Positions 1-64,000 of a stretch of DNA of 64,000 bases are shown one piece after another; positions within the stretch are counted from its first letter, which is position 1, and the number at the start of each line of letters is the position of its first letter. The position numbers and the translations under genes were made by a program. The notes beneath the pieces were generated by a model. It made no database searches. It had not been told where the DNA came from and worked only from the letters and a program-made list of their open reading frames with translations. This DNA is from Candidatus Doudnabacteria bacterium (lineage in GTDB: Bacteria; Patescibacteriota; Doudnabacteria; UBA920), in NCBI GenBank assembly GCA_963837465.1, contig CAWINB010000004.1, positions 458,853 through 522,852 on the forward strand. The letters run 5' to 3'.

Positions 1-899
1 CGCCTGCCGACTATACAGTTGAACAAACCAAACAGCTCTACACTTTAATGTACGATTCAGGCTGCAAAGGCGGCACAATTTACCGCGACGGCAGCCGCGA
101 CGAGCAGATTTTGGCCACTGACCATAAAAAACTGGGCAAAGACGCCTCCGACCAGGTTCAGGCCAAACAGGATTCCGACGCCGCCTCGGCTAAGGTTACC
201 GCGGACAGCACGGCGCAGGCTGTTTCCAATCCCAAGGAAGTAATGTCCGTCTCCGGCGATAACGTGCAGATTAAATTAGCTCCGCGCACCCGTCCGGCCG
301 TTATGCAGGGAATTACCTATAAAATGAATACCGCCTACGGCAACCTGTATATAACCATAAACGAAGACGCGCAGGGGCCGTTTGAGGTGTTTGCCGCCTT
401 AGGCAAAGCAGGTGGGTTCTTTAGCGCCCAAACAGAGGCAATTACCAGGATGATATCTTTGTCTTTAAGGTCCAACGTGGCCGTGGAAGAAATTATTGCC
501 CAGCTAAAAGGTATTCGCGGGCCGGACGTATCATTTTCCGACGGCGGCGTGGTATTTTCTTTGCCCGATGCCATTGCCAAAATTTTGGAAAAGCACATTA
601 AGAGAAATGACAAACAGTTGGCTTTGGACTTGCCATCAGTGTCATCAGGGGATGTAGGGGCGAGCTTTAGCCGCCCGTCCGAGGACAATGAAACGATTAT
701 AAAAACAGAAGAAAAAGTAATAGAAACAGTTACCGAAGAAAAGATAAAGACTAACGGTACTCTAACCTATAAATCCAGTCAAAAAGTTTCCATAGCCAAC
801 CTCGGCAACGCCCCAGTCTGCCCTGCTTGCGCCAACATGATGCTAATGGCGGAAGGGTGTATGAAGTGTGAGCATTGCGGGTATAGCAAATGCGGCTAA
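1..899 (+). CDS. nrdJ: class II (adenosylcobalamin-dependent) ribonucleotide reductase, C-terminal portion (5' end lies upstream of window)
   Basis: Frame is open from position 3 with no start or stop, so the gene enters from upstream. Motifs CKGGTIYRDGSR, TYKMNTAYGNLYITINED, GPFEVFAALGKAGG, RMISLSLRSNV and the C-terminal CPAC...CEHC zinc ribbon are typical of NrdJ. Confidence 0.8.
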   Translation, partial: PADYTVEQTKQLYTLMYDSGCKGGTIYRDGSRDEQILATDHKKLGKDASDQVQAKQDSDAASAKVTADSTAQAVSNPKEVMSVSGDNVQIKLAPRTRPAVMQGITYKMNTAYGNLYITINEDAQGPFEVFAALGKAGGFFSAQTEAITRMISLSLRSNVAVEEIIAQLKGIRGPDVSFSDGGVVFSLPDAIAKILEKHIKRNDKQLALDLPSVSSGDVGASFSRPSEDNETIIKTEEKVIETVTEEKIKTNGTLTYKSSQKVSIANLGNAPVCPACANMMLMAEGCMKCEHCGYSKCG

Positions 900-1109
900 C
901 GTCGCTGAAGGGACGCTGAAGACGGCAACGCTGATGTTACGCTGAATCTAAGTGGTGTCCATCCCGGAATTTTTTACGTCCTACGATTATCATCAGCCGT
1001 AAAAAATATCCGGGACCCAGAACGAAGTAAAAGGATATTGATAGAAATTAGGGAATTAATAGATATTAAACCAAAGGCGGCAGCTTAACAGCCGCCGCCT
1101 AATCTGTAG

Positions 1110-1649
1110 GTGTGTCATCCTGAATCCCGTATCAAGTACGGGGCAAGTTTATTCGCGGGCGTAAGAGCGGGAGAAATTAAATAGCTTGCTGTTTAATTTC
1201 CGAGCCGAAGGAGTCTTAATACAGGTTCAATACCGCGGAGCTCCGCTCCGAAAAGATAGCCGCTCCCGCGTTAATACCTCGTCAGCTCTGCCGCGAGGAA
1301 CCTTTATTTCAGGATACATATGAACTCTTATTGCGTTTACATATTATCCAGTAAATTTAACGGAATTTTATATATTGGAGTCACCGGTGATTTGGTGAAG
1401 CGCGTGTGGCAGCATAAAAATAACTCAGCTGATGGTTTTACAAAAAAGTATAAAGTACATGATCTGGTTTACTTTGAAGAAACCAGCGACATTGAATCAG
1501 CCATTCAAAGAGAAAAACAATTAAAGAATTGGCACAGACAATGGAAAATTAATCAGATACAAAAAAATAATCCTATTTGGAAAGATTTGTATCCTGGTTT
1601 ATTATAATTATAAATGTATGGATCCTGAAATAAATTCAGGATGACACAC
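1110..1649. mobile_element. putative mini-cassette: GIY-YIG gene bounded by 16-bp perfect inverted repeats (gtgtgtcatcctgaat at 1110-1125 / attcaggatgacacac at 1634-1649)
   Basis: Inverted repeat read directly from the sequence. The cassette sits exactly between the nrdJ stop region and the cobO start. The right IR is preceded by an 8-bp stem hairpin (1622-1642). Confidence 0.4.
1320..1607 (+). CDS. GIY-YIG nuclease family protein (small stand-alone, UPF0213/YhbQ-like)
   Basis: 95 aa with VYILSS...GILYIGVTGDLVKRVWQHK and ...REKQLKNW, the canonical GIY-YIG core. Confidence 0.85.
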   Translation: MNSYCVYILSSKFNGILYIGVTGDLVKRVWQHKNNSADGFTKKYKVHDLVYFEETSDIESAIQREKQLKNWHRQWKINQIQKNNPIWKDLYPGLL

Positions 1650-1651
1650 TT

Positions 1652-2281
1652 ATGACCCCCAAGAAACAAAAATTCAAAATGCCGAAAGAATTCTCCGACC
1701 AGCCCAAAGGCCTGGTGATTTGTTATATCGGCGCGGGCAAGGGCAAAACATCGGCCGCGATGGGATTGGCGGTTAGGGCGGCGGGGGACGGGAAGGATGT
1801 TTATATTTTGCAGTTTGTAAAGGCGAAAGCAGGGACAAGTGACAAGAGACAAGATGGCGAGTGGCCGGTGTCATCGGAAGTTAATTTTTTTGATAATGTG
1901 TCTTATTCCGGTCCTATCGGTCGTATAGAAAACGAACAAGTCGGCCTTGGTTTTGTGGGAATTTTGGGCGACAAAAAAGAGAAAGATGTTCATATCCGCC
2001 AGGCGTTAAAGGGTTTGGAACTGGCCAGGGAAATAATCCTGTCCGATGAATACGAACTCGTCATCTTAGATGAAATAATTTCCGCCCTGGAAGTCGGGCT
2101 TATAGAGGAGCGCGATATTTTGGATCTTATAAATATCAAACCGCCGCTAACCCATCTTGTAATTACCGGCCATAATAAATATCCTAAAATTTTAAAGCAG
2201 TGCGATCTTGTCACGGAAATGAAAATGATACAACATCCTTATTACAAAGGAATTTTGGCGCAGAAAGGGATAGACTACTAA
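1652..2281 (+). CDS. cobO: cob(I)alamin / cob(I)yrinic acid a,c-diamide adenosyltransferase (CobA/CobO/BtuR family)
   Basis: P-loop ICYIGAGKGKTSAAMGLAVRA, LDEIISAL, HLVITGHNKYP and C-terminal DLVTEMKMIQHPYYKGILAQKGIDY match the CobA_CobO_BtuR family. Confidence 0.85.
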   Translation: MTPKKQKFKMPKEFSDQPKGLVICYIGAGKGKTSAAMGLAVRAAGDGKDVYILQFVKAKAGTSDKRQDGEWPVSSEVNFFDNVSYSGPIGRIENEQVGLGFVGILGDKKEKDVHIRQALKGLELAREIILSDEYELVILDEIISALEVGLIEERDILDLINIKPPLTHLVITGHNKYPKILKQCDLVTEMKMIQHPYYKGILAQKGIDY

Positions 2282-2293
2282 GGGTGAGGTAGT

Positions 2294-2353
2294 TGTAGTT
2301 AGCCCATTTATGGGCTGTCCAGTCATTAACAGCCGATAAATCGGCTAACTACA
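2294..2353. repeat. miniature palindromic element, copy A (intergenic)
   Basis: Terminal inverted repeats tgtagttagcc / ggctaactaca with internal hairpins agcccatttatgggct and agccgataaatcggct. A near-identical copy lies at 22837-22892. Confidence 0.6.
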
Positions 2354-2425
2354 CTGGCATTAATCCAAATTATAATCCGCTTATATTAAGCGGGATTTTT
2401 ATTTTTGTGTTAGTATTAAGGCGTA

Positions 2426-3868
2426 ATGTCCAAGTCTAAAATTTTCATTTGGATAGTAATAACTTTTGCCGTGGGTATTTTGGCTGCTTCGGCTTTTGAT
2501 ATTCCGCGGCAGGGCGTTTATCTGTTTTTGGCGCTGTCTGCCGTTTGTTTTTGCGTGGCATTTGTGTCTGAAAAGAAAATTACCGCGCTGGTGACTTTAT
2601 TTTTAGTTTGCGCCGGAACGGGAGCTTTTAGGCTGCAAATATCAATTCATCCCGGTCAGTTTCAAAACCTGCTGGATGTCAGACAACAAATGGAAGGATA
2701 TATTGTGGAGGATGTTGAAATTAAAAATAACCTGCAGCAGCTTACGTTCCGCCCCAATAATTTTAAGCAGGATATTTTAATCAGCGAAACCTTGGGCCAG
2801 AAATTTTTTTACGGCGACCGGGTAGTGGCGACCGGGAAAATTGAGGAGGCAAAAAATTACGGCAATTTTGATTATCAAAAATACTTGCGGCGCTACAATA
2901 TTTACGGGCTTATGGATTATCCGCAGGTTTTAATTTTAAAAACCCGGCAATTAAACCCGCTTAAGTATTGGCTGCTTATGGCCAAGGCGGCATTTTCGCG
3001 AAAAATTTCCGTGATGTTCAGCCAGCCGCAGCAGTCTTTTTTGCTGGCCATATTAACGGGAGAAAAAGGGAATTTGCCGCAATCCGTAATCGGCAATTTC
3101 AGTAAAACCGGCGCTTCGCATATTATTGCCGCGGATGGTTACAAGGTCGCCGTTTTGGTAGGGCTTTTGTCTTCGCTGGCTCCTTTTTTTGGCCGCCGGG
3201 CGGCTTTCTGGCTGACAATTTTAGCCTTAACCGGGTTTGTGGTCATAACCGGCGCGCCGGCTTCGGTGGTTCGCTCGGCCATTATGGGTTTTTTGCTGGT
3301 TTTTTCCATTAATATAGGCCGTCAGTATTCCATTGTGCCGGCCTTGTTTTTTGCCGCGGCCCTGATGCTGCTGTTCAATCCGAAAATTTTATTTTGGGAC
3401 GCTGGTTTCCAGCTGTCTTTTGCCGCCACTTTGGGTATTGTTTATTTTATGCCGGTGCTTAAGCGGCTTAGCCGGGACCTGCCGGATTTGTGGTTTGTTA
3501 AAAATTTATTTTTAATTACTCTGGCCGCGGTGGTTTCCACCATGCCTTTTATTTTGCTGGATTTTGGCGTGTTAAGTCTGTCCGCTCCCGTTGTCAATGT
3601 CCTGATTATGCCCGCGCTGTCTTTTGCCATGGCTTTTGGCTTTCTGTCCGTACTGCCGTTTTTGGGCAAAGGCTTCGCTTTTATAGCCAACGGGCTTTTA
3701 TCTTACATTTTAAAGGTCACGGCTTTTTTCGCGCTGCTGCCTTATGCCAGTTTGAGCTTTAGTATTGCGCCCTGGATGTTTTGGCTGCTTCTGGCCGCGG
3801 TTTTCGGGCTGTATTTTTTGCTGAGATTTTTTGCCGGCCGCATGACGGCAAAGAATACGGATTCTTAA
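2426..3868 (+). CDS. comEC: ComEC/Rec2-family DNA-uptake channel protein (competence domain only, no metallo-beta-lactamase domain)
   Basis: Polytopic membrane protein. Competence-domain motifs are LAILTGEKGNL, TGASHIIAADGYKVAVL (the HLLAISGLHV equivalent), ASVVRSAIMG and WDAGFQLSFAATLGIV. Confidence 0.8.
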   Translation: MSKSKIFIWIVITFAVGILAASAFDIPRQGVYLFLALSAVCFCVAFVSEKKITALVTLFLVCAGTGAFRLQISIHPGQFQNLLDVRQQMEGYIVEDVEIKNNLQQLTFRPNNFKQDILISETLGQKFFYGDRVVATGKIEEAKNYGNFDYQKYLRRYNIYGLMDYPQVLILKTRQLNPLKYWLLMAKAAFSRKISVMFSQPQQSFLLAILTGEKGNLPQSVIGNFSKTGASHIIAADGYKVAVLVGLLSSLAPFFGRRAAFWLTILALTGFVVITGAPASVVRSAIMGFLLVFSINIGRQYSIVPALFFAAALMLLFNPKILFWDAGFQLSFAATLGIVYFMPVLKRLSRDLPDLWFVKNLFLITLAAVVSTMPFILLDFGVLSLSAPVVNVLIMPALSFAMAFGFLSVLPFLGKGFAFIANGLLSYILKVTAFFALLPYASLSFSIAPWMFWLLLAAVFGLYFLLRFFAGRMTAKNTDS

Positions 3869-4103
3869 GTCAAGGCCAAAAATATTGGCAATTTTCTTTG
3901 CCGCGGAACTCGTCGCCGCTCGGGCGGGCGCTAGTTCTTACACAGTACCCGCAGCAGAAAATTACCGATATTTTTCGGCCTTCGTTTTACCGGGTTAAAT
4001 AAATTTTTAAGTTTTTATCCTGTTGGTTGAACAAAATAAAAGCATATGGTAAGATAACGAATATGAAGATAGATTCCATAAATTAATTTTTTAAAGTCCT
4101 AAC

Positions 4104-4886
4104 ATGTCAAATAAAATCCTTGGTTTAGTCATTGCTTTAATTATTATTATCGGAGCGGCCATAGCAGGCTATTTTTACTGGCAGCAAACCCGGCCGTTAA
4201 AAGTTTCCACGCAAAACCCAAGCCTCATTCCGCCCCCTGATATGGATCGGCAAGCGCCCCAAGCTCCTGCCCAGCAGCCCGCGCAGGCCACATCAACCCC
4301 GGCAGCGTCTCCGGTTACGCGGAACAACACCGAATGCAAGCGTGATTTTAGCCAGGCGGAGCTGAACGAGAACGCCAGCATTAATATCCAGAATCGCGAA
4401 GTCGCCGTTGACGTGCAAAATTTTGGTACTATCACCCTGGGTTTTTACCCCAGCGACGCGCCTAAGGCTGTGGAGAATTTTTTGCGCTTGGCCGATGCCG
4501 GCTATTATGACTGTTTAACCTTCCATCGCGTGGCGGCCGGGTTTGTTATCCAGGGCGGCGACCCCAACGGCAACGGCAGCGGTGGAACCAGCGCTTATGG
4601 CGCCCCGTTTGCCGATGAACTTAATCCTGTCACCCAGAGCTATAAAACCGGCTATGTCGCCGGAGTGCTGGCCATGGCCAACAGCGGTCCGAACACAAAC
4701 GGCAGCCAGTTTTTTATTACCACGGCCAACGACACCCAGGCCCTGCAGCATCTTTACACAATTTTTGGCCATGTAATTTCCGGTATGGATGTAGCGGAAA
4801 AAATCGGCGCGTTGCAAACCAATCCGCCGGGAGACGGCATGCCGCTTACACCTGTAATAATGACGAGCGTGAAAATTATTAAATAG
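4104..4886 (+). CDS. ppiB: peptidyl-prolyl cis-trans isomerase, cyclophilin type, with N-terminal TM anchor and Pro/Gln-rich linker
   Basis: FHRVAAGFVIQGGDPNGNGSGG, GVLAMANSGPNTNGSQFFITT and the MIVPKF-type hydrophobic core. N-terminal hydrophobic helix. Confidence 0.9.
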   Translation: MSNKILGLVIALIIIIGAAIAGYFYWQQTRPLKVSTQNPSLIPPPDMDRQAPQAPAQQPAQATSTPAASPVTRNNTECKRDFSQAELNENASINIQNREVAVDVQNFGTITLGFYPSDAPKAVENFLRLADAGYYDCLTFHRVAAGFVIQGGDPNGNGSGGTSAYGAPFADELNPVTQSYKTGYVAGVLAMANSGPNTNGSQFFITTANDTQALQHLYTIFGHVISGMDVAEKIGALQTNPPGDGMPLTPVIMTSVKIIK

Positions 4887-4924
4887 CGTATAGCGGATAG
4901 TGATTGGCGTTTAGAAACAAAGTC

Positions 4925-4966
4925 CTAAACGCTAAACGCTAAACGCTAAACGCTAAACGCTAAAAC
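4925..4966. repeat. 7-bp tandem microsatellite (ctaaacg)x5 plus a partial unit; with upstream ggcgtttag it forms a hairpin after ppiB
   Basis: Directly visible tandem repeat. Confidence 0.8.
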
Positions 4967-4967
4967 T

Positions 4968-5462
4968 ATGGAAAGAACACTTGTTTTGCTCAAGCCCGAT
5001 GCCGTTGACCGCGGATTAATCGGCGAAATTATCACCCGCTTTGAAAAGGTTGGCCTTAAAATAGCCGGCCTTAAAATGGCTTGGCCGGAAAAAGAGCACG
5101 CGGCGAAACATTATACCGAAGACTTGGCCAAAAGGCGAGGCCAGCATGTGCGTGATTTAATGATAGAAATGCTGACTTCGGGCCCCGTGGTCGCCATTTG
5201 CCTGGAAGGTGTGGAAGCGGTGGAGCAAGCACGCAAAATGGTCGGTCCAACAGAGCCCAAGGCCGCGGCGCCCGGCACCATTCGCGGCGATTTTGCCCAC
5301 GTTTCTTTTAAGCATGCCGACAGCAAACAAATGGGCGTAATGAACCTTGTCCACGCCTCCGGCAACCTGGAAGATGCGGCCTTGGAAATTCCCGTTTGGT
5401 TTTCCGAAAGCGAACTGCATGGGCATAAGCCGGGGTATACTAAGCATACGATTGCTTATTAG
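4968..5462 (+). CDS. ndk: nucleoside diphosphate kinase (longer than typical, C-terminal extension)
   Basis: LVLLKPDAVDRGLIGEIITRFEKVGLKI, HASGN and the NDK fold motifs. Confidence 0.9.
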   Translation: MERTLVLLKPDAVDRGLIGEIITRFEKVGLKIAGLKMAWPEKEHAAKHYTEDLAKRRGQHVRDLMIEMLTSGPVVAICLEGVEAVEQARKMVGPTEPKAAAPGTIRGDFAHVSFKHADSKQMGVMNLVHASGNLEDAALEIPVWFSESELHGHKPGYTKHTIAY

Positions 5463-5474
5463 GTTTTAGGTTAT

Positions 5475-5504
5475 AAAAAACTCCCTCACTTAAGGGAGTT
5501 TTTT
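5475..5504. terminator. bidirectional rho-independent terminator between ndk (+) and rel (-)
   Basis: aaaaaactccctcacttaagggagtttttt: GC stem flanked by A-run and T-run. A second perfect palindrome tagtgtcaagggtcacccttgacacta lies at 5524-5550. Confidence 0.7.
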
Positions 5505-5547
5505 GATTTTGACAAATAGAGAATAGTGTCAAGGGTCACCCTTGACA

Positions 5548-7065
5548 CTATTTTTTCCTAAAAAACCTCGGCAAGCTTAAATCTTTCAGCTTCAGTTCCC
5601 TAACTCTCTGGATTATGCCTTTATCGTGCTCGTTAAGATAGTGGCGGATGCGGTTGCGCGCGTTGTGGGTTTTGGCGGCTTTGAGCCAGTCGCGCGAAAT
5701 TGTGGCCGGTTTTTTTGTTTTAATAATTTCCACCACGTCTTCGTTTTCCAGCTCGTCAAAAATACTGGCCATTTTGTGGTTAATTTTAACACCCATCATG
5801 TGATGCCCCAGGTCCGTGTGCACGGCAAAGGCGAAATCTATTACCGTGGCGCCGGCAGGCAAATCTTTAATGTCGCCTTTGGGCGTGAACACAAAAATCC
5901 GGTCGCGAAAAAAATCTATCTTTAAGCTTTCCAAAAACTCCTCGGGATTTTGGGCTTCTTCCTGCCAGGAGCGCAGCTCTTTTATCCATTTGGCCTGCAG
6001 CCGTTCGGGAAGATTATCCGGCTTGCCTTCCTCGGCGTAAAACCAGTGGGCCGCGACGCCGCGTTCGGCTTCCTCATGCATCAAGTCGGTGCGGATCTGG
6101 ATTTCAAACGTCTTGCCCTCCCGGCCAAAGACCGTGGTATGGATGCTCTGGTAGCCGTTGGGCTTGGGCGTGGCGATGAAATCTTTAATCCTGCCCGGCG
6201 CCGGCTGGAAGTGTTTGTGGATGACGCCCAAAGCCGCGTAACAGTCGGCCGTGGATTTGGTGATAACGCGCAGAGCGATGACATCATGGATTTTGCTTAA
6301 GTCGCCGCCGTATTTTTCCAGTTTTTTCCACAGCGAATAAATTCTTTTTACCCGGCCGGAAATATCCAGGTACTTAATACCCTCGCTCCTTAGGGTGTGC
6401 CCCAGATTTTTTTCCATAAGCTTGACGCTGTCCTGCCGGCTTTGCAGCTCCGCTTCCAAAAGTTCGCGCGTCTGTTCGTACTCCCTGGGGTAAACGACTT
6501 TAAAAGACAGGTCTTCCAAATCGTCTTTCCAGCCGCTAATGCCCAGGCGCGCGGCAATAGGGGCGTAAATTTCCAGGGTTTCATTGGCGACTTTAATCTG
6601 TTTTTCCGGGGCGATGAATTCCAAAGTCCGCATATTGTGGAGGCGGTCGGCCAGCTTAACCAAAATAACGCGAATGTCCTGGCTGGTGGCGATGAACAGT
6701 TTGCGCAGGTTTTCCACGTAAAATTTATCCTTGCTGTTTTTCATCCGCACCTGGCCGAGCTGGGTTACGCCGTCTATAAGCCGGGAGATTTCGTCGCCGA
6801 ACTGGCCCCGGATTTTTTCCAGTGAGACGCTGGTATCTTCGGGTACATCGTGCAGCAGAGTGGCGGCCAGGGTGGAAACATCGGGAAAAATTTGCCCTAA
6901 AATTACGGCTGACTGGCTGACATGCGTAAAGTAGTCCTCGCCGCTGCGGCGTTTCTGCCCGTGGTGGGACTGTTTGGCCAAATCATAAGCCTGTTTTAAA
7001 AGTTCGTTTTCCTGGGTGGAAAATTTATGGGGAATGGAATTTAAAAAATGGGTAAAATCATTCAT
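5548..7065 (-). CDS. rel: bifunctional (p)ppGpp synthetase/hydrolase, RelA/SpoT (Rel) family, short form (HD + synthetase + TGS; no ACT/regulatory C-terminus)
   Basis: HD motifs (HGQKRRSGEDYFTHVSQSAVIL, LLHDVPEDT), synthetase motifs (RVKRIYSLWKKL, DVIALRVI, GYQSIHTTV) and TGS (FVFTPKGDIKDLPAGATVIDFAFAVHTDLG). 505 aa, against roughly 730 for full-length Rel. Confidence 0.9.
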   Translation of the reverse strand: MNDFTHFLNSIPHKFSTQENELLKQAYDLAKQSHHGQKRRSGEDYFTHVSQSAVILGQIFPDVSTLAATLLHDVPEDTSVSLEKIRGQFGDEISRLIDGVTQLGQVRMKNSKDKFYVENLRKLFIATSQDIRVILVKLADRLHNMRTLEFIAPEKQIKVANETLEIYAPIAARLGISGWKDDLEDLSFKVVYPREYEQTRELLEAELQSRQDSVKLMEKNLGHTLRSEGIKYLDISGRVKRIYSLWKKLEKYGGDLSKIHDVIALRVITKSTADCYAALGVIHKHFQPAPGRIKDFIATPKPNGYQSIHTTVFGREGKTFEIQIRTDLMHEEAERGVAAHWFYAEEGKPDNLPERLQAKWIKELRSWQEEAQNPEEFLESLKIDFFRDRIFVFTPKGDIKDLPAGATVIDFAFAVHTDLGHHMMGVKINHKMASIFDELENEDVVEIIKTKKPATISRDWLKAAKTHNARNRIRHYLNEHDKGIIQRVRELKLKDLSLPRFFRKK

Positions 7066-7074
7066 GGCAGATGC

Positions 7075-7210
7075 ATTATATCACGGGGAAGGCTTGATGG
7101 TATAATAGAATTGACAAAAATGACATAATTGACAAGATTGAACAAAATTAGCTCCGCGCTGCCCCCTCAATTTTGTCAATTTTATTTAATTTTTTAAATT
7201 TTGTTCAATT
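7075..7210. promoter_or_regulatory. divergent rel/fpg control region: extended -10 TGgTATAAT (7098-7106, plus strand, fpg), extended -10 TGaTATAAT on minus strand (7075-7084, rel, near-leaderless), plus repeated AATTGACAA and ATTGAACAAAATT / AATTTTGTTCAAT operator-like motifs
   Basis: Motifs read directly. Three TTGACAA copies (7111, 7129, revcomp 7172-7180) and an inverted pair of ATTGAACAAAATT (7137-7149 / 7198-7210). Confidence 0.5.
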
Positions 7211-7215
7211 AACTT

Positions 7216-8172
7216 ATGCCCGAACTCCCCGAAGTCCAAACCATTGTTTCCGAGTTAAACAGGAAGCTAAAAAACCGAAAGCTAAAATCGGTTAAAGTTA
7301 ACGCGCCTAAAATGGTGCATGTTGGCCCGCGTACGGTAAGTAATATCAGAACAGCCAATCAGCGGTCAGTTGATAAGTTTATCGGCCTGCTGGCAGGACA
7401 ACGCGTACTTTCCGTAAAGCGGCGGGCAAAATTACTGATCTTTAATTTTTCTCCGACTTCGCCAAGGCTTCGTCGGACAAGGGGTTCTTTGTCAATGCTG
7501 GTCCATCTTAAAATGACCGGGCAGTTTATTTTTGAAGACGCGAAATTGCGGCAAAAGACAAACGGTAAGTATCGGATGCTAAACAGGCTCAACGCGCCGT
7601 TTGTCCAGCTCCCAGGCAAGCATACCCACGTAATTTTTTATTTTACCGATGGTTCGGTTTTATATTTTAACGATGTGCGAAAGTTTGGCTATCTTAAGCT
7701 GGTGCGCCGCGACGAACTCAGTCAGGTTAAGGAGCTTCAAGGTTATGGACCTGAGCCATTGGAAAAAAAGTTTACTTTAAGTATTTTTAAATCCATCCCG
7801 CTAAAAAGGCCCAAAGGTAAAATCAAGCAGGTTTTAATGGACTCCGCTCTAATAGCCGGCATCGGCAACATTTACAGCGATGAAATTTTATTCCACGCTG
7901 AAGTGCGGCCGGCGCGGGTGGTATCATCTTTAACCCCAAAAGAAATGTCGGCAATCCATAAATGGATAAAACCCGTCCTGCTAAAAGGCATAGCGGCCAA
8001 AGGCTCCTCCGTGGGCGACTTTGTCCGCACGGACGGCACCTGGGGCCGAATGGGCAAATTCCACTATGTCTACGGACGAAAAGGACGGAACTGCAAAAAG
8101 TGTGGTACCATTATAGAAAGTATTAAATTAAACGGCCGGACAGGATCTTACTGTCCCGTCTGCCAAAAATAA
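7216..8172 (+). CDS. mutM: formamidopyrimidine-DNA glycosylase / endonuclease VIII family (Fpg/Nei) with insertions
   Basis: N-terminal MPELPEV (catalytic Pro2/Glu3), LHLKMTGQF, and C-terminal zinc finger CKKCGT...RTGSYCPVCQ. Confidence 0.85.
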   Translation: MPELPEVQTIVSELNRKLKNRKLKSVKVNAPKMVHVGPRTVSNIRTANQRSVDKFIGLLAGQRVLSVKRRAKLLIFNFSPTSPRLRRTRGSLSMLVHLKMTGQFIFEDAKLRQKTNGKYRMLNRLNAPFVQLPGKHTHVIFYFTDGSVLYFNDVRKFGYLKLVRRDELSQVKELQGYGPEPLEKKFTLSIFKSIPLKRPKGKIKQVLMDSALIAGIGNIYSDEILFHAEVRPARVVSSLTPKEMSAIHKWIKPVLLKGIAAKGSSVGDFVRTDGTWGRMGKFHYVYGRKGRNCKKCGTIIESIKLNGRTGSYCPVCQK

Positions 8173-8173
8173 T

Positions 8174-8338
8174 TAAGAACCTGTTTTAAAAATACTCCGG
8201 GCCGCGATTTAAGAATTTTGGCCAAAATCCCAAAAAAATTGTTCCGTTTAACTTAGGTTAAACACCAAAATTTATATTGAAATTTTGTCACAAAATTCTT
8301 AAATTCCGCCCGCGAATTATTTTTCAAACAGGTTCTAC
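8174..8338. repeat. ~165-bp long imperfect palindrome (nested inverted repeats, centre gtttaacttaggttaaac at ~8245)
   Basis: Outer IR agaacctgtttt / aaaacaggttct (8176-8186 / 8326-8336). Inner IR cgcgatttaagaattttg / caaaattcttaaattccgcccgcg. MITE-like, or a large terminator hairpin after fpg. Confidence 0.5.
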
Positions 8339-8346
8339 CAAAAAAT

Positions 8347-8607
8347 ATGGAAATGAACCAAAAATCCGCTCCTGAGCCGACCCAAAATCTAACCCCGGAA
8401 TCATCCGTCCCTAAGGATATGGATGAAAGGCAAATGATAGCCGAAATTCATAAGTTTACCAAACAAACGCGAAATTATATGCGCTGGCAGATTTATATTA
8501 CTTTGGTTTTGGTGGTTTTGCCGCTTTTGGCGCTGCTGTTTTCGCTGCCTTTTTTGGTAAGGAGCCTGGAAGCTTCCGCCATAGCCCCAATGCAGGGGGT
8601 GCAATAA
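8347..8607 (+). CDS. hypothetical small membrane protein
   Basis: 86 aa, one predicted TM helix (YITLVLVVLPLLALLFSLPFLV). No recognisable family. Confidence 0.35.
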   Translation: MEMNQKSAPEPTQNLTPESSVPKDMDERQMIAEIHKFTKQTRNYMRWQIYITLVLVVLPLLALLFSLPFLVRSLEASAIAPMQGVQ

Positions 8608-8680
8608 TTTTTAATTTAAACATATAAGCATTAAAGTATCTCCATCAATGCCCCATGCTTTAATGTTAACATGAACTCAT

Positions 8681-9025
8681 ATGCAAGATGAAAAATGGGA
8701 ACAATTGGCGGAGGCCGCGCAAAAGCATTTTAAAAATGTGAGTTTGGCTCACGAGGATTTAATAATGGATTCCCAAGATGGGCCAATTAAGCAGGGGACC
8801 CAAGATGTTTTGACTTTAGAAAATCCCGCGGGCAGATTTAAGCTTGTGCGCGAAAACCGCCCGGCAGTTTTGGAAAAAAAGGAACTTTATTCCCACCGCG
8901 CCGGACAGTCGGCGCAAACACAATATAAATTTTCGGAAACGGAATTCTCCCACAAGTTAAAAGTTTATAAAGAAGTGGACTTTGACGATTGGGAAGAGGT
9001 CACCTTAGATAAGCTGGGGCTATAA
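8681..9025 (+). CDS. hypothetical protein
   Basis: 114-aa ORF, 4 nt upstream of the next gene (likely an operon). No recognisable motif. Confidence 0.4.
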   Translation: MQDEKWEQLAEAAQKHFKNVSLAHEDLIMDSQDGPIKQGTQDVLTLENPAGRFKLVRENRPAVLEKKELYSHRAGQSAQTQYKFSETEFSHKLKVYKEVDFDDWEEVTLDKLGL

Positions 9026-9029
9026 TCTT

Positions 9030-9947
9030 ATGCTAAGAGAACGAATTATTTCCGCCCTAAGTTTTTTTGATTTGCAGGATTATCCTTTAACTCTGCTGGA
9101 GTTGCGGGAATTTTTATTGGCCGATTTGCAAAATCTAAGTCTTGATGAACAGGGTGAAATAAATAATGAAGTTTCCGGCCCGGCGGCCAAGGTGGTATCG
9201 GCTGATGAAATTTTGCATTGCTTGGAAAGCGATTGCGCCTCCCAGGTTGGGAATTATTTGGGCTTTTACCATCTGGTCGGCAGAAAACACATTGCCGAAA
9301 ACCGTTTGCAAAATTATTTTTTCGGCATTGGCCGCGAAAAACTGATTAGAAAATATATCGGCGGTTTAAGGTATCTGCCTTTTGTGCGGGGCGTGGCTTT
9401 GGCCGGAAGCCAGGCCATGGGCCAGCAAAAAGCCAATTCCGATATTGATTTGTTGATTATTACCGACCCCAAATTTATGTGGCTGGCCCGCACCGCGGTG
9501 ACCGGTTATTTCCAGGTTTTTGGCCAAAGACGCCACGGGCAAAATATCGCCAACCGTTTTTGCCTGAACCATTATCTGGCCGGCCCTAAACCAATCCGCC
9601 AGTTAAAGAACCTTTATACAGCCGTGGAGTATTTAAAGCTGCGGCCGCTGGTTTACGGCCGGGTCGTCCGGGAATTTCAGGATAACAACCATTGGATAAA
9701 GTCGTTTTTGCCCAACGGTGGCTTCCTCTACGCGGAAGCGGACCGCCAGACCGCGGTCCAAAAAAAGCTGGAGGAATTTTTCGGCGGCAAATTCGGCCCG
9801 TGGCTGGAACAAAAATTAAAAAACTGGCAGCTGCCAAAAATCCGCCGGGAAAAATTTATCGTGGTTGAGGAAGACGAGCTGTCGTTCCATCCTTCCAGCA
9901 AGCAGCAGTCTTTATTGTCAGACTTTCTCAAATTCCAGCAGCAATAA
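9030..9947 (+). CDS. nucleotidyltransferase-domain protein (pol-beta superfamily)
   Basis: GVALAGSQAMGQQKANSDIDLLIITD equals the hG[GS]-x11-DhD NTase signature. Flanking helical regions unassigned. Confidence 0.55.
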   Translation: MLRERIISALSFFDLQDYPLTLLELREFLLADLQNLSLDEQGEINNEVSGPAAKVVSADEILHCLESDCASQVGNYLGFYHLVGRKHIAENRLQNYFFGIGREKLIRKYIGGLRYLPFVRGVALAGSQAMGQQKANSDIDLLIITDPKFMWLARTAVTGYFQVFGQRRHGQNIANRFCLNHYLAGPKPIRQLKNLYTAVEYLKLRPLVYGRVVREFQDNNHWIKSFLPNGGFLYAEADRQTAVQKKLEEFFGGKFGPWLEQKLKNWQLPKIRREKFIVVEEDELSFHPSSKQQSLLSDFLKFQQQ

Positions 9948-10655
9948 AAGAGGGTAGCGGTAAAGCTGGTAAGCAAGATCGAACTTTTTGCTGTCTTTCG
10001 TTGTCCGCAACTGCTTTACGGCGGTCATGCTGAGTTTGGCACCGCCGCCGGCGCTTTGGTAGTCTTTAAGGTTGTAATAAAAAGATTTAATTTTTGAGCC
10101 CTTGTTAAATTCCCTGCAAATTTCCGCGCCGGAAACGGGCGGGGTTTTTAATCTCAGCCCGGGTTTTTTAAACAGCAGAATATCCAGCCAGGTTCGTTTC
10201 CATTCCGCGGCCGGGTAAGTATAGGCCGGGTTGGGAATAGTCGCCAGTAATTTACCGCCCGGTTTTAACACCGCGGCCAGGTTTTTAAAAGCCGCGGCCA
10301 GGTTTTTTAAATCCGGCGCGGCCATGTTTAAAATAACGGCGTCAAAAAAATTTTGTCCGTACGGCAACGTCTTATCCAGGGTCGCGGTTTTAAAATCAAC
10401 GTTACCGTAATGCGCGCGCCCGAACTGGATAAAAAAATCCGAAGAGTCGCAGGCATCAATTTTATTGAAATGCATTTTCAGCTCCCCGGCCAGCCAGCCC
10501 GTGCCGCAGGCCGCGTCCAGCAGCGCCGTATCCCTGTTTTTTGGCAATGTGTCCAGGACAGCGCCGGCCAAAATTTTTTGCTGGATTTGTCCGTTTTCGG
10601 AATTCAAAAAACCCAGATATTTAAGGGCGATATTGGAATCTTGATAAGAATTCAT
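9918..10655 (-). CDS. class I SAM-dependent methyltransferase
   Basis: Motif I LDAACGTGWLAGEL, acidic D after beta2 (ACDSS), post-I region NVDFKTATLDKTLPYGQNFFDAVILNMA. Confidence 0.7.
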   Translation of the reverse strand: MNSYQDSNIALKYLGFLNSENGQIQQKILAGAVLDTLPKNRDTALLDAACGTGWLAGELKMHFNKIDACDSSDFFIQFGRAHYGNVDFKTATLDKTLPYGQNFFDAVILNMAAPDLKNLAAAFKNLAAVLKPGGKLLATIPNPAYTYPAAEWKRTWLDILLFKKPGLRLKTPPVSGAEICREFNKGSKIKSFYYNLKDYQSAGGGAKLSMTAVKQLRTTKDSKKFDLAYQLYRYPLLLLLEFEKV

Positions 10656-10695
10656 CGTATTGTTATTATATCATAATGTTCTTGTGTAAAACTGT

Positions 10696-10735
10696 TTATC
10701 ACTCCGCTTGACAGAGTGATAAAAACTGTTAGAAT
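10696..10735 (+). promoter_or_regulatory. CIRCE-like HrcA operator (TTATCACTC-N9-GAGTGATAA) overlapping a sigma70-type promoter (-35 TTGACA 10708-10713, 16-nt spacer, -10 TAGAAT 10730-10735) for groES-groEL
   Basis: Each arm is a 7/9 match to consensus TTAGCACTC-N9-GAGTGCTAA with the correct 9-nt spacer, directly upstream of groES. Confidence 0.7.
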
Positions 10736-10772
10736 CAAATTAGAATAAATAATTAAGCAAAGGAGTTTGGAT

Positions 10773-11078
10773 ATGAAAGTAAAACCTTTAGGCAACCGGG
10801 TGCTGGTAAAACAGCTCTCCAGCGAGGAAGTTACCAAGAGCGGAATTGTTTTGCCGGACACGGCCGATAAAGAAAAAAAGGCCCAGGGAAAAATTGTGGA
10901 ATTGGGCAACGGCGAAGAAGTTAAAACGCTCGGATTAAAAGTCGGCGATACCGTGGTCTTTGGCAAGTACGCCGGCGAAGAAGTGGAAATGGAAGAAGAC
11001 GGCAAAAAGATTGAGTACAAAATTTTATACGTCGGGAAAGAAAAGGACGATTCCGATGTGTTGGCGATTATTGAATAA
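10773..11078 (+). CDS. groES: co-chaperonin GroES
   Basis: MKVKPLGNRVLVKQ...GIVLPDTA...GDTVVFGKYAG. ATG at 10773 with an AAGGAG RBS 7 nt upstream; the ORF-track TTG start at 10767 is unlikely. Confidence 0.95.
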   Translation: MKVKPLGNRVLVKQLSSEEVTKSGIVLPDTADKEKKAQGKIVELGNGEEVKTLGLKVGDTVVFGKYAGEEVEMEEDGKKIEYKILYVGKEKDDSDVLAIIE

Positions 11079-11218
11079 ATATGAAATTCGAATACCGAAA
11101 TCCGAAATAAATTCCAAATCAGAAAATCTAAAATCTTAAACCGTCGGAGTTTAAAATTTAGGATTTAATTATTGTTTTGAATTTAGGATTTCGCGCTTCG
11201 AATTTTTGAAAGGAATAT

Positions 11219-12883
11219 ATGGCAAAAGATATTAAATTTGGTTATCAGGCAAAAATGGCTATTAAGGCCGGCGTGGACAAAGCCGCCAATGTGGTTAAAT
11301 TGACTTTGGGCCCCACAGGCAAAACCGTAATTTTGGACAAAGGTTTTGGCAGCCCCACAATTACAGATGACGGCGTTACCGTGGCCAAGGACATTGAGCT
11401 GGAAGATAAATTTGAAAACGTGGGCGCTTCCTTAATCCAGGAAGTGGCCAATAAGACAAACGAACAGGCCGGCGACGGTACCACAACCGCCACTGTTTTG
11501 GCTCAAAAAATGATAGAAGAAGGCATTGGAGCCGTGGCTTTGAATTCTTCCCGCGCCGGGGACATTAAAAAAGGCATGGATAAAGCCGTGGCTTTTGTGG
11601 TCAGCGAGCTTAAAAAAGTTAAGAAGGACGTAAAAAACAAGGAAGAAATCCAGCAAGTCGCCACCATCGCCTCTTTGGATGCCGAAGTCGGAAAACTGAT
11701 TGCCGAAGCCATGGAAGAAGTCGGCCACGACGGCGTTATTACGGTGGAAGAAGGCCAGACTATCGGCATTGAAAAGGAAGTCGTTAAAGGCATGCGTTTT
11801 GACAAGGGCTTTGTAAACCCGTATATGGTTACCAACGCCGAAAGAATGGAAGCGGTGTGGGAAGACTCCTATATTTTAATTACCGATAAAAAAGTTTCAT
11901 CCGTCCAGGATATTTTGCCGGTTTTGGAAAAAGTCGCGCAAAGCGGCAAAAAAGATTTGGTGATAATTGCCGATGAAATAGAAGGCGAAGCGTTAACCAC
12001 TTTTGTGCTTAACAAACTGCGCGGCACATTCAATGTTCTGGCCGTAAAGGCTCCGGGTTTTGGCGACCGCAGAAAAGAAATGCTCCAGGATATAGCCGTG
12101 CTTACCGGCGGTAACGTTGTTACCGAAGATATGGGCTTAAAGCTGGACAAAACCGAGCTGACGGATTTGGGCAAAGCGCGCAAAGTTATTGCCACAAAAG
12201 AATACACCACCATAGTAGACGGGCACGGCGACAAAAAGAAAATAGAAGACCGCGTCAGCCAAATTAAGATGGAGCACAAAAATTCCACTTCCGATTACGA
12301 CAAGGAAAAACTCCAGGAACGCATGGCCCGTTTGGCCGGCGGCGTGGGCGTGATTAAAGTTGGCGCGTTTACCGAAACGGAAATGAAAGCCAAGAAATTT
12401 AAAATCGAAGACGCGCTTAACGCCACTCGCGCGGCCGTGGAAGAGGGTATTGTGGCCGGCGGCGGCGCTGCTTTGGCCAAAATCGCCCCCAAGCTGGATT
12501 CCTTTGGCGAAGACTTAAGCGATGCCGAACGCGCGGGCGTAAGGGTAGTGCGCCAGTCCCTGGAAGCGCCGCTTAGGCAGATAGCGGTAAACTCCGGCGT
12601 GGAAGTAACCGGCATTTTGCATAAAATCCAAAGCGACAGCAACCCCAACCTTGGTTTTGACTTTGCCAATTTTACGGAAAAGAACTGGCAAAAGGGCATG
12701 ATGGATATGATGCAGGCCGGTATTGTAGATCCTTTAAAAGTTACCCGCCTGGCTCTTGAGCACGCGGTTTCCATAGCCTCTACCTTAGTCACCTCCGAAG
12801 CCATAGTTGTGGACAAACCCGAACCTAAAACCCCCTCCGCCCCAGGCGGCATGGGCGGCGGCATGGGTGGAATGGATTACTAG
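11219..12883 (+). CDS. groEL: chaperonin GroEL (Cpn60)
   Basis: MAKDIKFG..., [13 protein letters not shown], and the C-terminal GGM repeat tail [12 protein letters not shown]. Confidence 0.97.
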
Positions 12884-12934
12884 ACTAGGGGATAGAGAAT
12901 AGAGAATAGGGGTTAGGGGTTAGGGATTAGTATG

Positions 12935-12969
12935 AAAAAGCCCGGGGCTGTTAGAGCTTCGGGCTTTTT
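12935..12969 (+). terminator. rho-independent terminator after groEL
   Basis: aaaaagcccggggctgttagagcttcgggcttttt: GC stem plus T-run. Confidence 0.65.
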
Positions 12970-13063
12970 GGAATAAATTTTTATTTTTCACGCAATTATG
13001 AAGCATAGGTTGTGTTTTTTTATTTTAAATTTAAAATATAACCATCCCGTCCAAGGAGGAATA

Positions 13064-13402
13064 GGGATGGATGAGAAGATAAAAGAATTTATAAAGCTTC
13101 TCTTTAATCACGCGCGAGCGGTCGGCTACAGTCATCCTGCAGTCGACATTCTGGACAAGCCCTTGTACCGGCTCGGTATCCAGTGCTTGGCTTTTCGCCT
13201 GCGCATGATGTCAGGTCTCTTTAGTGAGGGATTTGTCGCCTTTATCATTGAAGAGCTTGAAGTAGCTTATCCCGGATTAGATTTTTACAATACCAGGAAG
13301 CTATTTACTCTCAACGCACCTCCCCCAAATTATCCAAAAAATCCTCCCCCGGATTTTTTACGTCATCATAAAGATTTTACTCACCCGCGGCTTTTCGCTT
13401 AG
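13064..13402 (+). CDS. hypothetical protein
   Basis: Strong RBS AAGGAGG 7 nt upstream of the ATG at 13064 (the ORF-track start at 12998 lacks one). No family recognised. Confidence 0.4.
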   Translation, partial: GMDEKIKEFIKLLFNHARAVGYSHPAVDILDKPLYRLGIQCLAFRLRMMSGLFSEGFVAFIIEELEVAYPGLDFYNTRKLFTLNAPPPNYPKNPPPDFLRHHKDFTHPRLFA

Positions 13403-13886
13403 CGGGTTTTGGTTTTATATAAGCCAAAATTTAACTTTAGAATCTAAAACCCTTGACCCCGTTAGAAGTTAGTAATATCATCAAATTTATATTATATATA
13501 AAGGCTAAATTTATATTTTAATCTTAAATAAGGCATTAAGCTTCTAACGGGGTTGACAAAACAGCTAAAGTGGCGTATAGTAAGTGGTTATTGTCGTAAT
13601 GGCAGTACGTTTTAAAAACTCAATACTTTGTATCAATATATTTTTACAGGAGAATATACGGATACTCCCCGCGCCAATCTTCACCAAGTTAATTTAGAAT
13701 AAAATTTTCCACATTACAGATTCAGAGAATTATTTATCCGGAAAAATTTTGATGGAGATTGACGCGGGGAAACTTATGCTCCTAATCGCGGGTTAAACCC
13801 TATTGGGGGCGCTAAAAAGCCGTATATTGCATACTAGAACGTTTTTACTAAGGTTCTCCTGTATTGAATATGCGGTTTTTATATAT

Positions 13887-13984
13887 CGAATATACGAATG
13901 GGGCGAATCAACGAATGCCTACGAATTTACGAATACTGTGTTCATTTGTAATTATTCGTATATTCGTTTCAATTCGTAAATTCG
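13887..13984. repeat. iteron-like array: six direct CGAAT pentamers (starts 13887, 13895, 13904, 13912, 13922, 13930) converging on four inverted ATTCG pentamers (13954, 13962, 13972, 13980) at 8-10 bp spacing
   Basis: Counted directly. Highly regular, about one helical turn apart, inside a ~1.7-kb gene-poor region. Confidence 0.6.
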
Positions 13985-15119
13985 ATCTACTTGTTTACGC
14001 GATCGTGGGCCTTTGGAGGGCAAATTATATTTTCCCGCCGAGCGGGATTGGCCTGTTTCTCAAAGACTCACTATTGCTTAAATAATTCAACAAAGTATAA
14101 TATAAGAGGGCGAAAACCCTCTTTTTTTGTGGCCCAAAAAAGAATCTAAAAACATCCCTTTCGGAACTTTCGCCGTTATACTATAATTAGCGACAAGTAG
14201 AGGCAAAAGTTCTGGAAGGGAGCATGCAACCTGACCAGAAATAAGGAGGTCCCCATGATAAGGATCATAATCCGGCTCCATGAGCCGGATCTCTCCTTAA
14301 ACCATACGGCCAGTAGGTTTAAGGCGTGGCTGGAGAAAGACCAGCCGATCCTAAATACACTGGGAGAAGTCTTTGTGTACGCGATTACGTTTGTTTTGGT
14401 CGCCGCCATAGGCTACTTCGCAGCAGCCGGATTTTTCCATTAAATTCGGCAAAACAATGGGGTGGTTTTGCTCCGTCCACCCCTCCTTACTTTTCCCCCC
14501 CAAATTTGTAAATCATAAAAATGGTTTATAGGTTTGGAGGTAAAATGCAGGCATTATATATCGTTGGTTTTTTTGCAGCCCTGTTCGGGGCTGCGCGTTT
14601 GGCCTATGTCTGCCATGGCGAGACGTTTTGGCCAGAGTGGATCCTGCTAAGGATCCACAGGATCCGTGAATTGAGGAATTCCTTGAGCCGCTTAATAAGC
14701 GGCAAATGGATTCTCCCCGGAGGAGGATGATTGGATAGAATTTTTCGCCCGAATATTTTGTTTGTTTGGGCGGTCGTAGCAGCCGTTGGTTTATTTTTCC
14801 TTGCCATCCTCATATCTGCCATTCGGGATTTCTGGGCGACGGCAAAGAAAAACGGCAAGGGGTGACAAGCGGGCCGTTGTGCCGTCTGCTGTCACCTCCG
14901 CTTTCCTTGAACATCGTATATTATTTCTTCCAATCCGTTGGTGATGTGCTAGCTTGGATTTTTATCGCGAGATAAAAGTTTAGGCCGGTATCCTGTCATC
15001 GCCCGCGGATTGGAGGCCGGAATGTTAAGTTTTATTTTCGAGACAATTGACGAAAACCCCCGCTTTGATTATACTTATGGCACTTTACAACTTTTTACTT
15101 TTAACTTTCAACTAATTTT

Positions 15120-15290
15120 ATGGGTGTTCCAAAAAAGCATAAGACCCGGAGTGGCCGGAATCAACGCAGGAGTCATCACGCTTTAAAAAAGGTTTCTTTC
15201 GCGGTATGCAAAAATTGCGGCCAGCCGGTTATGCCGCATTTGCCGTGCAAGAATTGCGGATTTTACAAGGGCAGAAAAATTACGAAGTAA
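15120..15290 (+). CDS. rpmF: 50S ribosomal protein L32 (bL32); absent from ORF track because it is under 60 aa
   Basis: Manual translation gives MGVPKKHKTRSGRNQRRSHHALKKVSFAVCKNCGQPVMPHLPCKNCGFYKGRKITK (56 aa). It matches L32 consensus MAVPKR..S..R...RRSH.AL....L..C..CG.....H..C..CG.Y.G. Confidence 0.9.
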   Translation: MGVPKKHKTRSGRNQRRSHHALKKVSFAVCKNCGQPVMPHLPCKNCGFYKGRKITK

Positions 15291-15380
15291 CAGCGCAAGC
15301 GGTTAGGGGTTAGCGTTTAGTAACCCAAAGCCCATCGTGGTTCCCTATACCCTAAACGCTATACCCTAAACGCTACTCCA

Positions 15381-15806
15381 ATGGCCAACAGACATCTCTC
15401 CCGCACCATTGCCATGCAGGCTTTGTTTGAGTGGGATTTCAACCAGCGGACCGAAGATTTAAAACAAATCATTACCCGCCAGGCCGACGAATCCGTCGGC
15501 CACAGCGAAGACGGGGGATTTGTTTTTGAATTGGCCGAAGGCGTAGCCAAAAATATTACAGCCATAGATGAAATTATTACCAAGCACGCTCCCGAATGGC
15601 CAATGGAGCAAATTCCGCCGGTGGACCGCAATGTTTTGCGCCTTGGCGTTTACGAGCTTATGTTTTTAAAGCAGGTGCCGCCAAAAGTGGCTATTAACGA
15701 AGCCGTGGAGCTGGGCAAGAGTTTTGGGGGTGAATCCAGCGGCAAATTTGTAAACGGGGTTTTGGGAACCCTTTATAAAGAACTGGATTTAAAACAGGAA
15801 AAGTAG
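15381..15806 (+). CDS. nusB: transcription antitermination factor NusB
   Basis: [17 protein letters not shown]...[12 protein letters not shown]...[10 protein letters not shown] matches the NusB family. Confidence 0.85.
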
Positions 15807-15843
15807 TTTAGGCCATTTTTATTGTGGTTAATTATCTTGATTT

Positions 15844-15868
15844 CAGCTTACTCTAAGCTGAATTTTTT
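15844..15868 (+). terminator. rho-independent terminator after nusB
   Basis: tcagcttactctaagctga followed by atttttt. Confidence 0.6.
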
Positions 15869-16122
15869 ATTAAAATATAAAAATTAGACCATTTCCCGAT
15901 AAACTTGGCTTTTAAATATGGCTTATTAATAAGGATTATCTGAATATCTAAAAATAAAGGCCAATTTTATAAAATAAATCTAAAAAAAACTAGAAATTTT
16001 AATAAAAAAGGCTTATAATAAATGTATAGCCTAAAAATTCCTGCTTAGTGAAACCATTTTGAAAATATAGACGTATAAATATAAGCACGAACATTAATAT
16101 AAATTTACGAAAGGAAAAAAAT

Positions 16123-16407
16123 ATGAATAAACTCCAGCTAACCGAACTATTAGCCGCTAAATTGGGCATTACCCATACCGAATGCGAAAGGTTTTTAAAC
16201 ACTTTTATCGGCATGGTTTACGAGCAGCTGCGCGGCGGCAATAAAGTTAATATTTCCGGCTTCGGACAGTTTAGCGTCAGTCACCGCGCTCCGCGCATTG
16301 GCGTTAACCCGAGAAATCCTTCCCAGCGCATTACCATACCCGAACTTAACACTCCCAAGTTCAAAGCCGGCGAAGCCTTTAAGGAAGCGGTAAAATTAAG
16401 GCCGTAG
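16123..16407 (+). CDS. hup: DNA-binding protein HU (HU/IHF family)
   Basis: MNKLQLTELLAAKLGITHTECERFLNTFIG...GFGQFSVSHRAPRIGVNPRNPSQRITIPELNTPKFKAG. Confidence 0.9.
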   Translation: MNKLQLTELLAAKLGITHTECERFLNTFIGMVYEQLRGGNKVNISGFGQFSVSHRAPRIGVNPRNPSQRITIPELNTPKFKAGEAFKEAVKLRP

Positions 16408-16444
16408 TTCACGTATTACGCGGATAAAACATATAACACGGATA

Positions 16445-16477
16445 CAAAAAAACCTCTTTTCAAAAAGAGGTTTTTTT
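16445..16477 (+). terminator. rho-independent terminator after hup
   Basis: aaaaaaacctctttttcaaaaagaggttttttt. Confidence 0.7.
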
Positions 16478-16516
16478 GATAGAATTGGTAAAGAATTTAT
16501 AAAGCTAATTTAGCAT

Positions 16517-16591
16517 GCGGGTATCGTATAACGGTTATTATCTCAGTTTTCCAAACTGATGATGCGGGTTCGACTCCCACTACCCGCTCCA
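16517..16591 (+). tRNA. tRNA-Gly (anticodon TCC), CCA encoded
   Basis: Manual fold: acceptor GCGGGTA/TACCCGC, anticodon stem TCAGT/ACTGA with loop TTTCCAA (TCC), T-arm GCGGG-TTCGACT-CCCAC (one C:A mismatch), 4-nt variable loop. Confidence 0.85.
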
Positions 16592-17056
16592 AGAGAATTA
16601 GAAAAAGTTGTACCAACTTTACAGGTAAAGTTTCCAGAATTTAGTAAAACCAATATAGAATTTACTGCGGTAAACTACAGAAGCAATCCCGGAGAAATCT
16701 TGGAAAAAGCTCGTAAAATTATCGGGCAATTAAAAGTGGAGTTTTCGGAATTTACCGAGAAAGATATCGAATATATTGTTATTGCCTACAAAGATAAAGC
16801 CGAGGGAAGACTGAAATCATTTCGTGAAAAAATACCCGATTTGCAAGCTAGTTTTCCTGATTTTGAAATTTGGATAATAAGATCCGTATTAGTTAATCAC
16901 CCGAATACCTATAAATTGTATTTGAAAAACCTAAAAATTAGAGTTGATGCCCTAAAAGCAAAGTACCCCTCTTTGGATTATAAAAATATTGCCGGTATTT
17001 GTGTTTTTAATAATCAAAAAGCGGAGCAAATATTAAAGGAAAGGTTTAAAGTTTAA
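16559..17056 (+). CDS. hypothetical protein with three internal ~40-aa repeats (xLxVxFxEFxxxxIEYxxIAY). Start uncertain: the only ATG lies inside the tRNA-Gly 3' half; an alternative TTG at 16700 has a GGAG RBS.
   Basis: ORF continuity. Repeat units VVPTLQVKFPEFSKTNIEFTAVNY, IIGQLKVEFSEFTEKDIEYIVIAY, IPDLQASFPDFEIWIIRSV. Confidence 0.35.
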   Translation: MMRVRLPLPAPRELEKVVPTLQVKFPEFSKTNIEFTAVNYRSNPGEILEKARKIIGQLKVEFSEFTEKDIEYIVIAYKDKAEGRLKSFREKIPDLQASFPDFEIWIIRSVLVNHPNTYKLYLKNLKIRVDALKAKYPSLDYKNIAGICVFNNQKAEQILKERFKV

Positions 17057-17067
17057 TTTTATAATTT

Positions 17068-17859
17068 ATGAAAAAATTATTATTTGTGTTTCCAATTGTT
17101 GCTCTCTTAGCCACAGGATGCAATGTCAGCAAATCATCGCCCACCAACCCAGTGTCCACAAATTCCACAACCAGCACAATAGCTGTTGGCCAGCCTTGTG
17201 ATTTCCATAGTATTCAGTCTTATGGAGCTGGCGGCTCCATTACCAATACCCATGGCCTACAATGTTATTTGTACGGCCCTGGAGGGGCAACCCGAAACGG
17301 TATATGGATAATGCCAAACAATGTTCCTGGATTAAGCTTCGCTGGTTACAATAGTGACCCAGCACTACCAGATATTTATGGAAATGCCCTAGCTGCAATC
17401 ACCCGTACTTGGCAATCTTATAGCAGCCCGGATAAATCAGTAAGCTTTAAATACTCCTCCCAATATTGGTATTTAGATGACAGCCAGTGGAGTTCAAGTC
17501 ATTCAATTAATTTGCAGGAACACGATTCAGGGCCTGTGGTTAATATTCAGTATTATCCTAATACAAATTTTCAGGATAGTATGGAAGGGCAAATAACCAG
17601 TAGCGACAGATTTCCAGGAGGCACCGATTCTTTAAATAATAATTTAGAAGTATTGGCGGACTTTCAGTTAAATGGCAAACAGGCCTACGCAATAATAAAA
17701 TTACCGCAAGTGAATTTAGCCGAAGGCGAGACCCCGGACCAAGTAACTGTTTACATTGTTGGCAAGAATGATTACCTAACCGTTACTTATTCAAGATACC
17801 GAGAAACCAACCAAGACCTGCCAACAGAAGCTTTAATTAGCTCCATCCAAATAAAGTAA
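17068..17859 (+). CDS. lipoprotein, function unknown
   Basis: Signal peptide and lipobox MKKLLFVFPIVALLATGC. Mature part Ser/Thr/Gly-rich. Confidence 0.6.
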   Translation: MKKLLFVFPIVALLATGCNVSKSSPTNPVSTNSTTSTIAVGQPCDFHSIQSYGAGGSITNTHGLQCYLYGPGGATRNGIWIMPNNVPGLSFAGYNSDPALPDIYGNALAAITRTWQSYSSPDKSVSFKYSSQYWYLDDSQWSSSHSINLQEHDSGPVVNIQYYPNTNFQDSMEGQITSSDRFPGGTDSLNNNLEVLADFQLNGKQAYAIIKLPQVNLAEGETPDQVTVYIVGKNDYLTVTYSRYRETNQDLPTEALISSIQIK

Positions 17860-17898
17860 TTAGGCCCGCATTTTAACTATTTCCGTTCGAACTTCGTT

Positions 17899-17913
17899 CC
17901 ACTACCCGCTCCA
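17899..17913 (+). repeat. direct repeat of the tRNA-Gly 3' end (ccactacccgctcca; identical to 16577-16591, with gttcga also shared just upstream)
   Basis: 15-bp perfect repeat 1.3 kb downstream of the tRNA: an att-site-like duplication. Confidence 0.55.
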
Positions 17914-18018
17914 GACAAATTTACCCATTGTTATGGATATTTTTGGCATTCGGGTACAAAAGTTAGAACCAAGTGTGGTATAATACATTTAAAGTAAAAT
18001 TATCTTCAAGAAACAAAA

Positions 18019-18843
18019 ATGGACAATACAAATGAATCTCAAATTCCGCAACAAGCTCCAATGCCGCCAGCTATTAAAAAGTGGCATCAGCATAAAGGCA
18101 TTATTTCAATCATCGTATTAGCCGTCATTGCGGCTGTTCTAGTTTGGGTTTATTTTATCCTAAACCAGCCGCAGGTTTTAGGGCCTGTAGCGGTTCATCA
18201 TAAATCAAAATCTATAATTCAAACTCAACAGCTAGCAATCTCAACACCAGCCAACACGAGCGGCTGGCAGACATCTACTGCCACTCAGCAGACTGCTTTA
18301 AATACCTTGCAAGATGACGGAATAAATTTTCCTATCCCGGCCATATATTCAAAAGATGAATGGTACTCTGCGTCCGCCACTTCATCCGAATCTGATATTG
18401 GATCTAATGAGTTTGATATAAATGGCAATGCATTATCTCTGACCGGTCAGTTCTACCAAGCAACAAATACAGACCCTGGCATATTGGCATGGGAACAATC
18501 AAATACCAATGGTACCAATACAGATGGCGGTTTTTACGGCGGTGACCAAAACTTTTTGACTTATTATGAGCAAACTTTGACCAATACAGGATATAAAACA
18601 GAGGTTGATTTGGACCAAAACTTAAATGTGATACAGAATTGGCAAGCTGGCACAAACCAAGCAAACCCAGCCTATACCCTGTTGCCCTCATCTGGCGATG
18701 GACCGCTTGGGACTATAACTGGATATATAAAATACTACCAGGGCAGAGCAAGAGTCATTGACATTTCAAGTAGTACTACCGAAAACGAGGTCTTTATCAG
18801 TAATGTGTTTAATGTTCAAAGTCTTATTTCCTTTAACCAGTAA
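18019..18843 (+). CDS. membrane-anchored secreted hypothetical protein
   Basis: N-terminal TM (IISIIVLAVIAAVLVWVYFIL), Thr/Asn/Gln-rich ectodomain. Extended -10 promoter tgtggtataat at ~17975-17990. Confidence 0.5.
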   Translation: MDNTNESQIPQQAPMPPAIKKWHQHKGIISIIVLAVIAAVLVWVYFILNQPQVLGPVAVHHKSKSIIQTQQLAISTPANTSGWQTSTATQQTALNTLQDDGINFPIPAIYSKDEWYSASATSSESDIGSNEFDINGNALSLTGQFYQATNTDPGILAWEQSNTNGTNTDGGFYGGDQNFLTYYEQTLTNTGYKTEVDLDQNLNVIQNWQAGTNQANPAYTLLPSSGDGPLGTITGYIKYYQGRARVIDISSSTTENEVFISNVFNVQSLISFNQ

Positions 18844-19037
18844 TTGTTTCAAGCAAGAGTAGTAGCGATAATCTGTCCAAACATAATTCCATAGGCCACA
18901 AGCTTACTTGGTTAAGTAGCAGCTTTCGCTGATAAACTCGGTATTCTAAACCTCTTTCCACTCATCCAAAAGAGGTTGTCCGTTGTCCGTTGACGGTTGA
19001 ATAAATATAGTATAAGATTGTAGTATAAATTAATATT

Positions 19038-19174
19038 AACTTATCCAGAGAGCAGTTAGGGATCTAGCCCGTTGACCTGCCGGCAACCAATCGGTTTTCA
19101 CCGATAAGGTGCTAATTCTAGCCCGTAAAGGGAAAGATGAAAATTTATCTGACCCTTACAAAAGGGATTTTTTT
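19038..19174 (+). ncRNA. SAM-I (S-box) riboswitch with terminator expression platform, leader of metK
   Basis: CTTATCCAGAGAGCAGTTAGGGATCTAGCCCGTTGACCTGCCGGCAACC...GGTGCTAATTCTAGCCCGTAAAGGGAAAGATGA matches the SAM-I consensus (P1 CTTATC/GATGA, GGGA..GCCCG.TGA, CGGCAACC, GGTGCTAATTC, AAAGATGA). Terminator gacccttacaaaagggattttttt at 19151-19174. Confidence 0.8.
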
Positions 19175-20356
19175 ATGCCAAAAAATAATAATCAGGTTAA
19201 GCTGTTTACATCGGAGTCCGTAACCGAAGGGCATCCGGACAAAGTTTGCGACCAAATTTCGGACGCCATTTATGACGAGATGCTGCGGCAGGACAAAAAG
19301 GCGCACGCCGGCATAGAATGTTTTGCCACCACCGGTTTGGTCGTGGTGGGCGGCGAGGCGCGGACTAAAGCTTACGTTGACATTCAGTCCGTAGTGCGGA
19401 GGACGCTTAAAAAAATCGGTTACGATAAACCGGAGTACGGTTTTTGTTTTTCCGACGTGGGAGTAATTTCCACTTTGCATGAACAGTCGCCGGACATTGC
19501 CCAGGGCGTGGACGAAGGCAGGGGAGAATTTAAGGAACAGGGCGCGGGAGACCAGGGTTTGATGTTCGGTTTTGCCTGCGACGAAACCAAGGAGTTAATG
19601 CCGCTGCCGATTTCTCTGGCTCATCGCTTAACGCGTAAACTTGCCGAAGTCCGCAAGAACGGAAAACTTGCCTATTTGCGTCCGGACGGCAAGTCCCAGG
19701 TCAGCATTGAATATGTAAACGGCAGGCCCAAATCGGTAACTACCGTAGTAATTGCCGCGCATCATTCCGAAGACGTGAGTACGGAAAAATTGCGCGCGGA
19801 TATTACCCGGCAGGTTATAAAGCCCGTGCTGGGAAAATGGTTTAACAAAAACATCAAAATTTTTATTAATTCCACCGGCAGGTTTGTGCTTGGCGGGCCG
19901 CCGGCGGACGCGGGGCTCACGGGGCGCAAGATCATAGTAGATACTTACGGCGGTTACGCGCCGCACGGCGGCGGTTGCTTTAGCGGCAAATGCGTTACCA
20001 AGGTTGACCGAAGCGCGGCTTACGCCGCCCGCTATATTGCCAAAAATATTGTCGCGGCCGGCTTGGCCAAAAAGTGCCTGGTCCAGTTAGCTTACGCCAT
20101 TGGCGTGGCCAAACCGGTTTCCGCCATGGTGGATACTTACGGCACGGGAAAAATCTCGGACAATCGCCTGGAACAAATTGTTGAGCAAATTTTTCCTTTA
20201 AAACCGGCTGATATAGTCAAGCAATTAAATCTGGAACGCCCCATTTATGAACAAACCGCGGCCTACGGCCACTTTGGCCGCACCGACGTTAAGTTTCCAT
20301 GGGAGAAGACGGATAAGGTCAGACAGCTGAGAGGTTTGGTAAAAAGTAAAAAGTAG
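19175..20356 (+). CDS. metK: S-adenosylmethionine synthetase
   Basis: [37 protein letters not shown], and the remaining MetK signature. The start at 19175 follows the riboswitch; the ORF-track start at 19109 overlaps it. Confidence 0.95.
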
Positions 20357-20363
20357 AAAGGAC

Positions 20364-20402
20364 AAGGGCGCCCCTTTGCAACAAAGGGGCGCCCTTGTTT
20401 GC
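20364..20402 (+). terminator. rho-independent terminator after metK (same cccctttgc.gcaaagggg core reused at 44307-44339)
   Basis: acaagggcgcccctttgcaacaaaggggcgcccttgttt. Confidence 0.7.
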
Positions 20403-20429
20403 GGGCTCAAATCGGTTATAATTAATTAT

Positions 20430-22361
20430 ATGAACAATAATTTGCCGGAATTAGCAAAACTTATCCGTTATTATTCCCTTGTATCCACCACCGCGGCCGG
20501 GAGCGGGCATCCTACATCATCTTTGAGCGCGGCGGATGTAATGACGGTGCTGATGTTTGGCCGAAGGTCGCCCGAAGCTTTGGCGAAGGGGGAAGGGTTT
20601 TTCCGCGCTGATCTAGAAAATCCGGAATATATTAACAACGACCGGTTGATATTTAGCAAAGGCCACGCTTCTCCTTTGTTTTATTCTTTGTACGCGGCGG
20701 CCGGAAAAGTCAGTGAGCAGGAAATGCTGTCGCTCCGCAAAATGGGTTCCCATTTGGAGGGTCACCCTACAATGCTGTTTCCTTATACGGAAGTGCCTAC
20801 GGGTTCGCTTGGCCAGGGTTTATCCGTGGGTGTCGGTATGGCGCTAAATGCCAAATTAGACAAATTATCTTACAAAACTTATGTCTTATTGGGCGACAGC
20901 GAGATGGCCGAGGGCAGCGTTTGGGAGGCTATGGCCGCGGCATCCTTTAATAAACTGGACAACTTGGTGGCGATTTTGGATTGCAACCGCCTGGGCCAGC
21001 GCGGCGAGACTATGTACGGGCATCACGCCGAAATTTATGAACAGAGGGCCAAAAGTTTTGGCTGGGAAACTGTTGTGGTGGATGGGCATGACATCGGCGA
21101 AATCGGTAAAGCTTTCGGGCAAATCACGGGGTCGGTAAATCAGAAACCGAAAATGATTATCGCGAAAACCCTTAAGGGCAAAGGCGTGTCGTTTATGGAA
21201 GACAAAGACGGCTGGCACGGCAAGGCTTTGTCGGCCGATGAATTAAAAAAGGCTTTGGAAGAGCTGGGGGAAGCTGATAAGAGTCTGGTGGGGAAAATCG
21301 CGATGCCGGAGCAAGTTAAAACTGAAAAGTTGAAAGTTGAAAGCTGGGATCAAAAAATCAAATTTACGGATTATCCCAAAGACCAAAAAGTTGCCACGCG
21401 CGAGGCTTACGGCAACGCGCTGGTTAATTTGGTGGAAGCAAATGATCGCGTAATTGTTTTGGACGCCGAGACCAGCAATTCCACGTATTCGGAATTTGTA
21501 AAGAAAAATCATCCGGAAAAGTTTTTTGAAATGTACATTGCCGAACAAAATATGGTGGGCGTGGCTTTGGGATTTTCCCGCCGCGGAAAAATTCCTTTTG
21601 TGTCCACTTTCGCGGCTTTTTTTAGCCGGGCGTTTGACCAAATCAGGATGTCGCAGTACGCGCGCGCCAACATTAAGTTCGTGGGCTCCCACGCTGGCGT
21701 CAGTATTGGCGAAGACGGTTCATCACAAATGGCTTTGGAAGACATTGCTATGTTCAGGACCAATTTAAACGGCGCGGTTTTGTATCCTTCTGATGCCGTG
21801 TCGGCCGAAAAGTTAGTGGCTGAAGCGGCTAAACACCGGGGCAACGTTTACATCCGTACCACGCGCAAGGACACGGCAATTTTATATAGCAATAAGCAGA
21901 CAGCAGACAGCAGACAGCAAGATGGCCTTGTTCAACACAATTTTAAAATAGGAGGGTCATGCGTTTTAAAATCATCCTCTAACGATCAAATAACCGTAAT
22001 AGGCGCGGGTATAACTTTACACGAAGCTTTGGCCGCTTATGAGGATTTGAAAAAAGAAAATATAAATATCCGCGTGATAGATCTTTACTCTATAAAACCG
22101 CTGGATGTTGAAACCCTAAAAAAAGCCGCGGCCGAAACCAAAGCAATAATCACTGTGGAAGATCATTTTCCCGAAGGCGGAATTGGTGAAGCGGTCGCGG
22201 CGGCAATAAGCACACAGCAAACAGCAAACAGTTGCTTCGTCTGTGCTCTGTGTGTTCGCAAAGAACCCCACAGCGGAAAGCCGGACGAGCTACTCTCGTA
22301 TGAAGAAATTGATAAAAATGCTATTATGAAAGCAATTAAAGAGCAATTAGCAAAAAGCTAA
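20430..22361 (+). CDS. tkt: transketolase (single polypeptide) with low-complexity microsatellite-encoded inserts
   Basis: TAAGSGHPTSSLS, GHASPLFYSLYAAAG, GDSEMAEGSVWEA, and C-terminal GGIGEAV...DELL. The likely start MNNNLPELAKL is at 20430. (agcagac)x3 at 21899-21919 and (acagcaa)x2 near 22207 lie inside the CDS. Confidence 0.9.
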   Translation: MNNNLPELAKLIRYYSLVSTTAAGSGHPTSSLSAADVMTVLMFGRRSPEALAKGEGFFRADLENPEYINNDRLIFSKGHASPLFYSLYAAAGKVSEQEMLSLRKMGSHLEGHPTMLFPYTEVPTGSLGQGLSVGVGMALNAKLDKLSYKTYVLLGDSEMAEGSVWEAMAAASFNKLDNLVAILDCNRLGQRGETMYGHHAEIYEQRAKSFGWETVVVDGHDIGEIGKAFGQITGSVNQKPKMIIAKTLKGKGVSFMEDKDGWHGKALSADELKKALEELGEADKSLVGKIAMPEQVKTEKLKVESWDQKIKFTDYPKDQKVATREAYGNALVNLVEANDRVIVLDAETSNSTYSEFVKKNHPEKFFEMYIAEQNMVGVALGFSRRGKIPFVSTFAAFFSRAFDQIRMSQYARANIKFVGSHAGVSIGEDGSSQMALEDIAMFRTNLNGAVLYPSDAVSAEKLVAEAAKHRGNVYIRTTRKDTAILYSNKQTADSRQQDGLVQHNFKIGGSCVLKSSSNDQITVIGAGITLHEALAAYEDLKKENINIRVIDLYSIKPLDVETLKKAAAETKAIITVEDHFPEGGIGEAVAAAISTQQTANSCFVCALCVRKEPHSGKPDELLSYEEIDKNAIMKAIKEQLAKS

Positions 22362-22525
22362 CAGCAGACAGTATGTATATCCAGAATTTTAAAGATATCA
22401 GTTATTTTTATCGAAAGATTTAAGATATATATCTGAAAAAGACTATGAAGATGGGGAATTTTTAGCGGAAGAGGTTGCAAAATTATTATACGCATGGAAA
22501 ATAAATCAAAAGTAATTTGAGAGGC

Positions 22526-22591
22526 TGTCAGCAGTCAGCAGTCAGCAGTCAGCAGTCAGCTGTCAGCTGACTGCTAATTGCTAATTGCTAA
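22526..22591. repeat. tandem 7-mers (cagcagt)x4-5 with embedded palindrome cagtcagctgtcagctgactg, followed by (ctaattg)x3
   Basis: Directly visible. Lies between tkt and glpX. Confidence 0.8.
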
Positions 22592-22602
22592 TTGCTACCA
22601 CT

Positions 22603-23593
22603 ATGGACAGAAATCTTGCTTTAGAATTTGTAAGGGTTACCGAAGCCGCGGCCATTGCGGCATTGTAAGTGGGTGGGTAAAGGCGATGGTAAAAAAGCTG
22701 ATGCCGCGGCCGTGGACGAAATGCGTGACCGATTTAATCAAATAGATTTTGCCGGGACTGTTGTTATTGGCGAGGGAAGTAAGGATGAATCCGCGGAATT
22801 GTATCAGGGTGAGAGATTAGGAAAAGGCTGGGGAAGTGTAGTCAGCCCATTTATGGGCTCAAAAAGAACAGCCGATAAATCGGCTAACTACATTGATTTA
22901 GCTATTGACCCATTAGAGTGTACCGACAGCGTGGCTTTTGGACGATATAATGCTTTAACTGTGATTGCAGCAGGCAGTCACGGTTCGTTGCTTAATGCCC
23001 CGGATACATACATGGAAAAAATCGCGGCCGGGCCAAAGGCGGCTAAGGTTATAAAATTAGACGCGCCGACATCGGTAAACATAAAAAATACAGCCAAAGC
23101 CCTGGGTAAAAAAGTGGGGGATATTACGGTTTGTATTTTGGACAGGCCGCGTCATCAGAAATTAATCGAAGAAGTGCGCAAGGCCGGCGCCCGGGTGCGC
23201 TTAATTACCGACGGCGACGTGGCCGGCGGCATTGCCCCATGTATGCCAGAGTCGGGGATTGATCTTTTGATGGGCATCGGAGCGTCAGCAGAAGCAGTTC
23301 TGGCTGGCGTAGCGATTAAAATCCTCGGCGGCCAAATGCTTTGCCGCTTTAAACCAAAAGACGACCACCATTCATCACTCATTAAAAAAGCCGGGCTTAA
23401 CACTACTAAAGTTTATTCGGTCAACGATTTGGCCAAAGGTAATCAATTAACTTTTACCGCCACCGGCGTCATAGACGGCCCGCTTTTGCAAGGCGTTCGC
23501 TTTGCCGACCCGTTTATCATAACCCACTCAATTGTCATACGCGGGCAAAGCGGGACAATTAGGTATATAACTACCCATCATAAAGGAAAATAA
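22603..23593 (+). CDS. glpX: fructose-1,6-bisphosphatase class II (GlpX). The conserved N-terminus MDRNLALEFVRVTEAAAIAAL is in frame 1 (22603-22665) and the rest in frame +1 (from 22655), an apparent single-base +1 frameshift at ~22664-22667. Carries an in-frame 18-aa insertion from a palindromic mini-element.
   Basis: Both parts match GlpX consensus (M.R.LALE.VRVTEAAA.A...W.G.GDK..AD.AAV; DP..GT; LNAPD.YMEKI; ILDRPRH; ITDGDVA; GIGA.EAVL). Frame 1 hits TAA at 22666; skipping one T restores AAL-KWVGKGDGKK. Confidence 0.8.
22837..22892. repeat. miniature palindromic element, copy B, inserted in-frame inside glpX (encodes roughly VVSPFMGSKRTADKSANY)
   Basis: tgtagtcagcccatttatgggct...aacagccgataaatcggctaactaca is near-identical to copy A at 2294-2353, including the terminal IRs. 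Confidence 0.65.
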
Positions 23594-23594
23594 T

Positions 23595-23789
23595 ATGTGG
23601 CACCATCATCATAATATTGAGAGAGAGAATGCTTTAGCGGCTCAAAAAAAGTTTGAGGAAGCTTTTCAAAATTTAAAATTAGGTATGGAGGCCGAAAGGG
23701 GAAAACCATTCGATAAAGAGGATGAGGAAGAATTGCGTAAGAAGGTTGGAGAGTATATCAGAAACAAGATGAAGCAGGAGGGCGTATAA
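23595..23789 (+). CDS. hypothetical small protein (N-terminal His run MWHHHH)
   Basis: 64-aa ORF with AAAGGA RBS. Start overlaps the glpX stop. Confidence 0.3.
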   Translation: MWHHHHNIERENALAAQKKFEEAFQNLKLGMEAERGKPFDKEDEEELRKKVGEYIRNKMKQEGV

Positions 23790-23821
23790 TTAAGGCGGCT
23801 ATAATTAATTAATTTTAAAAT

Positions 23822-24727
23822 ATGAACAAAGAAACAGGCTATACAAAACCACTGTTTATTATGGCGTTTGACCACCGCGCCAGTTTTGCCAAAATGATTA
23901 TGGGCAAGGAAGATCTTTCGGCCGCGGAAGTTGAACAGGTCAGGCATTATAAGTATTTAATTTACCAGGGCTTGCTTAAGGCCATTGAGCAGGGTGTGCC
24001 CAAAGAGCAGGCCGCGGTTTTGGTGGATGAATATTCCGGCGACAAAGTTTTGCAGGACGCCCGGGCGCAAGGTTTGACTACCATCCTCACAACGGAAAAA
24101 AGCGGCAAGCCGGAATTTATGTTTGAGTACGAGGATTTTGGCGCGCATATAGAAAAGTACAAACCAACCTTTACCAAAGCCCTGGTACGTTATAATCCGG
24201 AGGGAGATATGGCCACCAACGGGCGCAGCAGGGAACAGTTAAAAATTTTGGGAGATTATTCCCACAGCCACGGCTATAAATTTTTAATTGAACCGCTTAT
24301 TCCGGCCATCGACGCCCAACTTGCCCAGGTTTCCGGCGACAAACATCGCTACGATCTGGAATTGCGCCCGGACTTGACCGTGCGAATGATTAAGGAAATG
24401 CAACAAGCCGGCGTTAATCCGGACATTTGGAAAATAGAGGGCTTGGATGAATCTGTATCTTACGAACAAGTGGTGGCGCAAGCAAGAAGCGGCGGCAGGG
24501 ATAATGTCAGTTGTGTAATTTTAGGTCGCGGCGAAAGTAATCAAGGCGTGGAAAAATGGATTAACGCCGGAAAAAATGTTTCCGGAATGGTGGGTTTTGC
24601 CATCGGCCGCACGATTTTTGCCGAAAGTTTAGCCGCCCTGCATCAACAAAAAATTTCCGAGGCCGAAGCTGTAGAGCAAATTAGTAAAAATTATTTTCAT
24701 TTTTACCAAGTGTTTACGAGTAAATAA
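23822..24727 (+). CDS. class I aldolase of the LacD (tagatose/fructose-1,6-bisphosphate aldolase) family
   Basis: LFIMAFDHRASFAKMIM aligns with LacD ISALAFDQRGALKRMM, with further collinear patches. Sits in a tkt/glpX/tal sugar-phosphate cluster. Confidence 0.55.
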   Translation: MNKETGYTKPLFIMAFDHRASFAKMIMGKEDLSAAEVEQVRHYKYLIYQGLLKAIEQGVPKEQAAVLVDEYSGDKVLQDARAQGLTTILTTEKSGKPEFMFEYEDFGAHIEKYKPTFTKALVRYNPEGDMATNGRSREQLKILGDYSHSHGYKFLIEPLIPAIDAQLAQVSGDKHRYDLELRPDLTVRMIKEMQQAGVNPDIWKIEGLDESVSYEQVVAQARSGGRDNVSCVILGRGESNQGVEKWINAGKNVSGMVGFAIGRTIFAESLAALHQQKISEAEAVEQISKNYFHFYQVFTSK

Positions 24728-24817
24728 AAAATCGTTCCGGTGGTCGGATTGGTTCAGTGGCGATTATTGGTTTGATTTGATAATTCACTTGATAACTTTT
24801 AACTTTATAACTTACCT

Positions 24818-25525
24818 ATGGCCTACGTCCAAAAACCCCAATTTAAACCCATTGAACATCTGGAAAAAGTCCGTAAAGGGCATATTAAGGAAATTCCGCG
24901 GTGGATGATAGATAAGATTACCGCGGAGTTTATTAAAGGGTTTGAGTTTTTAAGGCATTATAAAAAAGCCGTGAGCGTAATGGGCAGCGCCCGGCCGAAT
25001 TTGCAAAACGGTGTTTACGAAGAGGCTACCAAGCTTGGCGGCAAGCTGTCCAAAGCCGGGCTTGCGGTTATGACCGGGGGCGGCCCGGGCATTATGGAAG
25101 CGGCCAACAAGGGCGCTTTTGAGGCCGGAGGGATGTCAGTGGGCATTAATATCCGCCTGCCTTTTGAACAGCGCACCAACCAGTACGTAAAACAGTACGA
25201 ATCGTTTTCTTTTTTCTTTACCCGCAAAGTCATGCTGGAGTACGCCTCCCAGATTTACGTTTTTTTCCCGGGCGGTTTTGGGACTTTGGACGAGTTTTTT
25301 GAAATGGTGACTTTGACCCAGACAAAAAAAATAAAAGCCGTGCCTATTATTTTGGTCAACAAACAATTCTGGCAGCCGTTGCTTGACTGGCTGGAAGAAA
25401 CCGTTTACAAAAAAAATAAAGCCATCAATAAAGAAGATATGGATTTGTACCATTTGGTGGATAATGCCGAGGAAGCGTATGAGCTGATAAAGGAGTTGTC
25501 TAAAGACAAACATTTGTTTAACTAA
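24818..25525 (+). CDS. LOG-family protein (TIGR00730; cytokinin riboside 5'-monophosphate phosphoribohydrolase-like)
   Basis: [28 protein letters not shown], and the [12 protein letters not shown] motif. Confidence 0.85.
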
Positions 25526-25565
25526 TGGTAAATATAAGGATAGTAAGGATAGTAAGGATACAAGT

Positions 25566-25928
25566 ATGTCCATAAAAGATTTTAAGGAAAAATATGCTTG
25601 GCAAAAAGCTCATGAGTTGACGCTTTTGGTTTATAAATTAACCAGGAATTATCCAAAAGATGAATTATATGGACTTGTCAGTCAAAGTCGGAGAGCTGCG
25701 GTTTCCATTCCATCTAATTTGGCTGAAGGCTTTAAGCGCCGTGGTATGCAGGAAGATGCCCGTTTTTGCAATATTGCCCAAGCTTCGTTGGAAGAGTTGA
25801 AATATCAGTTGCTTTTAGCCAAAGATTTGGAATATGTTACGCATGCGGAATTCGATAACGCGGAAAAATTATGTCAGGAAACCGCAAAACTGATTCATTT
25901 ATGGATTAAAAGCAAGGATAAGAAATAA
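25566..25928 (+). CDS. four-helix-bundle protein (23S rRNA intervening-sequence protein family, TIGR02436)
   Basis: KEKYAWQKAHELTLLVYKLTRNYPKDELYGLVSQSRRAAVSIPSNLAEGF...EYVTHAEF. Flanked by imperfect inverted 'aaggata' repeats at 25527-25565 and 25945-25975. Confidence 0.85.
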   Translation: MSIKDFKEKYAWQKAHELTLLVYKLTRNYPKDELYGLVSQSRRAAVSIPSNLAEGFKRRGMQEDARFCNIAQASLEELKYQLLLAKDLEYVTHAEFDNAEKLCQETAKLIHLWIKSKDKK

Positions 25929-25977
25929 AGATACTCATAAGATACTTATATCCTTATCATACTTAAATCCTATCCCT

Positions 25978-26826
25978 ATGAAGCTTCTCGATATGAAAAC
26001 TAAGATCTTTTTAGACAGCGGCGACCCATCCGAGACTCAGGATGCTTTGTCGTTGCTCGGTTTTTTGGACGGCCAGACTACCAATCCATCCCTTATAGCC
26101 AAAAATCCGGAGACGGCAGGCAGGAAATTTTCCAAAAATGAACTCCTGGATTTTTATAAAGGAGTCGTTAAGGAAGTTTCGTCCTTAATTCCCCAAGGGT
26201 CAGTGTCCATAGAAGTTTACGCCAATGCCAAAACATCGGCTGAGGAAATGCTGGAACAAGGCAGGCAATTTTATACCTGGATTCCCAATGCTCATATTAA
26301 ATACCCCACAACGGCTGAGGGCTTAAAAGCGGCTGAAATAAGCGTAAAAAGCGGTACGCGGGTTAATATGACCCTGGTTTTTAGCCAACAGCAGGCCGCG
26401 GCGGTTTACAGGGCAACCCTCGGAGCCAGCCGCGGGCAGGTTTACCTTTCGCCGTTCATAGGCAGGCTGGACGACAAAAGAGAAAACGGGATGGATTTAA
26501 TAGAGAATATTATTAAGATGTACGGCTACGGCGACGGGCACGTTGAAGTATTAACGGCAAGCGTAAGGTCCGTTTACCATTTTACCCGAGCCACTGAGCT
26601 TGGATCGGATATTATTACATCGCCGCTGAAAATAATTAAGGGATGGGCGGAGGCGGGGATGCCGGTTGTGAGTGACGGGTTACAGGTGACGAGTAACGAG
26701 TTGAAACAGATTCCATATCAAGAGTTATCTTTAAACAAACCCTGGCAGGAATATAATATTCGGCACGAGCTTACGGACAAAGGTTTGGAAAAATTTGCCG
26801 CCGATTGGAATAATTTAATTGAATAA
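25978..26826 (+). CDS. tal: transaldolase / fructose-6-phosphate aldolase family (short type with C-terminal extension)
   Basis: KIFLDSGDP, GQTTNPSLIAK, VSIEVYAN and SPFIGRLDD motifs. Confidence 0.8.
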   Translation: MKLLDMKTKIFLDSGDPSETQDALSLLGFLDGQTTNPSLIAKNPETAGRKFSKNELLDFYKGVVKEVSSLIPQGSVSIEVYANAKTSAEEMLEQGRQFYTWIPNAHIKYPTTAEGLKAAEISVKSGTRVNMTLVFSQQQAAAVYRATLGASRGQVYLSPFIGRLDDKRENGMDLIENIIKMYGYGDGHVEVLTASVRSVYHFTRATELGSDIITSPLKIIKGWAEAGMPVVSDGLQVTSNELKQIPYQELSLNKPWQEYNIRHELTDKGLEKFAADWNNLIE

Positions 26827-26862
26827 AATTGACAAAAATAAATAAAATTGAGCATAATTTTA

Positions 26863-26896
26863 AAACCCCGCCGATTGGCGGGGTTTAATTTTTTGC
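26863..26896 (+). terminator. rho-independent terminator after tal
   Basis: aaaaccccgccgattggcggggtttaatttttt. Confidence 0.7.
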
Positions 26897-27050
26897 CGCT
26901 CGTACCGCGAAGCTTTAGCGAAGCAGTGGTCGGCCAATTCGACACAGGTGGAAAACCTACTTGGCTTTGGTTAAAGAGATTTTTGAATGCTTTAGGAGTG
27001 GTGGCATGCCCGTACCTATGTTTGTGTAAATACAAACGTCATTTTTATAT

Positions 27051-28508
27051 TTAGTTTCCCTGCACTTCAAACCCAAAGCCCTCAGTAGTGGCCGCAGGAG
27101 TATTAGCATTCAAAGTAATTTGGAAGGTAAAATTACCACTTTGGGTAGGTGTTCCAACAATAAAGAGTCGGCAAGTGTCAGTTGGGTCAGGTTGTCCAGT
27201 TATGTTAGCCAAGCTAGTAGGACCTCCAAGACTTAGGCCGGGTGCCAAACCTTGCGAAGTGGTTTGTCCATAATAAGAAGCGCAGGGAGTGAAATCCACG
27301 CTTCCTTTATAAGACTGCCCTAGTATAGCTACTGGTAAATTTGGATTAATAAATTTATAGCCAGATGGGCTTGTATTATTGGATACAGTATTATCAGTTT
27401 GGGTGTTCGTCGATTGTGGGATCGGGGTAGTATAATTACTAAAATTTGATGGCTGCTGATATTGCGTTTGCATTGCTCTCTTCATATAAATGCCAGGCAG
27501 AGCAAACATAAGATAGAAAATACCAACGACAAAAGCAATTAGGATTAATGACATTATTATTATCAAAAATTTACTTGATTTATCTGAAGGTATTTCAGAC
27601 TCACCTTTGATAGATTTTAAGTTTGCGTAGAGCTGATAACAATAGGCAGCAAATACTGGAGGGAATAGGGCATATAGAACTATTTCTACTAGCAATAATA
27701 TTAGAGTACTAAATAAAGCCGCGGCCCCTTTTAAGAAAGTTGAGAACAATATGATTAACAATAATACCGCAAGCCAGAGTATAATTAAGCACATCCCAAT
27801 AAACAGCAATCGCCAAAAAATCGGCCACCAGTAACCGCGGGTATAGTCGAAGCTGCGCCTGGCTGCGGGCAATGCTTTGGCGTTATCCCCAACCACAATG
27901 AACGTAGAAAGACAAAAACGAACACTTAAATAGGCGGTGGAGATTATACAAAGCAACCCTATAAAATATCCGAGATAGACGGGTATGGCGACTCCATAAA
28001 TTAAGGAAAATACTACTGTTGCCGCCACATATAAAATAATAACTCCGGTACTGGCTAACCCCGCAACAACAGCAGCCCCAAAAAATGAACCGATTTTATG
28101 TGATGATTGCTTAAAAGATTCTTTAAAACTAATATTTTCACCTGCTCCTTTGATTGCAAATATTAAGGCCGTTTGAGACCAAAAAGTAATAAACAAAACT
28201 GCAAGATAAACTAGTACCGCCAATATTATCCCCGCAAGTGCCGTTGCGCTACTAAATCCTGCGCTAAGCTTTAACGCTAAAAATAGAAAACTTGTGGCAC
28301 TAAAACCGCCGATTACTACAATAAAATAACCGAGCATTAAAGCGATTGGCAGCAATGAAATAAAAATTAAAACCCAAAAACGGCTTTTAAAGATTCCCCA
28401 AGCTTGCTTGAATATTACAGTAGGGCCTGGTAATTTTGCACCCTGCATACTCTTTGATTCAACCGGGGAAGGCTGGGAGGTAGGTAGGTTTATGTCATTA
28501 TTTTCCAT
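27051..28508 (-). CDS. polytopic membrane protein with C-terminal extracytoplasmic Ser/Thr/Gln-rich domain, function unknown
   Basis: About 8 hydrophobic helices after FKQAWGIFKSRFWVLIF, then a secreted-looking C-terminal region. Confidence 0.5.
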   Translation of the reverse strand: MENNDINLPTSQPSPVESKSMQGAKLPGPTVIFKQAWGIFKSRFWVLIFISLLPIALMLGYFIVVIGGFSATSFLFLALKLSAGFSSATALAGIILAVLVYLAVLFITFWSQTALIFAIKGAGENISFKESFKQSSHKIGSFFGAAVVAGLASTGVIILYVAATVVFSLIYGVAIPVYLGYFIGLLCIISTAYLSVRFCLSTFIVVGDNAKALPAARRSFDYTRGYWWPIFWRLLFIGMCLIILWLAVLLLIILFSTFLKGAAALFSTLILLLVEIVLYALFPPVFAAYCYQLYANLKSIKGESEIPSDKSSKFLIIIMSLILIAFVVGIFYLMFALPGIYMKRAMQTQYQQPSNFSNYTTPIPQSTNTQTDNTVSNNTSPSGYKFINPNLPVAILGQSYKGSVDFTPCASYYGQTTSQGLAPGLSLGGPTSLANITGQPDPTDTCRLFIVGTPTQSGNFTFQITLNANTPAATTEGFGFEVQGN

Positions 28509-28647
28509 GGTTTTTGTTTCTAAAGCTTAATTTTGTTATATTATACACCTTTTTGGTTATAAATAAAACAAAAAAGTTTTCCAGTGCCAGATGGCCAAGC
28601 AACTTGCCTCTGGAAAACTTTTTATTTTTTATATCAGATTAGTTTTC

Positions 28648-29385
28648 TTAAACAGGTTTTTTATATTGGTGGTTAAACTTTAGACCCCTTTGCAGGCCAG
28701 TAAGAGTTATTGTCTTAGGTACATAGTGAACAGCTACTTCTTCCCAACCAATCTTAAGTTGTTCAAAGAACCGCATTACTTCCTCAAAGCAATTTTTATA
28801 TTTGCCACTGACGACCCAAGCATGCGGAACTTGCGCCCAATCTATTACATTATATATGGTACTGGATTTTGGATGGTTAAAGCTATGTCGTATTTCTTGC
28901 AACTCTGAAATTAAAGCCGAATAACCTTTATTATTAATTAAATCCGGCTTATTGATTATTTTCGTTATTATGTGCCTAAGTTTTTGACTTAATTCTTTTT
29001 TTTCAAGTTGGGCTAATATGGCTGGAGCGCTATTTGCGTATACATATCTTAAAATATTTAAGCTATAGTATTCAAATGTCAGATATGTATGTATTACCAA
29101 GTTAAACCCTTCTTTATAAGAAGCAGTATTTAACTCCGCGTCAGCTATTAACCGAGAATTAGTTTTTGCATTTGGTTCCGTTTGTAAAATCTTTTGTTCA
29201 ATATCTTTAAGTTTTTCATAGGCATCGTTTGCAAAGTTAAAATGCAATGTCCAGTGTATTGGCCAACCAAAATTTATTACCCCCATTTGATGGTGCAAAA
29301 CAGTCTGGTTAATCATAACCGTAGACCCTTCTTTATGGGGATGAGCTAGGTTTTGGTCGCTTTCGGATTTAATTTGTTTACCCAT
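28648..29385 (-). CDS. hypothetical protein with C-terminal Rx4H (EIRHSFNH) HEPN-like motif
   Basis: 245 aa, predicted all-alpha. Last gene of the AT-rich minus-strand block, 25 nt downstream of the NTase gene. Confidence 0.4.
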   Translation of the reverse strand: MGKQIKSESDQNLAHPHKEGSTVMINQTVLHHQMGVINFGWPIHWTLHFNFANDAYEKLKDIEQKILQTEPNAKTNSRLIADAELNTASYKEGFNLVIHTYLTFEYYSLNILRYVYANSAPAILAQLEKKELSQKLRHIITKIINKPDLINNKGYSALISELQEIRHSFNHPKSSTIYNVIDWAQVPHAWVVSGKYKNCFEEVMRFFEQLKIGWEEVAVHYVPKTITLTGLQRGLKFNHQYKKPV

Positions 29386-29410
29386 AGTTTTTAGCTACTT
29401 AATAATTCAT

Positions 29411-30184
29411 TTACCAAATTGCTTGCTTCCAAGAGCCATTTAAGGTATCTACGGCCGCCTGCTGAATTGTCTTTTTTTCATCTGCCGTCAGTTCATCTGA
29501 GACAATATTACCGGAATTAGATGGGTCAACCATAGTTTTATCAACAAAATCATTTGCCAGATAATTCATAACAGTAACGAAATTAGCAGAGGGGCTACCG
29601 CCTAATAATGATTTACCCTTTAATGCTTCAATAACAGACAATTCTAAGTAAAATGAGGGAAAACTTAAGTCCCTAAGCTTTCTCCAAATTTTAATTGCTT
29701 TTATGTCCAATATACGGCCTGAATTTTTTACATAACTTATGTGTTGGTCAATATTTGTTTTTGTCCAACTTTGAGCTTTTCTTTTCCAAACCGAATGGTC
29801 ATATCCCAAAATATGATGCTTTACACCCGCTACAATATCTACTTTTAATCCGCCATGATTAATCCCCAAAGAAACATTTTGCTCTCTAGCAGTATAACCT
29901 GCGCCGTTGAGCCTATTTCGAAGTGTTTTGTATACGTTTTCAAGTGTGTTGTAATCACTAACTGAGGGGTCGAGAGAAATAAATAGATCTATATCAGTTG
30001 TGCCAGTGATTCCTGTTCCTTTAGCTAGGGATCCAGACGGTTTTATGGTATATGAAAAGCCATTTGCCCAGGCAAAAATATGAGGGTTTAGTTCATTTAT
30101 TTTATCCTGAACCAAATAAGTAATGTTGGGTGTATGCATCACCACTATTTGCCGAATATAATTATCGCTCATAGAATTTTTCAT
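29411..30184 (-). CDS. polymerase-beta-superfamily nucleotidyltransferase (minimal SMODS/CD-NTase-like core + helical C-terminal domain)
   Basis: PSGSLAKGTGITGTTDIDLFISL (hG[GS]-x11-DhD) and a downstream third acidic strand GGLKVDIVAGV. Overlaps the upstream gene by 23 nt. Confidence 0.6.
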   Translation of the reverse strand: MKNSMSDNYIRQIVVMHTPNITYLVQDKINELNPHIFAWANGFSYTIKPSGSLAKGTGITGTTDIDLFISLDPSVSDYNTLENVYKTLRNRLNGAGYTAREQNVSLGINHGGLKVDIVAGVKHHILGYDHSVWKRKAQSWTKTNIDQHISYVKNSGRILDIKAIKIWRKLRDLSFPSFYLELSVIEALKGKSLLGGSPSANFVTVMNYLANDFVDKTMVDPSNSGNIVSDELTADEKKTIQQAAVDTLNGSWKQAIW

Positions 30185-30680
30185 AACTCGTAGTTACCAT
30201 TGAGGTTACTACATCATTAAGTAATCTTCCCCTAAAATTTGTAACTGCTGTATGCCTTTTCCCATCTAATTTTTTCATTTGATCCGTAGGAATTTTATCT
30301 TTGTCATACGGAGCATAAACAACTAATGCGCACTTGTCTGGTTTGATATCCAAAATTTTATCAATCTGCTCTGTCCAGTCATGCCAAAATACCAGATACA
30401 CTGAAGCTTTTTCCGCTCTTCCGAGATCATCATCTCCAGTAATAAGTATTATATTTTTTTCTTTGAATAACCCCGAATCACAGAGCAAGCCCTGTAAGCT
30501 GGTACTGTTATCCCCCTTAGCAAAAATAGCAATTTTTCTTTTTGCTAAACCATTCCCTAACCTATAAAGAGCGGGAGAAATACCCCTAACCCATAAAACA
30601 ATTCCCCAAATAATCACACCCATAAGAACAATTGTGTCGGCAACGCCTACTATAGCAATAATTATTATTAAAATATTCAT
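30162..30680 (-). CDS. membrane-anchored protein: ~30-residue hydrophobic N-terminus (1-2 TM) + C-terminal Rossmann/flavodoxin-like alpha/beta domain (TIR/SLOG-like guess)
   Basis: MNILIIIIAIVGVADTIVLMGVIIWGIVLWV then alternating beta-strands KIAIFAKGD, NIILITGDDD, VYLVFWHDWTEQ, CALVVYAP. Confidence 0.5.
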   Translation of the reverse strand: MNILIIIIAIVGVADTIVLMGVIIWGIVLWVRGISPALYRLGNGLAKRKIAIFAKGDNSTSLQGLLCDSGLFKEKNIILITGDDDLGRAEKASVYLVFWHDWTEQIDKILDIKPDKCALVVYAPYDKDKIPTDQMKKLDGKRHTAVTNFRGRLLNDVVTSMVTTSYEKFYER

Positions 30681-30962
30681 ATTTTTGAATTAACTTTCTT
30701 TAAAATTAAAACCAGCAACCTATAAATGAAGTTGCTGGTCTTGATTTCCAAAATAAGATTTGGCGAAGCTAAAAACTGCAGTCGTTATAGCTGTAGATTG
30801 GCAGTTTTGTTCTGCTGATTTTGTTTTTGCGCGAATGTAGACATAACCACTATTTTGTGGTTGCCTCTTATGACTAGCCATATTAATTTTGACTTTAATT
30901 TTTTGGTTTGCATTTTAACTAAGTGCATTTTAGCAAAAATTAGCAGACTCGTCAAGCGAGTG

Positions 30963-31601
30963 CTAATAAGTAATATTTCCACCGCTTGCCTTGATTAGCT
31001 GAAGTAGCCTTGTTAATTCACTATGTTCAGGCGGGGAAACTTTTATATCGGTCATTACTTCGTCAACCATAGTTTTCATATCCAGAAGTCTTATTTCGCA
31101 ACCAGTTAGGTTTTGCTTAAACAAACTATAATTTTCCCATTGACCTCTTAATTCCTGGTCAAATTTTACGCAGATAACATAAAAAGTAAAGCAATCATCG
31201 CCTGTCTGTTTCTTAACTTCTTGCTTTAAAGCTTCTGACCAGTCTTTTAAAGCCACCTCCCTAAATATTTTTTTGGTTTTAACGAAATCTGCTTCAATTT
31301 CTTTAATACAATTTTTTATATTTAACCCCGTATTCCAACTTTTACAACTTGCTACGCAAACTCTTGGCAGATTGTTTTGTTTAGGTTGAGGGTGTACAGC
31401 AATAATATCAATATCAGAAGATACGGCAAATGCCGAACCTTTTTTATTTGGCCTATATCTTACATTGTGCTGAGTAAAGTAGCCTTTGTATCTAAAATAC
31501 TCTTCGCCTAATTGTTCTAAAATATCGTTGACCATAAAAAGCAATAATTTGATTTGAGATGCGACGCTCCTCTCCAACCTTGTTGGCTTGGTTGAGGGCA
31601 A
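30963..31601 (-). CDS. hypothetical protein (KKGSAFAVSSDIDIIAV acidic strand; possible degenerate NTase or nuclease fold)
   Basis: 212-aa ORF in the same AT-rich block. No confident family. Confidence 0.45.
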   Translation of the reverse strand: MPSTKPTRLERSVASQIKLLLFMVNDILEQLGEEYFRYKGYFTQHNVRYRPNKKGSAFAVSSDIDIIAVHPQPKQNNLPRVCVASCKSWNTGLNIKNCIKEIEADFVKTKKIFREVALKDWSEALKQEVKKQTGDDCFTFYVICVKFDQELRGQWENYSLFKQNLTGCEIRLLDMKTMVDEVMTDIKVSPPEHSELTRLLQLIKASGGNITY

Positions 31602-31631
31602 AATTACTACCTAATTATTTTGGAATTTTTA

Positions 31632-31862
31632 TTACCAAACCCAACCTGCAAATTGGTTAGGCTGATGGGTTATTGCCATATTGCAAAGGCTGACGCCGTT
31701 TATAAAATTATAGTTTGGATTACTTGTCTCGTTGACTTTCGCATTTGATTGGTTGCATTCAATATACTCATTAAATTTTTGATTTTCGATGAAGCTGTAT
31801 GCAAACCAGGCTACCACTAGTAGTAACATAATTTTGAACCAGTTATTTTTGACCCAGGTCAT
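31632..31862 (-). CDS. small N-terminal-TM protein
   Basis: 76 aa, WFKIMLLLVVAWFAYSFI helix, 31 nt upstream of the 212-aa gene. Confidence 0.35.
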   Translation of the reverse strand: MTWVKNNWFKIMLLLVVAWFAYSFIENQKFNEYIECNQSNAKVNETSNPNYNFINGVSLCNMAITHQPNQFAGWVW

Positions 31863-32155
31863 ATTTTGTTCGTTAATGTTCTTGGTGCCGGAGCGGATAA
31901 CACAAAGCCCGCCGCGGAATTCAGCGAACGGCGTGCGGCGTTAGACCGCGCAGATAACGCTACTGTGGATCAGATCGCTACAATTGGAAAACTTTTACAG
32001 AAACCTACACAGAGTTATACATCAGCGAAGTCAGAAGAGAAAAAACGTTTTCTTGTGAAGTCGTTGGTTGGAAAACTTTCTTATGACGGAAAAAAGATAA
32101 CAATCCATTGGTTAAAACAGTATGAAGTGATCGCGAAAAGACCTAAGAATGACCT

Positions 32156-32229
32156 TGGTCGGGCTGCTGGGAATCGAACCCAGTCTATCTGCTCCCAAAG
32201 CAGACGTACTACCGGTATACTACAGCCCG
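32156..32229 (-). tRNA. tRNA-Pro (anticodon TGG), CCA encoded
   Basis: Reverse complement cgggctg-ta-gtat-accggta-gtac-g-tctgc-tttggga-gcaga-taga-ctggg-ttcgatt-cccag-cagcccg-a-cca. Perfect cloverleaf, G37. Confidence 0.9.
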
Positions 32230-32309
32230 ACGTTTTAAGACGTTTTTTTAGTTGAATCTCAAGCGGTTTTTAATATTTCCGCCAATATCAACCTTAATTA
32301 TCTATCTTT

Positions 32310-32415
32310 TTGTTCAATAACATTGAACAAAGAATATCATTTTAGCTGCCATATGGCAAGCTGCCATTATAGCGCCATTTTTAGTTTGACGCCTTTGTTA
32401 ATAAGGCTGTATATT
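32310..32415 (+). promoter_or_regulatory. perfect palindrome TTGTTCAAtaacaTTGAACAA (32310-32330) and sigma70-like promoter (-35 TTGACG 32386-32391, 17-18-nt spacer, -10 TATATT 32410-32415) upstream of the first giant surface-protein gene
   Basis: Read directly. The same TTGAACAA half-site recurs upstream of ppiB and between rel/fpg. Confidence 0.5.
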
Positions 32416-32465
32416 TAGAAATATAAAGAAAAATAGGCAAGAAAAATTTTTTAAACAATATCAAT

Positions 32466-35400
32466 ATGGTAAAAAGACCGGGCTTATTCGGAAAGGGATG
32501 GAGTTTTTTTCCGGCGTTGTTTTTTGGCGGCCTTGTTGTCCTTTCGTCGCTGCTGTTTTTGCCCAAAGCGGCCTATGCCTCCGGAGACCGCTATTGGGTT
32601 GGGGGAACTGGAAATTGGTCCGACACTTCCCATTGGTCGGCAATCAGCGGCGGATCGGGCGGCGCGAGCGTGCCGGACAACTCGACCAACTGTTATTTTG
32701 ACGCAAGCTCATTTTCCGGCAGCGGCCAAACCGTAACTTTGGATGAAAGCGGCGGGTGCGATACTATGGATTGGACCGGAGCGACAAACTCCCCGACATT
32801 CACGATGAGCAACCCGCTGACCATCGGCGGGTCTTTCACGCTGACAAGCGGCATGACCGTCAACGGTCTTTCCCCAGGCATCACTTTCAACTCCCTGGGC
32901 ACGAACACAATTACTTTGGCCGGACACGCTTTGCCACTTATCAATGTTGAGATGATTTTTGCGGGCGGGGGTACCTGGACGCTCCAGGATGCCTGGAATA
33001 TGCCCAGCCTTCAGGTATATATGGCACAAGGTACACTCAATACCAATAACCAAAATTTTCTGGTTAGGCAGATATACGATAATACCAATAACGATGGCGG
33101 CGGCCTTGATGACCCCGGTAACGTTACGGTGAACTTCGGTTCTTCAAACGTTACCATAATTGATACTCTGGCTCTGGCCTTAGACAGTACGACCTTGATA
33201 GGCACTTCATCGAACATAACCATAGCCCCCGATGTTGATAATACGATATTTTTTGTCAACGGTACCGCTCAATTTAACAGTTTTCACGCGGAGGCGGGAA
33301 CCCCATCCGAACCCACCAGTAATAGACTGCAAACCTTTGGAACAATCTTTGCCGATACCCTGACCCTTGACCCCATCGGAACCTCCACCTGGCCGGTGGG
33401 GGCATTTGAGACGGATGACTTAGTTTCAAATGGCAATTCAGGGAACCTGGTCAACATCAGCGGAAACTTTCAAGCTGAGGCTCAAATATCCGCAGATTAT
33501 TTGGATATTACCGATTCCACCTGCTTGGGCGTTACACCCTGCTATGCCGGGACGCATAGTGTCGATGGGGGCGGGAATGCCAACTGGATTTTTACAGCTC
33601 CCCCTCCTCCGGACGTAATCTCCGTTACCGGACAAAACCCCGCTTTGGCAACCACCAGCACGCCCTCAATAACCATTAATGGTTCGGGGTTCGCCCCAAC
33701 GCCTACGGTTACTGTGGGCGGCACAGCCGCGACCAATGTTACATATGTTGACGCGGGCACCCTTACTGCCACAGCTCCGGCAAAAGGGCTTGGTAGTTAT
33801 GATGTGGTGGTAACCAACCCTGACACCAGCACCGCGACTTGTGCCGGTTGTATGCTTTACGTCAGCGCGCCCGGCGTGCCCACTGATGCAACCTCGACCC
33901 CCGGTAACGACCAAGCCTCCCTGTCATGGTCTGCTCCTGTTTCAGATGGCGGCTCTCCTCTTATAGACTATCTGGTGCAGTACAAACTAAGCGCTTCATC
34001 AACTTTTGACAGTACCTTTGACACTAACTCAACGAGCACAATGACAATTGTCACCGGCCTGATGAACGGATCAAGCTACGACTTTGAGGTTGTGGCGGAA
34101 AACGCCGCTGGCAGTTCAACTCCCTCTAGCATTGTTTCGGCTTCGCTCGCGGCAACGGTTCCGGACCCACCCACTTCGGTTTCCGCCACGGCCGGCAACG
34201 GGCAGGCGGTTGTATCATTCTCGGCTCCGGACAATGACGGTGGCTCTCCGATTACTGCGTATACTGTAACCAGTAATCCGGGCAACATTACGGCAACAGG
34301 TTCTTCCAGTCCCATTACCATAACCGGCCTGACTATTGGCGTTGGTTATACTTTTACTGTTACAGCCGGCAACACGTTGGGGGACTCCGTTTCCTCGAGT
34401 CCTTCAGGCACCGTGACCCCGTTTGTACCCTACGCGGCTTCGGCGCTTTTGGGCCAGGTTGATGGCAGCGGTAACCCGCTGTGGACAGACTCTGGCTCCA
34501 ATAACTCTTCTGGCTCGGTTAACCTGCAGGGATTCCATAACCCTTCTGATGTAACTGTTGACTCTGTGAACCATCGCCTGTTTGTTTCCGATACGGGCAA
34601 CAAGCGAGTTTTAGTATTTAGTCTTGATACAACCGACAACATTGCCTCAACCACTGCTTTGTACGCGCTGGGAAGCGGCATTAGCAGCTTTGAGCCGGAA
34701 TATCTTTCCTATGACCCAATAAACCAGCGTTTGTTTGTCGGCGATGACGGCAATCAGACAGTTGAGGTATTTAACGTCGCCACCTCCACCATCAGCGACA
34801 GCGAGAGTCCGGATAATACCCTGAACTATCTGACTGATAATGGGGCTGTTCCTGCTGGTTTAGCTTACGATTCCGTAAACCAGCGTTTGTTTGTCGGCGA
34901 TGACGGCAATCAGACAGTTGAGGTATTTAACGTCGCCACCTCCACCATCAGCGACAGCGAGAGTCCGGATAATACCCTGGACTACCTCGCTGATAGTGGG
35001 GCTGCTCCTATTGGCCTGGCTTACGATTCCGTAAACCAGCGTTTGTTTGTCGGCGATTATAATAATGAGACAGTCTACGCTTTTAACGTCGCCACCTCCA
35101 CTATCAGCAACAGCGAGAGTCCGGACAATACCCTGGACTACCTCGCTGATAGTGGGGCTGCTCCTATTGGCCTGGCTTACGATTCCGTAAACCAGCGTTT
35201 GTTTGTCGCTGATAATAATAATGACACAACCTGGGCTTTTAACACCTCCACCTCCACCATAAGCGACAGCGAAAGTCCTGAAATTTACTTACCAAACGGC
35301 GCAAGAGGAGCGGCTACTCAAAGCAGCTTTCTTGAAAACGCAGGTCTTGCTTATGACAGCGGGAATTACCATCTGTTTTTGGTTGACCAGAATGCCAACC

Positions 35401-36416
35401 GGGTCATGCAGTTTAACCTCATCAAACTTACAACCGGCAGTCTTGCTTCGGCAACTGTAGGTTCAGCCTATTCCCAAACTTTAACCACTGCTTTCAGCCA
35501 AGGCATAGTTGCCTTCTCCCTTTATGCCAGTTCTACTCTGCCTTCCGGTTTGGTCTTAAATTCTTCCACGGGTGTTATTTCCGGCACTCCCGCATCCCCG
35601 GGAACGTATTCTTTTGTGGTTGAAGCCGATGATACTATTGGTGGAAACGGAAATTTCTTTGACCGCCAGCCATACAGCATGACCGTTTCCGCGCCCAGCC
35701 TCGGAGGAGCAGGCGGCGGTGGAGGTGGCGGCGGTGTATCTTACGGCAGCGGGAACTACACCCCTCCCGCCAACCAACAGCCAGCCTCCAGCCTTCCAAC
35801 TTCCTCTCCCGCGTCATCCCTGCCTTTTATGCCTTCAGCCCCTGTGTCTGCTGCCCCAAACCTAAAACTCATCAATAACAAAGGCACCTTTTACTTCATT
35901 GACAACGGCATTAGCTATGGTATTGCCAACCCGGGTATCCTAAACAGTTACGGCTTAACCTTTAAGGACGCGGTTTCTCCCACAGCGCAAGACTTGTCCC
36001 TGCCACAGGGCGGTCTTCTCACCCCTGCCGACGGTTCCCTGGTTAAAACTTTAAAAGATCCCACAGTTTATTTTATCAGTAACCAAACCAGGTATGGTTT
36101 TACTTCAGCCAAAGTCTTTTTGGCTTTAGGCTTTAAGTTCTCCTCTGCCCTGGTGGTCACTACTCCCGAACTCCAGGCCTTGGCCGCAGGCCCTGTTATT
36201 AAAGATGCTACAGCCGCCCACCTGCCCGGCACGGACATAAATTATAAAGGCACCATCTACTACATAGGCAGAGACTATTTGAGACACCCCTACCTGTCTT
36301 TAGCTGTTTACAACTCCTGGAATATTGCCAATAATTTTAGTGCCGTTGTCCCTGCCAACGCTGCAGATTTAAAGCTGGGAGCGGGAAGCGCCGTAAGCCA
36401 GAGAACTTTAAACTAA
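32466..36416 (+). CDS. giant secreted surface protein (1316 aa): signal peptide, beta-helix-like Gly/Thr/Asn repeats, IPT/TIG-like and FN3 domains, NHL/YVTN-type beta-propeller repeats, Ig-like domain, Gly/Pro/Ser linker, C-terminal triple ~55-aa repeat module
   Basis: Signal MVKRPGLFGKGWSFFPALFFGGLVVLSSLLFLPKAAYA. FN3 (ASLSWSAPVSDGGSPLIDYLVQY). Repeated LAYDSVNQRLFVGDDGNQTVEVFNV units. Three C-terminal repeats (GTFYFIDNGISYGI..., TVYFISNQTRYGFTSAKVFLALGF..., GTIYYIGRDYLRHPYLSLAVYNSW...). Confidence 0.8.
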   Translation: MVKRPGLFGKGWSFFPALFFGGLVVLSSLLFLPKAAYASGDRYWVGGTGNWSDTSHWSAISGGSGGASVPDNSTNCYFDASSFSGSGQTVTLDESGGCDTMDWTGATNSPTFTMSNPLTIGGSFTLTSGMTVNGLSPGITFNSLGTNTITLAGHALPLINVEMIFAGGGTWTLQDAWNMPSLQVYMAQGTLNTNNQNFLVRQIYDNTNNDGGGLDDPGNVTVNFGSSNVTIIDTLALALDSTTLIGTSSNITIAPDVDNTIFFVNGTAQFNSFHAEAGTPSEPTSNRLQTFGTIFADTLTLDPIGTSTWPVGAFETDDLVSNGNSGNLVNISGNFQAEAQISADYLDITDSTCLGVTPCYAGTHSVDGGGNANWIFTAPPPPDVISVTGQNPALATTSTPSITINGSGFAPTPTVTVGGTAATNVTYVDAGTLTATAPAKGLGSYDVVVTNPDTSTATCAGCMLYVSAPGVPTDATSTPGNDQASLSWSAPVSDGGSPLIDYLVQYKLSASSTFDSTFDTNSTSTMTIVTGLMNGSSYDFEVVAENAAGSSTPSSIVSASLAATVPDPPTSVSATAGNGQAVVSFSAPDNDGGSPITAYTVTSNPGNITATGSSSPITITGLTIGVGYTFTVTAGNTLGDSVSSSPSGTVTPFVPYAASALLGQVDGSGNPLWTDSGSNNSSGSVNLQGFHNPSDVTVDSVNHRLFVSDTGNKRVLVFSLDTTDNIASTTALYALGSGISSFEPEYLSYDPINQRLFVGDDGNQTVEVFNVATSTISDSESPDNTLNYLTDNGAVPAGLAYDSVNQRLFVGDDGNQTVEVFNVATSTISDSESPDNTLDYLADSGAAPIGLAYDSVNQRLFVGDYNNETVYAFNVATSTISNSESPDNTLDYLADSGAAPIGLAYDSVNQRLFVADNNNDTTWAFNTSTSTISDSESPEIYLPNGARGAATQSSFLENAGLAYDSGNYHLFLVDQNANRVMQFNLIKLTTGSLASATVGSAYSQTLTTAFSQGIVAFSLYASSTLPSGLVLNSSTGVISGTPASPGTYSFVVEADDTIGGNGNFFDRQPYSMTVSAPSLGGAGGGGGGGGVSYGSGNYTPPANQQPASSLPTSSPASSLPFMPSAPVSAAPNLKLINNKGTFYFIDNGISYGIANPGILNSYGLTFKDAVSPTAQDLSLPQGGLLTPADGSLVKTLKDPTVYFISNQTRYGFTSAKVFLALGFKFSSALVVTTPELQALAAGPVIKDATAAHLPGTDINYKGTIYYIGRDYLRHPYLSLAVYNSWNIANNFSAVVPANAADLKLGAGSAVSQRTLN
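34724..35300 (+). repeat. near-identical 156-bp (52-aa) tandem repeats, 3 full + 1 partial copy, inside the giant surface-protein gene
   Basis: Period 156 bp verified (copies start 34724, 34880, 35036, 35192). Copies differ at only a few positions. Confidence 0.85.
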
Positions 36417-36433
36417 AAATCCGATAATTTTTT

Positions 36434-36462
36434 TGACAAATATCAATAGTTGTCTTATAATA
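36434..36462 (+). promoter_or_regulatory. consensus sigma70 promoter TTGACA-17-TATAAT, ~720 nt upstream of the second giant surface-protein gene
   Basis: ttgaca (36434-36439), 17-nt spacer, tataat (36457-36462): perfect match to consensus. Confidence 0.6.
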
Positions 36463-37019
36463 AGTAAAATATTTGATTAATCTCTTAATTACCTAAGAAT
36501 GATAGCAATCCGACCAGGTTTTTGATAGAAGTCGGAAAAAAGCCATAAGCTAAATATAGCCTTATTTAAGACTAAATTTATGACTTTTTTCTGGCTTTTT
36601 GCGTGGTCAGCGCATTTAAGCTATTTTGGGCATAAGGTTGTAACAAAGGACAATCGCAGCCGTCTGCCTATATGTACAACAAAAGTGAGATTTTAGGGTT
36701 TTGGCTTAAAGCCTAATCAGCCTAATCCTTGTAGAAACAAAACTAAAACCTCATTACGCAAGGTTTGTTGTATTTTAACATCAGTTATTGAGTTTGTTTT
36801 AAAGCCAGTTAACCGCGGTTTCAATTAATTTGTTTACCTGGGTCGATCGGTTAGCGTATAAGCTTTAAAACGGCTTTTCAATAATCACTTACTTTTTAAC
36901 CAAAGCTTTGGTGATCTCTAGAGCTCCAAAACTTTCAAGCTAAAAGGGGAGTGTCCCGACATCGCTATTTTTTATTGGCAGATATCGGGAGAAACAATTA
37001 ATTAAATTTTTTAGGTTTA

Positions 37020-37119
37020 CCCCACACCAATTGCCCTGAATTTGGTTTATTATTACCAAAAGGCGTTGGAGCAACAATTGCAAATCAAAAATTACTGATT
37101 TAAGGCAATTGGTGTGGGG
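37020..37119 (+). promoter_or_regulatory. long 5'-leader hairpin: perfect 16-bp stem (ccccacaccaattgcc / ggcaattggtgtgggg) with 68-nt loop, ~65 nt upstream of the start codon at 37185
   Basis: Inverted repeat read directly. Lies in the untranslated region between the consensus promoter and the giant gene. Confidence 0.55.
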
Positions 37120-37184
37120 CAAGTTGATTATCTCAATTGAATAATTAACCTGATACAAACCTAAAAATGGAGTATTATTAAAAA

Positions 37185-40100
37185 ATGCAAAATTCTGTCG
37201 CAAAGAAATTCTTTGCTGTAGGATCCGCGGTAGTTATGACTTTGGCCATGGTGGCTCCGTTAGCGGCTCACGCTGCTGCCGACCCCGTTGGCACCAATGT
37301 CGTTGACTCATCCGGTACCGTTTGGATGGTTATGCCAGACGGCACCCGCCGCGCCTACACCTCAGCCGGCGCCTTTCTCTCTTACGGCTTCAACTCTTGG
37401 AGCCAAGTAGTTCCGGCCAGCGCTTCCGACTTAGCTTTGCCCACTGGATCCTTTATTCCTCCTCAGGATGGCTCCATTATCTGCTCTAACAAGGGCAGCG
37501 ACACCGGCACTTGCTACGAAATCAGCGGCGGCCAAAAGTTTGGCTTTACCTCGGCCGCGGTATTTACCGGCCTTGGTTTTAGCTTCTCCAATTCCTTACC
37601 CGGTGATGTTTCCTTTTTAGCTATGGGCAATATGTTGCTCAACAACAGCTCCATGGCTCACTTGCCCGGTACCTTAGTTAATAACAACGGTACCGTACAA
37701 TTAGTAGGAACCAGCGGTGTTTTGGGTATTCCGGACTTAGCCACCTTTAATTCCTGGGGCTATTCCTTTACCAAAGTTGTCCCGGCCAATGCCGCGGATA
37801 AAACCATGACCCAAACCGGCGTTATGGCTGCCCGCACCCCGGGCCAGCTTAGCCCGATTGCCACAACCGGAAGCACCGGCACAGGCACCGGCACCGGTAG
37901 CACGGTAATCAGCGGTAACGTATCCGTCAGCTTGTCATCCGACACCCCGGCGGCCGGTACCGTAGTTGCCAACAGCAACGGCACTTCTCCCGGACAAACC
38001 GGAGCTGACATTGCCAACTTTACCTTTAGCGGTACAGGCACTGTCACCCAGGTTGTAGTTAACAGGATTGGTGTTTCCGCCGACAACAGCTTAAGCAATG
38101 TTTACCTTTACCAGGGTAACAACCGCATTACCTCCGCCGGAAGCTTCAGCAACGGCCAGGTAACCTTTAGCAATTCCAACGGATTGTTCACTGTCAGCGG
38201 TTCTACCGAAGTTTCGGTCAGAGTTGACATTGCCGCTGGCGCCACCTCAGGCCAAACCCTGGGCGCGCAATTGGCTTCTTACACTGTCGCCAACGGCACC
38301 CCGATGACCGCCAGCATTTCCGGCAATCTGTTCCAGATTGCTTCGGTCAACAACTTGGCTACTGCCCAGTTAAGCGGTACTAGCGTTAGCAATAGTGGTA
38401 TTATCTCTTCCGGTGCTTCAAACAACACCCCGGGAACCCTTAATGCCGGTACCAGCAATGCCATTTTGTGGCAAGCTCCTATTAGCATCGGCCAGCGCAC
38501 CGTGCTGTTAAAGCACGTCGCGTTTACCCAGATCGGTTCCATTCAAAGCAGCGCCATTACCAACCTCCAGCTGTATGTTGACGGCAACCCGGTAGGAACT
38601 ACCGGCACCTTAACCACAGTTGGCGGCCAAAACCAGGTAGTGTTTGATTTCAGCGGCAACCCGGTTAGTTTGTCTACCGGCAGCCACACGCTTTCTTTGG
38701 AAGGCAATGTCGTAGGTGGAACTTCCTTTACCTTTGAATTCAGCCTCCAGACTGCGGCTGATATCGTTCTTTACGATACCAACTACAACGTCAACATTCC
38801 GCTGACTTACAGCGGCGGCGGTACTATCTTCCAGATAGCTCCGGGCTTGACCACCATTAACAGCGGCACGGTTTCGGTTCAATCCGACCCGACCTTTACC
38901 GCTACGCAGTTTGTGACCAATTCATCCCAGGTTCTTTTGGGACAGTGGGACTTAACTGCTTACGGTGAAAATGTTAATGTCAACCAATTACAGGTTTCAT
39001 TGCATTATACCGGCACTTTGGTTGCCGGCGTAGACGGCTTTAATAATTTGAGCATCTATGTAAACGGTGGCACCGTCGGTTCTTCGCAAGGCGCTTTAGC
39101 TACTACTGGCGGAGCTTGTCCTGCAGGAACCAACCCGACGTGTGCATATAGCTTTGGTACAACCAACCTCTTTACCATCCAGGCCGGACAAACTGTTACG
39201 GTTCAGGTAAAGGGCGACTCTGTTGTCAGCGGCAGTGATATTACCGCGGTACAAGCCAGCTTGGTTGTCCCGGCCAATACCATCCAGGGCCAGACTTCTT
39301 ACGCCTTGACCCCGTCTTCAACCCAGACTTACTCTGCCAACACCTTAACTACCGGCAGCAGCGTTGGTACCTTAGCCGAAAACACCGGTTACACCAACCA
39401 AACCATTGGCTCTAACCAGAACAACCAAGAAATTGGTTCTTACACTGTTCAGGCAAGCAGCATTGATGGTGTCAGGGTTAACCAGCTAACCGTTGGCTTA
39501 GGCGGTTCGTTTAACAACGGCAGCGCGACCACCGGTTTGACCAGCTTGTACTTGTCTGTCTCCTACCCGGGCGGCAGCGCGACTACAACTCCGGTCAATC
39601 CTTCGGCCAGCAATACGTTTACGTTAAACAACGTAACTATTCCTGCCAACCAAACGGCTACCGTAAACGTTATGGCTAACGTCAGCAACGCCACCGGTAC
39701 CGTAATTACCACTATGTCCGGCAGCGGCCAGGGTTTAAGCAGCAACCAATCGGTTTCTCTTAGCTCCGTCCAGGGCCAGACTATCACTGTGGGCAACGGC
39801 ACAATCAACGCGCCGACTTTGCAGACTTCTTCCCCGGTAGCTTCCTTTGTTATTGGAGGCACGCAAAACCAGCCAGCCGCTACATTTAACTTTGTGGCAG
39901 GCAGCGGTGGCGCGACCATTCAGGAATTGGACTTCTTAGTTGCCACTTCTTCGGGCGCTACTACCATTCCGGTTACAGCGGTAACCGTAAACGGCGTAAC
40001 TTCCCCGATTGTGGGCGTCACCTCCTCCGTTACAGGTTTGAGCATTGCTGTTCCGACCAGCTACGGTGGTATTAACGTTCCTGTCACTGTGAACTACCAG

Positions 40101-40724
40101 GCGGTAGGAAACAATGGTATTCCGTCCAACCAGATCTTCACCCTGAATTTGACTCGCGTGAAGTACCTCTCGGGCTCCAATACTATGTACCTCTACCCGA
40201 ACGTGGCTTCCAACAGCCAGGATTTGGTAGCTTCCGCTCCGACCGTTACTTTGGCGGGCGTAAACAACCTGCTTACAAGCGGTACGGTTATAATTGGCCA
40301 GGTTACAGTTTCAGCTAACTCTGCCGGTAACATTGTCTTAGACAACTTACCGATCACAGTTTCTGCCAACAATGCTACGATTACTTCCAGCACTGTATTG
40401 GCGGTTGATTCCGCTACCAGCCAACAGGCCGGCACTCTTACCGGTTTTGCTGTTAACGCCAACAGCTCGGCTACGGGTACCATTGCCTTCTCAACCGACA
40501 ACAATATTTCCGCGGGTACTTCCAAGACCTACAATATTGAAGTCGTTGTTAACGCGATTGGCAACTCCACCAACGGTACGCCTTCCATCTCCCTCGGTCT
40601 TGGCAACGCCAGCCTGTTTACATTTAATGATGTCAACGGCGGCGTAAACAACATCGCGGGCGCAAAGGCCGGCAACGTCTACCTCAGCAACTACCCGACT
40701 ACTTCGGTTTCTATCCAGAACTAG
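37185..40724 (+). CDS. giant secreted surface / S-layer-like protein (1179 aa): signal peptide, N-terminal triple ~55-aa repeat module homologous to the C-terminus of the preceding protein, then a long Thr/Ser/Gly/Asn/Val-rich beta-rich region
   Basis: Signal MQNSVAKKFFAVGSAVVMTLAMVAPLAAHAA. Repeats FGFTSAAVFTGLGFSFSNSL...MAHLPGT and FNSWGYSFTKVVPANAADKT match those of the upstream protein. Confidence 0.8.
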   Translation: MQNSVAKKFFAVGSAVVMTLAMVAPLAAHAAADPVGTNVVDSSGTVWMVMPDGTRRAYTSAGAFLSYGFNSWSQVVPASASDLALPTGSFIPPQDGSIICSNKGSDTGTCYEISGGQKFGFTSAAVFTGLGFSFSNSLPGDVSFLAMGNMLLNNSSMAHLPGTLVNNNGTVQLVGTSGVLGIPDLATFNSWGYSFTKVVPANAADKTMTQTGVMAARTPGQLSPIATTGSTGTGTGTGSTVISGNVSVSLSSDTPAAGTVVANSNGTSPGQTGADIANFTFSGTGTVTQVVVNRIGVSADNSLSNVYLYQGNNRITSAGSFSNGQVTFSNSNGLFTVSGSTEVSVRVDIAAGATSGQTLGAQLASYTVANGTPMTASISGNLFQIASVNNLATAQLSGTSVSNSGIISSGASNNTPGTLNAGTSNAILWQAPISIGQRTVLLKHVAFTQIGSIQSSAITNLQLYVDGNPVGTTGTLTTVGGQNQVVFDFSGNPVSLSTGSHTLSLEGNVVGGTSFTFEFSLQTAADIVLYDTNYNVNIPLTYSGGGTIFQIAPGLTTINSGTVSVQSDPTFTATQFVTNSSQVLLGQWDLTAYGENVNVNQLQVSLHYTGTLVAGVDGFNNLSIYVNGGTVGSSQGALATTGGACPAGTNPTCAYSFGTTNLFTIQAGQTVTVQVKGDSVVSGSDITAVQASLVVPANTIQGQTSYALTPSSTQTYSANTLTTGSSVGTLAENTGYTNQTIGSNQNNQEIGSYTVQASSIDGVRVNQLTVGLGGSFNNGSATTGLTSLYLSVSYPGGSATTTPVNPSASNTFTLNNVTIPANQTATVNVMANVSNATGTVITTMSGSGQGLSSNQSVSLSSVQGQTITVGNGTINAPTLQTSSPVASFVIGGTQNQPAATFNFVAGSGGATIQELDFLVATSSGATTIPVTAVTVNGVTSPIVGVTSSVTGLSIAVPTSYGGINVPVTVNYQAVGNNGIPSNQIFTLNLTRVKYLSGSNTMYLYPNVASNSQDLVASAPTVTLAGVNNLLTSGTVIIGQVTVSANSAGNIVLDNLPITVSANNATITSSTVLAVDSATSQQAGTLTGFAVNANSSATGTIAFSTDNNISAGTSKTYNIEVVVNAIGNSTNGTPSISLGLGNASLFTFNDVNGGVNNIAGAKAGNVYLSNYPTTSVSIQN

Positions 40725-40833
40725 TCAGTTAGAGCCAGGTAATCCAATTACAACTTTGTTCACCGGCTAAAATTTCTTTCCGAAATTCGGCAGGTAAAAG
40801 TTTAAGCGGATACAGTTTCCAAAAACTTTAAAT

Positions 40834-42009
40834 TTGGCAAAACCCCCGTTTCATTTTGAGGCGGGGGTTTTGGTATGCCCTGAAACTCTTTGTGTTATAA
40901 TTAATTTAATTTATTCAATTAACCATCCCGCGCGAACAAACACGAACAAAACAGTGAATAAAAACTCTCAAAATAAAAGGAGATTTTTTAAAACTTCCCG
41001 ATTTTTATTTATTTATTGCGCCATAGCTTTTGTGGCCGGGGCCGGGGCGGCGTCTTTATTTTGGCGCGCGGGCAATAACCGGCTTATTGAGCAGTTGTCC
41101 GCCCAGGTCAGGCCGCTGCGGCAAAAAAATAACCCTTATACTTACATCAACCCTTTGCTGGGATATGAAGTCCCCGGTGACGTAAAAGAATTTGACGAGT
41201 ACAAACCTTTAAAAAACGATATCCAAAAAGCCGCGCCAATTAAAAGCCCGCAGGTCCAGAGCTATTCGGTTTATTTTCGGGATTTGACCCTGGGAAGATG
41301 GGCGGGAATTAACGAAGATGCCGCGTACGCGCCGGCCAGTATGATGAAGGTCGCTATTATGATTGCCTATTTTAAGGAGGCCGAAGACGGTTTATCCGTA
41401 CTTGGACAAACTCTGGTTTATTCTTCGTCCACGGCTGATCAAATTAATGGCGTACCCTTTGAAACCCCTTCCGACCTAAAAGTAGGACAAAAGTACACGG
41501 TGGAGCAGTTAATAGAAGCTATGATAATATCTTCCGATAACGGGGCCAAAAATATCCTGCTGGATAATATTAACCAGCAGGATTTGGATGAAATTTATAG
41601 CGACTTGGGCCTGCCCAACCCGGACAACAGCGCCGATTATACCATTTCCGCCAAGCAGTATACCGTGCTTCTGCGGGTTTTGTACAACGCCACTTATTTA
41701 AGCCGCGCGGATTCCGAAAAAGCCCTGCAAATTATGTCGCGGGCCGAGTACAGCCAGGGCCTGGTGGCCGGGGCGCCAAAAGGGACAATGGTGGCGCAAA
41801 AATTCGGGGAGAATGTGGACGCCTCAAACCCCCAGGCGCCGGAAATTTCACTGTCCAACTGCGGCATTGTTTACCATCCAACTTATCCTTATATTTTATG
41901 CGTTATGACCAAGGGTACTGACGCGGAATCTTTGCAAAAAACAATCGCCGCCATTTCCCAAACCGTTTGGCGTGATGTCAGTGACTATGCCGCCACGGAT
42001 AATTATTAG
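40834..42009 (+). CDS. membrane-anchored serine hydrolase, class A beta-lactamase-like (SxxK, SDN motifs). The true start is probably downstream (~40950), since the first codons of the ORF-track start overlap the terminator.
   Basis: TM SRFLFIYCAIAFVAGAGAASLFW, then PASMMKVAIM (SxxK), ISSDNGAKN (SDN), AQKFGE (KTG-like). Confidence 0.6.
   Translation: MAKPPFHFEAGVLVCPETLCVIINLIYSINHPARTNTNKTVNKNSQNKRRFFKTSRFLFIYCAIAFVAGAGAASLFWRAGNNRLIEQLSAQVRPLRQKNNPYTYINPLLGYEVPGDVKEFDEYKPLKNDIQKAAPIKSPQVQSYSVYFRDLTLGRWAGINEDAAYAPASMMKVAIMIAYFKEAEDGLSVLGQTLVYSSSTADQINGVPFETPSDLKVGQKYTVEQLIEAMIISSDNGAKNILLDNINQQDLDEIYSDLGLPNPDNSADYTISAKQYTVLLRVLYNATYLSRADSEKALQIMSRAEYSQGLVAGAPKGTMVAQKFGENVDASNPQAPEISLSNCGIVYHPTYPYILCVMTKGTDAESLQKTIAAISQTVWRDVSDYAATDNY
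40841..40870 (+). terminator. rho-independent terminator after the second giant gene
   Basis: aacccccgtttcattttgaggcgggggtt with flanking A/T runs. Confidence 0.65.
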
Positions 42010-42077
42010 GGATATGCTATAATTAAACGACTTGCCTGTTTCCCCGGGCTGATTTATCCTTATAAATAAAGTTTTCT

Positions 42078-44285
42078 ATGCAATCAAAATTCGTCAAAGG
42101 TTTGTTTTGTTTTTTGGTTATTGCCGCTTTATTAACGCCGTTTTGGGTCTTTAAAGAACTATTGTTCCCGTTCATTACCTCCAAAGCTTTTTACCTCCGG
42201 ATTCTGGTGGAGATTACTTTGCCGCTGTACGTTTATTTGCTGATGAAGTATCCGCAATACCGGCCTTCCTGGAAAAACCCACTGACAATTTCCATAACCG
42301 CGTTTTTATTTCTGAATTTTATTGCCGCCATTTTTGGAGTTAACCCGCTCCGCGGCATTTGGGGCAACTTTGAACGCATGGGCGGCGTATTTTATCTGGC
42401 CCATCTGACCATGCTGTATTTTTATGTTCTGCTTTTGGGCCAAATGGGGGGCAGGTATATGCGCTGGTTTTTGGATGCGGTAATTTGGTCCGCCGCTCTT
42501 ATTACCTTAGACGGCATTTTAGTCCAGTTGACCCATAATCACTTTTTGCTCAGTGACCCTTCTTATCCGCGTGTTTCCGGCACCTTTGGCAACCCGATTT
42601 TTATTGCCAGCTACCTGGTCATCCCCATGTTTTTAAGCTGTTATTATATGGTTTTGGAAGACAGGCGCTGGCTGAAAATTGTTTATGGGATTGTCGCTTT
42701 TTGCGAACTTTATCTTATTGTATTAAGCCAAACCCGCGGCGCGGTGGTGGGGGTTGCGGCCGCTTTGTTTGTAGGCGGCGTGACTTATGTTTTTTTGACC
42801 AAGCAAAAGCAGGTCCGGAAATGGGGTATCATAGCGGTTGTAATTTTTATCGCCTTAACGGCCACGGCGTTTACCCAGCATGCCAAGTTCAAAAAAGGCT
42901 CCTTACCTTACCGCGTGCTTAACCTAAAAGACTCCAACACCGAATCCAGGTTAATCCAGTGGGGCGTGGCCTTAAAAGGCTACACGCATTATCCGATTTT
43001 AGGAGTGGGTCCTGAAGATTATTATTTCCTTTCCAACAAGTACTACAATCCGGCCATTTACCAATACGACCCCAGCTGGTTTGATAAGCCCCACAATTAC
43101 CTTATAGAAGTTCTGGTGACCACGGGCATTGTGGGTTTTGGGGCTTACGCCGCGATCTTAGGATTTTTTATCTGGATTTTGTACCGCGCTTACAAAAAAG
43201 ACCTGCTTTCTTTGATGGAATTTTGTCTGCTTCTCAGCGGTTTTTTGGCTTACGAATTCCAGAATCTGACCGTGTTCGATACCATTTCCGCCAGCCTTAT
43301 GTTTTTCGCTTTTTTAGGTTTCGGCGCGTTTTTATGGCAGGAATCCATGGAAGTAAAAAAGCCCAATTTAAAGGGTTTGGATGCGTTTTTTATCGCCATC
43401 TCAACCGGTTTGACCGCGGTTGTCATGATTTATGTAATCTATGTCTGCAATGTTTATGGCATTCGCATCGCCAAGGATATTAATTACGGTTACGCCTACA
43501 GCACCGTAGACCCGCAAATCGCTTACAATTATTTTCAGACGGCCGGTAGCCTGCCCTTTGACTTTGACCCCATACAATTCTCCTCCAAATACGCGGACTT
43601 TGCCAGCGCCCTGGCCGCCAATCCCGGCGGCCAAAGCCCTCAGTTTGTAAACCAGGTCATGCAGGACGCCATAACCGCGCAGCAGGACGCCATTAATGAA
43701 ATATCCAATGATCCCACAGCCTGGCAGGAGCTTTCCAATTTATATTTAAATGAATCCATTGTAAACAAAACTTCTCCTGATCCAAAAGCGCTCGAGGCAG
43801 CCGACGAAGCTATCAGTTTAGCTCCCAGACGGCCGGAACCGTTGCTGCAAATGGCCAGGGTGGAATTGATACAAAATAATCTTACCGGCGCCGAGCAAAC
43901 ACTGCTGAAGTTATTAAGTTACATTCCGGAAGAACAGCAGGCCAGCTTTGAGCTGGCGCTGGTCTATAATTATTCCGAACAAACCGCCAAAGCGGTGCCC
44001 TATGCCGAGCAGGCTTTGGCAGAGGGATTTACGCCGACTCAGGCGGCTCAGATTGACTGGCTGGCCCAGTATTATACCCAGAAACAGGACTGGTCGGATG
44101 CCGAACGGATTTTCCAAATGGCCGTAAAAATAGACCCCGCCAACTTTAACGATGACTTCAATCTGGCCCAGGTTTATTACGAGCTCGGGCAAAAGTCCCA
44201 GGCTGTCAGTTTGGCGCAGCAGGTAGCGCGGACGGATCCTTCACAAGCCGCTTACGCTCAAGGGCTGATTGCTTCGTTTAAGTAA
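42078..44285 (+). CDS. O-antigen ligase/polymerase-like polytopic membrane protein with C-terminal TPR repeats (candidate oligosaccharyl-transferase/ligase)
   Basis: About 12 TM helices with a Wzy_C-like core (GNFERMGGVFYLAHLTMLYF, SQTRGAVVGVAAALF). The C-terminal ~250 aa are helical repeats (ELALVYNY..., LAQVYYELGQKSQAVSLAQQ). Confidence 0.6.
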   Translation: MQSKFVKGLFCFLVIAALLTPFWVFKELLFPFITSKAFYLRILVEITLPLYVYLLMKYPQYRPSWKNPLTISITAFLFLNFIAAIFGVNPLRGIWGNFERMGGVFYLAHLTMLYFYVLLLGQMGGRYMRWFLDAVIWSAALITLDGILVQLTHNHFLLSDPSYPRVSGTFGNPIFIASYLVIPMFLSCYYMVLEDRRWLKIVYGIVAFCELYLIVLSQTRGAVVGVAAALFVGGVTYVFLTKQKQVRKWGIIAVVIFIALTATAFTQHAKFKKGSLPYRVLNLKDSNTESRLIQWGVALKGYTHYPILGVGPEDYYFLSNKYYNPAIYQYDPSWFDKPHNYLIEVLVTTGIVGFGAYAAILGFFIWILYRAYKKDLLSLMEFCLLLSGFLAYEFQNLTVFDTISASLMFFAFLGFGAFLWQESMEVKKPNLKGLDAFFIAISTGLTAVVMIYVIYVCNVYGIRIAKDINYGYAYSTVDPQIAYNYFQTAGSLPFDFDPIQFSSKYADFASALAANPGGQSPQFVNQVMQDAITAQQDAINEISNDPTAWQELSNLYLNESIVNKTSPDPKALEAADEAISLAPRRPEPLLQMARVELIQNNLTGAEQTLLKLLSYIPEEQQASFELALVYNYSEQTAKAVPYAEQALAEGFTPTQAAQIDWLAQYYTQKQDWSDAERIFQMAVKIDPANFNDDFNLAQVYYELGQKSQAVSLAQQVARTDPSQAAYAQGLIASFK

Positions 44286-44306
44286 CGTAATAATACCGCG
44301 TAAATA

Positions 44307-44339
44307 AAGGGTGCCCCTTTGCGGCAAAGGGGCGCCCTT
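44307..44339. terminator. bidirectional rho-independent terminator between convergent genes
   Basis: aagggtgcccctttgcggcaaaggggcgccctt. Confidence 0.65.
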
Positions 44340-44353
44340 TAGAGTAAGCTTTT

Positions 44354-45463
44354 TCAGGCAGTTGGCTTTAAAACTTGCCGGTAAACCGCGGCAGTTTGCT
44401 CCAGCATTTTTGTTTGGGTAAACATTTTTGATCTTTCCAGGGCTTTGGCGGATAAAGCTGCTGCAGCAGCGTTGCTGTTTGCAATCTCGGTAATCGCCCG
44501 GGCCAGTTGAGCCGGGTCCTCCGGGTCAATCACAATTGCCGCGTCTGCCACAGCTTCGGGGTTGCCGCCGACGTTGGTTGTAATTAGGGGCAAACCCGCC
44601 TGCATGGCCTCTAAAAGGGTATAAGGAAGGCCTTCTTTGCGTGAAGCCAGTACAAAAATATCAAAGGCTTTAATGGCGGCAGGCGTGTCCGAGCGGTAGC
44701 CCAAAAGTTTAACTTTATCCTTCAGACCCAGGTCCGAAATTTGTTGTTCCAGAGCTTTTCTTTCCCTGCCTTCGCCGATTATCGCGCATAAAACTTTGCT
44801 TTTGGTCGCGTCATCCAGCAGGGCAATGGCGCTTATTAAAACATCCAGACCTTTGGTTTTATAAAAATTGGCCACCGAGCCGATTATGATTTTATCGTCC
44901 GGCAAATTCAGGGCCGTTCGCGCCGAATTACGGGGCAAGAATTCTATTTTTGGAATGCCGTTATAAACGGCGCCCATTTTATTTTTCGCGATCAGCCTAT
45001 GGCGCAAAGCGGATTTTTTGTCGTTTTGGGAAACGCAGATTATGTAATTGCGAAAAAAACCCGCGAATTTTTCCAGGGCCAGGTAGAATGTTTTTGCCGG
45101 CCAGGGCAGCGGTTCGTTAAAAATAAACCCGTGGGCGGTAAAAATTATTTTGGCCTTTACAAAAGGCTTGGCCAGGCTGCCGAGAAAACCGGCCTTGCTG
45201 GAGTTTAAATGAATAATGTCCGGTTTCTCCTCCCGGGCCAGTTTTATTATTTCAAACAGGGCCAGAACATCGTAAAATGGATGGATATTGCGTTTTAAGC
45301 AGCGCAACTCAATACAGCTAACGCCCGCTTTCCTGGCATCGTAAAAAAGCTTCACCCCTTCATTGCCGGCCGCTATGGTGCCGTTAAAATTTTTAGCCAA
45401 ATCCAGGACGTATTTCTGCGCCCCCCCGCCATCTGCCTGGGTTATAATATAGAGAATTTTCAT
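44354..45463 (-). CDS. glycosyltransferase family 4 (GT-B)
   Basis: MKILYIITQADGGGAQKYV and the EGLPYTLLEAMQAGLPLITTNVGGNPE motif. Confidence 0.85.
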   Translation of the reverse strand: MKILYIITQADGGGAQKYVLDLAKNFNGTIAAGNEGVKLFYDARKAGVSCIELRCLKRNIHPFYDVLALFEIIKLAREEKPDIIHLNSSKAGFLGSLAKPFVKAKIIFTAHGFIFNEPLPWPAKTFYLALEKFAGFFRNYIICVSQNDKKSALRHRLIAKNKMGAVYNGIPKIEFLPRNSARTALNLPDDKIIIGSVANFYKTKGLDVLISAIALLDDATKSKVLCAIIGEGRERKALEQQISDLGLKDKVKLLGYRSDTPAAIKAFDIFVLASRKEGLPYTLLEAMQAGLPLITTNVGGNPEAVADAAIVIDPEDPAQLARAITEIANSNAAAAALSAKALERSKMFTQTKMLEQTAAVYRQVLKPTA

Positions 45464-45560
45464 TGCTGTTATTATAGGGCAAAAATGGTTGATTTAAAAG
45501 GAGTTTTATGATAAATTATAAGTATTTGGAGCTTGGGCTAGAAATGATATAATTTTACTT

Positions 45561-46634
45561 ATGTTAAAAGTTTTATTTGCAGCCTTAAAATACGATTACG
45601 GCCGGCCCGAGCAGGGGTTATCCGTTGAACATACCAATTTTTACGACAGTTTATTGCAAATGTCGGACGTGCAGACCGACTTTTTTGGCGTCGATGAAAA
45701 CATGCTCAGCTCCAGCCGGGAGGAAATGAACCAAAAACTTATTCAGCGCGTGGAGGAAACCAAGCCGGATTTATTATTTTGTTACCTGCTTAGCGAAGAG
45801 CTCAAAAGAGAAACAATCGGCTACATTACAAAAAAAACCAAAACGAAAACTTTTAACTGGTTTGCCGACGACCACTGGAGAATCCCGATTTTTTCCCGGC
45901 ACTGGGCGCCGCTGTTTACCATGGTCTCCACCACGGATGCCGAAGCATTGGACAGGTACAAGTCTTACGGTATCACCAATGTCATAAAAACCCAGTGGGG
46001 CGCCAACCCGCATTTGTATTTTCCCCAGGATCAGGCTTTGAATCCCGGTAATTTAGATTTAACTTTTGTGGGACAAAAATTCGGCAAGCGCGGCGGGTAT
46101 TTAAAAGAAATCCAAGGCTCTGGCTTGCACGCCGAAGGTTTTGGAAGCGGCTGGCCTGGAGGGCGGGTAAACCACCAAAAAATGCTGGAAATATTTTCTT
46201 ACAGCAAAATTAATTTGAACTTTGCCGAAACCTATTATTACGGCTTCACTTCTTTACTCAAACGCGCGGCCAAGCTGTTCATTGCCAAGGAAATGGGCAG
46301 TTATAAGTTTACCGGGCATCATTTTACCGATAACTGGCGCTCAATGAAAGGCACCCAGAAAAAATGCATTAAAGGAAGGGTATTTGAGGTCCCGGCAGCA
46401 GAGGGGTTTTTGCTTACCGCCGAATCCGACGACGACATTGGCGAATATTATGTCCCCGGTAAAGAAGTCGTTGTTTTTAAAAATATTCCCGAGCTTGTTG
46501 AAAAAGCCAAATACTATTTGGAGCATGAGCAGGAAAGGAACGCTATTGCCAAAGCGGGATTTGACAGGACAATGAAGTACCACACTTACCAAAAAAGGTT
46601 TACCGAAATTTTTAAAGCAATGGGTTTAATGTAG
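45561..46634 (+). CDS. CgeB-family (DUF3880 / Glyco_trans_1_2) glycosyltransferase-like protein
   Basis: C-terminal KGRVFEVPAAEGFLLTAESDDDIGEYYVPGKEVVVFKNIPELVEKAKYYLEHEQERNAIAKAGFDRTMKYHTYQKR matches the CgeB C-terminal signature. Confidence 0.7.
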   Translation: MLKVLFAALKYDYGRPEQGLSVEHTNFYDSLLQMSDVQTDFFGVDENMLSSSREEMNQKLIQRVEETKPDLLFCYLLSEELKRETIGYITKKTKTKTFNWFADDHWRIPIFSRHWAPLFTMVSTTDAEALDRYKSYGITNVIKTQWGANPHLYFPQDQALNPGNLDLTFVGQKFGKRGGYLKEIQGSGLHAEGFGSGWPGGRVNHQKMLEIFSYSKINLNFAETYYYGFTSLLKRAAKLFIAKEMGSYKFTGHHFTDNWRSMKGTQKKCIKGRVFEVPAAEGFLLTAESDDDIGEYYVPGKEVVVFKNIPELVEKAKYYLEHEQERNAIAKAGFDRTMKYHTYQKRFTEIFKAMGLM

Positions 46635-46689
46635 TAGACCAGGTTGTTTTAAATCGGCGCCCGGTTAAAAAAACCCAAGAAGCATAAAT

Positions 46690-47983
46690 ATGGAAACTGC
46701 AATTGTCGGCGTCCAGACCGAGCCTGAGAGAAAATTAAGTGTGTTGGATAAAATCTATTCTCGTCTGCGCAGGACCACCAATAATACATCTTTTATACCG
46801 CATATAGACGGATTGCGGTTTTTGGCAATTCTTCTCGTGGTCATGGAGCATGTCCACGGTTTGATTTTTAACAAATCGCCAATACCTTTTGCCGGTAACC
46901 CGACCATCAGCCAATGGTGGTTTTATGTTTTATTCCAAAACGGGCGCAAAGGGGTTTTATTGTTTTTTGTAATCAGCGGTTTTATTTTGGCTTTGCCTTT
47001 TGCCAAATATTATTGGCGTAACGAACAGGGTCCAAAAGGGGACAGCTCGCAATTGCAAAACAATAAACAAGCTAAGCCGGTTAATTTGAAAGCTTATTTT
47101 ATGCGCCGGTTAACCCGGCTGGAGCCGCCTTATATATTTAATTTAATTGCCTGTACTTTTTTATTAATCTGGTTTGGCCACCCGGATTTTGCCGGCCGCT
47201 TTGCCCATTTAAATTTTTTTGGCATCCTGCCCAGCCTGGCAGAGTCATTGGTTTACCTGCACAATATTATTTCGCCCAACGGTATGTACGTAAATACCGT
47301 AACCTGGTCGCTTGAGGTGGAAATCCAGTTTTATTTACTGGTACCACTTTTGGTGCAGATTTTAAAACTAAAAAAGCTTTACAGGCGTACGGCACTCGTT
47401 TTTTTAATCGGTTTTTTTATTTTTTTACAGCAGGTTTTTCCCACAAATTTATTGACCCTATACAGCTTCATTCAATACTTCCTGCTTGGCTTTTTGCTGG
47501 TTGACCTTTATCTTTCCGGATGGCAAACAAGCTTAAACAAATGGCTTTCCCTGTTAATTGGCATGTTGGTGTTGTTTAATATTTTATATATAGATATTTA
47601 CAGGACGTCTTGGACCGAATATCTTTTCGTTATTCTGGTGTTCGGTTTTTATACTTTGGTTTTTTGCAGTGACGTTTGGAAGAAAATTTTTAGTTGGCGC
47701 TTTTTCACTACCGTCGGCGGTATGTGTTACACCATTTACCTTTGGCACAACCCTATTGCTTCGGGGCTTGGTAACCACACCGTTTTGTCTGCAGCTGACT
47801 AATAACTACATTTTGGAAACATTGTGGCAGATGGCTTTACTGCTGCCTATGGTTTTGTTTTTTTCCGTTTGTTTTTTCCTGCTTATTGAACAGCCCTGCA
47901 TGGATAAAAATTGGCCAAAAAATTTATGGGGCTGGGTAAAAGCTAAATATTTACAGCTCCGCACAGCTGCAAAGCCGGTATAG
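46690..47983 (+). CDS. acyltransferase family 3 (OatA-like membrane O-acyltransferase). An apparent +1 frameshift at ~47790 truncates frame 1 at 47802, and the conserved C-terminal motif continues in frame +1 to 47983.
   Basis: HIDGLRFLAILLVVMEHV, CYTIYLWHNPIASG in frame 1. LETLWQMALLLPMVLFFSVCFFLLIEQPCMD (canonical ...IE.P end) in the +1 frame. Confidence 0.7.
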
Positions 47984-48007
47984 GTTTTTGATACCATATG
48001 ACCTTTA

Positions 48008-48036
48008 TTGACACCTAAAAACCCTTTTGCTATTAT
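48008..48036 (+). promoter_or_regulatory. sigma70-like promoter TTGACA-17-TATTAT upstream of a small HTH gene and wzx
   Basis: ttgaca 48008-48013, 17-nt spacer, tattat 48031-48036. RBS AAAGGGA before the ATG at 48054. Confidence 0.55.
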
Positions 48037-48053
48037 GGGATAAAGGGATTTTT

Positions 48054-48300
48054 ATGTCTGAAATTAAGCCAAACGAGGTTTATACCACCGCTGAAACCGA
48101 GCATTCTGCTAAAAGTCAGCAACAGCACAATAAAGCGCATGCTTAAAAGCGGACTGCTTAGGGCCAATAAAGTCGGCAAGCAGTACCGTATTTTAGGGCA
48201 TGAAATTTTGCGCCTAGTTTCACCGCGAGTTGAGGAAAAAGCGGTTAAGGCCTACCAAAAAATAAAAACCAAAACCAGGGAAAAAATTAACCAATGGTAG
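48054..48300 (+). CDS. small excisionase-family/MerR-like helix-turn-helix DNA-binding protein, split by an apparent +1 frameshift at ~48104-48106
   Basis: Frame 0 gives MSEIKPNEVYTTAETEH... and frame +1 gives LLKVSNSTIKRMLKSGLLRANKVGKQYRILGHEILRLV..., ending at TAG 48298-48300. Joined, it matches the excisionase-type HTH pattern (.T..E.A..L.VS..T..R....G.L.A.K.G...RI....L). Confidence 0.5.
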
Positions 48301-48301
48301 C

Positions 48302-49834
48302 ATGCAACCGGACGAAGTTTCGTTGAGCCAAAAAACCATAAAAAATTCCGCGTACTCTTTTTTGGGCTACACCTGGCCTATTGTTTTTTCTATTTTTATA
48401 ACCCCGGTGGTAGTAAAAAAATTGGGCATTACAGACTTCGGCGTTTACACCCTTGTTAATACTATTATAGGTTTTTTAACGCTGATTGACTTAGGCCTCA
48501 ACATTGCATTGGTCAAGTATATTTCCGAGTATTACGCAAAAAAAGATTTTATTAGCCTGGAGAGGCTGCTGTCTTCGGCCAGGTCGCTTTACGCTATTAT
48601 TGGTTTTGTGGGGCTTGGGGTTTTTGTTGTATTGGGCAAATATGGCATGTCTGCATTTAATATTTCCGGCGCTTACCAGGCTCAGTTATTTCCGGTGTTC
48701 CTGTTGGCCGGGCTAACCTTTTTTGTTAATTCCCTGGGCTGGGTCTATGCCAACTGTTTTCCCGGCCTGCAGCGTTACGACATTTATCATAAGTTGAACA
48801 TAAGCCAGCTGACTTTTTTAAATATTTTAATTCTAGTTGCCGTACTTATGGGCTATAAGCTCAAGGTTATTTTTGCCCTAAATGTTTTGGCTGTAGGGGC
48901 TTTGTACATTGGCTACCGGTTAAACATAAAAAAAGTATTGCCGGGTATAAAAATAACTTACGCCTGGCATTGGGAAGAAATAAAAAAGAGCTATAAATTT
49001 GGTTTTATTGCTGCAATGGGCAGCCTGGCCCAAAGTGCCTTGGTGCAGCTGGACAGGCTAATTATTCCAGTATTTACAGGGCCGGCCGTTTTGTCTTATT
49101 ATAGCTTGCCGGGAAACGTTGCGCAGAAAACATCCGGTATTACAGCCAGCCTGGCAGCTTCCGTATTTCCCATGGCCAGTAGCTTAAACGCTTCCGGTGA
49201 GGATGCCAAAAACAAGAACCTTTACAGGAAAATGGTCCGTTTGGTTACAATTATCGCCGCAGGTTTTACTGTTGCGATTATGGCTTTTTCCTATAAAATT
49301 CTACTGTTTTGGCTAAATAAAGATTTTGCAGACAAAGGCTACATTATTTTAATTATCCTTGCGGCAGTGTATTTTATTTTAGCGCTTTACGCGCCGCTAA
49401 CCAATTATTTAATGGGTATTGGCAAGATAAAATTTTTAACTTCCTGGTCAATTACCCTTGCTGTACTAAACCTTATTGCCCTGTTGCTGCTGGTGCCTTA
49501 CTATGGCATACTGGGCGCGGCCTGGGCTTATGCTATTGGCGTTTTGCCCATCCCGTTAATTTTTTTAATGGTAGAAAGGAATTTTTTAAAATTCACAGGC
49601 ATAGGAATTTTTTACTTAAAACTCTATTCAAAAATAGTTTTTACTGCCGCGGTTTTTTTGCTACTGTCTAAATTTGTCCTTATTCCCCTGATAGTCAATT
49701 TGTTCAGCTTGCTGGTAATTGGGCCTTTGTCCGTTGCACTGTACTTTGTTCTGTATAAGGTTTTTGGTTTTGTCGATCCCGAAGACTGGGATATGTTAAA
49801 AGTTTTTTTACGAAAATTAAAAAGTAAATTTTAA
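48302..49834 (+). CDS. wzx: polysaccharide biosynthesis protein / oligosaccharide flippase (Wzx, MOP superfamily)
   Basis: About 12-14 TM helices. SQKTIKNSAYSFLGYTWPIVFS start, typical Polysacc_synt organisation. Confidence 0.8.
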   Translation: MQPDEVSLSQKTIKNSAYSFLGYTWPIVFSIFITPVVVKKLGITDFGVYTLVNTIIGFLTLIDLGLNIALVKYISEYYAKKDFISLERLLSSARSLYAIIGFVGLGVFVVLGKYGMSAFNISGAYQAQLFPVFLLAGLTFFVNSLGWVYANCFPGLQRYDIYHKLNISQLTFLNILILVAVLMGYKLKVIFALNVLAVGALYIGYRLNIKKVLPGIKITYAWHWEEIKKSYKFGFIAAMGSLAQSALVQLDRLIIPVFTGPAVLSYYSLPGNVAQKTSGITASLAASVFPMASSLNASGEDAKNKNLYRKMVRLVTIIAAGFTVAIMAFSYKILLFWLNKDFADKGYIILIILAAVYFILALYAPLTNYLMGIGKIKFLTSWSITLAVLNLIALLLLVPYYGILGAAWAYAIGVLPIPLIFLMVERNFLKFTGIGIFYLKLYSKIVFTAAVFLLLSKFVLIPLIVNLFSLLVIGPLSVALYFVLYKVFGFVDPEDWDMLKVFLRKLKSKF

Positions 49835-49837
49835 AAA

Positions 49838-50596
49838 ATGAATTATCAAAAAGTTAATTATTCCTGGAGGGTAAAAATAGAAAATATTTTGGACAAAACG
49901 CTAGGCTTGTTTTTGTTCCAGTATAAAAAAAGGGACAACATGTTTAACTTTTTTTATAACTGCCTGGTCTACCAGCATATTACCTGCGCCGACTACAGCC
50001 CCAAGTATAACTACTATGAATTCGGGGTGGCCGGCGGCGGCTCAATAGAAATTTATATTTTGGCTTTAAAAAAGTTTTGTAAAAAATATAAGTTTAACAT
50101 AAATAAATTCCATATTTACACTTTTGACAGCTTTTCGGGACTGCCGGAAGTTAAAGAAGGGGACGAACACCTGCACTGGTACAAGGGGCTTATGGCCCAC
50201 CAGGAGCAGGAAGTTATGGCCAAAGTTAAGCGCCACAGCTTTCCGGAAAGAAACTTCCATATTGTAAAAGGCTATTTTGAAAATTCTCTGACCCCACAAC
50301 TGCAGGAGCAGCTTAAGCAATTCAAACCTGCATTCATAAACATAGATTGCGATTATTATTCTTCAACTATGACCGTATTTAACTGGTTGTTACCCCTGCT
50401 TGGCAGCGGCGCGATTTTTAGGTTTGATGACATTTGGGCTTTCCAGGGTAACCCGGAATACGGAGAATTAAAAGCTATTAATGAGCTCAACAAAAAGCAA
50501 GTTGGTTTTTTAACTCCTTTCCCGATTTGCGGCTTGCCCTCTTATGCCTATATTTTTTCCCGGCCGAAATTTGAATACAGCCGGGAAGGGCAGTAA
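49838..50596 (+). CDS. TylF/MycF-family SAM-dependent (sugar) O-methyltransferase
   Basis: EFGVAGGGS glycine motif and INIDCDYYSST (the DgDlYeST metal-binding signature). Confidence 0.65.
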   Translation: MNYQKVNYSWRVKIENILDKTLGLFLFQYKKRDNMFNFFYNCLVYQHITCADYSPKYNYYEFGVAGGGSIEIYILALKKFCKKYKFNINKFHIYTFDSFSGLPEVKEGDEHLHWYKGLMAHQEQEVMAKVKRHSFPERNFHIVKGYFENSLTPQLQEQLKQFKPAFINIDCDYYSSTMTVFNWLLPLLGSGAIFRFDDIWAFQGNPEYGELKAINELNKKQVGFLTPFPICGLPSYAYIFSRPKFEYSREGQ

Positions 50597-50606
50597 TCCA
50601 ACGACT

Positions 50607-51509
50607 ATGACACAAAAAAAAGTCAGTGCCATAACCTCGGTGTATAAAGGCGAAAAATATTTGGCCGCATTTTTGGCCAACTGCTCAGGCCAAACCATAA
50701 AAAATAGCTTGGAAATTGTTTTGGTTCATAACCAGCCTTCGGACAAGGAAACAGAAATAGTTAAGCAATTCCAAAACCAGCACCCGGGCCTGCTTAACCA
50801 TATTGTAGTAGCAAGGGAGCCTTTGGCTATTTCTACCAACAGAGCTATAAAAGCGGCGGCCGGAGAGTATGTTTGCATTTGGAACGTAGACGATTTGCGC
50901 ACTCCCGACTCTTTGGAAATAATGGCCCGTACTTTGGACTCAAACCCCAAAGCAGGTTTTACTTACGGAGACTATATAATTGTCCGCCAATGGGAGTCTA
51001 AAAATGGCCGCCTAATAACCGAGCCGGAATTTGAAAAAAAAATTTTCATACAAGGCATGCACCTGGGTCCGTTTTACATGTGGCGCAAAAGTTTGTGCGA
51101 AAAGTTAGGCTATTGGGATGAGCAGTTTAAAAGCGGCGCGGATTTTGACTATGCCGCGCGCCTGGCTTTGGAAGCAGCCGGTAAAAAAACCAACGGCCTT
51201 TTGGGCTATTATTTAGACGAAGGCCTGGGTCTTTCTACCGGCAAGACACCCTGGCAGCCAATTGAGCGCACTACCATTGAGCTTCGGTTCGGGGTTTATA
51301 AAAAGCTGGATTTTTGGTATTATAATAGGGCAAAAAAATACCGGGTTAACAATATCCTTTTAGACGGCCAGTGGTATGCCGTTGAGCATTTTGCGCCAAG
51401 CATCCAGGCAGCCACGCAAAGTAAATTTTTTGTGCTTTACGCCATAATAAGATATCCGTTTTGGGTTTTAAAAAGGATTTACAATAAAGTTGCGAGAAGT
51501 TTAATTTAA
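50607..51509 (+). CDS. glycosyltransferase family 2 (GT-A)
   Basis: ITSVYKGEKYL start and DxD-type IWNVDDLRTPDSL. The start MTQKKVSAI at 50607 is preferred over the ORF-track 50544 start, which overlaps the previous gene. Confidence 0.8.
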   Translation: MTQKKVSAITSVYKGEKYLAAFLANCSGQTIKNSLEIVLVHNQPSDKETEIVKQFQNQHPGLLNHIVVAREPLAISTNRAIKAAAGEYVCIWNVDDLRTPDSLEIMARTLDSNPKAGFTYGDYIIVRQWESKNGRLITEPEFEKKIFIQGMHLGPFYMWRKSLCEKLGYWDEQFKSGADFDYAARLALEAAGKKTNGLLGYYLDEGLGLSTGKTPWQPIERTTIELRFGVYKKLDFWYYNRAKKYRVNNILLDGQWYAVEHFAPSIQAATQSKFFVLYAIIRYPFWVLKRIYNKVARSLI

Positions 51510-51515
51510 TTTTTT

Positions 51516-52499
51516 ATGGATAAAAAAACAGCATTGGTTTGTGGCGCGGGCGGGTTTATTGGCAGCCATTTGGTCAAACAGCTAAAAAAAGAAGGCTACT
51601 GGGTTAGGGGAACGGACTTAAAAGACCCGGAGTTCAGCAAGACAGAGGCTGATGATTTTGTGCTGGGTGATTTACGCGACGTAGAAGTATGGAAAAAAAT
51701 ACTAGACCAGCCATTTGACGAAGTTTACCAGCTGGCGGCGGACATGGGCGGCGCAGGGTATATTTTTACCGGGGAACACGATGCCGATGTTATGCATAAC
51801 TCGGCAACCATAAACTTAAACGCGGTTTACTACGGCAACAAAGCGGGCATAAAAAAGATTTTTTATTCGTCCTCAGCGTGCATTTACCCAAAACGTAACC
51901 AGCTGGACCCAAATAACCCCATGTGCAGTGAAGACTCTGCTTATCCGGCTGAGCCTGACAGCGAGTATGGCTGGGAAAAACTTTTTAGCGAACGGGTTTA
52001 TTTTTCATTTAAGCGCAATTACGGCTTAAACGTAAGAGTAGCCAGGTTCCACAATATTTTTGGTCCGGAAACCGCCTGGACAGGCGGGCGAGACAAAGCC
52101 CCTGCTGCAATTTGCCGCAAAGTCGCGGAAGCTCCGGACGGAGGAGTGGTGGAAATTTGGGGCGACGGCAACCAAACGCGCTCGTTTTTGTACGTGGATG
52201 AATGCGTAGAAGGTATAAGACGTTTTATGGACAGTAAAGATTTTGACGGGCCTTTAAACATAGGCTCTGAAGAAATGGTTACCATAAACGAACTGACTGA
52301 AATGGTTATTGCCTTGTCCGGTAAAAAACTGGAAATAAAACATATCGCAGGGCCGCTTGGGGTAAAAGGGCGTAATTCCCACAATGAACTTATTCGCAAC
52401 AAGCTGAATTGGGAACCTACCGTGAAGCTAAAAGACGGCATGACAAAAATGTATGCCTGGGTTTCGGAGCAGGTTGAAAAAGCAAAAAATAATAAATAA
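51516..52499 (+). CDS. NAD-dependent epimerase/dehydratase (extended SDR) family protein
   Basis: ALVCGAGGFIGSHLV Rossmann motif, SSSACIY, YxxxK (YGWEK). Confidence 0.8.
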   Translation: MDKKTALVCGAGGFIGSHLVKQLKKEGYWVRGTDLKDPEFSKTEADDFVLGDLRDVEVWKKILDQPFDEVYQLAADMGGAGYIFTGEHDADVMHNSATINLNAVYYGNKAGIKKIFYSSSACIYPKRNQLDPNNPMCSEDSAYPAEPDSEYGWEKLFSERVYFSFKRNYGLNVRVARFHNIFGPETAWTGGRDKAPAAICRKVAEAPDGGVVEIWGDGNQTRSFLYVDECVEGIRRFMDSKDFDGPLNIGSEEMVTINELTEMVIALSGKKLEIKHIAGPLGVKGRNSHNELIRNKLNWEPTVKLKDGMTKMYAWVSEQVEKAKNNK

Positions 52500-52510
52500 T
52501 AAATAATTTT

Positions 52511-52954
52511 ATGCAAAAAATTTGGCTGTCGGATAAAGACTACAATTTTATTTATGGCCGGGTGCCCAGGCTTTGCGTGGATTTGGTTATAAAAGACAAA
52601 AATGGGCTTTTGTTGACGCTGCGGGATATTGAGCCGGGAAAAAATACCTGGCACTTTCCTGGAGGCCGGGTTAAATTCAGGGAAACAATAACCCAAGCCG
52701 CCTCCAGGATAGCCAAAGCCGAGCTGGGCGTAAAAATAAAGCTTATTAAGCCTTTAGGCGTACTGGAATTTTTAGACGAAGTACAGGACAAAAACCTCCG
52801 CCACAGTGTGAGTTTGGCCTTTGCGACAAAAATTGTTTCCGGCAAGCCCATGGGCGGCTGGCAAGCGCAAAAAATTGGGTTTTTTAAAAAACTTCCCAAG
52901 CGTGTATATCAGGGACATAAAAAGTTTTTAGTTAAGAATAAAATACTTAAATAA
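52511..52954 (+). CDS. Nudix hydrolase, GDP-mannose mannosyl hydrolase (Gmm/WcaH)-like
   Basis: Nudix box PGGRVKFRETITQAASRIAKAELGV. N-terminal PRLCVDLVIKDKNGLLLTLRDIEPGKNTWHFPGG is collinear with E. coli WcaH. Confidence 0.6.
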   Translation: MQKIWLSDKDYNFIYGRVPRLCVDLVIKDKNGLLLTLRDIEPGKNTWHFPGGRVKFRETITQAASRIAKAELGVKIKLIKPLGVLEFLDEVQDKNLRHSVSLAFATKIVSGKPMGGWQAQKIGFFKKLPKRVYQGHKKFLVKNKILK

Positions 52955-53028
52955 GTTTTTAAAAAAAATAATATACCCCACAAACTTGACTACAGGTTTG
53001 TGGGATATTGTTGCTTGTTGGTTTGCCG

Positions 53029-53790
53029 CTATTGGCCCTGGCTTTGCTCTGCTGCAAGAACCGCTTCATGTATGAGCATGGGCAATTCAAACGGGCTCAC
53101 CTCCGGTCCTACCAGGGCGGCAAGAAGCGCCTCTACGCGTTTGCCAACATAACGTTGGGCTTCGTAGGCGCTTTGGCCGAAGAAGTAGCTGCGCCCCTGC
53201 ATGTTGAGCAAGGCGTAGTTGGCGTTGGCTTCTTTGGCGTCCATGCGCCTATCGAAGTCGTTCTTGCCCTACGCAGCGGGCTGAACCGGTTCGGTTCCTT
53301 TGGTGAAGTCGTCGACGTAATGGATGGCCAGCCTGGACAACTGAAGCTCGTTTATCCCTCCCGGCACGTTCAACAAGGCTTGGATGCCGTCTTCCCTGAG
53401 CAGGGAGTCGTGACCAACGGAATCGGCCAGCATAATGAGATGCCCGGCAAAGCCTTGATCGGAGATTAATTTGGTGGCCTTGCGGTACGCCGCATTGAAC
53501 GCCTTCCAGGTTTTTCCGTGTTTCTTAATGAACTCGATCTCCTGGCGTTTACAGGCATCATGCAGCAACGCGCCAATCACCGCACTGCTCAGGTAGCCTT
53601 CGTTAATTCCAAGCATGCCGCAGAGCACAGCCATCCCATGTCTTCGGCCTCTGTGCCAACTTGCAGCAGATGCTTATGGTAAAACTCCTCGACCAGCTTT
53701 TCCTTCAAACGATAGGAAGGAATTTGCTTCTTATCGTTAAAAAACAATCCGGTACCAACATTTTCTTTACCCCTTAAACTTGTATTACAC
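53029..53790 (-). pseudogene. decayed HD-domain phosphohydrolase gene (multiple frame disruptions) in a conspicuously GC-rich ~0.8-kb segment
   Basis: Minus-strand fragments KKQIPSYRLKEKLVEEFYHKHLLQVGTEAEDM, then AVLCGMLGINEGYLSSAVIGALLHDACK and HLIMLADSVGHD in different frames, then a further fragment. GC visibly above flanks. Confidence 0.5.
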
Positions 53791-53919
53791 AGCTAAAAAT
53801 TATATCGTTAATTGGTCATTATGTCAACCATCCAGTATAAAAACCGGTTATATTGCAGCATGTATTAAGGTCTGCTACTATTATTTGTATTGGATATATT
53901 TTACTTAGTTTTTTGAACT

Positions 53920-54861
53920 ATGGATTTAAAAAATAAAAAAATTCTGGTAACAGGGGGCGCCGGTTTTATTGGCTTTCATTTGGTAGCGGCTTTGCTTAAA
54001 CAGGGGGCTAAAGTAGTTGTGGTAGATAGTTTAATTACAGGCCGAAAAGAAAATTTGCACAAGCAGGCAACATTTTATAAACTGGATATTAATGACCCGG
54101 CTTTTGAAACTGTGTTTAAAAAAGAAAAGCCCGAAGTGGTTTATATGTTGGCTTTTAACACCAATGTGCCCAGGTCAGTTAAAGACCCGGTGTTCGACAA
54201 CGCCAGCATTACAGGCAGCCTTAAGACTTTGGAATTTTCCAGGAAATACGGGGTAAAAAAAGTTGTTTTTTCCTCAACCAGTTTTGTTTACGGAAACACC
54301 AAAAATTTACCTACACCGGAAACAGAAGCCGCCAGTCCGGAAAACCCGTATATTATTTCCAAACATACCGTGGAAAACTATGTCAGGTTTTACGGCCGCA
54401 CCTACGGGTTGGATTATGTAATTTTCAGGTACGCCACAACTTATGGCCCCGGGCAAACCGGCGGAGCCATGGCCGACTATGTTCGCTGTATTGATTCCGG
54501 CAAACAGGCGGAAATTTATGGCGACGGTAAAAAAACCAGGGACTACATGTACGTGGGGGACATAGTCAGAGCCAACATTATGGCTGCCTCTTACAAACCA
54601 CAAAAAGGAATTTTGCCCCTGTTTAACTTAAGTACCGGCAAAGAAACAACGCTTTACCAATTGTACAAAAAAATCGCAAGGCTTTTGGGGAAGCCACAGG
54701 CAGAACCGAAGTTTTGCCCCGACCGCCCCGGGGAAATGTACCGCTCCAAACTGAATAATTCAAAAGCAAAAAAATATTTTAAATGGCAGCCAAAATTTAG
54801 TTTAGATGCAGGCTTAGCGGAAACAATAGGTTATTTTAAAAAATTAAACGGCAAAAAATAG
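53920..54861 (+). CDS. NAD-dependent epimerase/dehydratase (UDP-glucose 4-epimerase-like)
   Basis: ILVTGGAGFIGFHLV, SSTSFVYG, YxxxK (YIISK). Confidence 0.8.
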   Translation: MDLKNKKILVTGGAGFIGFHLVAALLKQGAKVVVVDSLITGRKENLHKQATFYKLDINDPAFETVFKKEKPEVVYMLAFNTNVPRSVKDPVFDNASITGSLKTLEFSRKYGVKKVVFSSTSFVYGNTKNLPTPETEAASPENPYIISKHTVENYVRFYGRTYGLDYVIFRYATTYGPGQTGGAMADYVRCIDSGKQAEIYGDGKKTRDYMYVGDIVRANIMAASYKPQKGILPLFNLSTGKETTLYQLYKKIARLLGKPQAEPKFCPDRPGEMYRSKLNNSKAKKYFKWQPKFSLDAGLAETIGYFKKLNGKK

Positions 54862-54868
54862 TACGGGC

Positions 54869-55621
54869 ATGCTCAATACTACAAAAAAAAGTTTAAACGA
54901 TATTCTTTCTGCTGTTCCGGTAGGCCATAAAGTTTTAGATGTTGGCGGGGCTGCTGCCCCAATGAAGCGGGCCGACTATGTAATAGACATTGTCCCTTTT
55001 GAAGGCGTGAATTTTGGTTATGCCAAAGGCTTGGGTGAAGTTCGTTTGGACAAAAGCCGCTATACCCAGCATGATATTTGTAACCGCCAGCCCTGGCCGT
55101 ATCCGGATAAGTTTTTTGACTACGTAATTTGCTCGCACGTTTTAGAAGACGTCCGCGACCCTCTTTGGGTTTGCTCCGAGCTTATTAGGGTTAGCAAAGC
55201 CGGTTACATAGAAACCCCGTCGCGCATGTATGAAACAACTTTTAACATTGAGGCCAATGGCCTTGCCGGAGCTTCCCACCACCACTGGATTGTAGAAGTG
55301 GTAAAGTCAAAACTTCAGTTTACTTTTAAGTATTTTTTTGTGCATAGTAGGTACGTGAACAAAAGTAAGACTCGGCTTTCCAGTTTGGGGCAAAATGCTA
55401 TTTTACAGGCAGAATGGCAGGACAGTTTTGACTATTCGGAAAATTGGCTGGCAGACGATAAGGCTATATTTGAATATTATTTAAACCGGCCAATAACTAA
55501 TAAAGAAAGGTGGAAAATCCGTCGGCAGGTAGGGCCCAGAAATTTTATTGTTGAGTGGCTGGCTTACTTTAAAAACACCAGCCCAGCGGCAGGACGAATG
55601 TTTAAGAAATGGAAAAAATGA
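54869..55621 (+). CDS. putative SAM-dependent methyltransferase (divergent)
   Basis: VLDVGGAAAP glycine-rich motif, DYVICSHVLEDVRDP post-I region. Confidence 0.45.
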   Translation: MLNTTKKSLNDILSAVPVGHKVLDVGGAAAPMKRADYVIDIVPFEGVNFGYAKGLGEVRLDKSRYTQHDICNRQPWPYPDKFFDYVICSHVLEDVRDPLWVCSELIRVSKAGYIETPSRMYETTFNIEANGLAGASHHHWIVEVVKSKLQFTFKYFFVHSRYVNKSKTRLSSLGQNAILQAEWQDSFDYSENWLADDKAIFEYYLNRPITNKERWKIRRQVGPRNFIVEWLAYFKNTSPAAGRMFKKWKK

Positions 55622-56583
55622 AAAAAATTGTAGTCATGCCCGTAAAAAATGAAGCCTGGATTATAGAAAAAACTCTGCAGGCTTTGTCTTTGTGGGCCGA
55701 CAACATTATTATTGCCGACCAAAACTCAACAGACGGCTGTTTGGAAATTTATAAAAAATTTCCAAAAGTCATAGTAATAAATAATCCCGCAAACTACCAT
55801 TCCAGCAACGTCAGGAAATTACTTTTGGAGCAAGCCAGGAAAGTGTCGGTTAACAGTGCAATTTTTAGTTTTGACGCAGACGAAATTCCTACCGTAGAAA
55901 TATTGCAGCCAAAATTTTGGCAGCAAGTTGAAAAATTACCAATTGGTTCTGCCATAGAAATGCAGTGGGTGCAGTTATGGCGTTCAGCAGAACAGTACAG
56001 GGACGACGCATCGGTTTGGTCAAACAGCTGGAAAGTTTTTGGTTTTATAGACGACCCGAGCATGGAGTACGACAACCTAAATGTAATAAACGACCATACT
56101 TCCCGCGTGCCCCAGGCCTCGCTAAAAAATGTTATAAGGTTTTCAGAGCCTAAGGTTCTGCATTACCAGTTTACCAACTGGCAGCGGATGTTGGTTAAAC
56201 AAGTTTATTACAGGATAATGGAATTAATTAAGCGTCAGGCTGGTTTTTGGCAAACGCTTAAAATTAACCTGCGCTACCGTATAACAGAAGACGAACGAGG
56301 TTTGGTATTAAAAGACGTGCCGGAAACTTGGGTAAAAGACTACGAGCTCCAGGGTATAAGTTTAAAAAATTTGCCTGCTGGGCAGTCGTCCTGGTTTGAA
56401 CAAGAGATTGCCGAGTTGTTTAACCGTTACGGTGTAAAGAAATTTTCCGGGCTGGATATTTGGGATAACGCAAAGAACTCCAAGCAAAAAGACCCGCGCG
56501 GCAAATTTACAAAATGGTGGCAAGGACGCCTGGATTTAATAGGGGACTTGGTCAATTGGTTCCGTAAACAGAAAAGTAACTAA
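55609..56583 (+). CDS. glycosyltransferase family 2-like protein
   Basis: VVMPVKNEAWIIEKTLQAL...IIIADQNSTDG (GT2 N-terminal signature), SFDADEIP. Confidence 0.6.
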   Translation: MEKMKKIVVMPVKNEAWIIEKTLQALSLWADNIIIADQNSTDGCLEIYKKFPKVIVINNPANYHSSNVRKLLLEQARKVSVNSAIFSFDADEIPTVEILQPKFWQQVEKLPIGSAIEMQWVQLWRSAEQYRDDASVWSNSWKVFGFIDDPSMEYDNLNVINDHTSRVPQASLKNVIRFSEPKVLHYQFTNWQRMLVKQVYYRIMELIKRQAGFWQTLKINLRYRITEDERGLVLKDVPETWVKDYELQGISLKNLPAGQSSWFEQEIAELFNRYGVKKFSGLDIWDNAKNSKQKDPRGKFTKWWQGRLDLIGDLVNWFRKQKSN

Positions 56584-56592
56584 CTTTTTATT

Positions 56593-57429
56593 ATGGCAGA
56601 TGAGGATATAACTAAAGTCGGTATAATTGGCGTTGGCTTTGTCGGCGGTGCCGCGAGGCAGTATTTTGAAACCCTGCCACTGGAACTATTTTTATACGAC
56701 AAATATAAAAAGTTGGGCTCGGTAGAAGATGTTAACCGGGCGCAGGTAATTTTTGTAGCAACACCTACGCCTTTTGTCCCGGAAACAGGTTTTGATTTGT
56801 CTTTTGTGGAAGGTGCGGCGGCAATTTTAACAGCCCCAAAAATAATTGTCATTAAGTCCTCTGTAGTGCCCGGGACAACCGACAAGCTTCAGGAACAATT
56901 TCCGCAGCATAAGTTTTTGTTTAACCCGGAATTTTTAAGGGAAGCTTCCGCATATAACGATTTTATAAACCCCGACAGGCAAATACTCGGCACCACCGCG
57001 GCCAGCTTGGATGTGGCGGAAAAAGTTTTAAGGCTCCTGCCAAAGTCTGCTTATGAAAAAATTATGCCTGCCAATGAAGCAGAGGTTGTAAAATACATGG
57101 CCAATACTTTTTTGGCCATGAAAGTAGTGTTTGCCAATGAATTTTACAGTCTCTGTAAAGACTTGGGGATTAATTACGAAACAGTTAAAGAAGCAGTCTC
57201 TCAAGACCCCCGTATTGGTGCCTCACACCTGGATGCCGATCATGGCGGTTACCGCGGTTATGGCGGAAGTTGTTTTCCAAAAGATGTTAATGCAATAATC
57301 CAGTTTGCCAACAACAAAGGAATAAAAATGCCGTTGCTGGAAGAAATGAGGGCAATAAACAGGGGACTGCTTAAAAAAAGTAATTTGGACGAAGATTATT
57401 TTTTAACCGGTAAACATAAGAAAACCTAA
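56593..57429 (+). CDS. UDP-glucose/GDP-mannose dehydrogenase family protein, short form (NAD-binding + catalytic-Cys central domain; no C-terminal UDP-binding domain)
   Basis: GIIGVGFVGG, FNPEFLREASAYNDFINPDRQILGTT, catalytic GGSCFPKD. Only 278 aa, against ~390 for canonical Ugd. Confidence 0.6.
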   Translation: MADEDITKVGIIGVGFVGGAARQYFETLPLELFLYDKYKKLGSVEDVNRAQVIFVATPTPFVPETGFDLSFVEGAAAILTAPKIIVIKSSVVPGTTDKLQEQFPQHKFLFNPEFLREASAYNDFINPDRQILGTTAASLDVAEKVLRLLPKSAYEKIMPANEAEVVKYMANTFLAMKVVFANEFYSLCKDLGINYETVKEAVSQDPRIGASHLDADHGGYRGYGGSCFPKDVNAIIQFANNKGIKMPLLEEMRAINRGLLKKSNLDEDYFLTGKHKKT

Positions 57430-57431
57430 GT

Positions 57432-58367
57432 ATGCCAAAAATAACAGTACTAATAGCCGGCGGTGCCGGATTTGTGGGGTCGCATTTGTGCGACCATTAT
57501 GTTAAAAAAAATTACCGGGTAATTTGCCTGGATAATTTAGCCACCGGCAGCCGCGAAAATATTAAGCATTTACTGCCAAAAAAAAACTTTTCTTTTTTAC
57601 GGCAAAGCGTTACCAAGCCTTTGTCTTTGAAAGTCGATTATATTTTTCACCTGGCCTCGCCGGCTTCTCCCGCGCATTACCAAAAAGACCCAATTGCAAC
57701 CTTTGAAGCAAACGTTTTTGGCGCCAAGAATTTATTGGAGCTGGCTAAAAAAAATAAAGCCATGCTGTTGCTTGCGTCCACTTCGGAAGTTTACGGCGAC
57801 CCGCTAGAGCATCCGCAAACAGAAAAGTATTGGGGTAATGTTAACCCTGTGGGCATTCGCAGCTGCTATGACGAAAGCAAGCGAGCGGCTGAAACCTTAT
57901 GCATGGATTATTCTCGTAAATTCGGTGTAAACGCAAAAATAGTAAGGATTTTTAACACCTACGGCCCGCGTATGGGGGCTAAAGACGGCAGGGTTGTGTC
58001 CAATTTTATTGTCCAGGCTCTCTCCGGTAAACCTTTAACAATTTATGGGAGCGGAAAACAAACCCGCAGCTTCCAGTATATAGGCGATCTTATACAGGGT
58101 ATTACAGCAATGGCAGAAAGCAAAAAATTTACCGGCCCGGTAAATTTGGGGAATCCAGTAGAATTTACCATGCTGGAGCTGGCAAAAAAAGTTTTGAGTT
58201 TAACAGGTTCAAAGAGCAAGCTGGCATATAAACCTTTGCCGCAAGACGACCCAAAACAGCGCAGGCCGGACATAAGTTTAGCTAAGTCAAAACTTAACTG
58301 GCAGCCCAAGGTAGGACTTAATCAGGGACTGGAGCACGCAATAAATTATTTTCGCCAAGTCGTTTAA
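57432..58367 (+). CDS. uxs: UDP-glucuronate decarboxylase (UDP-xylose synthase)
   Basis: VLIAGGAGFVGSHL, SEVYGDPLEHPQTEKYWGNVNPVGIRSCYDESKRAAETL is a close match to the UXS/ArnA-decarboxylase signature. Confidence 0.85.
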   Translation: MPKITVLIAGGAGFVGSHLCDHYVKKNYRVICLDNLATGSRENIKHLLPKKNFSFLRQSVTKPLSLKVDYIFHLASPASPAHYQKDPIATFEANVFGAKNLLELAKKNKAMLLLASTSEVYGDPLEHPQTEKYWGNVNPVGIRSCYDESKRAAETLCMDYSRKFGVNAKIVRIFNTYGPRMGAKDGRVVSNFIVQALSGKPLTIYGSGKQTRSFQYIGDLIQGITAMAESKKFTGPVNLGNPVEFTMLELAKKVLSLTGSKSKLAYKPLPQDDPKQRRPDISLAKSKLNWQPKVGLNQGLEHAINYFRQVV

Positions 58368-58381
58368 TTAATTTAAAATAT

Positions 58382-59698
58382 ATGCAAGCGGTCATTTTAG
58401 CAGGGGGCGCAGGGGCTCGCTTAGGGAAGCTAACAAAAAATTTACCTAAGCCTTTGGTAAAAATTGGCAGTAAATCTGTTTTGGAACACCAAATTATCCT
58501 TTTAAGGTCCTTTGGTATTAAAGATATTTTTATTTTAACGGGGTTTAAAGGTGAAAAAATTCACCAGGCTTTGGGCAATGGCCAAAAGTTAGGGGTAAAA
58601 ATTCGATATGATCACGGGCCCGTAGAATGGAATACCGCAGACCGGGTAATGCACGCAAAAAAATATATTAAGAACGACTTTTTGCTTTTGTACGGCGACG
58701 TAATGATCAATTTTGACTTAAAAAAATTTATTAAATTCCACAAAAGCAACCACAAAAACCAACTGGCAACTTTGGTGATCCATCCTAATAACCATCCGTT
58801 ACATAGTGATGTAGTTGAGCTTGGCAGCGACAATAAAATAAAAGCTTTCCACCCAAAACCCCACCCGGAAAATGTTTATTTCCGAAATTTGGTTAATGCC
58901 GGAGTTTATATTATGAGCCCAAAAATTTTCCCTATACTCAAGCGGCACCCGGGCAGCGATTTTGGCCGTACAATTTTTCCTTATATTGTAGCTTCAAAAA
59001 AAACTTTGTTGGCTTATAATTCAACAGAGTATTTCCGTGATATGGGAACTCCGGAACTGCTTGAGCAGGTTACACGGGATTACAAGGCCGGCGTTTATAA
59101 AAAAGGGAGCTTGACATTCAAACGCCAGGCAGTGTTTTTAGACAGGGACGGCGTGCTTAATGAAGAAGTTAACCAGTTAAGCAGCCCCAAAGACCTGCAT
59201 GTTTACCCTTTTTCTGCCAAAGCCCTAAAGCTTTTCAACCAAGCGGGATGCCTGGTTGTGGTTGTAACAAACCAGCCGCAAATTGCTCGCGGCTATATAA
59301 CAGAGCAGGACTTAAGATTAATTCATAATAAACTGGAATGGGAATTGGGCAAGCATGGGGCAAAAATTGACGCCATATACTATTGTCCGCACCATGTTAT
59401 TGACGCCACAGTTGTTCGCCCTGTAAAAAAGTACGCAATTGAATGCAACTGCAGGAAGCCAAAACCCGGGCTTATATACCGCGCAGCTAAAGACTTAAAT
59501 ATTGACCTAAAAAAAAGTTTTTTTGTAGGCGACAGCTTCCGCGACAGTGAGGTTGCAAAAAATGCCAAATTAAAATTCTTGGGCGTGGCTACGGGTTATG
59601 GCTGCAAAGATGCGAGTTTGAATACAGGCAGGGAACCTGAAATTTACAAAAATTTATTAGTTTTAGTTAAGAAGATGTTTAAATACCCCAAAAGGTAA
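58382..59698 (+). CDS. bifunctional D-glycero-alpha-D-manno-heptose 1-phosphate guanylyltransferase (HddC-like NTP-transferase) / D,D-heptose 1,7-bisphosphate phosphatase (GmhB, HAD)
   Basis: N-terminal MQAVILAGGAGARLGKLTKNLPKPLV. C-terminal HAD motifs AVFLDRDGVLN, VVTNQPQIARG, CPHH...CNCRKPKPG, VGDSFRDSEVAKNA. Confidence 0.8.
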   Translation: MQAVILAGGAGARLGKLTKNLPKPLVKIGSKSVLEHQIILLRSFGIKDIFILTGFKGEKIHQALGNGQKLGVKIRYDHGPVEWNTADRVMHAKKYIKNDFLLLYGDVMINFDLKKFIKFHKSNHKNQLATLVIHPNNHPLHSDVVELGSDNKIKAFHPKPHPENVYFRNLVNAGVYIMSPKIFPILKRHPGSDFGRTIFPYIVASKKTLLAYNSTEYFRDMGTPELLEQVTRDYKAGVYKKGSLTFKRQAVFLDRDGVLNEEVNQLSSPKDLHVYPFSAKALKLFNQAGCLVVVVTNQPQIARGYITEQDLRLIHNKLEWELGKHGAKIDAIYYCPHHVIDATVVRPVKKYAIECNCRKPKPGLIYRAAKDLNIDLKKSFFVGDSFRDSEVAKNAKLKFLGVATGYGCKDASLNTGREPEIYKNLLVLVKKMFKYPKR

Positions 59699-60009
59699 TC
59701 CACCGGTTCCACCGGTGTGACTAGAACAGGTTTAACCGTTCCGTTAACAACAAAAAACATAGTATACTTCCCCTTGGCTTGATGAGTTAAGTCATCCGGA
59801 CAAAGGACAGTATACTATGTCAGACCTTTATCACAGTTTAGCTCATTCAAAAAACAAAATATCCTGGAAGCTCTGCCCAAGCTCCTGACCCTGCCAGGCC
59901 AGGGCTACACGGTGGCTTTGGGAAAAGGTGAATAGTTACTTTTTAAAGATTTGTAAACAACATCTAAAACTGTTAAAATCATAAGTAATTATGCTTTTTA
60001 GATAAACTT

Positions 60010-60996
60010 ATGATTATTTCGAGGACGCCCTTTCGGGTTAGTTTTGTGGGAGGGGGGAGCGACTTGCCCGCTTTTTACAAGAATTTTCCCGGAGCAGTAC
60101 TGACTACTGCGATTGATAAATATGTTTATATAACCGTTAATAAAAATTTTGATTCCAGCATTCGCCTTAAATATTCGGAAGTTGAAGAAGTTGAACAACT
60201 CTCCCAAATTAAGCACCATTTAATTCGGCAGAGTTTGGAATTAATGGGCATAACAAGCCAGATTGAAATTACATCTTTGGCAGATATTCCTGTAAAAGGC
60301 ACAGGGCTTGGTTCGTCGTCTTCTTATTTAGTTGGTGTTTTAAATGCCTTGCATGCTTATAAAAAAAAGAACTCTTCGCCCGAAATTTTAGCGCAAGAAT
60401 CTTCTCGTATTGAAATGGATGTTTTAAGGCGGCCTGTTGGAAAACAGGATCATTATATTGCGGCTTATGGCGGCTTGAATTTAATAAAATTTATGCAGGA
60501 TGGGTCGGTTATTGTAGAGCCCGTGGAAATTCCGGAACATGCCAGGGCCAAACTCCAGGAGCAGTTGCATATGTTTTATACAGGCATTAGCCGGGATACT
60601 TCGGATATCCTTTCCGTGCAAACCAAAAATTTTGAAACCGGCGGACAGTATTATGCCTCTATGGAGCGCATGGTAGAGCTGGCGCATAACATGGCCGAGG
60701 ATCTGGGGCAAGGGAAGATTGAAAAGTTCGGTGAAATGCTCCATGAAAATTGGGAACTGAAGAAACAAATGGCCCATAATATTAGCAATGCCCAAATAGA
60801 CGCCTGGTATGAGGCAGCTCTAAATGCCGGAGCTACGGGCGGAAAAATTTTGGGAGCCGGCGGCGGCGGTTTTTTGTTATTGAATATTCCTCCGGAAAAA
60901 TACGAAGCGGTAAAAAAAGTTTTGCATCCCTTAGAAGAGCTGCCTTTTAATTTTGAACCCAAAGGCAGTGTAATTTTTAATATGCAAGAATTCTAA
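60010..60996 (+). CDS. hddA: D-glycero-alpha-D-manno-heptose 7-phosphate kinase (GHMP kinase, HddA-like)
   Basis: SRTPFRVSFVGGGSDLP and the GHMP motif PVKGTGLGSSSSYLVGVLNAL. Confidence 0.8.
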   Translation: MIISRTPFRVSFVGGGSDLPAFYKNFPGAVLTTAIDKYVYITVNKNFDSSIRLKYSEVEEVEQLSQIKHHLIRQSLELMGITSQIEITSLADIPVKGTGLGSSSSYLVGVLNALHAYKKKNSSPEILAQESSRIEMDVLRRPVGKQDHYIAAYGGLNLIKFMQDGSVIVEPVEIPEHARAKLQEQLHMFYTGISRDTSDILSVQTKNFETGGQYYASMERMVELAHNMAEDLGQGKIEKFGEMLHENWELKKQMAHNISNAQIDAWYEAALNAGATGGKILGAGGGGFLLLNIPPEKYEAVKKVLHPLEELPFNFEPKGSVIFNMQEF

Positions 60997-61042
60997 AAGT
61001 ATTCTCCAGCCGTTGTAAGTTTAATTTTGTAAGGTAGTTCGT

Positions 61043-61594
61043 ATGGAAATAAATTCTTATTTAGAACATATCCAAAAATCTTTACCGTTAATTGATCCTG
61101 TTCAAATAGAGGCATTAGCCTGGGCAATAAGTAAATGCCGGGGGACAAATGCACGTATATTTGTTTTTGGTAACGGGGGCAGCGGGGCCAATGCCAGCCA
61201 TTTTGTGCAGGATCTGCTCAAATGCCCGGTTAAAGATTTTTCCTCAAGCTCCGGCAGGTTTGCTGCTATTTGTTTGAACGATAACACCCCGGTTGTTATG
61301 GCCTATGCCAACGATTTAGACTACAGCGAAGTTTTTCGCCAGCAGCTCATGAATTTTGCGCGTCCGGGGGACTTGGTTATAGCCATAAGCGGCAGCGGCA
61401 ACAGCAAAAATGTGCTTAAGGCCATAGAGTACGCCCTTACCGAGAAGCTGGATACTTTTGGCATATGCGGGTTTGAAGGCGGCGTCCTTTTGGGACTGGT
61501 AAAAAATGCCATACATTTTAAAACCTCAAACATGCAGGTTTTTGAAGACCTATGTTCCATTACCCTTCATGCCGTAGTAAGTAATTTATTATAA
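61043..61594 (+). CDS. gmhA: phosphoheptose (sedoheptulose-7-phosphate) isomerase, SIS domain
   Basis: ARIFVFGNGGSGANASHFVQDL, ISGSGNSKNV. Confidence 0.85.
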   Translation: MEINSYLEHIQKSLPLIDPVQIEALAWAISKCRGTNARIFVFGNGGSGANASHFVQDLLKCPVKDFSSSSGRFAAICLNDNTPVVMAYANDLDYSEVFRQQLMNFARPGDLVIAISGSGNSKNVLKAIEYALTEKLDTFGICGFEGGVLLGLVKNAIHFKTSNMQVFEDLCSITLHAVVSNLL

Positions 61595-61602
61595 ATATAA
61601 AA

Positions 61603-62829
61603 ATGCGACAAAAATATAATTTACTTTTTTTCCACCCCCAAGGCTTGTTTTACGGCGGTACGGAAAAGTTGCTGCAAATTTTTGCCAAGTATTTAAGCTC
61701 TGAGTTTAATGTTTTTTACGCTTACGCGCCGCAGTGCGGAGAGGAGCGAAAAGAATATTTTTCCGGAACAGCGGTAAAATTAGTGCCGTTTTCGTTTAAG
61801 AGCCAACGGGCGTATGAACCTTTTGACTATGCCGGTTTAACCCCTAAGGTTGAAGATTTGATAAACAAATACCATATAGACTGTATTTGCCTGCCCGTAT
61901 ACAGTAAGTACCAGTTTCCGCTGAATACAATTTCTGCCGCCATGCCGTTTGTGTTAACTTCTCCGTTCGGGCATTTTGCCACTAACGGGAGCGTGCAAAG
62001 GGTTTTTGTTTCCGGTAAAAGTAACCTGGAGCGCATGCAAAGGACCGGAGTGAAAATTGCGGAATTAATTTATGACCCCATAGAAGACTTTGAGCCGGGC
62101 TATTTAAACAAAGGGCCAGTTAATGATGTTGTGGTTTTTGGCAGGGTCGGCAGGGCAGATAATAATATTTTTGACCCGATATCTTTAAAGGCCTACGCGA
62201 AATTAGAAAAAAAGTACGGCAATAAGGTGAAGTATGAATGGCTTACCCCGCCGCCTGCCGCCGAACAACTGGCTAAAGAGCTGGGGCTGAATAATTTTAC
62301 AGTTGACCCCGGAACCCAGCAGGATTATTTACCCAAATTCTACCAGCGCGTAGATATTTTGGCTCACGCCCGCAAAGACGGAGAGACTTTTGGTAAAGCA
62401 ATTGCCGAGGCTATGTTGGCCGGGTTGCCAATTGTTACGCACCGTTCCCACGGTTACAATGAACATCTCTATCTTTTGGACCAAAGCTATGCCCGTTATT
62501 CGGAACCTGATGACGTAGAAAAATATTTTGAAAATATGGAGGGGTTTGTTCTTAATAAAGAAAAAATCCGTCCCATGGGGCAACTGGCCAGGAAACGTGC
62601 TTTGGAATTGTGCAGCCCAAAAGCGCAGATGCCTCATTTGCAGGAAGTGTTTTACGAGGCCGCGGAAAAGTGTACTTACTATTCGCGCCCTTCTTTTTAC
62701 CGGGGTAAAATAGTTATGTGGTGGAATAATTTTAAGCAATTCCCTTACTTTGCGGCCAAAAGGACTCTTTATAATTTTCCGTTTTTGAGCAAAAAAGCCT
62801 TGGCATTTTACCAAAAAATAAATCCATAA
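61603..62829 (+). CDS. GT-B fold glycosyltransferase-like protein (GT1/GT4-type E..G...EAM..G.P motif)
   Basis: FGKAIAEAMLAGLPIVTHRS. N-terminal region unassigned. Confidence 0.55.
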   Translation: MRQKYNLLFFHPQGLFYGGTEKLLQIFAKYLSSEFNVFYAYAPQCGEERKEYFSGTAVKLVPFSFKSQRAYEPFDYAGLTPKVEDLINKYHIDCICLPVYSKYQFPLNTISAAMPFVLTSPFGHFATNGSVQRVFVSGKSNLERMQRTGVKIAELIYDPIEDFEPGYLNKGPVNDVVVFGRVGRADNNIFDPISLKAYAKLEKKYGNKVKYEWLTPPPAAEQLAKELGLNNFTVDPGTQQDYLPKFYQRVDILAHARKDGETFGKAIAEAMLAGLPIVTHRSHGYNEHLYLLDQSYARYSEPDDVEKYFENMEGFVLNKEKIRPMGQLARKRALELCSPKAQMPHLQEVFYEAAEKCTYYSRPSFYRGKIVMWWNNFKQFPYFAAKRTLYNFPFLSKKALAFYQKINP

Positions 62830-62833
62830 AACC

Positions 62834-63745
62834 ATGACTTGGAGCAAGCAGGAAATAATTTTAAAATCTTTAAGCTTTTTGAGCCGGCTTTTGGGCAAGG
62901 AATTTATTTATTATTCCAAAAATGAACATAATGGCCTCGGCATGACTGCAGTCAAATCGAGCTACGGGTTTTGGTATGCTGGCAATCTGCTGTCGCCTAA
63001 AGACATTGCCTATGGTATTTTAAATAACGGCTTAATGGAAAAAGAGGGGAGTGAATTGGTGGAAAAGATTTTGGGCTTTGAGCTGAAAAACAAAGCGGAG
63101 TTTACTTTTTATGATATTGGTGCCAACACCGGATACTTCGGGGTTTTAGCCTCATTTTTGGGAAAAGGCAAAGTTATTACCTATGCTTTTGAGCCGCTAA
63201 AGGAGTATAATGTAGTGGAGAATGAAACAATCCGCCTTAACCGTTTGGAGGGGATTTGCTCTGTTTTTAGTGTTGCTTTGGACAGTAAGCCCGGGTACGC
63301 CGATTTTTTCCTTGCCGGAACCGGCTCTACGCTGGATCCGAGTTTTTTGGGCAAAGGACAATACGGCAAAAGGCAAGTTGAGAAAGTTGTTTTAGACCAG
63401 TATATTCAAACTCAAAAATTAAAAGTCCCGGATTTTTTAAAAATAGACGTAGAGGGCCTTGAGTACGGGGTGCTAAGCGGTTCCGCGGCAACGTTAAAAC
63501 AAAATTTACCCGTAATTTGGTACGAAACCGCGGCGTATAATAAGTCGAGGCGGTACGTAAACCCTAATTTTTTAAATACAATAAATTTATTGGAGCAGCT
63601 GGGTTATGAAATTTTTACTACCACAAATAAGGCCTTGCAAAAAGTAAACGGAGAATTTAGCCAAGACGGCTCCCATATGTTTTTAGCTTTACATAACCAA
63701 AAGCACCGGGACTTAAAACTTTTTTTAAACAGCAAAAATAATTAA
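62834..63745 (+). CDS. FkbM-family methyltransferase
   Basis: FYDIGANTGYFGVLASFLGKGKVITYAFEPLKEYNVVENETIRLN...SVALDSKPGYADFF matches the TIGR01444 pattern. Confidence 0.75.
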   Translation: MTWSKQEIILKSLSFLSRLLGKEFIYYSKNEHNGLGMTAVKSSYGFWYAGNLLSPKDIAYGILNNGLMEKEGSELVEKILGFELKNKAEFTFYDIGANTGYFGVLASFLGKGKVITYAFEPLKEYNVVENETIRLNRLEGICSVFSVALDSKPGYADFFLAGTGSTLDPSFLGKGQYGKRQVEKVVLDQYIQTQKLKVPDFLKIDVEGLEYGVLSGSAATLKQNLPVIWYETAAYNKSRRYVNPNFLNTINLLEQLGYEIFTTTNKALQKVNGEFSQDGSHMFLALHNQKHRDLKLFLNSKNN

Positions 63746-63754
63746 ATTATTAGA

Positions 63755-64000
63755 ATGAACCTTAAGGAAAAGTTCAAAAATAAATTAAAAAAGCTCTCAG
63801 GGGTTTTACAAAAACCAACCAGCAGTTATAACGACCACGAAATGTGGTTTCAAAGTCCTGATGTTGTTGAACAAGAGCGTAAGCTGGCTTTGGAAAAAGA
63901 AGATTCAAATACTTTTAACAAGCCGGAGTTTAGGGTTTTGGATTTGCTGGCAAAATATCCCGCGGTGCGCGGTGTAGCCGTAGATATTGGCTCCGGGGCC
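63755..64000 (+). CDS. putative class I SAM-dependent methyltransferase, 3'-partial (runs off window)
   Basis: ATG at 63755, open to the window end. VLDLLAKYPAVRGVAVDIGSG resembles motif I. Confidence 0.45.
   Translation, partial: MNLKEKFKNKLKKLSGVLQKPTSSYNDHEMWFQSPDVVEQERKLALEKEDSNTFNKPEFRVLDLLAKYPAVRGVAVDIGSGA

Follow-up and report, generated by a model that had tools for sequence, protein, structure and literature searches.

The window analysed here, i.e., the whole stretch of 64,000 nucleotides, belongs to a chromosome of the Doudnabacteria, members of the candidate phyla radiation, and contains a seemingly gene-poor stretch between groEL and rpmF. The neighboring genes are groES/groEL, a gene for a 111-aa orphan protein, those for three orphan peptides, rpmF, nusB, and the HU gene. 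The locus is chromosomal, and the synteny groEL ... rpmF-nusB-HU is kept in ca. 20 related genomes (L001-L021). Our comparison set comprised ca. 60 related loci from genomes and metagenomes; the metagenome scan with the structured element that we call element A returned 86 matches, about half of which were chance matches in coding DNA and were removed after a profile check. Across the genomes, the nucleotide identity of the RNA region described below is 70-83%, while their NusB proteins are only 65-80% identical.

The initial annotation of this DNA had reported no open reading frame (ORF) above 84 aa between a hypothetical gene and rpmF, with which the ORF listing agrees, and a locally raised GC content around 14250-14900. 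This increase was borne out, with 45-52% GC over 14200-14900 (the ORF part, at the level of flanking coding DNA) and 30-39% over 13400-14100 (the RNA part). Describing the region as gene-poor, by comparison, missed its main content because the AT-rich and apparently empty part holds conserved structured RNA elements with a promoter and a terminator (Table 1). Judged from their sequences, elements A, B, and C are conserved, highly folded RNA elements without a catalogued family. For 13585-14130, the predicted fold of the plus strand has an energy of -183.4 kcal/mol (z = -10.2) and that of the minus strand one of -148.1. No known housekeeping RNA was assigned to the region by Rfam 15: at the gathering threshold the whole window contained only two tRNAs and a SAM riboswitch, all of them elsewhere, E-value mode over 13300-15200 gave only chance-level microRNA/sRNA matches far below threshold, and gathering mode at twelve related loci returned nothing at elements A or B. 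ARAGORN found no tmRNA, and a literature search on non-coding RNAs of candidate-phyla-radiation bacteria, Patescibacteria, or Doudnabacteria yielded nothing relevant to A or B.

Table 1. Features between groEL and rpmF, in window positions.
Feature	Position	Strand	Details
Inverted repeat CCCCGTTAGAAG / CTTCTAACGGGG	13457-13468 / 13541-13552	.	12 bp; flanks 72-bp AT-rich stretch
Element A sigma-70 promoter	13553-13581	+	TTGACA, 17 nt, TATAGT; 11/12 consensus positions
Hairpin P1, then BoxA-like TTTTAAAAA	13589-13618	+	P1 13589-13607; box 13610-13618
Segment ACAGGAGAAUAUACGG	13646-13661	+	Conserved; complementary to both halves of H4
Hairpin H2	13666-13770	+	Long, irregular; from inverted repeat I2 and folds
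Hairpin H3 (GCUCCUAAU ... AUUGGGGGC)	13778-13810	+	Most conserved part of the locus
Hairpin H4, then five-U run	13814-13880	+	Terminator-like; from folds and alignment
CGAAT / ATTCG array	13885-13990	+	Five 13-mers CGAATNNACGAAT, three forward and two reverse
Element B, long hairpin	13991-14085	+	24-bp stem P1 with UUUGGAGGG, 4-bp P2 (GGGC/GCCU), variable apical P3
Intrinsic terminator	14104-14130	+	GAGGGCGAAAACCCUC, then U7
Small ORF, 62 aa	14255-14443	+	Shine-Dalgarno AAGGAGG 14243-14249; one C-terminal hydrophobic helix
Small ORF, 61 aa from ATG 14545 or 69 aa from ATG 14521	14521-14730	+	Shine-Dalgarno GGAGG 14536-14540 (for ATG 14545); one N-terminal hydrophobic helix
Small ORF, 44 aa, TTG start	14731-14865	+	Shine-Dalgarno GGAGGAGG 14719-14726; one hydrophobic helix
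Element C hairpin	14920-15023	+	ca. 105 nt; GNRA-type apical loop (C-GCGA-G); 3' strand with UUGGAGG
rpmF promoter	15047-15075	+	TTGACG, 17 nt, TATACT

Element A extends over ca. 13588-13880 on the plus strand. Upstream of it, the 12-bp inverted repeat around an AT-rich stretch that had been noted initially is present as described. The -35 box of the promoter of element A directly adjoins its right arm, and a second promoter-like site (TTGACC-17-TATCAT, 13453-13481) shares positions with the left one. The same pair of arms recurs ca. 45-80 bp apart in five related loci (L109, L110, L121, L131, and L152) and lies ca. 230 nt upstream of the A core in L110 and L121, the loci at which positions were checked. 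The promoter itself is widely kept, with TTGACA-17-TATACT/TATAGT/TATAAT found before element A at 19 of the 20 genome loci and at most of those from metagenomes, and TGG(C/T)G is conserved before its -10 box.

From its sequence, the 5' end of element A appears to have the layout of an rRNA-operon antitermination leader. A BoxA-like box with the family consensus CWTTAACAA lies at +18 to +26 directly 3' of hairpin P1, in the same order as in the E. coli rrnG P2 leader (BoxB hairpin, TGCTCTTTAACAA, 14 nt, and TGTGTGGG). Compared to the published BoxA consensus GYTCTTTAANA (PMC5725501), the box in the window matches at 8/11 positions and those of the best relatives at 10/11. CTTTAACAA is matched at no fewer than 8/9 positions in ca. 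20 of 50 loci, against a background of 3.5e-4 per position, and at 7/9 by the window copy. There is no rRNA operon within the 64-kb window or any related locus compared. BoxA elements upstream of Nus-factor genes have been documented, and a putative one precedes ribH-nusB in Pseudomonas (PMC5725501).

Across element A, 96.4% of alignment cells are paired, and 10 pairs are changed on both sides. Its hairpin H2 is 70-76% conserved in L005, L009, and L011, differs in length between genomes, and is far shorter in the minimal loci L018-L020. H3 was recovered in 60 loci using nhmmer; all of its 12 pairs are 98% paired, including invariant U-G pairs, whose counterparts on the opposite strand would be A-C mismatches. 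The four helices of H4 are 87-97% paired, with seven pairs changed on both sides. When the pairing of ACAGGAGAAUAUACGG with H4 was assessed on a separate alignment (A3), the first helix (9 pairs) was 86% and the second (7 pairs) 64% paired, with four pairs changed on both sides, and the segment is absent from L018-L020. These values are suggestive only of a role for ACAGGAGAAUAUACGG, which could be an antiterminator or form a long-range helix. Pairing of CUCCUAA in H3 with UUAGGAG in element B showed no covariation and was dropped; the window has UUUGGAG. As a separate observation, other palindromic inserts lie inside element A in L001 and L005.

Element B was found in 35 loci, always downstream of A. 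In an alignment of 30 sequences (A2), 87.8% of its cells are paired as compared to 37-50% with the partners slid, 24 of its 34 pairs are changed on both sides, and none of 500 shuffles reaches the observed values. Its G-U pairs are frequent, which fits an RNA made from the plus strand. In L002, L003, L099, and L143 the stem is directly followed by U7. A -10-like TATAAT that precedes element B in several loci is better read as the A-rich partner of the U-run after the stem. Element B starts only 0-2 nt after H4 in L086, L111, and L161, which leaves no room for a promoter of its own and supports co-transcription with A, and it follows that transcription must be able to pass H4. Alternatively, H4 and its U-run may simply terminate transcription, making A and B separate RNAs.

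Between the two elements lies the CGAAT array. The six direct CGAAT pentamers (plus strand; 13887, 13895, 13904, 13912, 13922, and 13930) that converge on four inverted ATTCG pentamers (minus strand; 13954, 13962, 13972, and 13980) at 8-10-bp spacing are present as annotated and highly non-random. CGAAT is under-represented in the window overall (75 sites in 64 kb versus 131 expected) and 10 of these 75 sites fall within 98 bp. A similar density, as a compositional artefact would have produced, is not reached elsewhere in the window. When the spacer was shuffled 2000 times by mononucleotide, no single 5-mer ever attained 10 copies, and exact copies of the 13-mer occur nowhere else in the window. 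The array is built of 17-18-nt units with 5-nt repeats and spacers of 3-5 nt. As RNA, it is predicted to form a 100-nt hairpin of 5-bp CGAAU:AUUCG helices split by symmetric internal loops (-37.6 kcal/mol, z = -5.4). Its ends are 18-nt imperfect terminal inverted repeats (13882-13899 / 13972-13989; 89% complementary), and forward 13-mers 1 and 3 recur as exact reverse complements in the two reverse 13-mers, in non-nested order. The 5' arm is 91% identical to L005, which retains the forward CGAAT copies only and forms no long hairpin.

The array is indeed built like a multi-site recognition array and could therefore be a platform for binding at several sites. The more specific proposals, i.e., a parC/parS centromere or iterons of a plasmid or phage, did not find support. 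Pfam searches in and beside the region detected only housekeeping genes and no rep, par, or integrase family, and no candidate binding protein was identified for the array. A replication origin was rejected given that there is no GC-skew switch near 13.9 kb and that, unlike DnaA boxes, the motif is not the same from species to species. In scans of viral contigs, matches were unrelated or absent: the CGAAT pattern matched two contigs, both by tandem duplication in probably coding DNA, the element B pattern matched seven, all of them unrelated Shine-Dalgarno junctions without a profile match, and the element A pattern matched none.

In relatives, the A-B spacer is 0-207 nt long and contains arrays of TGTAG or TCAGCG/CGCGGA, plain hairpins, or nothing. 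Significant arrays of a single 5-mer with halves of opposite orientation occupy it in L001, L004, L009, L011, L016, L102, and L129, but about half of the spacers are without any array, which A and B hence do not require. Stable hairpins are formed by the long spacers (z of -3 to -8 in most), and spacer hairpins show no consistent strand bias across loci, so that the arrays could also act as DNA; those of TGTAG and TCAGCG have a 10-11-bp periodicity. Between arrays of one motif type, the local identity is 80-91%, compared to 54-77% for the flanking A and B, and the motif type is unlinked to the phylogeny of element B. We read the CGAAT array as an exchangeable repeat hairpin between two RNA elements and not as a plasmid or phage origin.

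Downstream of the terminator, three Shine-Dalgarno-led ORFs with one hydrophobic helix each were confirmed (Kyte-Doolittle mean of 1.8-2.9 in 19-residue windows). The 62-aa ORF has been called as a gene (P0002) in the source genome; in a search of 1.84 billion representative proteins, its sole outside match was a repetitive and probably spurious ORF (P0003), and it is weakly similar to a small ORF in L101. For the second ORF, the only database match is in the same strain (P0001), and a 1-nt indel at 14715 in an assembly of that strain alters its C-terminus. Its N-terminus resembles ORFs in L112 and L114, and the 45 nt upstream are 85% identical to a sequence that directly precedes a small ORF in L009. 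This ORF also contains the three GGATCC palindromes that had been noted, though at 14639-14665 and thus slightly left of the 14641-14670 first given; they are three of nine sites in the window, a total that equals chance expectation. The exact sequence of the 44-aa ORF is absent from the protein collection. Its Shine-Dalgarno sequence falls within the 3' end of the ORF before it, which suggests that the two are translationally coupled, and relatives have similar coupled strings of small ORFs ending in ...PGGG(N). Exact-protein look-ups of rpmF, the 62-aa ORF, and P0001 found nothing, and later look-ups returned only contigs of the same strain (99.9-100% identical) that are of no use for evolutionary comparison. 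With their coding-like GC content and no homologues beyond the same strain, these ORFs look like real but orphan membrane peptides. Element C, the last structured element before rpmF, is 71-76% identical in L155, L101, L011, and L006, and its consensus fold from only five sequences has 46 pairs, 17 of which are changed on both sides.

We favor a reading, with a probability of roughly 0.55, in which 13553-14130 is one non-coding transcription unit whose folded RNA carries a repeat-hairpin module and is followed by a peptide operon and element C. This proposal builds on the observed conservation, base-pair covariation, promoter and terminator motifs, and distribution of the arrays. The unit would be strongly promoted, transcribed from the plus strand, and specific to Doudnabacteria-like Patescibacteria. 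Its product would be a highly folded RNA of ca. 540 nt with two conserved domains, i.e., a domain A made up of the 5' hairpin, the BoxA-like box, H2, H3, and the terminator-like H4, and a domain B that closes the unit as a long hairpin with its own U-run or, in the window, a separate terminator. The CGAAT array would be the variable middle module, a hairpin whose arms carry the same pentamer in opposite orientation, and one of few interchangeable cassette types that fill the A-B slot according to lineage. Regarding function, we infer that the BoxA-like 5' module may recruit NusB/NusE-type antitermination factors as rRNA leaders do, so that RNA polymerase could get past H4 and complete the full-length, co-transcribed RNA, and that the repeat hairpin would not be a random structure but would offer a binding platform to a multimeric partner. 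Further downstream, 14255-14865 would form a short operon of fast-evolving single-helix membrane peptides, and 14920-15023 a third conserved RNA hairpin ahead of a separate rpmF promoter.

Among the alternatives, it is conceivable though doubtful that element A is mainly a cis-acting leader, i.e., a BoxA/Nus-responsive attenuator in which ACAGGAGAAUAUACGG competes with H4 and which sets read-through into B, the small ORFs, and finally rpmF-nusB as a form of NusB feedback. Nus-factor autoregulation via BoxA is known (PMC5725501), element A lies directly upstream of rpmF-nusB in L018-L020, and the complementarity of the 5' segment to both H4 halves is accompanied by some compensatory changes, e.g., from ACGG/CCGU to GCACGG/CCGUGC in L099 and L143. 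However, that same segment is missing from exactly these minimal loci, pairing in the alternative helix amounts to only 64-86%, most of the genomes compared have one to four kb of variable DNA between A and rpmF, and a canonical promoter intervenes both in the window and in L018-L020, where it sits directly 3' of element A. We consider it unlikely that the array instead acts as DNA, e.g., as an operator with multiple sites or a centromere-like platform to which a sequence-specific protein would bind cooperatively, for instance with one head-to-tail dimer per CGAATNNNCGAAT site. Such an array might control the transcription of B and the downstream genes or organise the locus. Ten perfect pentamers amid diverged spacers imply selection on the motif itself, the non-nested order of the 13-mers fits repeated sites better than an optimised hairpin, and the periodicity of the arrays in relatives, the lack of strand bias in spacer folds, and the forward-only copies of L005 all point in this direction. 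Against it, the spacing in the window is off the helical repeat, no gene for DNA binding, partition, or replication was recognised nearby, a viral link is absent from our viral-contig scans, B needs no promoter of its own where the spacer is 0-2 nt, and close relatives differ in motif type, as one would not usually expect of an orthologous chromosomal regulator.

We find it less probable still that the array is a functionless, small, non-autonomous mobile or recombining palindrome (MITE- or REP-like) that landed in or was swapped into the A-B spacer. Its terminal inverted repeats, the three discrete cassette types with their patchy distribution relative to B phylogeny, the greater likeness of same-type cassettes than of their flanks, the slots of many relatives that are empty or hold other hairpins, and the palindromic inserts within element A would all be expected from such an element. 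Yet it is present in a single copy in the 64-kb window, with no clear target-site duplication visible and no transposase gene recognised beside 13403-15119, and the perfect pentamers argue for selection here, too. The initial annotation had also proposed to search for type I toxin, holin-like, or bacteriocin-like families among the peptides; the Pfam and protein searches gave no family match and no link to a known family of these kinds. It is very unlikely that they are type I toxins regulated by structured RNAs (B, C, or an antisense transcript). The size of all three (44-62 aa), their single hydrophobic helix, and their strong Shine-Dalgarno sequences would suit such a role, as would the variable, lineage-specific ORF content and the GGAGG-like sequences buried in the long hairpins B and C. 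But homologues are confined to the same strain, no antisense promoter or overlapping RNA was found, the ORF start sites are clear of B and C, and the coupled strings of membrane ORFs in relatives look like a peptide operon rather than toxin-antitoxin pairs.

Taking the favored transcription unit one step further, the A-B slot might be a polymorphic recognition module in which at least three cassette types (CGAAT, TGTAG, and TCAGCG/CGCGGA) are swapped between Doudnabacteria lineages to match fast-evolving multimeric partners. The conserved non-coding RNA would then be a scaffold with a swappable specificity module, comparable to types of incompatibility or immunity, yet located within an RNA gene of the chromosome that is under rRNA-like antitermination. 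We offer this as a speculative and rather improbable extension. More generally, bacteria of the candidate phyla radiation have tiny genomes and almost no characterised regulatory RNA, to which this locus would contribute three conserved, structured elements that Rfam lacks. With an rRNA-leader-like element upstream of nusB, Nus-factor control outside rRNA becomes testable in a deeply branching lineage, and the recurrence of three motif types at one slot against phylogeny suggests either an exchange of RNA modules between lineages or an unknown sequence-specific partner. For annotation, the lesson is that AT-rich "gene-poor" gaps in such genomes can hold RNA genes.

Several known systems resemble parts of this locus. 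TIGR arrays, reported with Tas proteins in phages and parasitic bacteria, consist of 36-nt units with two alternating repeats of 8-12 nt and 9-nt spacers beside a gene for a Nop-domain protein (PMC12045711). They share short conserved repeats, short variable spacers, and locus-specific repeat sequences with our array, but differ from it in the sizes of unit, repeat, and spacer, and we recognised no gene for a Nop-domain (Tas) protein close to it. Plasmid iterons and type II centromeres (parC of R1 and pB171) likewise have clusters of short direct repeats with regular spacing in two blocks and motifs that vary between related elements. Unlike these, the locus studied here is chromosomal and syntenic with no rep or par gene recognised nearby, and its 5-bp unit at 8-10-bp spacing sits between two conserved RNA domains, within what appears to be a transcript. 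Compensatory slippage in rRNA expansion segments, as reportedly described by Hancock and Dover, similarly yields a variable hairpin in a structured RNA whose arms carry complementary, lineage-specific repeats. However, the three motif types seen here recur in distant lineages and cassettes of the same type share spacer sequence, neither of which is predicted by independent slippage.

Large structured non-coding RNAs such as OLE, ROOL, GOLLD, and raiA resemble the proposed RNA in its predicted length of several hundred nucleotides, its own promoter and terminator, its many covarying helices with variable peripheral hairpins, and its restriction to one lineage. They differ in that there is no match in sequence or structure (Rfam 15, E-value mode), that our locus lines up long hairpins instead of forming a compact multi-junction fold, and that its length ranges from 150 to ca. 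900 nt with whole modules present or absent. For the 5' end, the closest comparison is the rRNA antitermination leader with BoxB, BoxA, and BoxC and the factors NusB/NusE/NusA/NusG/SuhB, and the nearest non-rRNA cases are the BoxA elements of suhB and ribH-nusB (PMC5725501). Unlike in such leaders, no rRNA follows element A, for which Nus binding is a prediction, and the consensus CWTTAACAA is without the 5' GYT of GYTCTTTAANA, the window copy TTTTAAAAA being weaker still. What they have in common is a strong promoter, a hairpin within ca. 10 nt, then a U/A-rich box resembling CUUUAACAA, ca. 14 nt and a GU-rich tract, all at the start of a long, untranslated, and structured (here predicted) transcript, with nusB encoded downstream.

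The source of the window is a Doudnabacteria-like patescibacterium, and the closest relatives of its NusB (65-80% identical) bear the same label. Across the related loci L001-L021 the gene order groES-groEL, gap, rpmF-nusB-HU is kept, with a groEL-rpmF gap of 0.4 to 4.4 kb. By tblastn, the four small proteins of the window's gap had no match in any of 80 genome loci, and it is the AT-rich part of the gap that is kept at the DNA level (13553-13880 and 13991-14085, 70-83% identical in relatives). In our best reading, the gap would hold a strongly promoted, lineage-specific, multi-domain structured RNA locus in which one repeat-hairpin module is swappable; orphan membrane peptides encoded in an operon would come next, and after them a third RNA hairpin. 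The features of this RNA locus, comprising elements A, B and C, are listed in the table.

Features of the structured-RNA locus (window coordinates)
Feature	Position	Strand	Remarks
Element A promoter, TTGACA-17-TATAGT	13553-13581	+	kept in 19/20 genome loci
Terminal long hairpin of element A (H4), then U-run	13814-13880	+	
Element B, long hairpin	13991-14085	+	35 loci, always downstream of A
Separate terminator after element B	14104-14130	+	
Element C, 46-pair hairpin with GNRA-type loop	14920-15023	+	kept in four other loci

The existence of conserved structured elements at this locus is well supported. Over 13585-14130, the plus strand is far more stably folded than its shuffles (z = -10.2) and also more stably than the minus strand. 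In an alignment of 24 sequences, the core hairpins H3 and H4 of element A are 96.4% paired, compared to 30-45% with the partners slid, and 10 of their pairs have changed on both sides; the conserved U-G pairs of this core work on the plus strand only. For element B, aligned over 30 sequences, 87.8% of the alignment cells pair versus 37-50% in slid controls, with compensatory change in 24 of 34 pairs, and no shuffle reached the observed values. Element C has compensatory changes in 17 of its 46 pairs, counted over five sequences only. Rfam 15 gave no match to element A, B or C in the window or its relatives and assigned the region to no known housekeeping RNA, and a literature search found no relevant paper on the conserved RNA elements of this locus.

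The length of element A, from ca. 150 nt (L015-L020) up to ca. 550 nt, depends on the insertion or absence of whole hairpins. The 5' segment 13646-13661 of the element is kept and complementary to both halves of H4 with a few compensatory changes (moderate support), and may be an antiterminator, though minimal versions of element A exist that lack it. At L001 (4270-4420) and L005 (3160-3310), a homologous palindromic insertion of ca. 160 nt separates H3 from H4 within element A, which again indicates that extra hairpin modules are tolerated in the RNA. Elements A and B could in principle be transcribed separately, but at L086, L111 and L161 element B starts 0-2 nt after H4, which makes a promoter of its own impossible there and requires read-through. 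Together with the stable hairpins predicted for most long A-B spacers, this favours co-transcription, with the A promoter and the terminator after B delimiting one modular RNA. At L002, L003, L099 and L143, the element B stem itself runs into U7.

The A-B spacer of the window (13885-13990) is filled exactly by the CGAAT array described in the initial annotation, with six copies on the plus strand (13887-13934) and four on the minus strand (13954-13984). These are 10 of the 75 CGAAT sites in the 64 kb, a stretch with fewer sites than the 131 expected, and no shuffle of the spacer gave 10 copies of one 5-mer. The copies make five exact 13-mers CGAATNNACGAAT (forward in three cases, reverse in two), with no further exact copy anywhere in the 64-kb window; the two reverse ones exactly complement the first and third forward ones, in an order that is not nested. 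At L001, L004, L009, L011, L016, L102 and L129, this slot likewise holds a significant array of one 5-mer (borderline at L005, L090 and L101), typically with one orientation in the distal half, the other in the B-proximal half and a spacing of 8-11 nt. Around ten other spacers hold only a plain hairpin; at some loci the spacer is missing altogether.

In the window's array, the ten pentamers are all perfect and the intervening spacers differ. Only three motif types occur at this slot (CGAAT, TGTAG and TCAGCG/CGCGGA), which do not track element B similarity. The window's element B is nearest to TCAGCG-type loci (74-78%) and only 61% identical to that of L005, while the forward arm of its array is 91% identical to L005; conversely, L016 and L017 share 83% identity in element B but differ in array motif. 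Together, these observations argue against neutral slippage and for selection on the motif, with whole cassettes being exchanged or long-term polymorphic. Since neither strand is consistently favoured in the spacer folds, the array may work at the RNA level, as a hairpin, or at the DNA level; the earlier proposal of a centromere or a plasmid or phage iteron array was not supported. The A-B spacers of L005 (3452-3478), L007 (2399-2424), L008 (3612-3638) and L102 share a conserved small hairpin, CCGNCGAAGCYUURGCGAAGNCGG, with a covarying stem and kept internal GAAGC/GCGAAG loops; it is absent from the window.

The 12-bp inverted repeat noted upstream was confirmed at 13457-13468 and 13541-13552. 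As (TTGA)CCCCGTTAGAAG (13453-13552) it is kept as a pair in L109, L110, L121, L131 and L152, and in L110 and L121 this pair immediately precedes the element A promoter; L007 has a single copy TTGACCCCGTTAGAA downstream of element B (2772). The repeat may serve as an operator, or it may be a promoter of a second type that overlaps a -35 box.

Downstream, each of the three predicted small ORFs does have a Shine-Dalgarno site and a single hydrophobic helix, and ORF62 (14255-14443) and ORF61 (14545-14730) are called genes in the source genome (868-kb contig). A search of 1.84 billion representative proteins gave for ORF62 just the protein itself and one ORF that is repetitive and probably spurious, and ORF61/69 (the longer form from an alternative ATG) matched only the same strain among 5.8 billion protein clusters; the suggested toxin, holin or bacteriocin links were not found for any of the three peptides. 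The Shine-Dalgarno sites, one embedded in the end of the preceding small ORF, the coding-like GC (45-52% over 14200-14900 versus 30-39% over 13400-14100, the local rise noticed before), the comparable runs of coupled small membrane ORFs that relatives carry, and weak local similarities support that the three ORFs are real genes. In a same-strain Logan assembly (run ERR10755945; L177, L178), the C-run at 14715 has lost 1 nt, so that ORF61 extends to 77 aa with a rewritten C-terminus, which counts against strong constraint. This assembly also has a 3-nt deletion at 14486-14488 and breaks in the terminator T-run after element B (14123-14127). An inverted repeat at 14155-14221 (20-nt arms, 85% complementary), between terminator and ORF62, may belong to the ORF62 5' UTR and was not conserved in relatives by blastn. 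The three GGATCC palindromes are present at 14639-14665 (3 of the window's 9 sites). All the features of the initial annotation were recovered in the sequence.

Short tandem repeats of GGGTTAG / TAGAGAA type after groEL (12880-12930) and CCCTAAACGCTATA repeats after rpmF (15300-15380) look like repeat-rich intergenic spacers. A SAM riboswitch (RF00162, 58 bits) lies at 19038-19143 (+) upstream of ORF 19109-20356; this riboswitch also occurs in L002, L007 and L008, there downstream of nusB-HU. A 165-aa ORF with a weak CUE-domain match (16559-17056) begins within a tRNA-Gly gene (16517-16591), and its true start probably lies further downstream.

At most loci, the transcript would begin with a hairpin, CWTTAACAA at +18 to +26, ca. 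14 nt and a GU-rich tract such as UGUGUGUUUUU. The motif CTTTAACAA is matched at 8 or more of 9 positions in ca. 20 of 50 loci, compared to ca. 1.3 expected by chance; the window's own copy is a weaker match. This 5' module of element A resembles the E. coli rrnG P2 leader, in which a BoxB hairpin, TGCTCTTTAACAA, 14 nt and TGTGTGGG follow in this order 73-145 nt upstream of 16S (sequence checked). For BoxA the published consensus reads GYTCTTTAANA, and an autoregulatory role has been proposed for BoxA elements that precede Nus-factor genes, among them ribH-nusB (PMC5725501). The resemblance to BoxA leaders is a lead towards a possible membership, and the locus may depend on Nus factors as these leaders do.

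Follow-up and report, generated by a model that had tools for sequence, protein, structure and literature searches.

The short palindromic element that occurs twice in the 64,000-nucleotide stretch of Candidatus Doudnabacteria DNA analysed here (the window) is, in our view very probably, a REPIN of the kind copied by RAYT transposases, and the copy that lies within glpX persists as an in-frame loop peptide. By analogy with characterised REP/RAYT systems, such a REPIN would be a non-autonomous pair of GTAG REPs, inverted and with their heads outward, whose single-stranded hairpins would be cut and joined by a single-copy HUH/Y1 RAYT without target-site duplication. One copy would have landed just past the cobO stop codon, which is a typical REP position, and the other among the codons for a GlpX loop, where, with one of its two stop-free frames in use and a net length divisible by three, it could persist as a flexible loop of 17 residues. 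The movement itself was presumably RAYT-driven, as it is in the characterised systems, and the source genome probably has, or once had, a RAYT of its own. The features of the window on which this account is built are as follows.

2294-2353, no strand assigned, intergenic: REPIN copy A, an inverted doublet of GTAG REPs with a 14-nt spacer
2294-2316, plus strand: left REP of copy A, T-GTAG-TT-AGCCCATTTATGGGCT, a 'C-type' hairpin
2331-2353, minus strand: right REP of copy A, in minus-strand reading T-GTAG-TT-AGCCGATTTATCGGCT, a 'G-type' hairpin
2376-2394, plus strand: terminator-like hairpin and T run downstream of copy A
22603-22668, plus strand: 5' end of glpX, cut off in another frame, with the translation MDRNLALEFVRVTEAAAIAAL up to a stop
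22655-23593, plus strand: main open reading frame of glpX (class II fructose-1,6-bisphosphatase), called from a TTG and without the conserved N-terminal helix
22837-22892, no strand assigned: REPIN copy B (10-nt spacer), read in frame as part of glpX and coding for (S)VVSPFMGSKRTADKSANY(I)
22837-22859, plus strand: left REP of copy B, T-GTAG-TC-AGCCCATTTATGGGCT
22870-22892, minus strand: right REP of copy B, in minus-strand reading T-GTAG-TT-AGCCGATTTATCGGCT

Copy A reads TGTAGTTAGCCCATTTATGGGCT-gtccagtcattaac-AGCCGATAAATCGGCTAACTACA (2294-2353) and copy B TGTAGTCAGCCCATTTATGGGCT-caaaaagaac-AGCCGATAAATCGGCTAACTACA (22837-22892). Re-aligned at the nucleotide level, their 23-nt arms are identical at 22 of 23 positions on the left, where the sole substitution is a TC for a TT in the linker, and at all 23 on the right, while the spacers are unlike in both length and sequence. 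Shuffling the window gives a chance expectation of 0.06 for the 16-mer arm pattern and 0.00 for the 23-mer, and the two palindromic copies proposed in the earlier note on this DNA are therefore real. Copy A starts 13 nt past the stop codon of a CobA/CobO/BtuR-family gene (1652-2281), with a Competence/ComEC-family gene (2426-3868) downstream, which agrees with the intergenic position, between cobO and comEC, that had been assigned to it; the putative terminator on its 3' side places the REPIN between the cobO stop codon and that terminator.

The REP unit consists of a GTAG head, a linker of 2-3 nt and a self-complementary hairpin of 6-7 bp (a 14-16-mer) with an ATTTAT centre. The arm hairpins are perfect over these 6-7 bp (AGCCCAT/ATGGGCT and AGCCGAT/ATCGGCT), the GTAG head is present on all four arms in the window and on nearly all of the copies retrieved from elsewhere, and in both window copies the two arms are inverted with respect to one another, their heads pointing outward. 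Within a doublet one arm is of the form GCC-C-AT..AT-G-GGC and the other GCC-G-AT..AT-C-GGC, and it is this pairing of a C-type with a G-type arm that makes each arm a perfect hairpin alone and leaves the fold of the whole element with two mismatches. As single-stranded DNA or RNA each copy is predicted to form one long imperfect hairpin, and a strong one (z -4.9 to -8.0): the DNA folding scores of copies A and B lie between -4.9 and -7.5, with none of 200 shuffles folding equally well, and the RNA hairpin of the glpX copy reaches -27 kcal/mol (z -7.2).

Target-site duplications, which the earlier note had thought worth seeking, are absent at both copies, the flanks being ggtagt and ctggca for copy A and ggaag and ttgatt for copy B. 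Rfam holds no family that the element matches at gathering score, and the sub-threshold matches are generic hairpins, mostly microRNA precursors. When the 64-kb window is scanned for GTAG followed by a perfect hairpin, only these four arms belong to the family; the doublets visible for the source genome are thus two in 64 kb, one of them intragenic. Tandem arrays of heptamers are also abundant in the window.

An insert in a loop of GlpX

The open reading frame that carries copy B is a full-length match to the Pfam family FBPase_glpX (E 6e-109), and its product also finds a match in the PDB (E 1e-73). Copy B keeps the glpX reading frame and sits just before the DLAIDP strand, in the loop between GxG and DLAIDP to which it had already been assigned. 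The default form of this loop, between GE.VG and DLAIDP, has seven residues, xGKGPxM, and occurs as such in the nearest orthologue (P0005, 88% identical; DNA GGG CGC GGC AAA CAT CCG ATG ATG GAT), in most Patescibacteria GlpX proteins and in all of 80 metagenomic GlpX loci, distant phyla included, down to about 42% identity. Since the seven-residue loop is found in the nearest and in distant GlpX proteins alike, the 18 residues are not ancestral, and the suggestion that the insert is specific to a lineage holds up well. The figure of about 18 added amino acids is right for the residues that the element encodes; the net insert is 17 amino acids, both against M. tuberculosis GlpX (HMMER, a clean gap) and against the closest orthologue. 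Compared with the nearest empty allele, around five codons (K-H-P-M-M) have been replaced in the window's glpX and not merely split, so that cut-and-paste in its clean form does not describe the glpX copy.

We modelled GlpX with AlphaFold from an alignment of 116 sequences (pLDDT 83.7), and the model compares with solved GlpX structures at TM 0.83-0.87. Within the insert the pLDDT drops under 50 at residues 63-71; no secondary structure is assigned from 61 to 78, and the next strand, which holds DLAIDP, begins at 79. In this model the insert is a low-confidence coil, or flexible loop, ahead of a strand that we take, from the literature on E. coli GlpX, to carry active-site metal ligands. It would seem that the enzyme tolerates the insert.

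The closest relatives of this GlpX come from 'Candidatus Doudnabacteria' and 'Patescibacteria group' MAGs, and several of the related genes hold members of the same repeat family at the very same loop. Independent assemblies of other genomes show three states there: in L001/L002 the REPIN is complete and has a 19-nt spacer, in L123 it is again complete but has a 4-nt spacer and matches exactly some intergenic copies from elsewhere, and in L003/L004 the right REP stands alone. That many orthologues carry hairpin inserts at this loop, related or unrelated to the present one, had been overlooked in the earlier note.

The same note had the glpX frame unbroken, and as far as the element goes this is correct, but an unrelated extra base near 22662 (GCGGC[A]TTGTAAG), which went unnoticed and which stands out against five orthologues, does break it. 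The nearly invariant N-terminal 20 codons, beginning with the ATG at 22603, are split off by this 1-nt frameshift and soon run into a stop. No frame breaks are seen in the roughly eight neighbouring genes that have homologues in related loci, so the assembly is not generally indel-ridden here, and what we see may be one rare sequencing error, or else a mutation that inactivated the gene recently. Programmed +1 frameshifting at GCA-UUG-UAA was also considered; we think it unlikely because a Leu tRNA would be expected to pair poorly afterwards, and we hold an error or a recent mutation to be likelier. The window's glpX could, then, be decaying, and 'tolerated in frame' would in that event say less about this one genome. 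There are, of course, intact glpX genes with the same kind of insert in other genomes, and these make the conclusion of tolerance independent of the window copy.

The family in other genomes and its transposase

The pattern GCCSATAAATSGGCNNNCTACA was scanned in species-representative genomes, one per species, and matched at least 116 stretches, against about 17 expected by chance (an estimate from the size of the collection). Most of the matches listed are doublets of 52-57 nt with a GTAG-bearing partner, and a few, from Hymenobacter, Terriglobales and Thiopseudomonas, seem fortuitous. Every one of the 32 doublets that could be strictly parsed pairs a C-type with a G-type arm. Among the matches listed, single related MAGs such as Co_metawrap_2493 and La4_metabat2.076 have copies at many loci, and a 14-nt REP core, GCCGATAAATCGGC, is common to MAGs labelled Patescibacteria, Deltaproteobacteria, Ignavibacteria, Elusimicrobia and others; in the copies labelled Deltaproteobacteria there are nested insertions within the loops of the REP hairpins.

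In the Doudnabacteria and Patescibacteria loci that we fetched, GlpX is far from the only protein to have taken up these repeats. REPs or REPINs of the family lie well inside ten other open reading frames with Pfam domains, namely those for MnmA, a RimK-like ATP-grasp enzyme, an F420-ligase-like protein, ArgRS, a PMT_2 glycosyltransferase, a PfkB kinase, a malic enzyme, GT2 and GT1 glycosyltransferases and a PIF1-like helicase, and an eleventh REP-bearing open reading frame is 432 aa long (L108). Two reading frames are used, giving either ..VARPFMG..ADKSARY.. or ..CSVPIYG..PINRHAT.., while the third frame of an arm holds the TAG of GTAG and a TAA. With the stops confined to that third frame, two of three frames per arm are open, and intragenic insertions survive more easily as a result; the share of copies that lie within genes looks high.

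The enzyme that would move these repeats was sought with a profile built from the Y1 genes in the fetched loci, and in relatives of the source organism it is found in the company of the repeats. In one Doudnabacteria MAG (La4_metabat2.076, locus L018) the order is TGTAGTCTGCCGATTTATCGGC, 6 nt, an ATG, 137 codons and a TAG stop that overlaps GCCGATAAATCGGCAGACTACA, with three further doublets after the gene, and a RAYT gene in a Patescibacteria MAG (L103) is arranged in the same way. Indeed, inverted REPs of this type bracket all five genes fetched from this 137-aa family (L018, L103, L205, L206 and L207), with the downstream REP overlapping the stop codon in L018 and L205. The two proteins scanned, those of L018 and L103, score above the cut-off of Pfam Y1_Tnp; among the NCBIfam models they match the REP-associated tyrosine transposase best (E 1e-18 to 2e-20), with scores of 67-73 bits that fall below the equivalog cut-off of 80. 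The 137-aa RAYT has 204 relatives, mostly of exactly 137 aa among the matches listed, and several bear the JGI name 'REP element-mobilizing transposase RayT' or are assigned by NCBI to Doudnabacteria; many of the contigs that carry a RAYT are shorter than 2 kb.

The Y1 profile search finds no RAYT or other Y1 gene in the 64-kb window. Y1 genes do occur near glpX in three relatives (L001, L011 and L013), and they were considered as the cognate enzyme and rejected, since they are flanked by private hairpins of their own and not by this REP; they resemble the 'TIRtrons' of PMC3733652.

An insertion hot spot and its competing explanations

Around 44 of 116 orthologues (at least 68% identity) carry an insert at this GlpX loop, at consensus positions 74-78, and the only other internal indel in the 312-residue protein is a gap at consensus position 236, in 3% of sequences. 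The inserts fall into different families, among them ADKSA[RN]Y (the present REP), PSPRPSPRGRGG, ITPSSSPSARGR, PSSALRAPSP and NHPGP..GHPSLKRRG. At the DNA level GC-rich palindromes are seen in two of these families, and one of the palindromes has a further in-frame copy in the transketolase gene that neighbours glpX in that genome. Nearly all of the enlarged loops open with a Trp codon that does not belong to the REPIN, and they often close with H-[MF] or F, whatever lies between. In a neighbour-joining tree from simple distances the insert-bearing and empty glpX alleles are interleaved, an arrangement that favours repeated insertion or exchange over a single ancient event.

One might nevertheless argue for just such an event, an ancient single insertion in GlpX that was later homogenised by gene conversion or RAYT-mediated exchange, with empty alleles arising through loss or recombination, so that the window copy would not be recent. 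We take this idea seriously, though we judge it rather unlikely. The outer context GxG-W-(K/G/N) ... H/x-[MF] that nearly all enlarged loops share fits it well, and so does the likeness of each glpX copy to the intergenic variant of its own genome (a TAA linker in the window, an ACG linker in L001). The thorough interleaving of insert-bearing and empty alleles in the simple-distance tree speaks against it, as do the many precise reversions that would be needed given that the empty GKGPxM is the state in distant phyla. It also draws on the right REP of L003, which is identical over 25 nt to that of the window copy in genes that are 73% identical, an agreement that could equally be read as a sign of DNA-level constraint or of recent insertion; we have set it aside in every one of these senses, because exact runs of 25-41 nt occur in the conserved coding parts of glpX as well, and a 25-nt identity is consequently not decisive.

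Could the glpX hairpins instead be there because they do something, either through structure in the mRNA or DNA that affects how glpX is expressed or how stable it is, or through a peptide loop that changes the enzyme's regulation or its oligomeric state? This strikes us as improbable, notwithstanding the strong RNA hairpin of copy B, the recurrent Trp and frequent Phe at the base of the loop and the concentration of inserts at this one place in a 312-aa protein. The insert contents come from hairpin families that are unrelated and vary widely in length and sequence, many close relatives have no insert at all, and the model confidence of the insert is low; the occurrence of the same REPs in unrelated proteins, in two reading frames, fits tolerated junk.

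The shortness of the element, its inverted ends and its in-frame position in a protein had also invited a comparison with Correia elements and Rickettsia palindromic elements (RPEs), on which it would be a classical MITE (Correia-like or long RPE-like), with a DDE insertion sequence as its source and cut-and-paste at terminal inverted repeats as its way of moving. This comparison is not supported, and we regard a MITE as very unlikely: neither copy shows a target-site duplication, what pass for 'terminal repeats' are hairpins that carry GTAG heads and pair with themselves (GTAG/CTAC at the two ends), the sole transposase found flanked by these repeats, in relatives, is a Y1/HUH enzyme, and the element is only 56-60 nt long, Correia elements and RPE-1 being roughly 100-150 nt. 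Finally, that the likeness of the two copies is a coincidence, the GlpX residues being an ordinary ancestral loop that is variable and nothing more, has a negligible chance of being right, with arm patterns that are not expected by chance in the window, a sequence that recurs more than 100 times in other genomes and flanks a transposase, and distant orthologues that are without the residues.

The RAYT-copied REPIN thus remains our preferred explanation of the element, and a more speculative idea can be added to it, namely that the GlpX loop is a DNA-level landing pad, repeatedly targeted or overwritten by unrelated hairpin families mobilised by Y1 enzymes. We offer this only tentatively, and would ourselves bet against it. 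The codons of G-K-G-P (GGC AAA GGG CCN) can form a small GC hairpin, and a site once occupied by a first palindrome might then be targeted or overwritten again and again. As a corollary, the sharing of GCCGATAAATCGGC across phyla would indicate either horizontal spread or an extreme conservation of one RAYT-REP pair.

Known systems and what the repeats mean for these genomes

Correia elements are roughly 100-155 bp long, have terminal repeats of about 26 bp, duplicate a TA target and are mostly intergenic. The present element shares with them, and with bacterial MITEs, that it is small, non-autonomous and repeated and has inverted ends, but it differs in having none of these features of size, 26-bp repeats, TA duplication or mostly intergenic location. 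The small dispersed repeats and heptamer STRR of cyanobacteria are reportedly very short hairpins that insert into each other and into genes, and to our knowledge no transposase link has been established for them. Nested insertions (in the copies labelled Deltaproteobacteria) and heptamer arrays (in the window) are points in common with these repeats, whereas the sequences and hosts are different.

The closest known system is that of the GTAG REP/REPIN-RAYT elements (Nunvar 2010; Bertels and Rainey 2011; PMC3733652). The likeness extends to a GTAG head beside a short GC-rich hairpin, heads-outward dimers that fold into a longer hairpin, a position just past a stop codon, the lack of target duplication, occasional in-frame intragenic dimers of about 20 aa and, in relatives, a small HUH/Y1 gene bracketed by inverted copies (a REPtron). 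As to differences from that system, the present REPs have a Doudnabacteria-like host from the candidate phyla radiation (CPR), make up a short element of 56-60 nt, have an A+T-rich hairpin centre (ATTTAT) and always combine two different self-complementary variants as their arms, and the window lacks the RAYT. The 14-nt core shared by MAGs labelled as several phyla also sets them apart from most REP families; according to PMC3733652 most families, though not all, stay within one species or a set of related ones.

The same paper (Di Nocera, De Gregorio and Rocco 2013) gives definitions of GTAG REPs (with the head given as GT[AG]G), the heads-out 'HH dimer' or REPIN, REPtrons and intragenic REPs. 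It describes in-frame intragenic GTAG REP dimers of 20-30 aa in other phyla, as well as different REPs at about one recB site in two Xanthomonas species, and the kind of phenomenon reported here was on both counts already known. It also assigns the short intragenic RPE-4 and RPE-6 of R. conorii to the CGTC REP super-family, without a dedicated transposase, and treats RPE-1 as a longer palindromic insertion. With RPEs our element has in common that palindromic repeats lie in frame in genes likely to encode functional proteins; no sequence relationship is seen, RPEs having been compared through their description in that paper, and the GTAG tag and the cognate RAYT in relatives are further differences. 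Two broad surveys of RAYT and HUH enzymes do not mention lineages of the candidate phyla radiation, and no link between REPs or RAYTs and CPR is found in the searchable literature, in agreement with the earlier impression that nothing of the sort had been described for this lineage. As far as that literature goes, then, what is new is a REP/REPIN-RAYT system in the candidate phyla radiation, together with an unusually clear insertion hot spot.

The REP/REPIN-RAYT system is now placed in the candidate phyla radiation, in genomes of about 1 Mb with little intergenic space, where the repeats often survive within domain-bearing genes as extra loop peptides; in practice, inserts of this kind make proteins look more novel than they are and can interrupt assemblies. 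With about 40% of close orthologues carrying inserts and no other indel to speak of, the GlpX loop makes a clean natural test system, one in which a real choice of target by the hairpin repeats could be told apart from mere filtering through selection. If it should turn out to be a landing pad after all, CPR genomes would be continually remodelling the loops of core enzymes, GlpX, transketolase, ArgRS and MnmA among them, with peptides encoded by repeats.

Ends of the GlpX loops and flanks of glpX

Whichever hairpin family lies inside them, nearly all of the enlarged loops between GE.VG and DLAIDP in the GlpX orthologues (proteins P0002-P0120) begin, after GE.VG, with a Trp, whose codon is TGG and lies outside the REPIN (the inverted doublet of REPs, each a GTAG head with a short hairpin), and they often end in H-[MF] or F, again irrespective of hairpin family. 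At the start of the window's own glpX (22603-22668), reference to five orthologues reveals one A too many near 22662. This 1-nt insertion cuts off the conserved N-terminal 20 codons and at once gives rise to a TAA stop, and reflects either an error of sequencing or recent pseudogenisation. On the 3' side of glpX a DUF2090-family protein is encoded (23822-24727), in the position held in related genomes by a class I aldolase (Pfam 'Glycolytic').

Transketolase inserts and other repeats of the window

Transketolase has shared sites that hold lineage-specific inserts (window 20563-20595, and, in loci from related genomes, L122 830-2950 and L003 7295-9190). The site after MFG(R) carries RSPEALAKGE in the window vs a different 19 aa in L122, and the site after YAAAGQ carries ~17 aa in L003 and ~78 aa in L122, where the hairpin CCCCTCCTTGAAAAGGAGGGG is common to the transketolase insert and the glpX insert of the same genome. 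At one of the heptamer arrays within its gene (AGCAGAC), the window transketolase has ~13 additional residues (within KQTADSRQQDGLVQH) that three orthologues are without.

Repeats and RNA element in the window
21895-21919: AGCAGAC x3.6, in frame within transketolase gene
22209-22231: AGCAAAC x3.3, in frame within transketolase gene
4925-4964, 12907-12930, 22527-22567, 22572-22597: example heptamer arrays
34720-35278: tandem repeat, 156-nt unit, 3.6 copies, ~90% identity
20364-20396, 44307-44339: second palindromic family
19038-19143: SAM riboswitch (Rfam RF00162, 58 bits)

Short tandem arrays of 7-nt period number 17 in the window, mostly in intergenic spacers, and their units differ (CTAAACG, TAGGGGT, GTCAGCA, TGCTAAT and others), in a manner reminiscent of the STRR heptamer repeats of cyanobacteria. 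The second palindromic repeat family, AAGGGCGCCCCTTTGC..GCAAAGGGGCGCCCTT, is 33 nt long and has two copies, the first of them directly after the SAM synthetase gene, upstream of which lies the riboswitch.

The REP core in MAGs labelled as other phyla and further Y1-hairpin systems

The REP core, GCCGATAAATCGGC followed by NNN and CTACA, in doublets with GCCCATTTATGGGC, is also present in MAGs labelled as Deltaproteobacteria, Syntrophaceae, Ignavibacteria, Elusimicrobia, Zixibacteria and Planctomycetia (loci L007, L014, L021, L043, L061, L078, L107 and others), a distribution that may be due to horizontal spread, to deep conservation or to contamination in binning. Among the copies in MAGs labelled Deltaproteobacteria or Ignavibacteria, several have their left REP hairpin broken by another small palindrome, GCCCGACCCAACCTTCTGTTGGGCGCCCCATGGGC, inserted so that it is nested within the loop (L015, L061, L076, L078, L080, L094, L107).

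Larger genes for Y1 (HUH tyrosine) transposases, of ~190-215 aa, have perfect hairpins of their own on either side, such as TGGAAGAAGGGAACCTTCTTCCA and TAGTGTCAAGGGCGACCCTTGACACTA:

L001 14358-15102: larger Y1 transposase gene
L011 380-1103: larger Y1 transposase gene
L013 2490-3200: larger Y1 transposase gene

Together with their hairpins, these genes are separate Y1-hairpin systems within the same lineage.

Follow-up and report, generated by a model that had tools for sequence, protein, structure and literature searches.

A small tRNA-Pro-adjacent island that probably carries a two-gene type I CBASS operon with a single-TM effector, together with independent passenger genes

Introduction

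Two-gene operons of a CD-NTase and a single-TM membrane protein are known as type I CBASS with a '1TM' effector, following the classification of Millman et al. 2020 as it is cited in another paper. Several membrane effectors gated by cyclic nucleotides, namely Cam1, Csx23 and Cap15, combine a TM helix or helices with a small cytoplasmic sensor and kill by acting on the membrane (PMC11229360). [quoted passage not shown] 2024, PMC11229360). The HEPN RNases of restriction–modification (R-M) and Abi systems carry the signature Rx4-6H with a polar residue (N, D or H) after the arginine (Anantharaman et al. 2013, PMC3710099).

Here we describe a block of five genes in a 64-kb stretch of DNA (the window), for which an initial annotation, made from the sequence, had proposed a single conflict module of undescribed type. 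We compared each of the five proteins, the borders of the block and the neighbourhoods of the homologs with these systems.

Results

Composition and borders of the block

The block 28648–31862 contains five ORFs of 76, 212, 172, 257 and 245 aa in the order of transcription, all on the minus strand, as the initial annotation had listed them. From the windowed GC analysis of the 64 kb, we observed that the block has a GC content of 0.351 compared with 0.443 for the window, and that it is the lowest-GC 3.2-kb stretch of the latter (sd of 0.036 among 3.2-kb windows); each of the five genes lies between 0.33 and 0.36. The region on the left (27051–28508) is intermediate, with a GC content of 0.396, which makes the left edge less sharp than the right one. 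The right border is tRNA-Pro(UGG) at 32156–32229 on the minus strand (ARAGORN; Rfam tRNA, 63.5 bits). On the left, a bidirectional intrinsic-terminator hairpin of 13 bp, flanked by A and T runs, is present at 28572–28622 (fold of −23.8 kcal/mol, z = −4.0). The genes flanking the island code for a membrane protein, a transaldolase and the tRNA. Thus the AT-rich, foreign-looking character of the block, its position at the 3′ end of a tRNA gene and its two boundaries were all correctly recognized from the sequence, and a deviant composition at a tRNA 3′ end is one mark of a tRNA-integrated genomic island.

A reading frame of 94 aa on the plus strand, 31875–32156, runs into the 3′ end of tRNA-Pro. 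It gave a single weak match, to residues 399–471 of a 507-aa serine recombinase encoded in another locus (L070), with an E value of 0.002 by tblastn and of 5e-6 by pairwise BLASTP (29% identity over 76 aa), and it had no match in Pfam, phages or plasmids. This frame is probably a relic of a gene for a large serine recombinase, of which it keeps the C-terminal part. The tRNA-3′-like repeat suspected at 26927–26948 did not hold up, as no copy of the tRNA-Pro 3′ end with ≤3 mismatches in 25 nt exists across the 64-kb window. A search for a direct repeat (att) flanking the island also found none. Look-ups of the flanking genes by exact protein gave matches in the same genome only.

The cyclase and the membrane effector

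The 257-aa protein (29411–30184, minus strand; 253 aa if translation starts at 30172) matches the PADLOC model Cyclase PDLC00803 over 252 of its 253 positions (E = 5.3e-77). It also matches CBASS_cyclase_b of NCBIfam (E = 1.7e-12) and SMODS of Pfam (E = 1e-4). Its closest solved relative is CdnC of E. coli (6p80; E = 3.4e-6), and the GS, DxD and D elements align between the two, which places the catalytic residues at G51-S52, D64, D66 and D116. The GS-x11-DID and VDIV motifs reported earlier are present, and the proposal of a minimal SMODS/CD-NTase core was right. Judged by its profile matches and its alignment to CdnC, the protein is a minimal CD-NTase of the CBASS type, and its size of ∼255 aa puts it at the small end of the family. 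In the literature searched, we found no study of the product of this cyclase subfamily or of the mechanism of the effector.

The 172-aa protein (30162–30680, minus strand) matches the PADLOC '1TM' CBASS effector PDLC00664 over its full length (E = 7.5e-60). It has one N-terminal TM helix followed by a cytoplasmic CheY/REC-like α/β domain, in agreement with its first description as a membrane-anchored, flavodoxin-like α/β protein. It has neither a sequence nor a fold match to any solved effector. The effector and cyclase ORFs overlap by 23 nt when the longest starts are used, as had been noted, and by 11 nt with the 253-aa start of the public gene call. Since both proteins match existing CBASS models of PADLOC over their full length, the earlier view that the module is undescribed does not stand.

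Recurrence of the effector–cyclase pair

We next compared the loci of the effector homologs. In Patescibacteria MAGs the pair is found at 72–79% identity; the cyclase orthologs at this level of identity directly follow the effector gene in eight loci (L005–L011 and L017). Across 80 effector loci, 53 CD-NTase neighbours fall in one cluster, so that the effector gene is kept next to the cyclase gene as a pair, in the manner of CBASS. None of the 80 loci carries a homolog of the 245-aa, 212-aa or 76-aa proteins. At the locus itself, no Cap2/Cap3, HORMA/TRIP13 or other signature accessory is present, and PADLOC gave no match for the 76-, 212- and 245-aa proteins.

The effector family (PDLC00664/PDLC01057) also closes Cas10–Cmr and III-D CRISPR operons (L027 and L077 of type III-B, L035 of type III-D), and it occurs inside two type III-B loci of Gloeothece annotated in RefSeq. 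The family is also found with the cyclase subfamilies PDLC00823 and PDLC00785, and with TRIP13. The family, though not this copy, is therefore encoded in type III CRISPR-Cas loci, and its architecture has both the N-terminal TM helix and the C-terminal REC-like domain of Cam2. Likened by description, the 172-aa effector fits the published, uncharacterised Cam2.

Expression signals

The leader that separates the effector gene from the nuclease-like gene (30700–30955, minus strand) was analyzed by promoter scan and folding. It contains a near-consensus promoter at 30955–30927 (10/12 matches, with an extended −10 TG), an orphan ORF of 53 aa, and a hairpin of 14 bp followed by a U-run at 30742–30707, 27 nt upstream of the ATG of the effector. 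Folding of the region gives z = −3.9, with the hairpin in both the MFE and the centroid structures. This strong hairpin stands downstream of the one good promoter and ahead of the effector gene, and together the promoter and the terminator-like hairpin separate the first two genes of the island from the last three. The gene of the 245-aa protein begins 25 nt past the cyclase with no terminator in between, and the hairpin at 28572–28622 ends this transcription unit; the effector, cyclase and 245-aa genes look co-transcribed.

The 245-aa protein

The last gene before the terminator (28648–29385, minus strand) encodes a helical protein of 245 aa. A word-indexed search found only one homolog, and an exhaustive HMMER search yielded 156 cluster representatives. 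In an alignment of 71 sequences, we observed the motif R-[D/H/N]-x3-H-P, where R166 and H171 are present in all the members and P172 in 70 of them. The residue following the arginine is D in 37, H in 20 and N in 11 members (68/71). The Rx4H element (EIRHSFNH) singled out by the initial annotation is therefore real and invariant in the family. G35, R78 and W190 are likewise invariant, and the N-terminus is basic and conserved.

With a cutoff of E ≤ 0.01, none of the 71 members matches a HEPN model of Pfam, PADLOC or NCBIfam. The protein itself has no match in Pfam, PADLOC, NCBIfam or PDB, its family profile finds nothing in PDB, and no nucleotide-sensor domain is recognisable in it. In the HEPN fold, four helices form an up-down bundle, and the motif lies where helix 3 ends. 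The AF2 model, built from two sequences only and of poor quality (pLDDT of 43), is all-helical, with R166 ending a predicted helix (152–168).

Some homologs follow a Type ISP R-M enzyme or a type I HsdR-like gene, and others precede TIR-TM genes. The one close homolog has its gene overlapping the 3′ end of a Type ISP R-M gene, so that members of the family tend to come last in defence operons. Neither the cyclase nor the effector is found beside these homologs, by tblastn in two loci (L001–L002) and by reading and clustering of the neighbours in the others (L084–L105). From its sequence relationships, the protein is assigned to a rare, uncharacterised family. It resembles the HEPN RNases of R-M and Abi systems in its invariant R-x4-H with D, H or N next to the arginine, which agrees with the published signature, in the predicted helix-end position of the motif, in its all-helical prediction and in its R-M neighbourhoods. 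It differs from them in having no profile match, in its additional invariant residues and in the conserved basic N-terminus. Most likely, it is a stand-alone HEPN-type toxin of the abortive-infection kind, with a putative RNase activity.

The 212-aa and 76-aa proteins

The 212-aa ORF (30963–31601, minus strand) belongs to a family of 84 members of ∼195 aa. Because the homologs align from residue 21–23 onwards, M23 is the probable start, and the true coding sequence is probably 31535–30963 (190 aa). Among 34 homologs scanned, 9 match NERD and 7 match Mrr_cat of Pfam, the best of these (P0031) reaching E = 2.3e-7 with Mrr_cat, above the cutoff; these are PD-(D/E)xK-fold models, and residues E29, D63, D65, C86 and K87 are invariant in the family. 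The acidic SSDIDIIAV strand described earlier is present. The protein differs from the NERD and Mrr_cat nucleases in that it falls below the Pfam thresholds of both models, has a Ser at the second acidic position of (D/E)xK (S-C-K), and has no match for its C-terminal half. The islands in which its homologs sit also carry R-M, HNH or integrase genes. By homology, it is probably a NERD/Mrr-like nuclease-fold protein, a putative nuclease and a standalone passenger of the island.

The 76-aa protein (31632–31862, minus strand, as an ORF call; 65 aa from 31829 in the public gene call) is an orphan membrane peptide. Searches gave no significant family match, and none of the loci fetched encodes a homolog.

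Discussion

The above results make it rather likely that the core of the island is an already catalogued two-gene type I CBASS operon, in which the effector gene precedes the cyclase gene. The likeness to the 1TM class lies in the pairing of a CD-NTase with a single-TM effector, both of which match their models from end to end, and in a locus free of Cap2/Cap3 and HORMA/TRIP13. The differences are that the host seems to be Patescibacteria-like, with a small genome, and that the small cyclase scores only 47 bits, far below the cutoff of 200, on the NCBIfam equivalog models. Compared with Cam2, the effector is driven by a CD-NTase and not by Cas10; Cam2 is described only in CRISPR loci (PMC11229360), whereas most loci of the effector family found here are CBASS. 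The logic of a TM segment with a cytoplasmic sensor is common to Cam1, Csx23 and Cap15, but the sensor folds differ: Cam1 has a CARF domain, Csx23 a novel tetrameric domain and Cap15 a β-barrel, and the sensor here is REC-like.

Since the other three genes are missing from all 80 effector loci, we read these as passengers, and there is a good chance that they were gathered in the island independently and stand outside CBASS. The apparent co-transcription of the 245-aa gene could suggest a three-gene CBASS variant. In it, the 245-aa protein would be an accessory peculiar to this locus, whether as a further effector or as a regulator that answers the same signal or a failure of the effector. The 25-nt spacing, the shared terminator and the habit of the family to end defence operons, as in the Type ISP R-M overlap, agree with such an arrangement. 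It is nevertheless unlikely, given that the gene is absent from all 80 effector loci, that tblastn (two loci) or reading and clustering of the neighbours (the others) showed neither cyclase nor effector in the loci of its homologs, and that it shows no recognisable nucleotide sensor. An MNT–HEPN toxin–antitoxin pair was also suggested at the outset. In it, the HEPN RNase would be kept inactive through nucleotidylation by the NTase, and the membrane protein would play no part. Such pairing is a known theme (PMC3710099), and the two genes adjoin on one strand with an invariant Rx4H motif in the second. However, the NTase here is a full-length CBASS cyclase that in all the related loci accompanies the effector, the 245-aa gene being absent, and in ∼20 loci, whose neighbours were read by eye and clustered, no recognised NTase lies beside the 245-aa homologs, which accompany R-M or TIR genes instead. 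MNT antitoxins are much smaller than the 257-aa NTase, and we regard this pairing as very improbable. Least probable of all is that the five genes form one novel integrated module: their uniform GC, common strand and tight packing between terminator and tRNA speak for it, but the parts do not co-occur in the loci examined, each family has different contexts, and the promoter and hairpin split the first two genes from the rest. The neighbourhood data contradict such a unit, the pair recurring in many genomes that lack the other three genes next to it. Of the original proposal of a nucleotide-second-messenger conflict system, the CBASS grammar was right, while the novelty and the five-gene unit were not.

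A different question is the sign of the signal. In an inverse guard of the Panoptes kind, the product of a constitutive cyclase would keep the effector off, and phage sponges or phosphodiesterases would release it by depleting the signal. The unusually small cyclase with no regulatory partner (Cap2/3, HORMA/TRIP13) would suit such a guard; Panoptes type II holds a TM effector inactive with cA3 (PMC13577387), and cA3 is also the predicted ligand of the effector family (PMC11229360). Against this, Panoptes is defined by mCpol, a cyclase of the Cas10-palm type (PMC13577387), and the enzyme here is a pol-β CD-NTase. Moreover, canonical type III CRISPR operons end in a gene of this effector family, and TRIP13 neighbours some of the relatives; both contexts are infection-activated, which fits an effector switched on by its ligand. 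An inverse guard is thus distinctly unlikely here.

In the CBASS operon that we favour, phage infection would lead the minimal CD-NTase to make a cyclic oligonucleotide, a cyclic trinucleotide such as cA3 being our best guess. The signal may bind the REC-like domain of the effector, which would then oligomerise through its TM helix so that the membrane is breached or depolarised and the infection aborted. The 245-aa protein, encoded by the last gene of the transcription unit, would act independently of CBASS as a candidate HEPN-type RNase toxin. Taken together, the block is probably a small, compositionally foreign defence island, a CBASS core with passengers, that a decayed integrative element has left next to tRNA-Pro.

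The AT-rich block beside tRNA-Pro is a foreign island

The initial annotation placed five minus-strand ORFs between a tRNA-Pro(UGG) gene (32156-32229, minus strand) and a terminator hairpin, and the ORF listing, the sequence and RNA folding all bore this out. In the direction of transcription, the ORFs encode proteins of 76 aa (31862-31632), 212 aa (31601-30963), 172 aa (30680-30162), 257 aa (30184-29411) and 245 aa (29385-28648). The hairpin has a 13-bp stem with A and T runs on both sides (28572-28622; −23.8 kcal/mol, z = −4.0). The AT-richness noted by eye was also recovered in a windowed GC check. The GC content of the block is 0.351 versus 0.443 for the window, the lowest of any 3.2-kb stretch in the 64 kb (standard deviation among 3.2-kb windows, 0.036). 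It is 0.33–0.36 in each of the five genes, intermediate (0.396) in the left-hand gene (27051-28508) and climbs above 0.5 on the right flank. We concluded that the block is a foreign island, and that it carries CBASS-type signalling.

Three other regions of the window were also noted. The gene at 32466-36416 (plus strand), whose GC content of 0.52 contrasts sharply with the adjoining island, encodes a secreted-looking protein of 1316 aa with several near-identical internal repeats (…QRLFVGDDGNQTVEVFNVATSTISDSESPDNTL…) and fibronectin-like segments. A second low-GC stretch (15250-17500; 0.35–0.40) surrounds tRNA-Gly (16517-16591); its ORFs encode nusB-like, HU/IHF-like and two unknown proteins, and inspection by eye revealed nothing obviously mobile or defence-related. 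A gene of low GC content (0.375) amid housekeeping genes at 25566-25928 (plus strand) encodes a 120-aa '23S rRNA intervening sequence protein' (PF05635, E = 4e-36) with a weak bAvd-like match.

The tRNA-3′-like repeat that had been proposed at 26927-26948 was not a repeat, the tRNA 3′ end having no match at up to 3 mismatches per 25 nt, and no flanking direct repeats or att repeats were found around the island. Rfam returned the tRNA alone above threshold over 26.5-33 kb, and exact look-up of the flanking proteins in the index gave matches from the same genome only. A plus-strand ORF (31866-32255) overlaps the tRNA-Pro gene on the opposite strand, and its first 94 codons (31875-32156) reach the tRNA 3′ end. 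Their product is similar to the final 70-odd residues of a large serine recombinase (507 aa) encoded at another locus, L070 (tblastn E = 0.002; pairwise E = 5e-6), which is the single supporting match; searches of Pfam, phages and plasmids gave none. The match, though weak, is collinear, and suggests that an integrative element has decayed here. An independent Logan contig (L003) stops within the 31866-32255 segment, perhaps because of strain variation at this site.

Two of the five genes form a type I CBASS pair

The pair was identified with the PADLOC library; across the five proteins, Pfam, NCBIfam and PHROGs gave only weak SMODS and NTP_transf_2 matches. The 257-aa protein, with weak matches in Pfam (SMODS, E = 1e-4; NTP_transf_2, E = 8e-3) and in NCBIfam (CBASS_cyclase_a and _b), matches the PADLOC CBASS cyclase model PDLC00803 from end to end (E = 5.3e-77). 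Among solved structures, E. coli CdnC (6p80; E = 3.4e-6) is the closest to it, and its G51-S52, D64-x-D66 and D116 align with the CdnC catalytic residues; public gene calls start this cyclase later than the 257-aa ORF. The 172-aa protein likewise matches PADLOC 'Effector, 1TM' (PDLC00664, E = 7.5e-60) end to end, and also 'C3a59' (PDLC01057, E = 2.3e-51). None of the four libraries matched the 245-, 212- or 76-aa proteins.

A scan for the effector in one genome per species gave 80 loci. In loci L005–L011 and L017, the same cyclase subfamily directly follows the effector at 72–79% identity. Fifty-three immediate neighbours in the 80 loci belong to one CD-NTase-like cluster of 255–499 aa, whose representatives fall in three PADLOC models (PDLC00803, PDLC00823 and PDLC00785). 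PADLOC also identified one neighbour of the effector family as TRIP13. Homologs of the 245-, 212- or 76-aa protein were found in none of the 80 loci. As the pair recurs and the other three genes are absent, the two-gene pair is the conserved unit, and therefore the system is a type I CBASS.

The initial annotation had regarded the island as a candidate for an undescribed five-gene conflict module. Its reading as a foreign island with signalling through a nucleotide second messenger is upheld by the composition of the block and the end-to-end PADLOC matches; 'undescribed' has to be withdrawn, both core proteins being already in defence-system catalogues, and so has the five-gene unit, given the 80 loci.

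In all of the closest CBASS relatives (L007–L011 and L017), the region ahead of the effector (about 2900-5950) carries a divergently transcribed LexA-like gene (LexA_DNA_bind plus Peptidase_S24) and then genes for a DNA methyltransferase and a TdeIII restriction enzyme; in L008, for example, these three genes occupy 5318-5950, 3723-5297 and 2939-3721 (minus strand). In L017 (4311-5873) the LexA-S24 part is fused to the methyltransferase. LexA-like genes were likewise present before the effector in L012, L013, L015, L047, L051 and L060. These neighbours hint at SOS-type control of this CBASS, an arrangement that the window lacks.

The effector family is shared with type III CRISPR loci

Homologs of the effector form more than 800 clusters, with 65–75% identity across Patescibacteria, Verrucomicrobiota, Chloroflexota, Bacteroidota and others, and none of them carries a Pfam domain or a name. 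An AlphaFold2 model built from a 40-sequence alignment (pLDDT 80) has one long N-terminal helix (residues 2–46, of which roughly the first 30 are hydrophobic) and a soluble alpha/beta domain of five strands (residues about 47–172). Foldseek with the effector found only weak flavodoxin-like matches in the PDB, e.g. DNPH1 and MilB (E about 3e-3). From the alignment and the model, strands 1 and 3 have the invariant D57 and D101 at their C-terminal ends, and in our reading these residues probably occupy the positions of a receiver acidic pocket. Further invariant residues are basic (R40, R48, K113, R142, H143, R150 and R152).

Several CRISPR operons end with a member of this family that hits both PADLOC models: Cas10-Cmr3-Cmr4-...-Cmr6 operons at L027 and L077, and a type III-D operon at L035. 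Two homologs, each annotated as hypothetical, lie between cas10/cmr and cas1/cas2 in RefSeq-annotated type III-B loci on plasmids of Gloeothece verrucosa PCC 7822: WP_013334946.1 (L115, NC_014534.1, 7914-8423) and WP_013334741.1 (L116, NC_014533.1, 7956-8489). One of these two loci also has a TIR-domain gene alongside.

Cam2, flagged as uncharacterised, was described in 26 type III loci as a TM helix with a REC-like domain, with NucC or SAVED-CHAT as occasional neighbours and a predicted cA3 ligand (Hoikkala et al. 2024, PMC11229360). Our effector family shares this architecture and seems to match Cam2 as described. A single family appears to cover the '1TM' effector of CBASS, the 'C3a59' model associated with CRISPR, and Cam2, the last as judged from its published description. 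A literature search found no experimental work on a 1TM/REC effector.

By analogy with characterised CBASS and with the membrane effectors Cam1, Csx23 and Cap15 (as summarised in PMC11229360), the most likely course of events has four steps. Upon infection the CD-NTase would make a cyclic oligonucleotide, the REC-like domain of the effector would bind it, the TM helices of the effector would assemble and damage the membrane, and the infected cell would die or arrest. For the ligand, we infer as a best guess a cyclic trinucleotide. Three points speak for it: the family also occurs in type III CRISPR, Cam2 has a link to cA3 effectors, and among solved cyclases CdnC is the nearest. An inverse logic of the Panoptes kind (PMC13577387) is disfavoured, since the cyclase is not mCpol, and the same effector serves CRISPR operons that are activated by infection as well as loci with a TRIP13 neighbour.

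Transcription of the pair

A near-consensus sigma-70 promoter (TTGACG-17-TAAAAT with TG; 30955-30927, minus strand) follows the nuclease-like 212-aa gene. No terminator separates the effector, cyclase and 245-aa genes before the hairpin at 28572-28622. Within 30700-30955 (minus strand), the promoter is followed by a leader of about 190 nt with an orphan ORF of 53 aa and, just 27 nt before the start codon of the effector, a strong hairpin of 14 bp with a U-run (30742-30707, minus strand). This element could act as an attenuator or terminator to limit expression of the toxic CBASS genes; alternatively, it could be a small RNA gene. Neither the 53-aa ORF nor the 76-aa membrane peptide had homologs in our searches.

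The passenger genes

For the 212-aa ORF, 84 family members of about 195 aa were found. They align from residue 21–23, so M23 is the likely start of this ORF. Matches to NERD were obtained for 9 of 34 members and to Mrr_cat for 7 of 34; E29, D63, D65, C86 and K87 are invariant, and the homologs adjoin R-M genes, HNH nucleases or an integrase.

A word-indexed search with the 245-aa protein returned itself and one homolog (43% identity), whose gene overlaps the 3′ end of that of a 1078-aa Type ISP/IIG R-M enzyme. An exhaustive HMMER search retrieved 156 cluster representatives, mostly of about 240 aa. Across an alignment of 71 members, G35, R78, R166, H171 and W190 are invariant, P172 is present in 70, and D, H or N follows R166 in 68. 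No Pfam, PADLOC or NCBIfam model matched any of the 71, and the family profile found nothing in the PDB and no plasmid or phage homologs. An AlphaFold2 model from two sequences had pLDDT 43 and was unusable. The conserved Rx4H motif makes membership of the HEPN superfamily likely.

Neighbourhoods were annotated by eye in 22 metagenomic loci found with an 11-sequence alignment, and they were heterogeneous and defence-flavoured. A type I HsdR-like C-terminus lies upstream of the homolog in L085. In L101 (6774-7253), L102 (6774-7247) and L103 (4371-4844), the homolog is followed after about 30 nt by a gene for a TIR-like protein (about 158 aa, apparently ending in a TM helix), and genes for a methyltransferase and a putative restriction enzyme are close by. 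None of the 22 loci showed a CD-NTase or 1TM effector by eye. We read the 245-aa gene as a putative autonomous HEPN-like toxin gene that settles in the last position of defence operons. A bolder proposal is tentative and rather doubtful: that the protein is the first of a new family of HEPN-type RNases (about 240 aa, with invariant R[DHN]x3HP plus G35, R78 and W190), whose genes would stand last in defence operons of unrelated kinds (CBASS here; elsewhere Type ISP and type I R-M and TIR-TM genes) and whose products would act as stand-alone or back-up abortive-infection toxins.

Implications

As the core system is already catalogued, the locus shows no new kind of immunity. What novelty remains lies with the REC-fold (Cam2-like) effector, which is uncharacterised, and with the Rx4H family, which has no annotation. 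The effector family pairs a REC-fold sensor with at least three CD-NTase subfamilies, TRIP13-neighbour loci and type III-B and III-D CRISPR; being highly conserved across phyla and having so many partners, it is an attractive uncharacterised target for testing the sensing of cyclic oligonucleotides by a receiver domain. The rare Rx4H family, for which the databases have no model, carries a HEPN catalytic motif of textbook form and turns up in defence neighbourhoods; if it were indeed a new HEPN-type family, the toxin would perhaps fire once the upstream system is blocked. For the organism, a Patescibacteria genome of less than 1 Mb retains a compact abortive-infection island.
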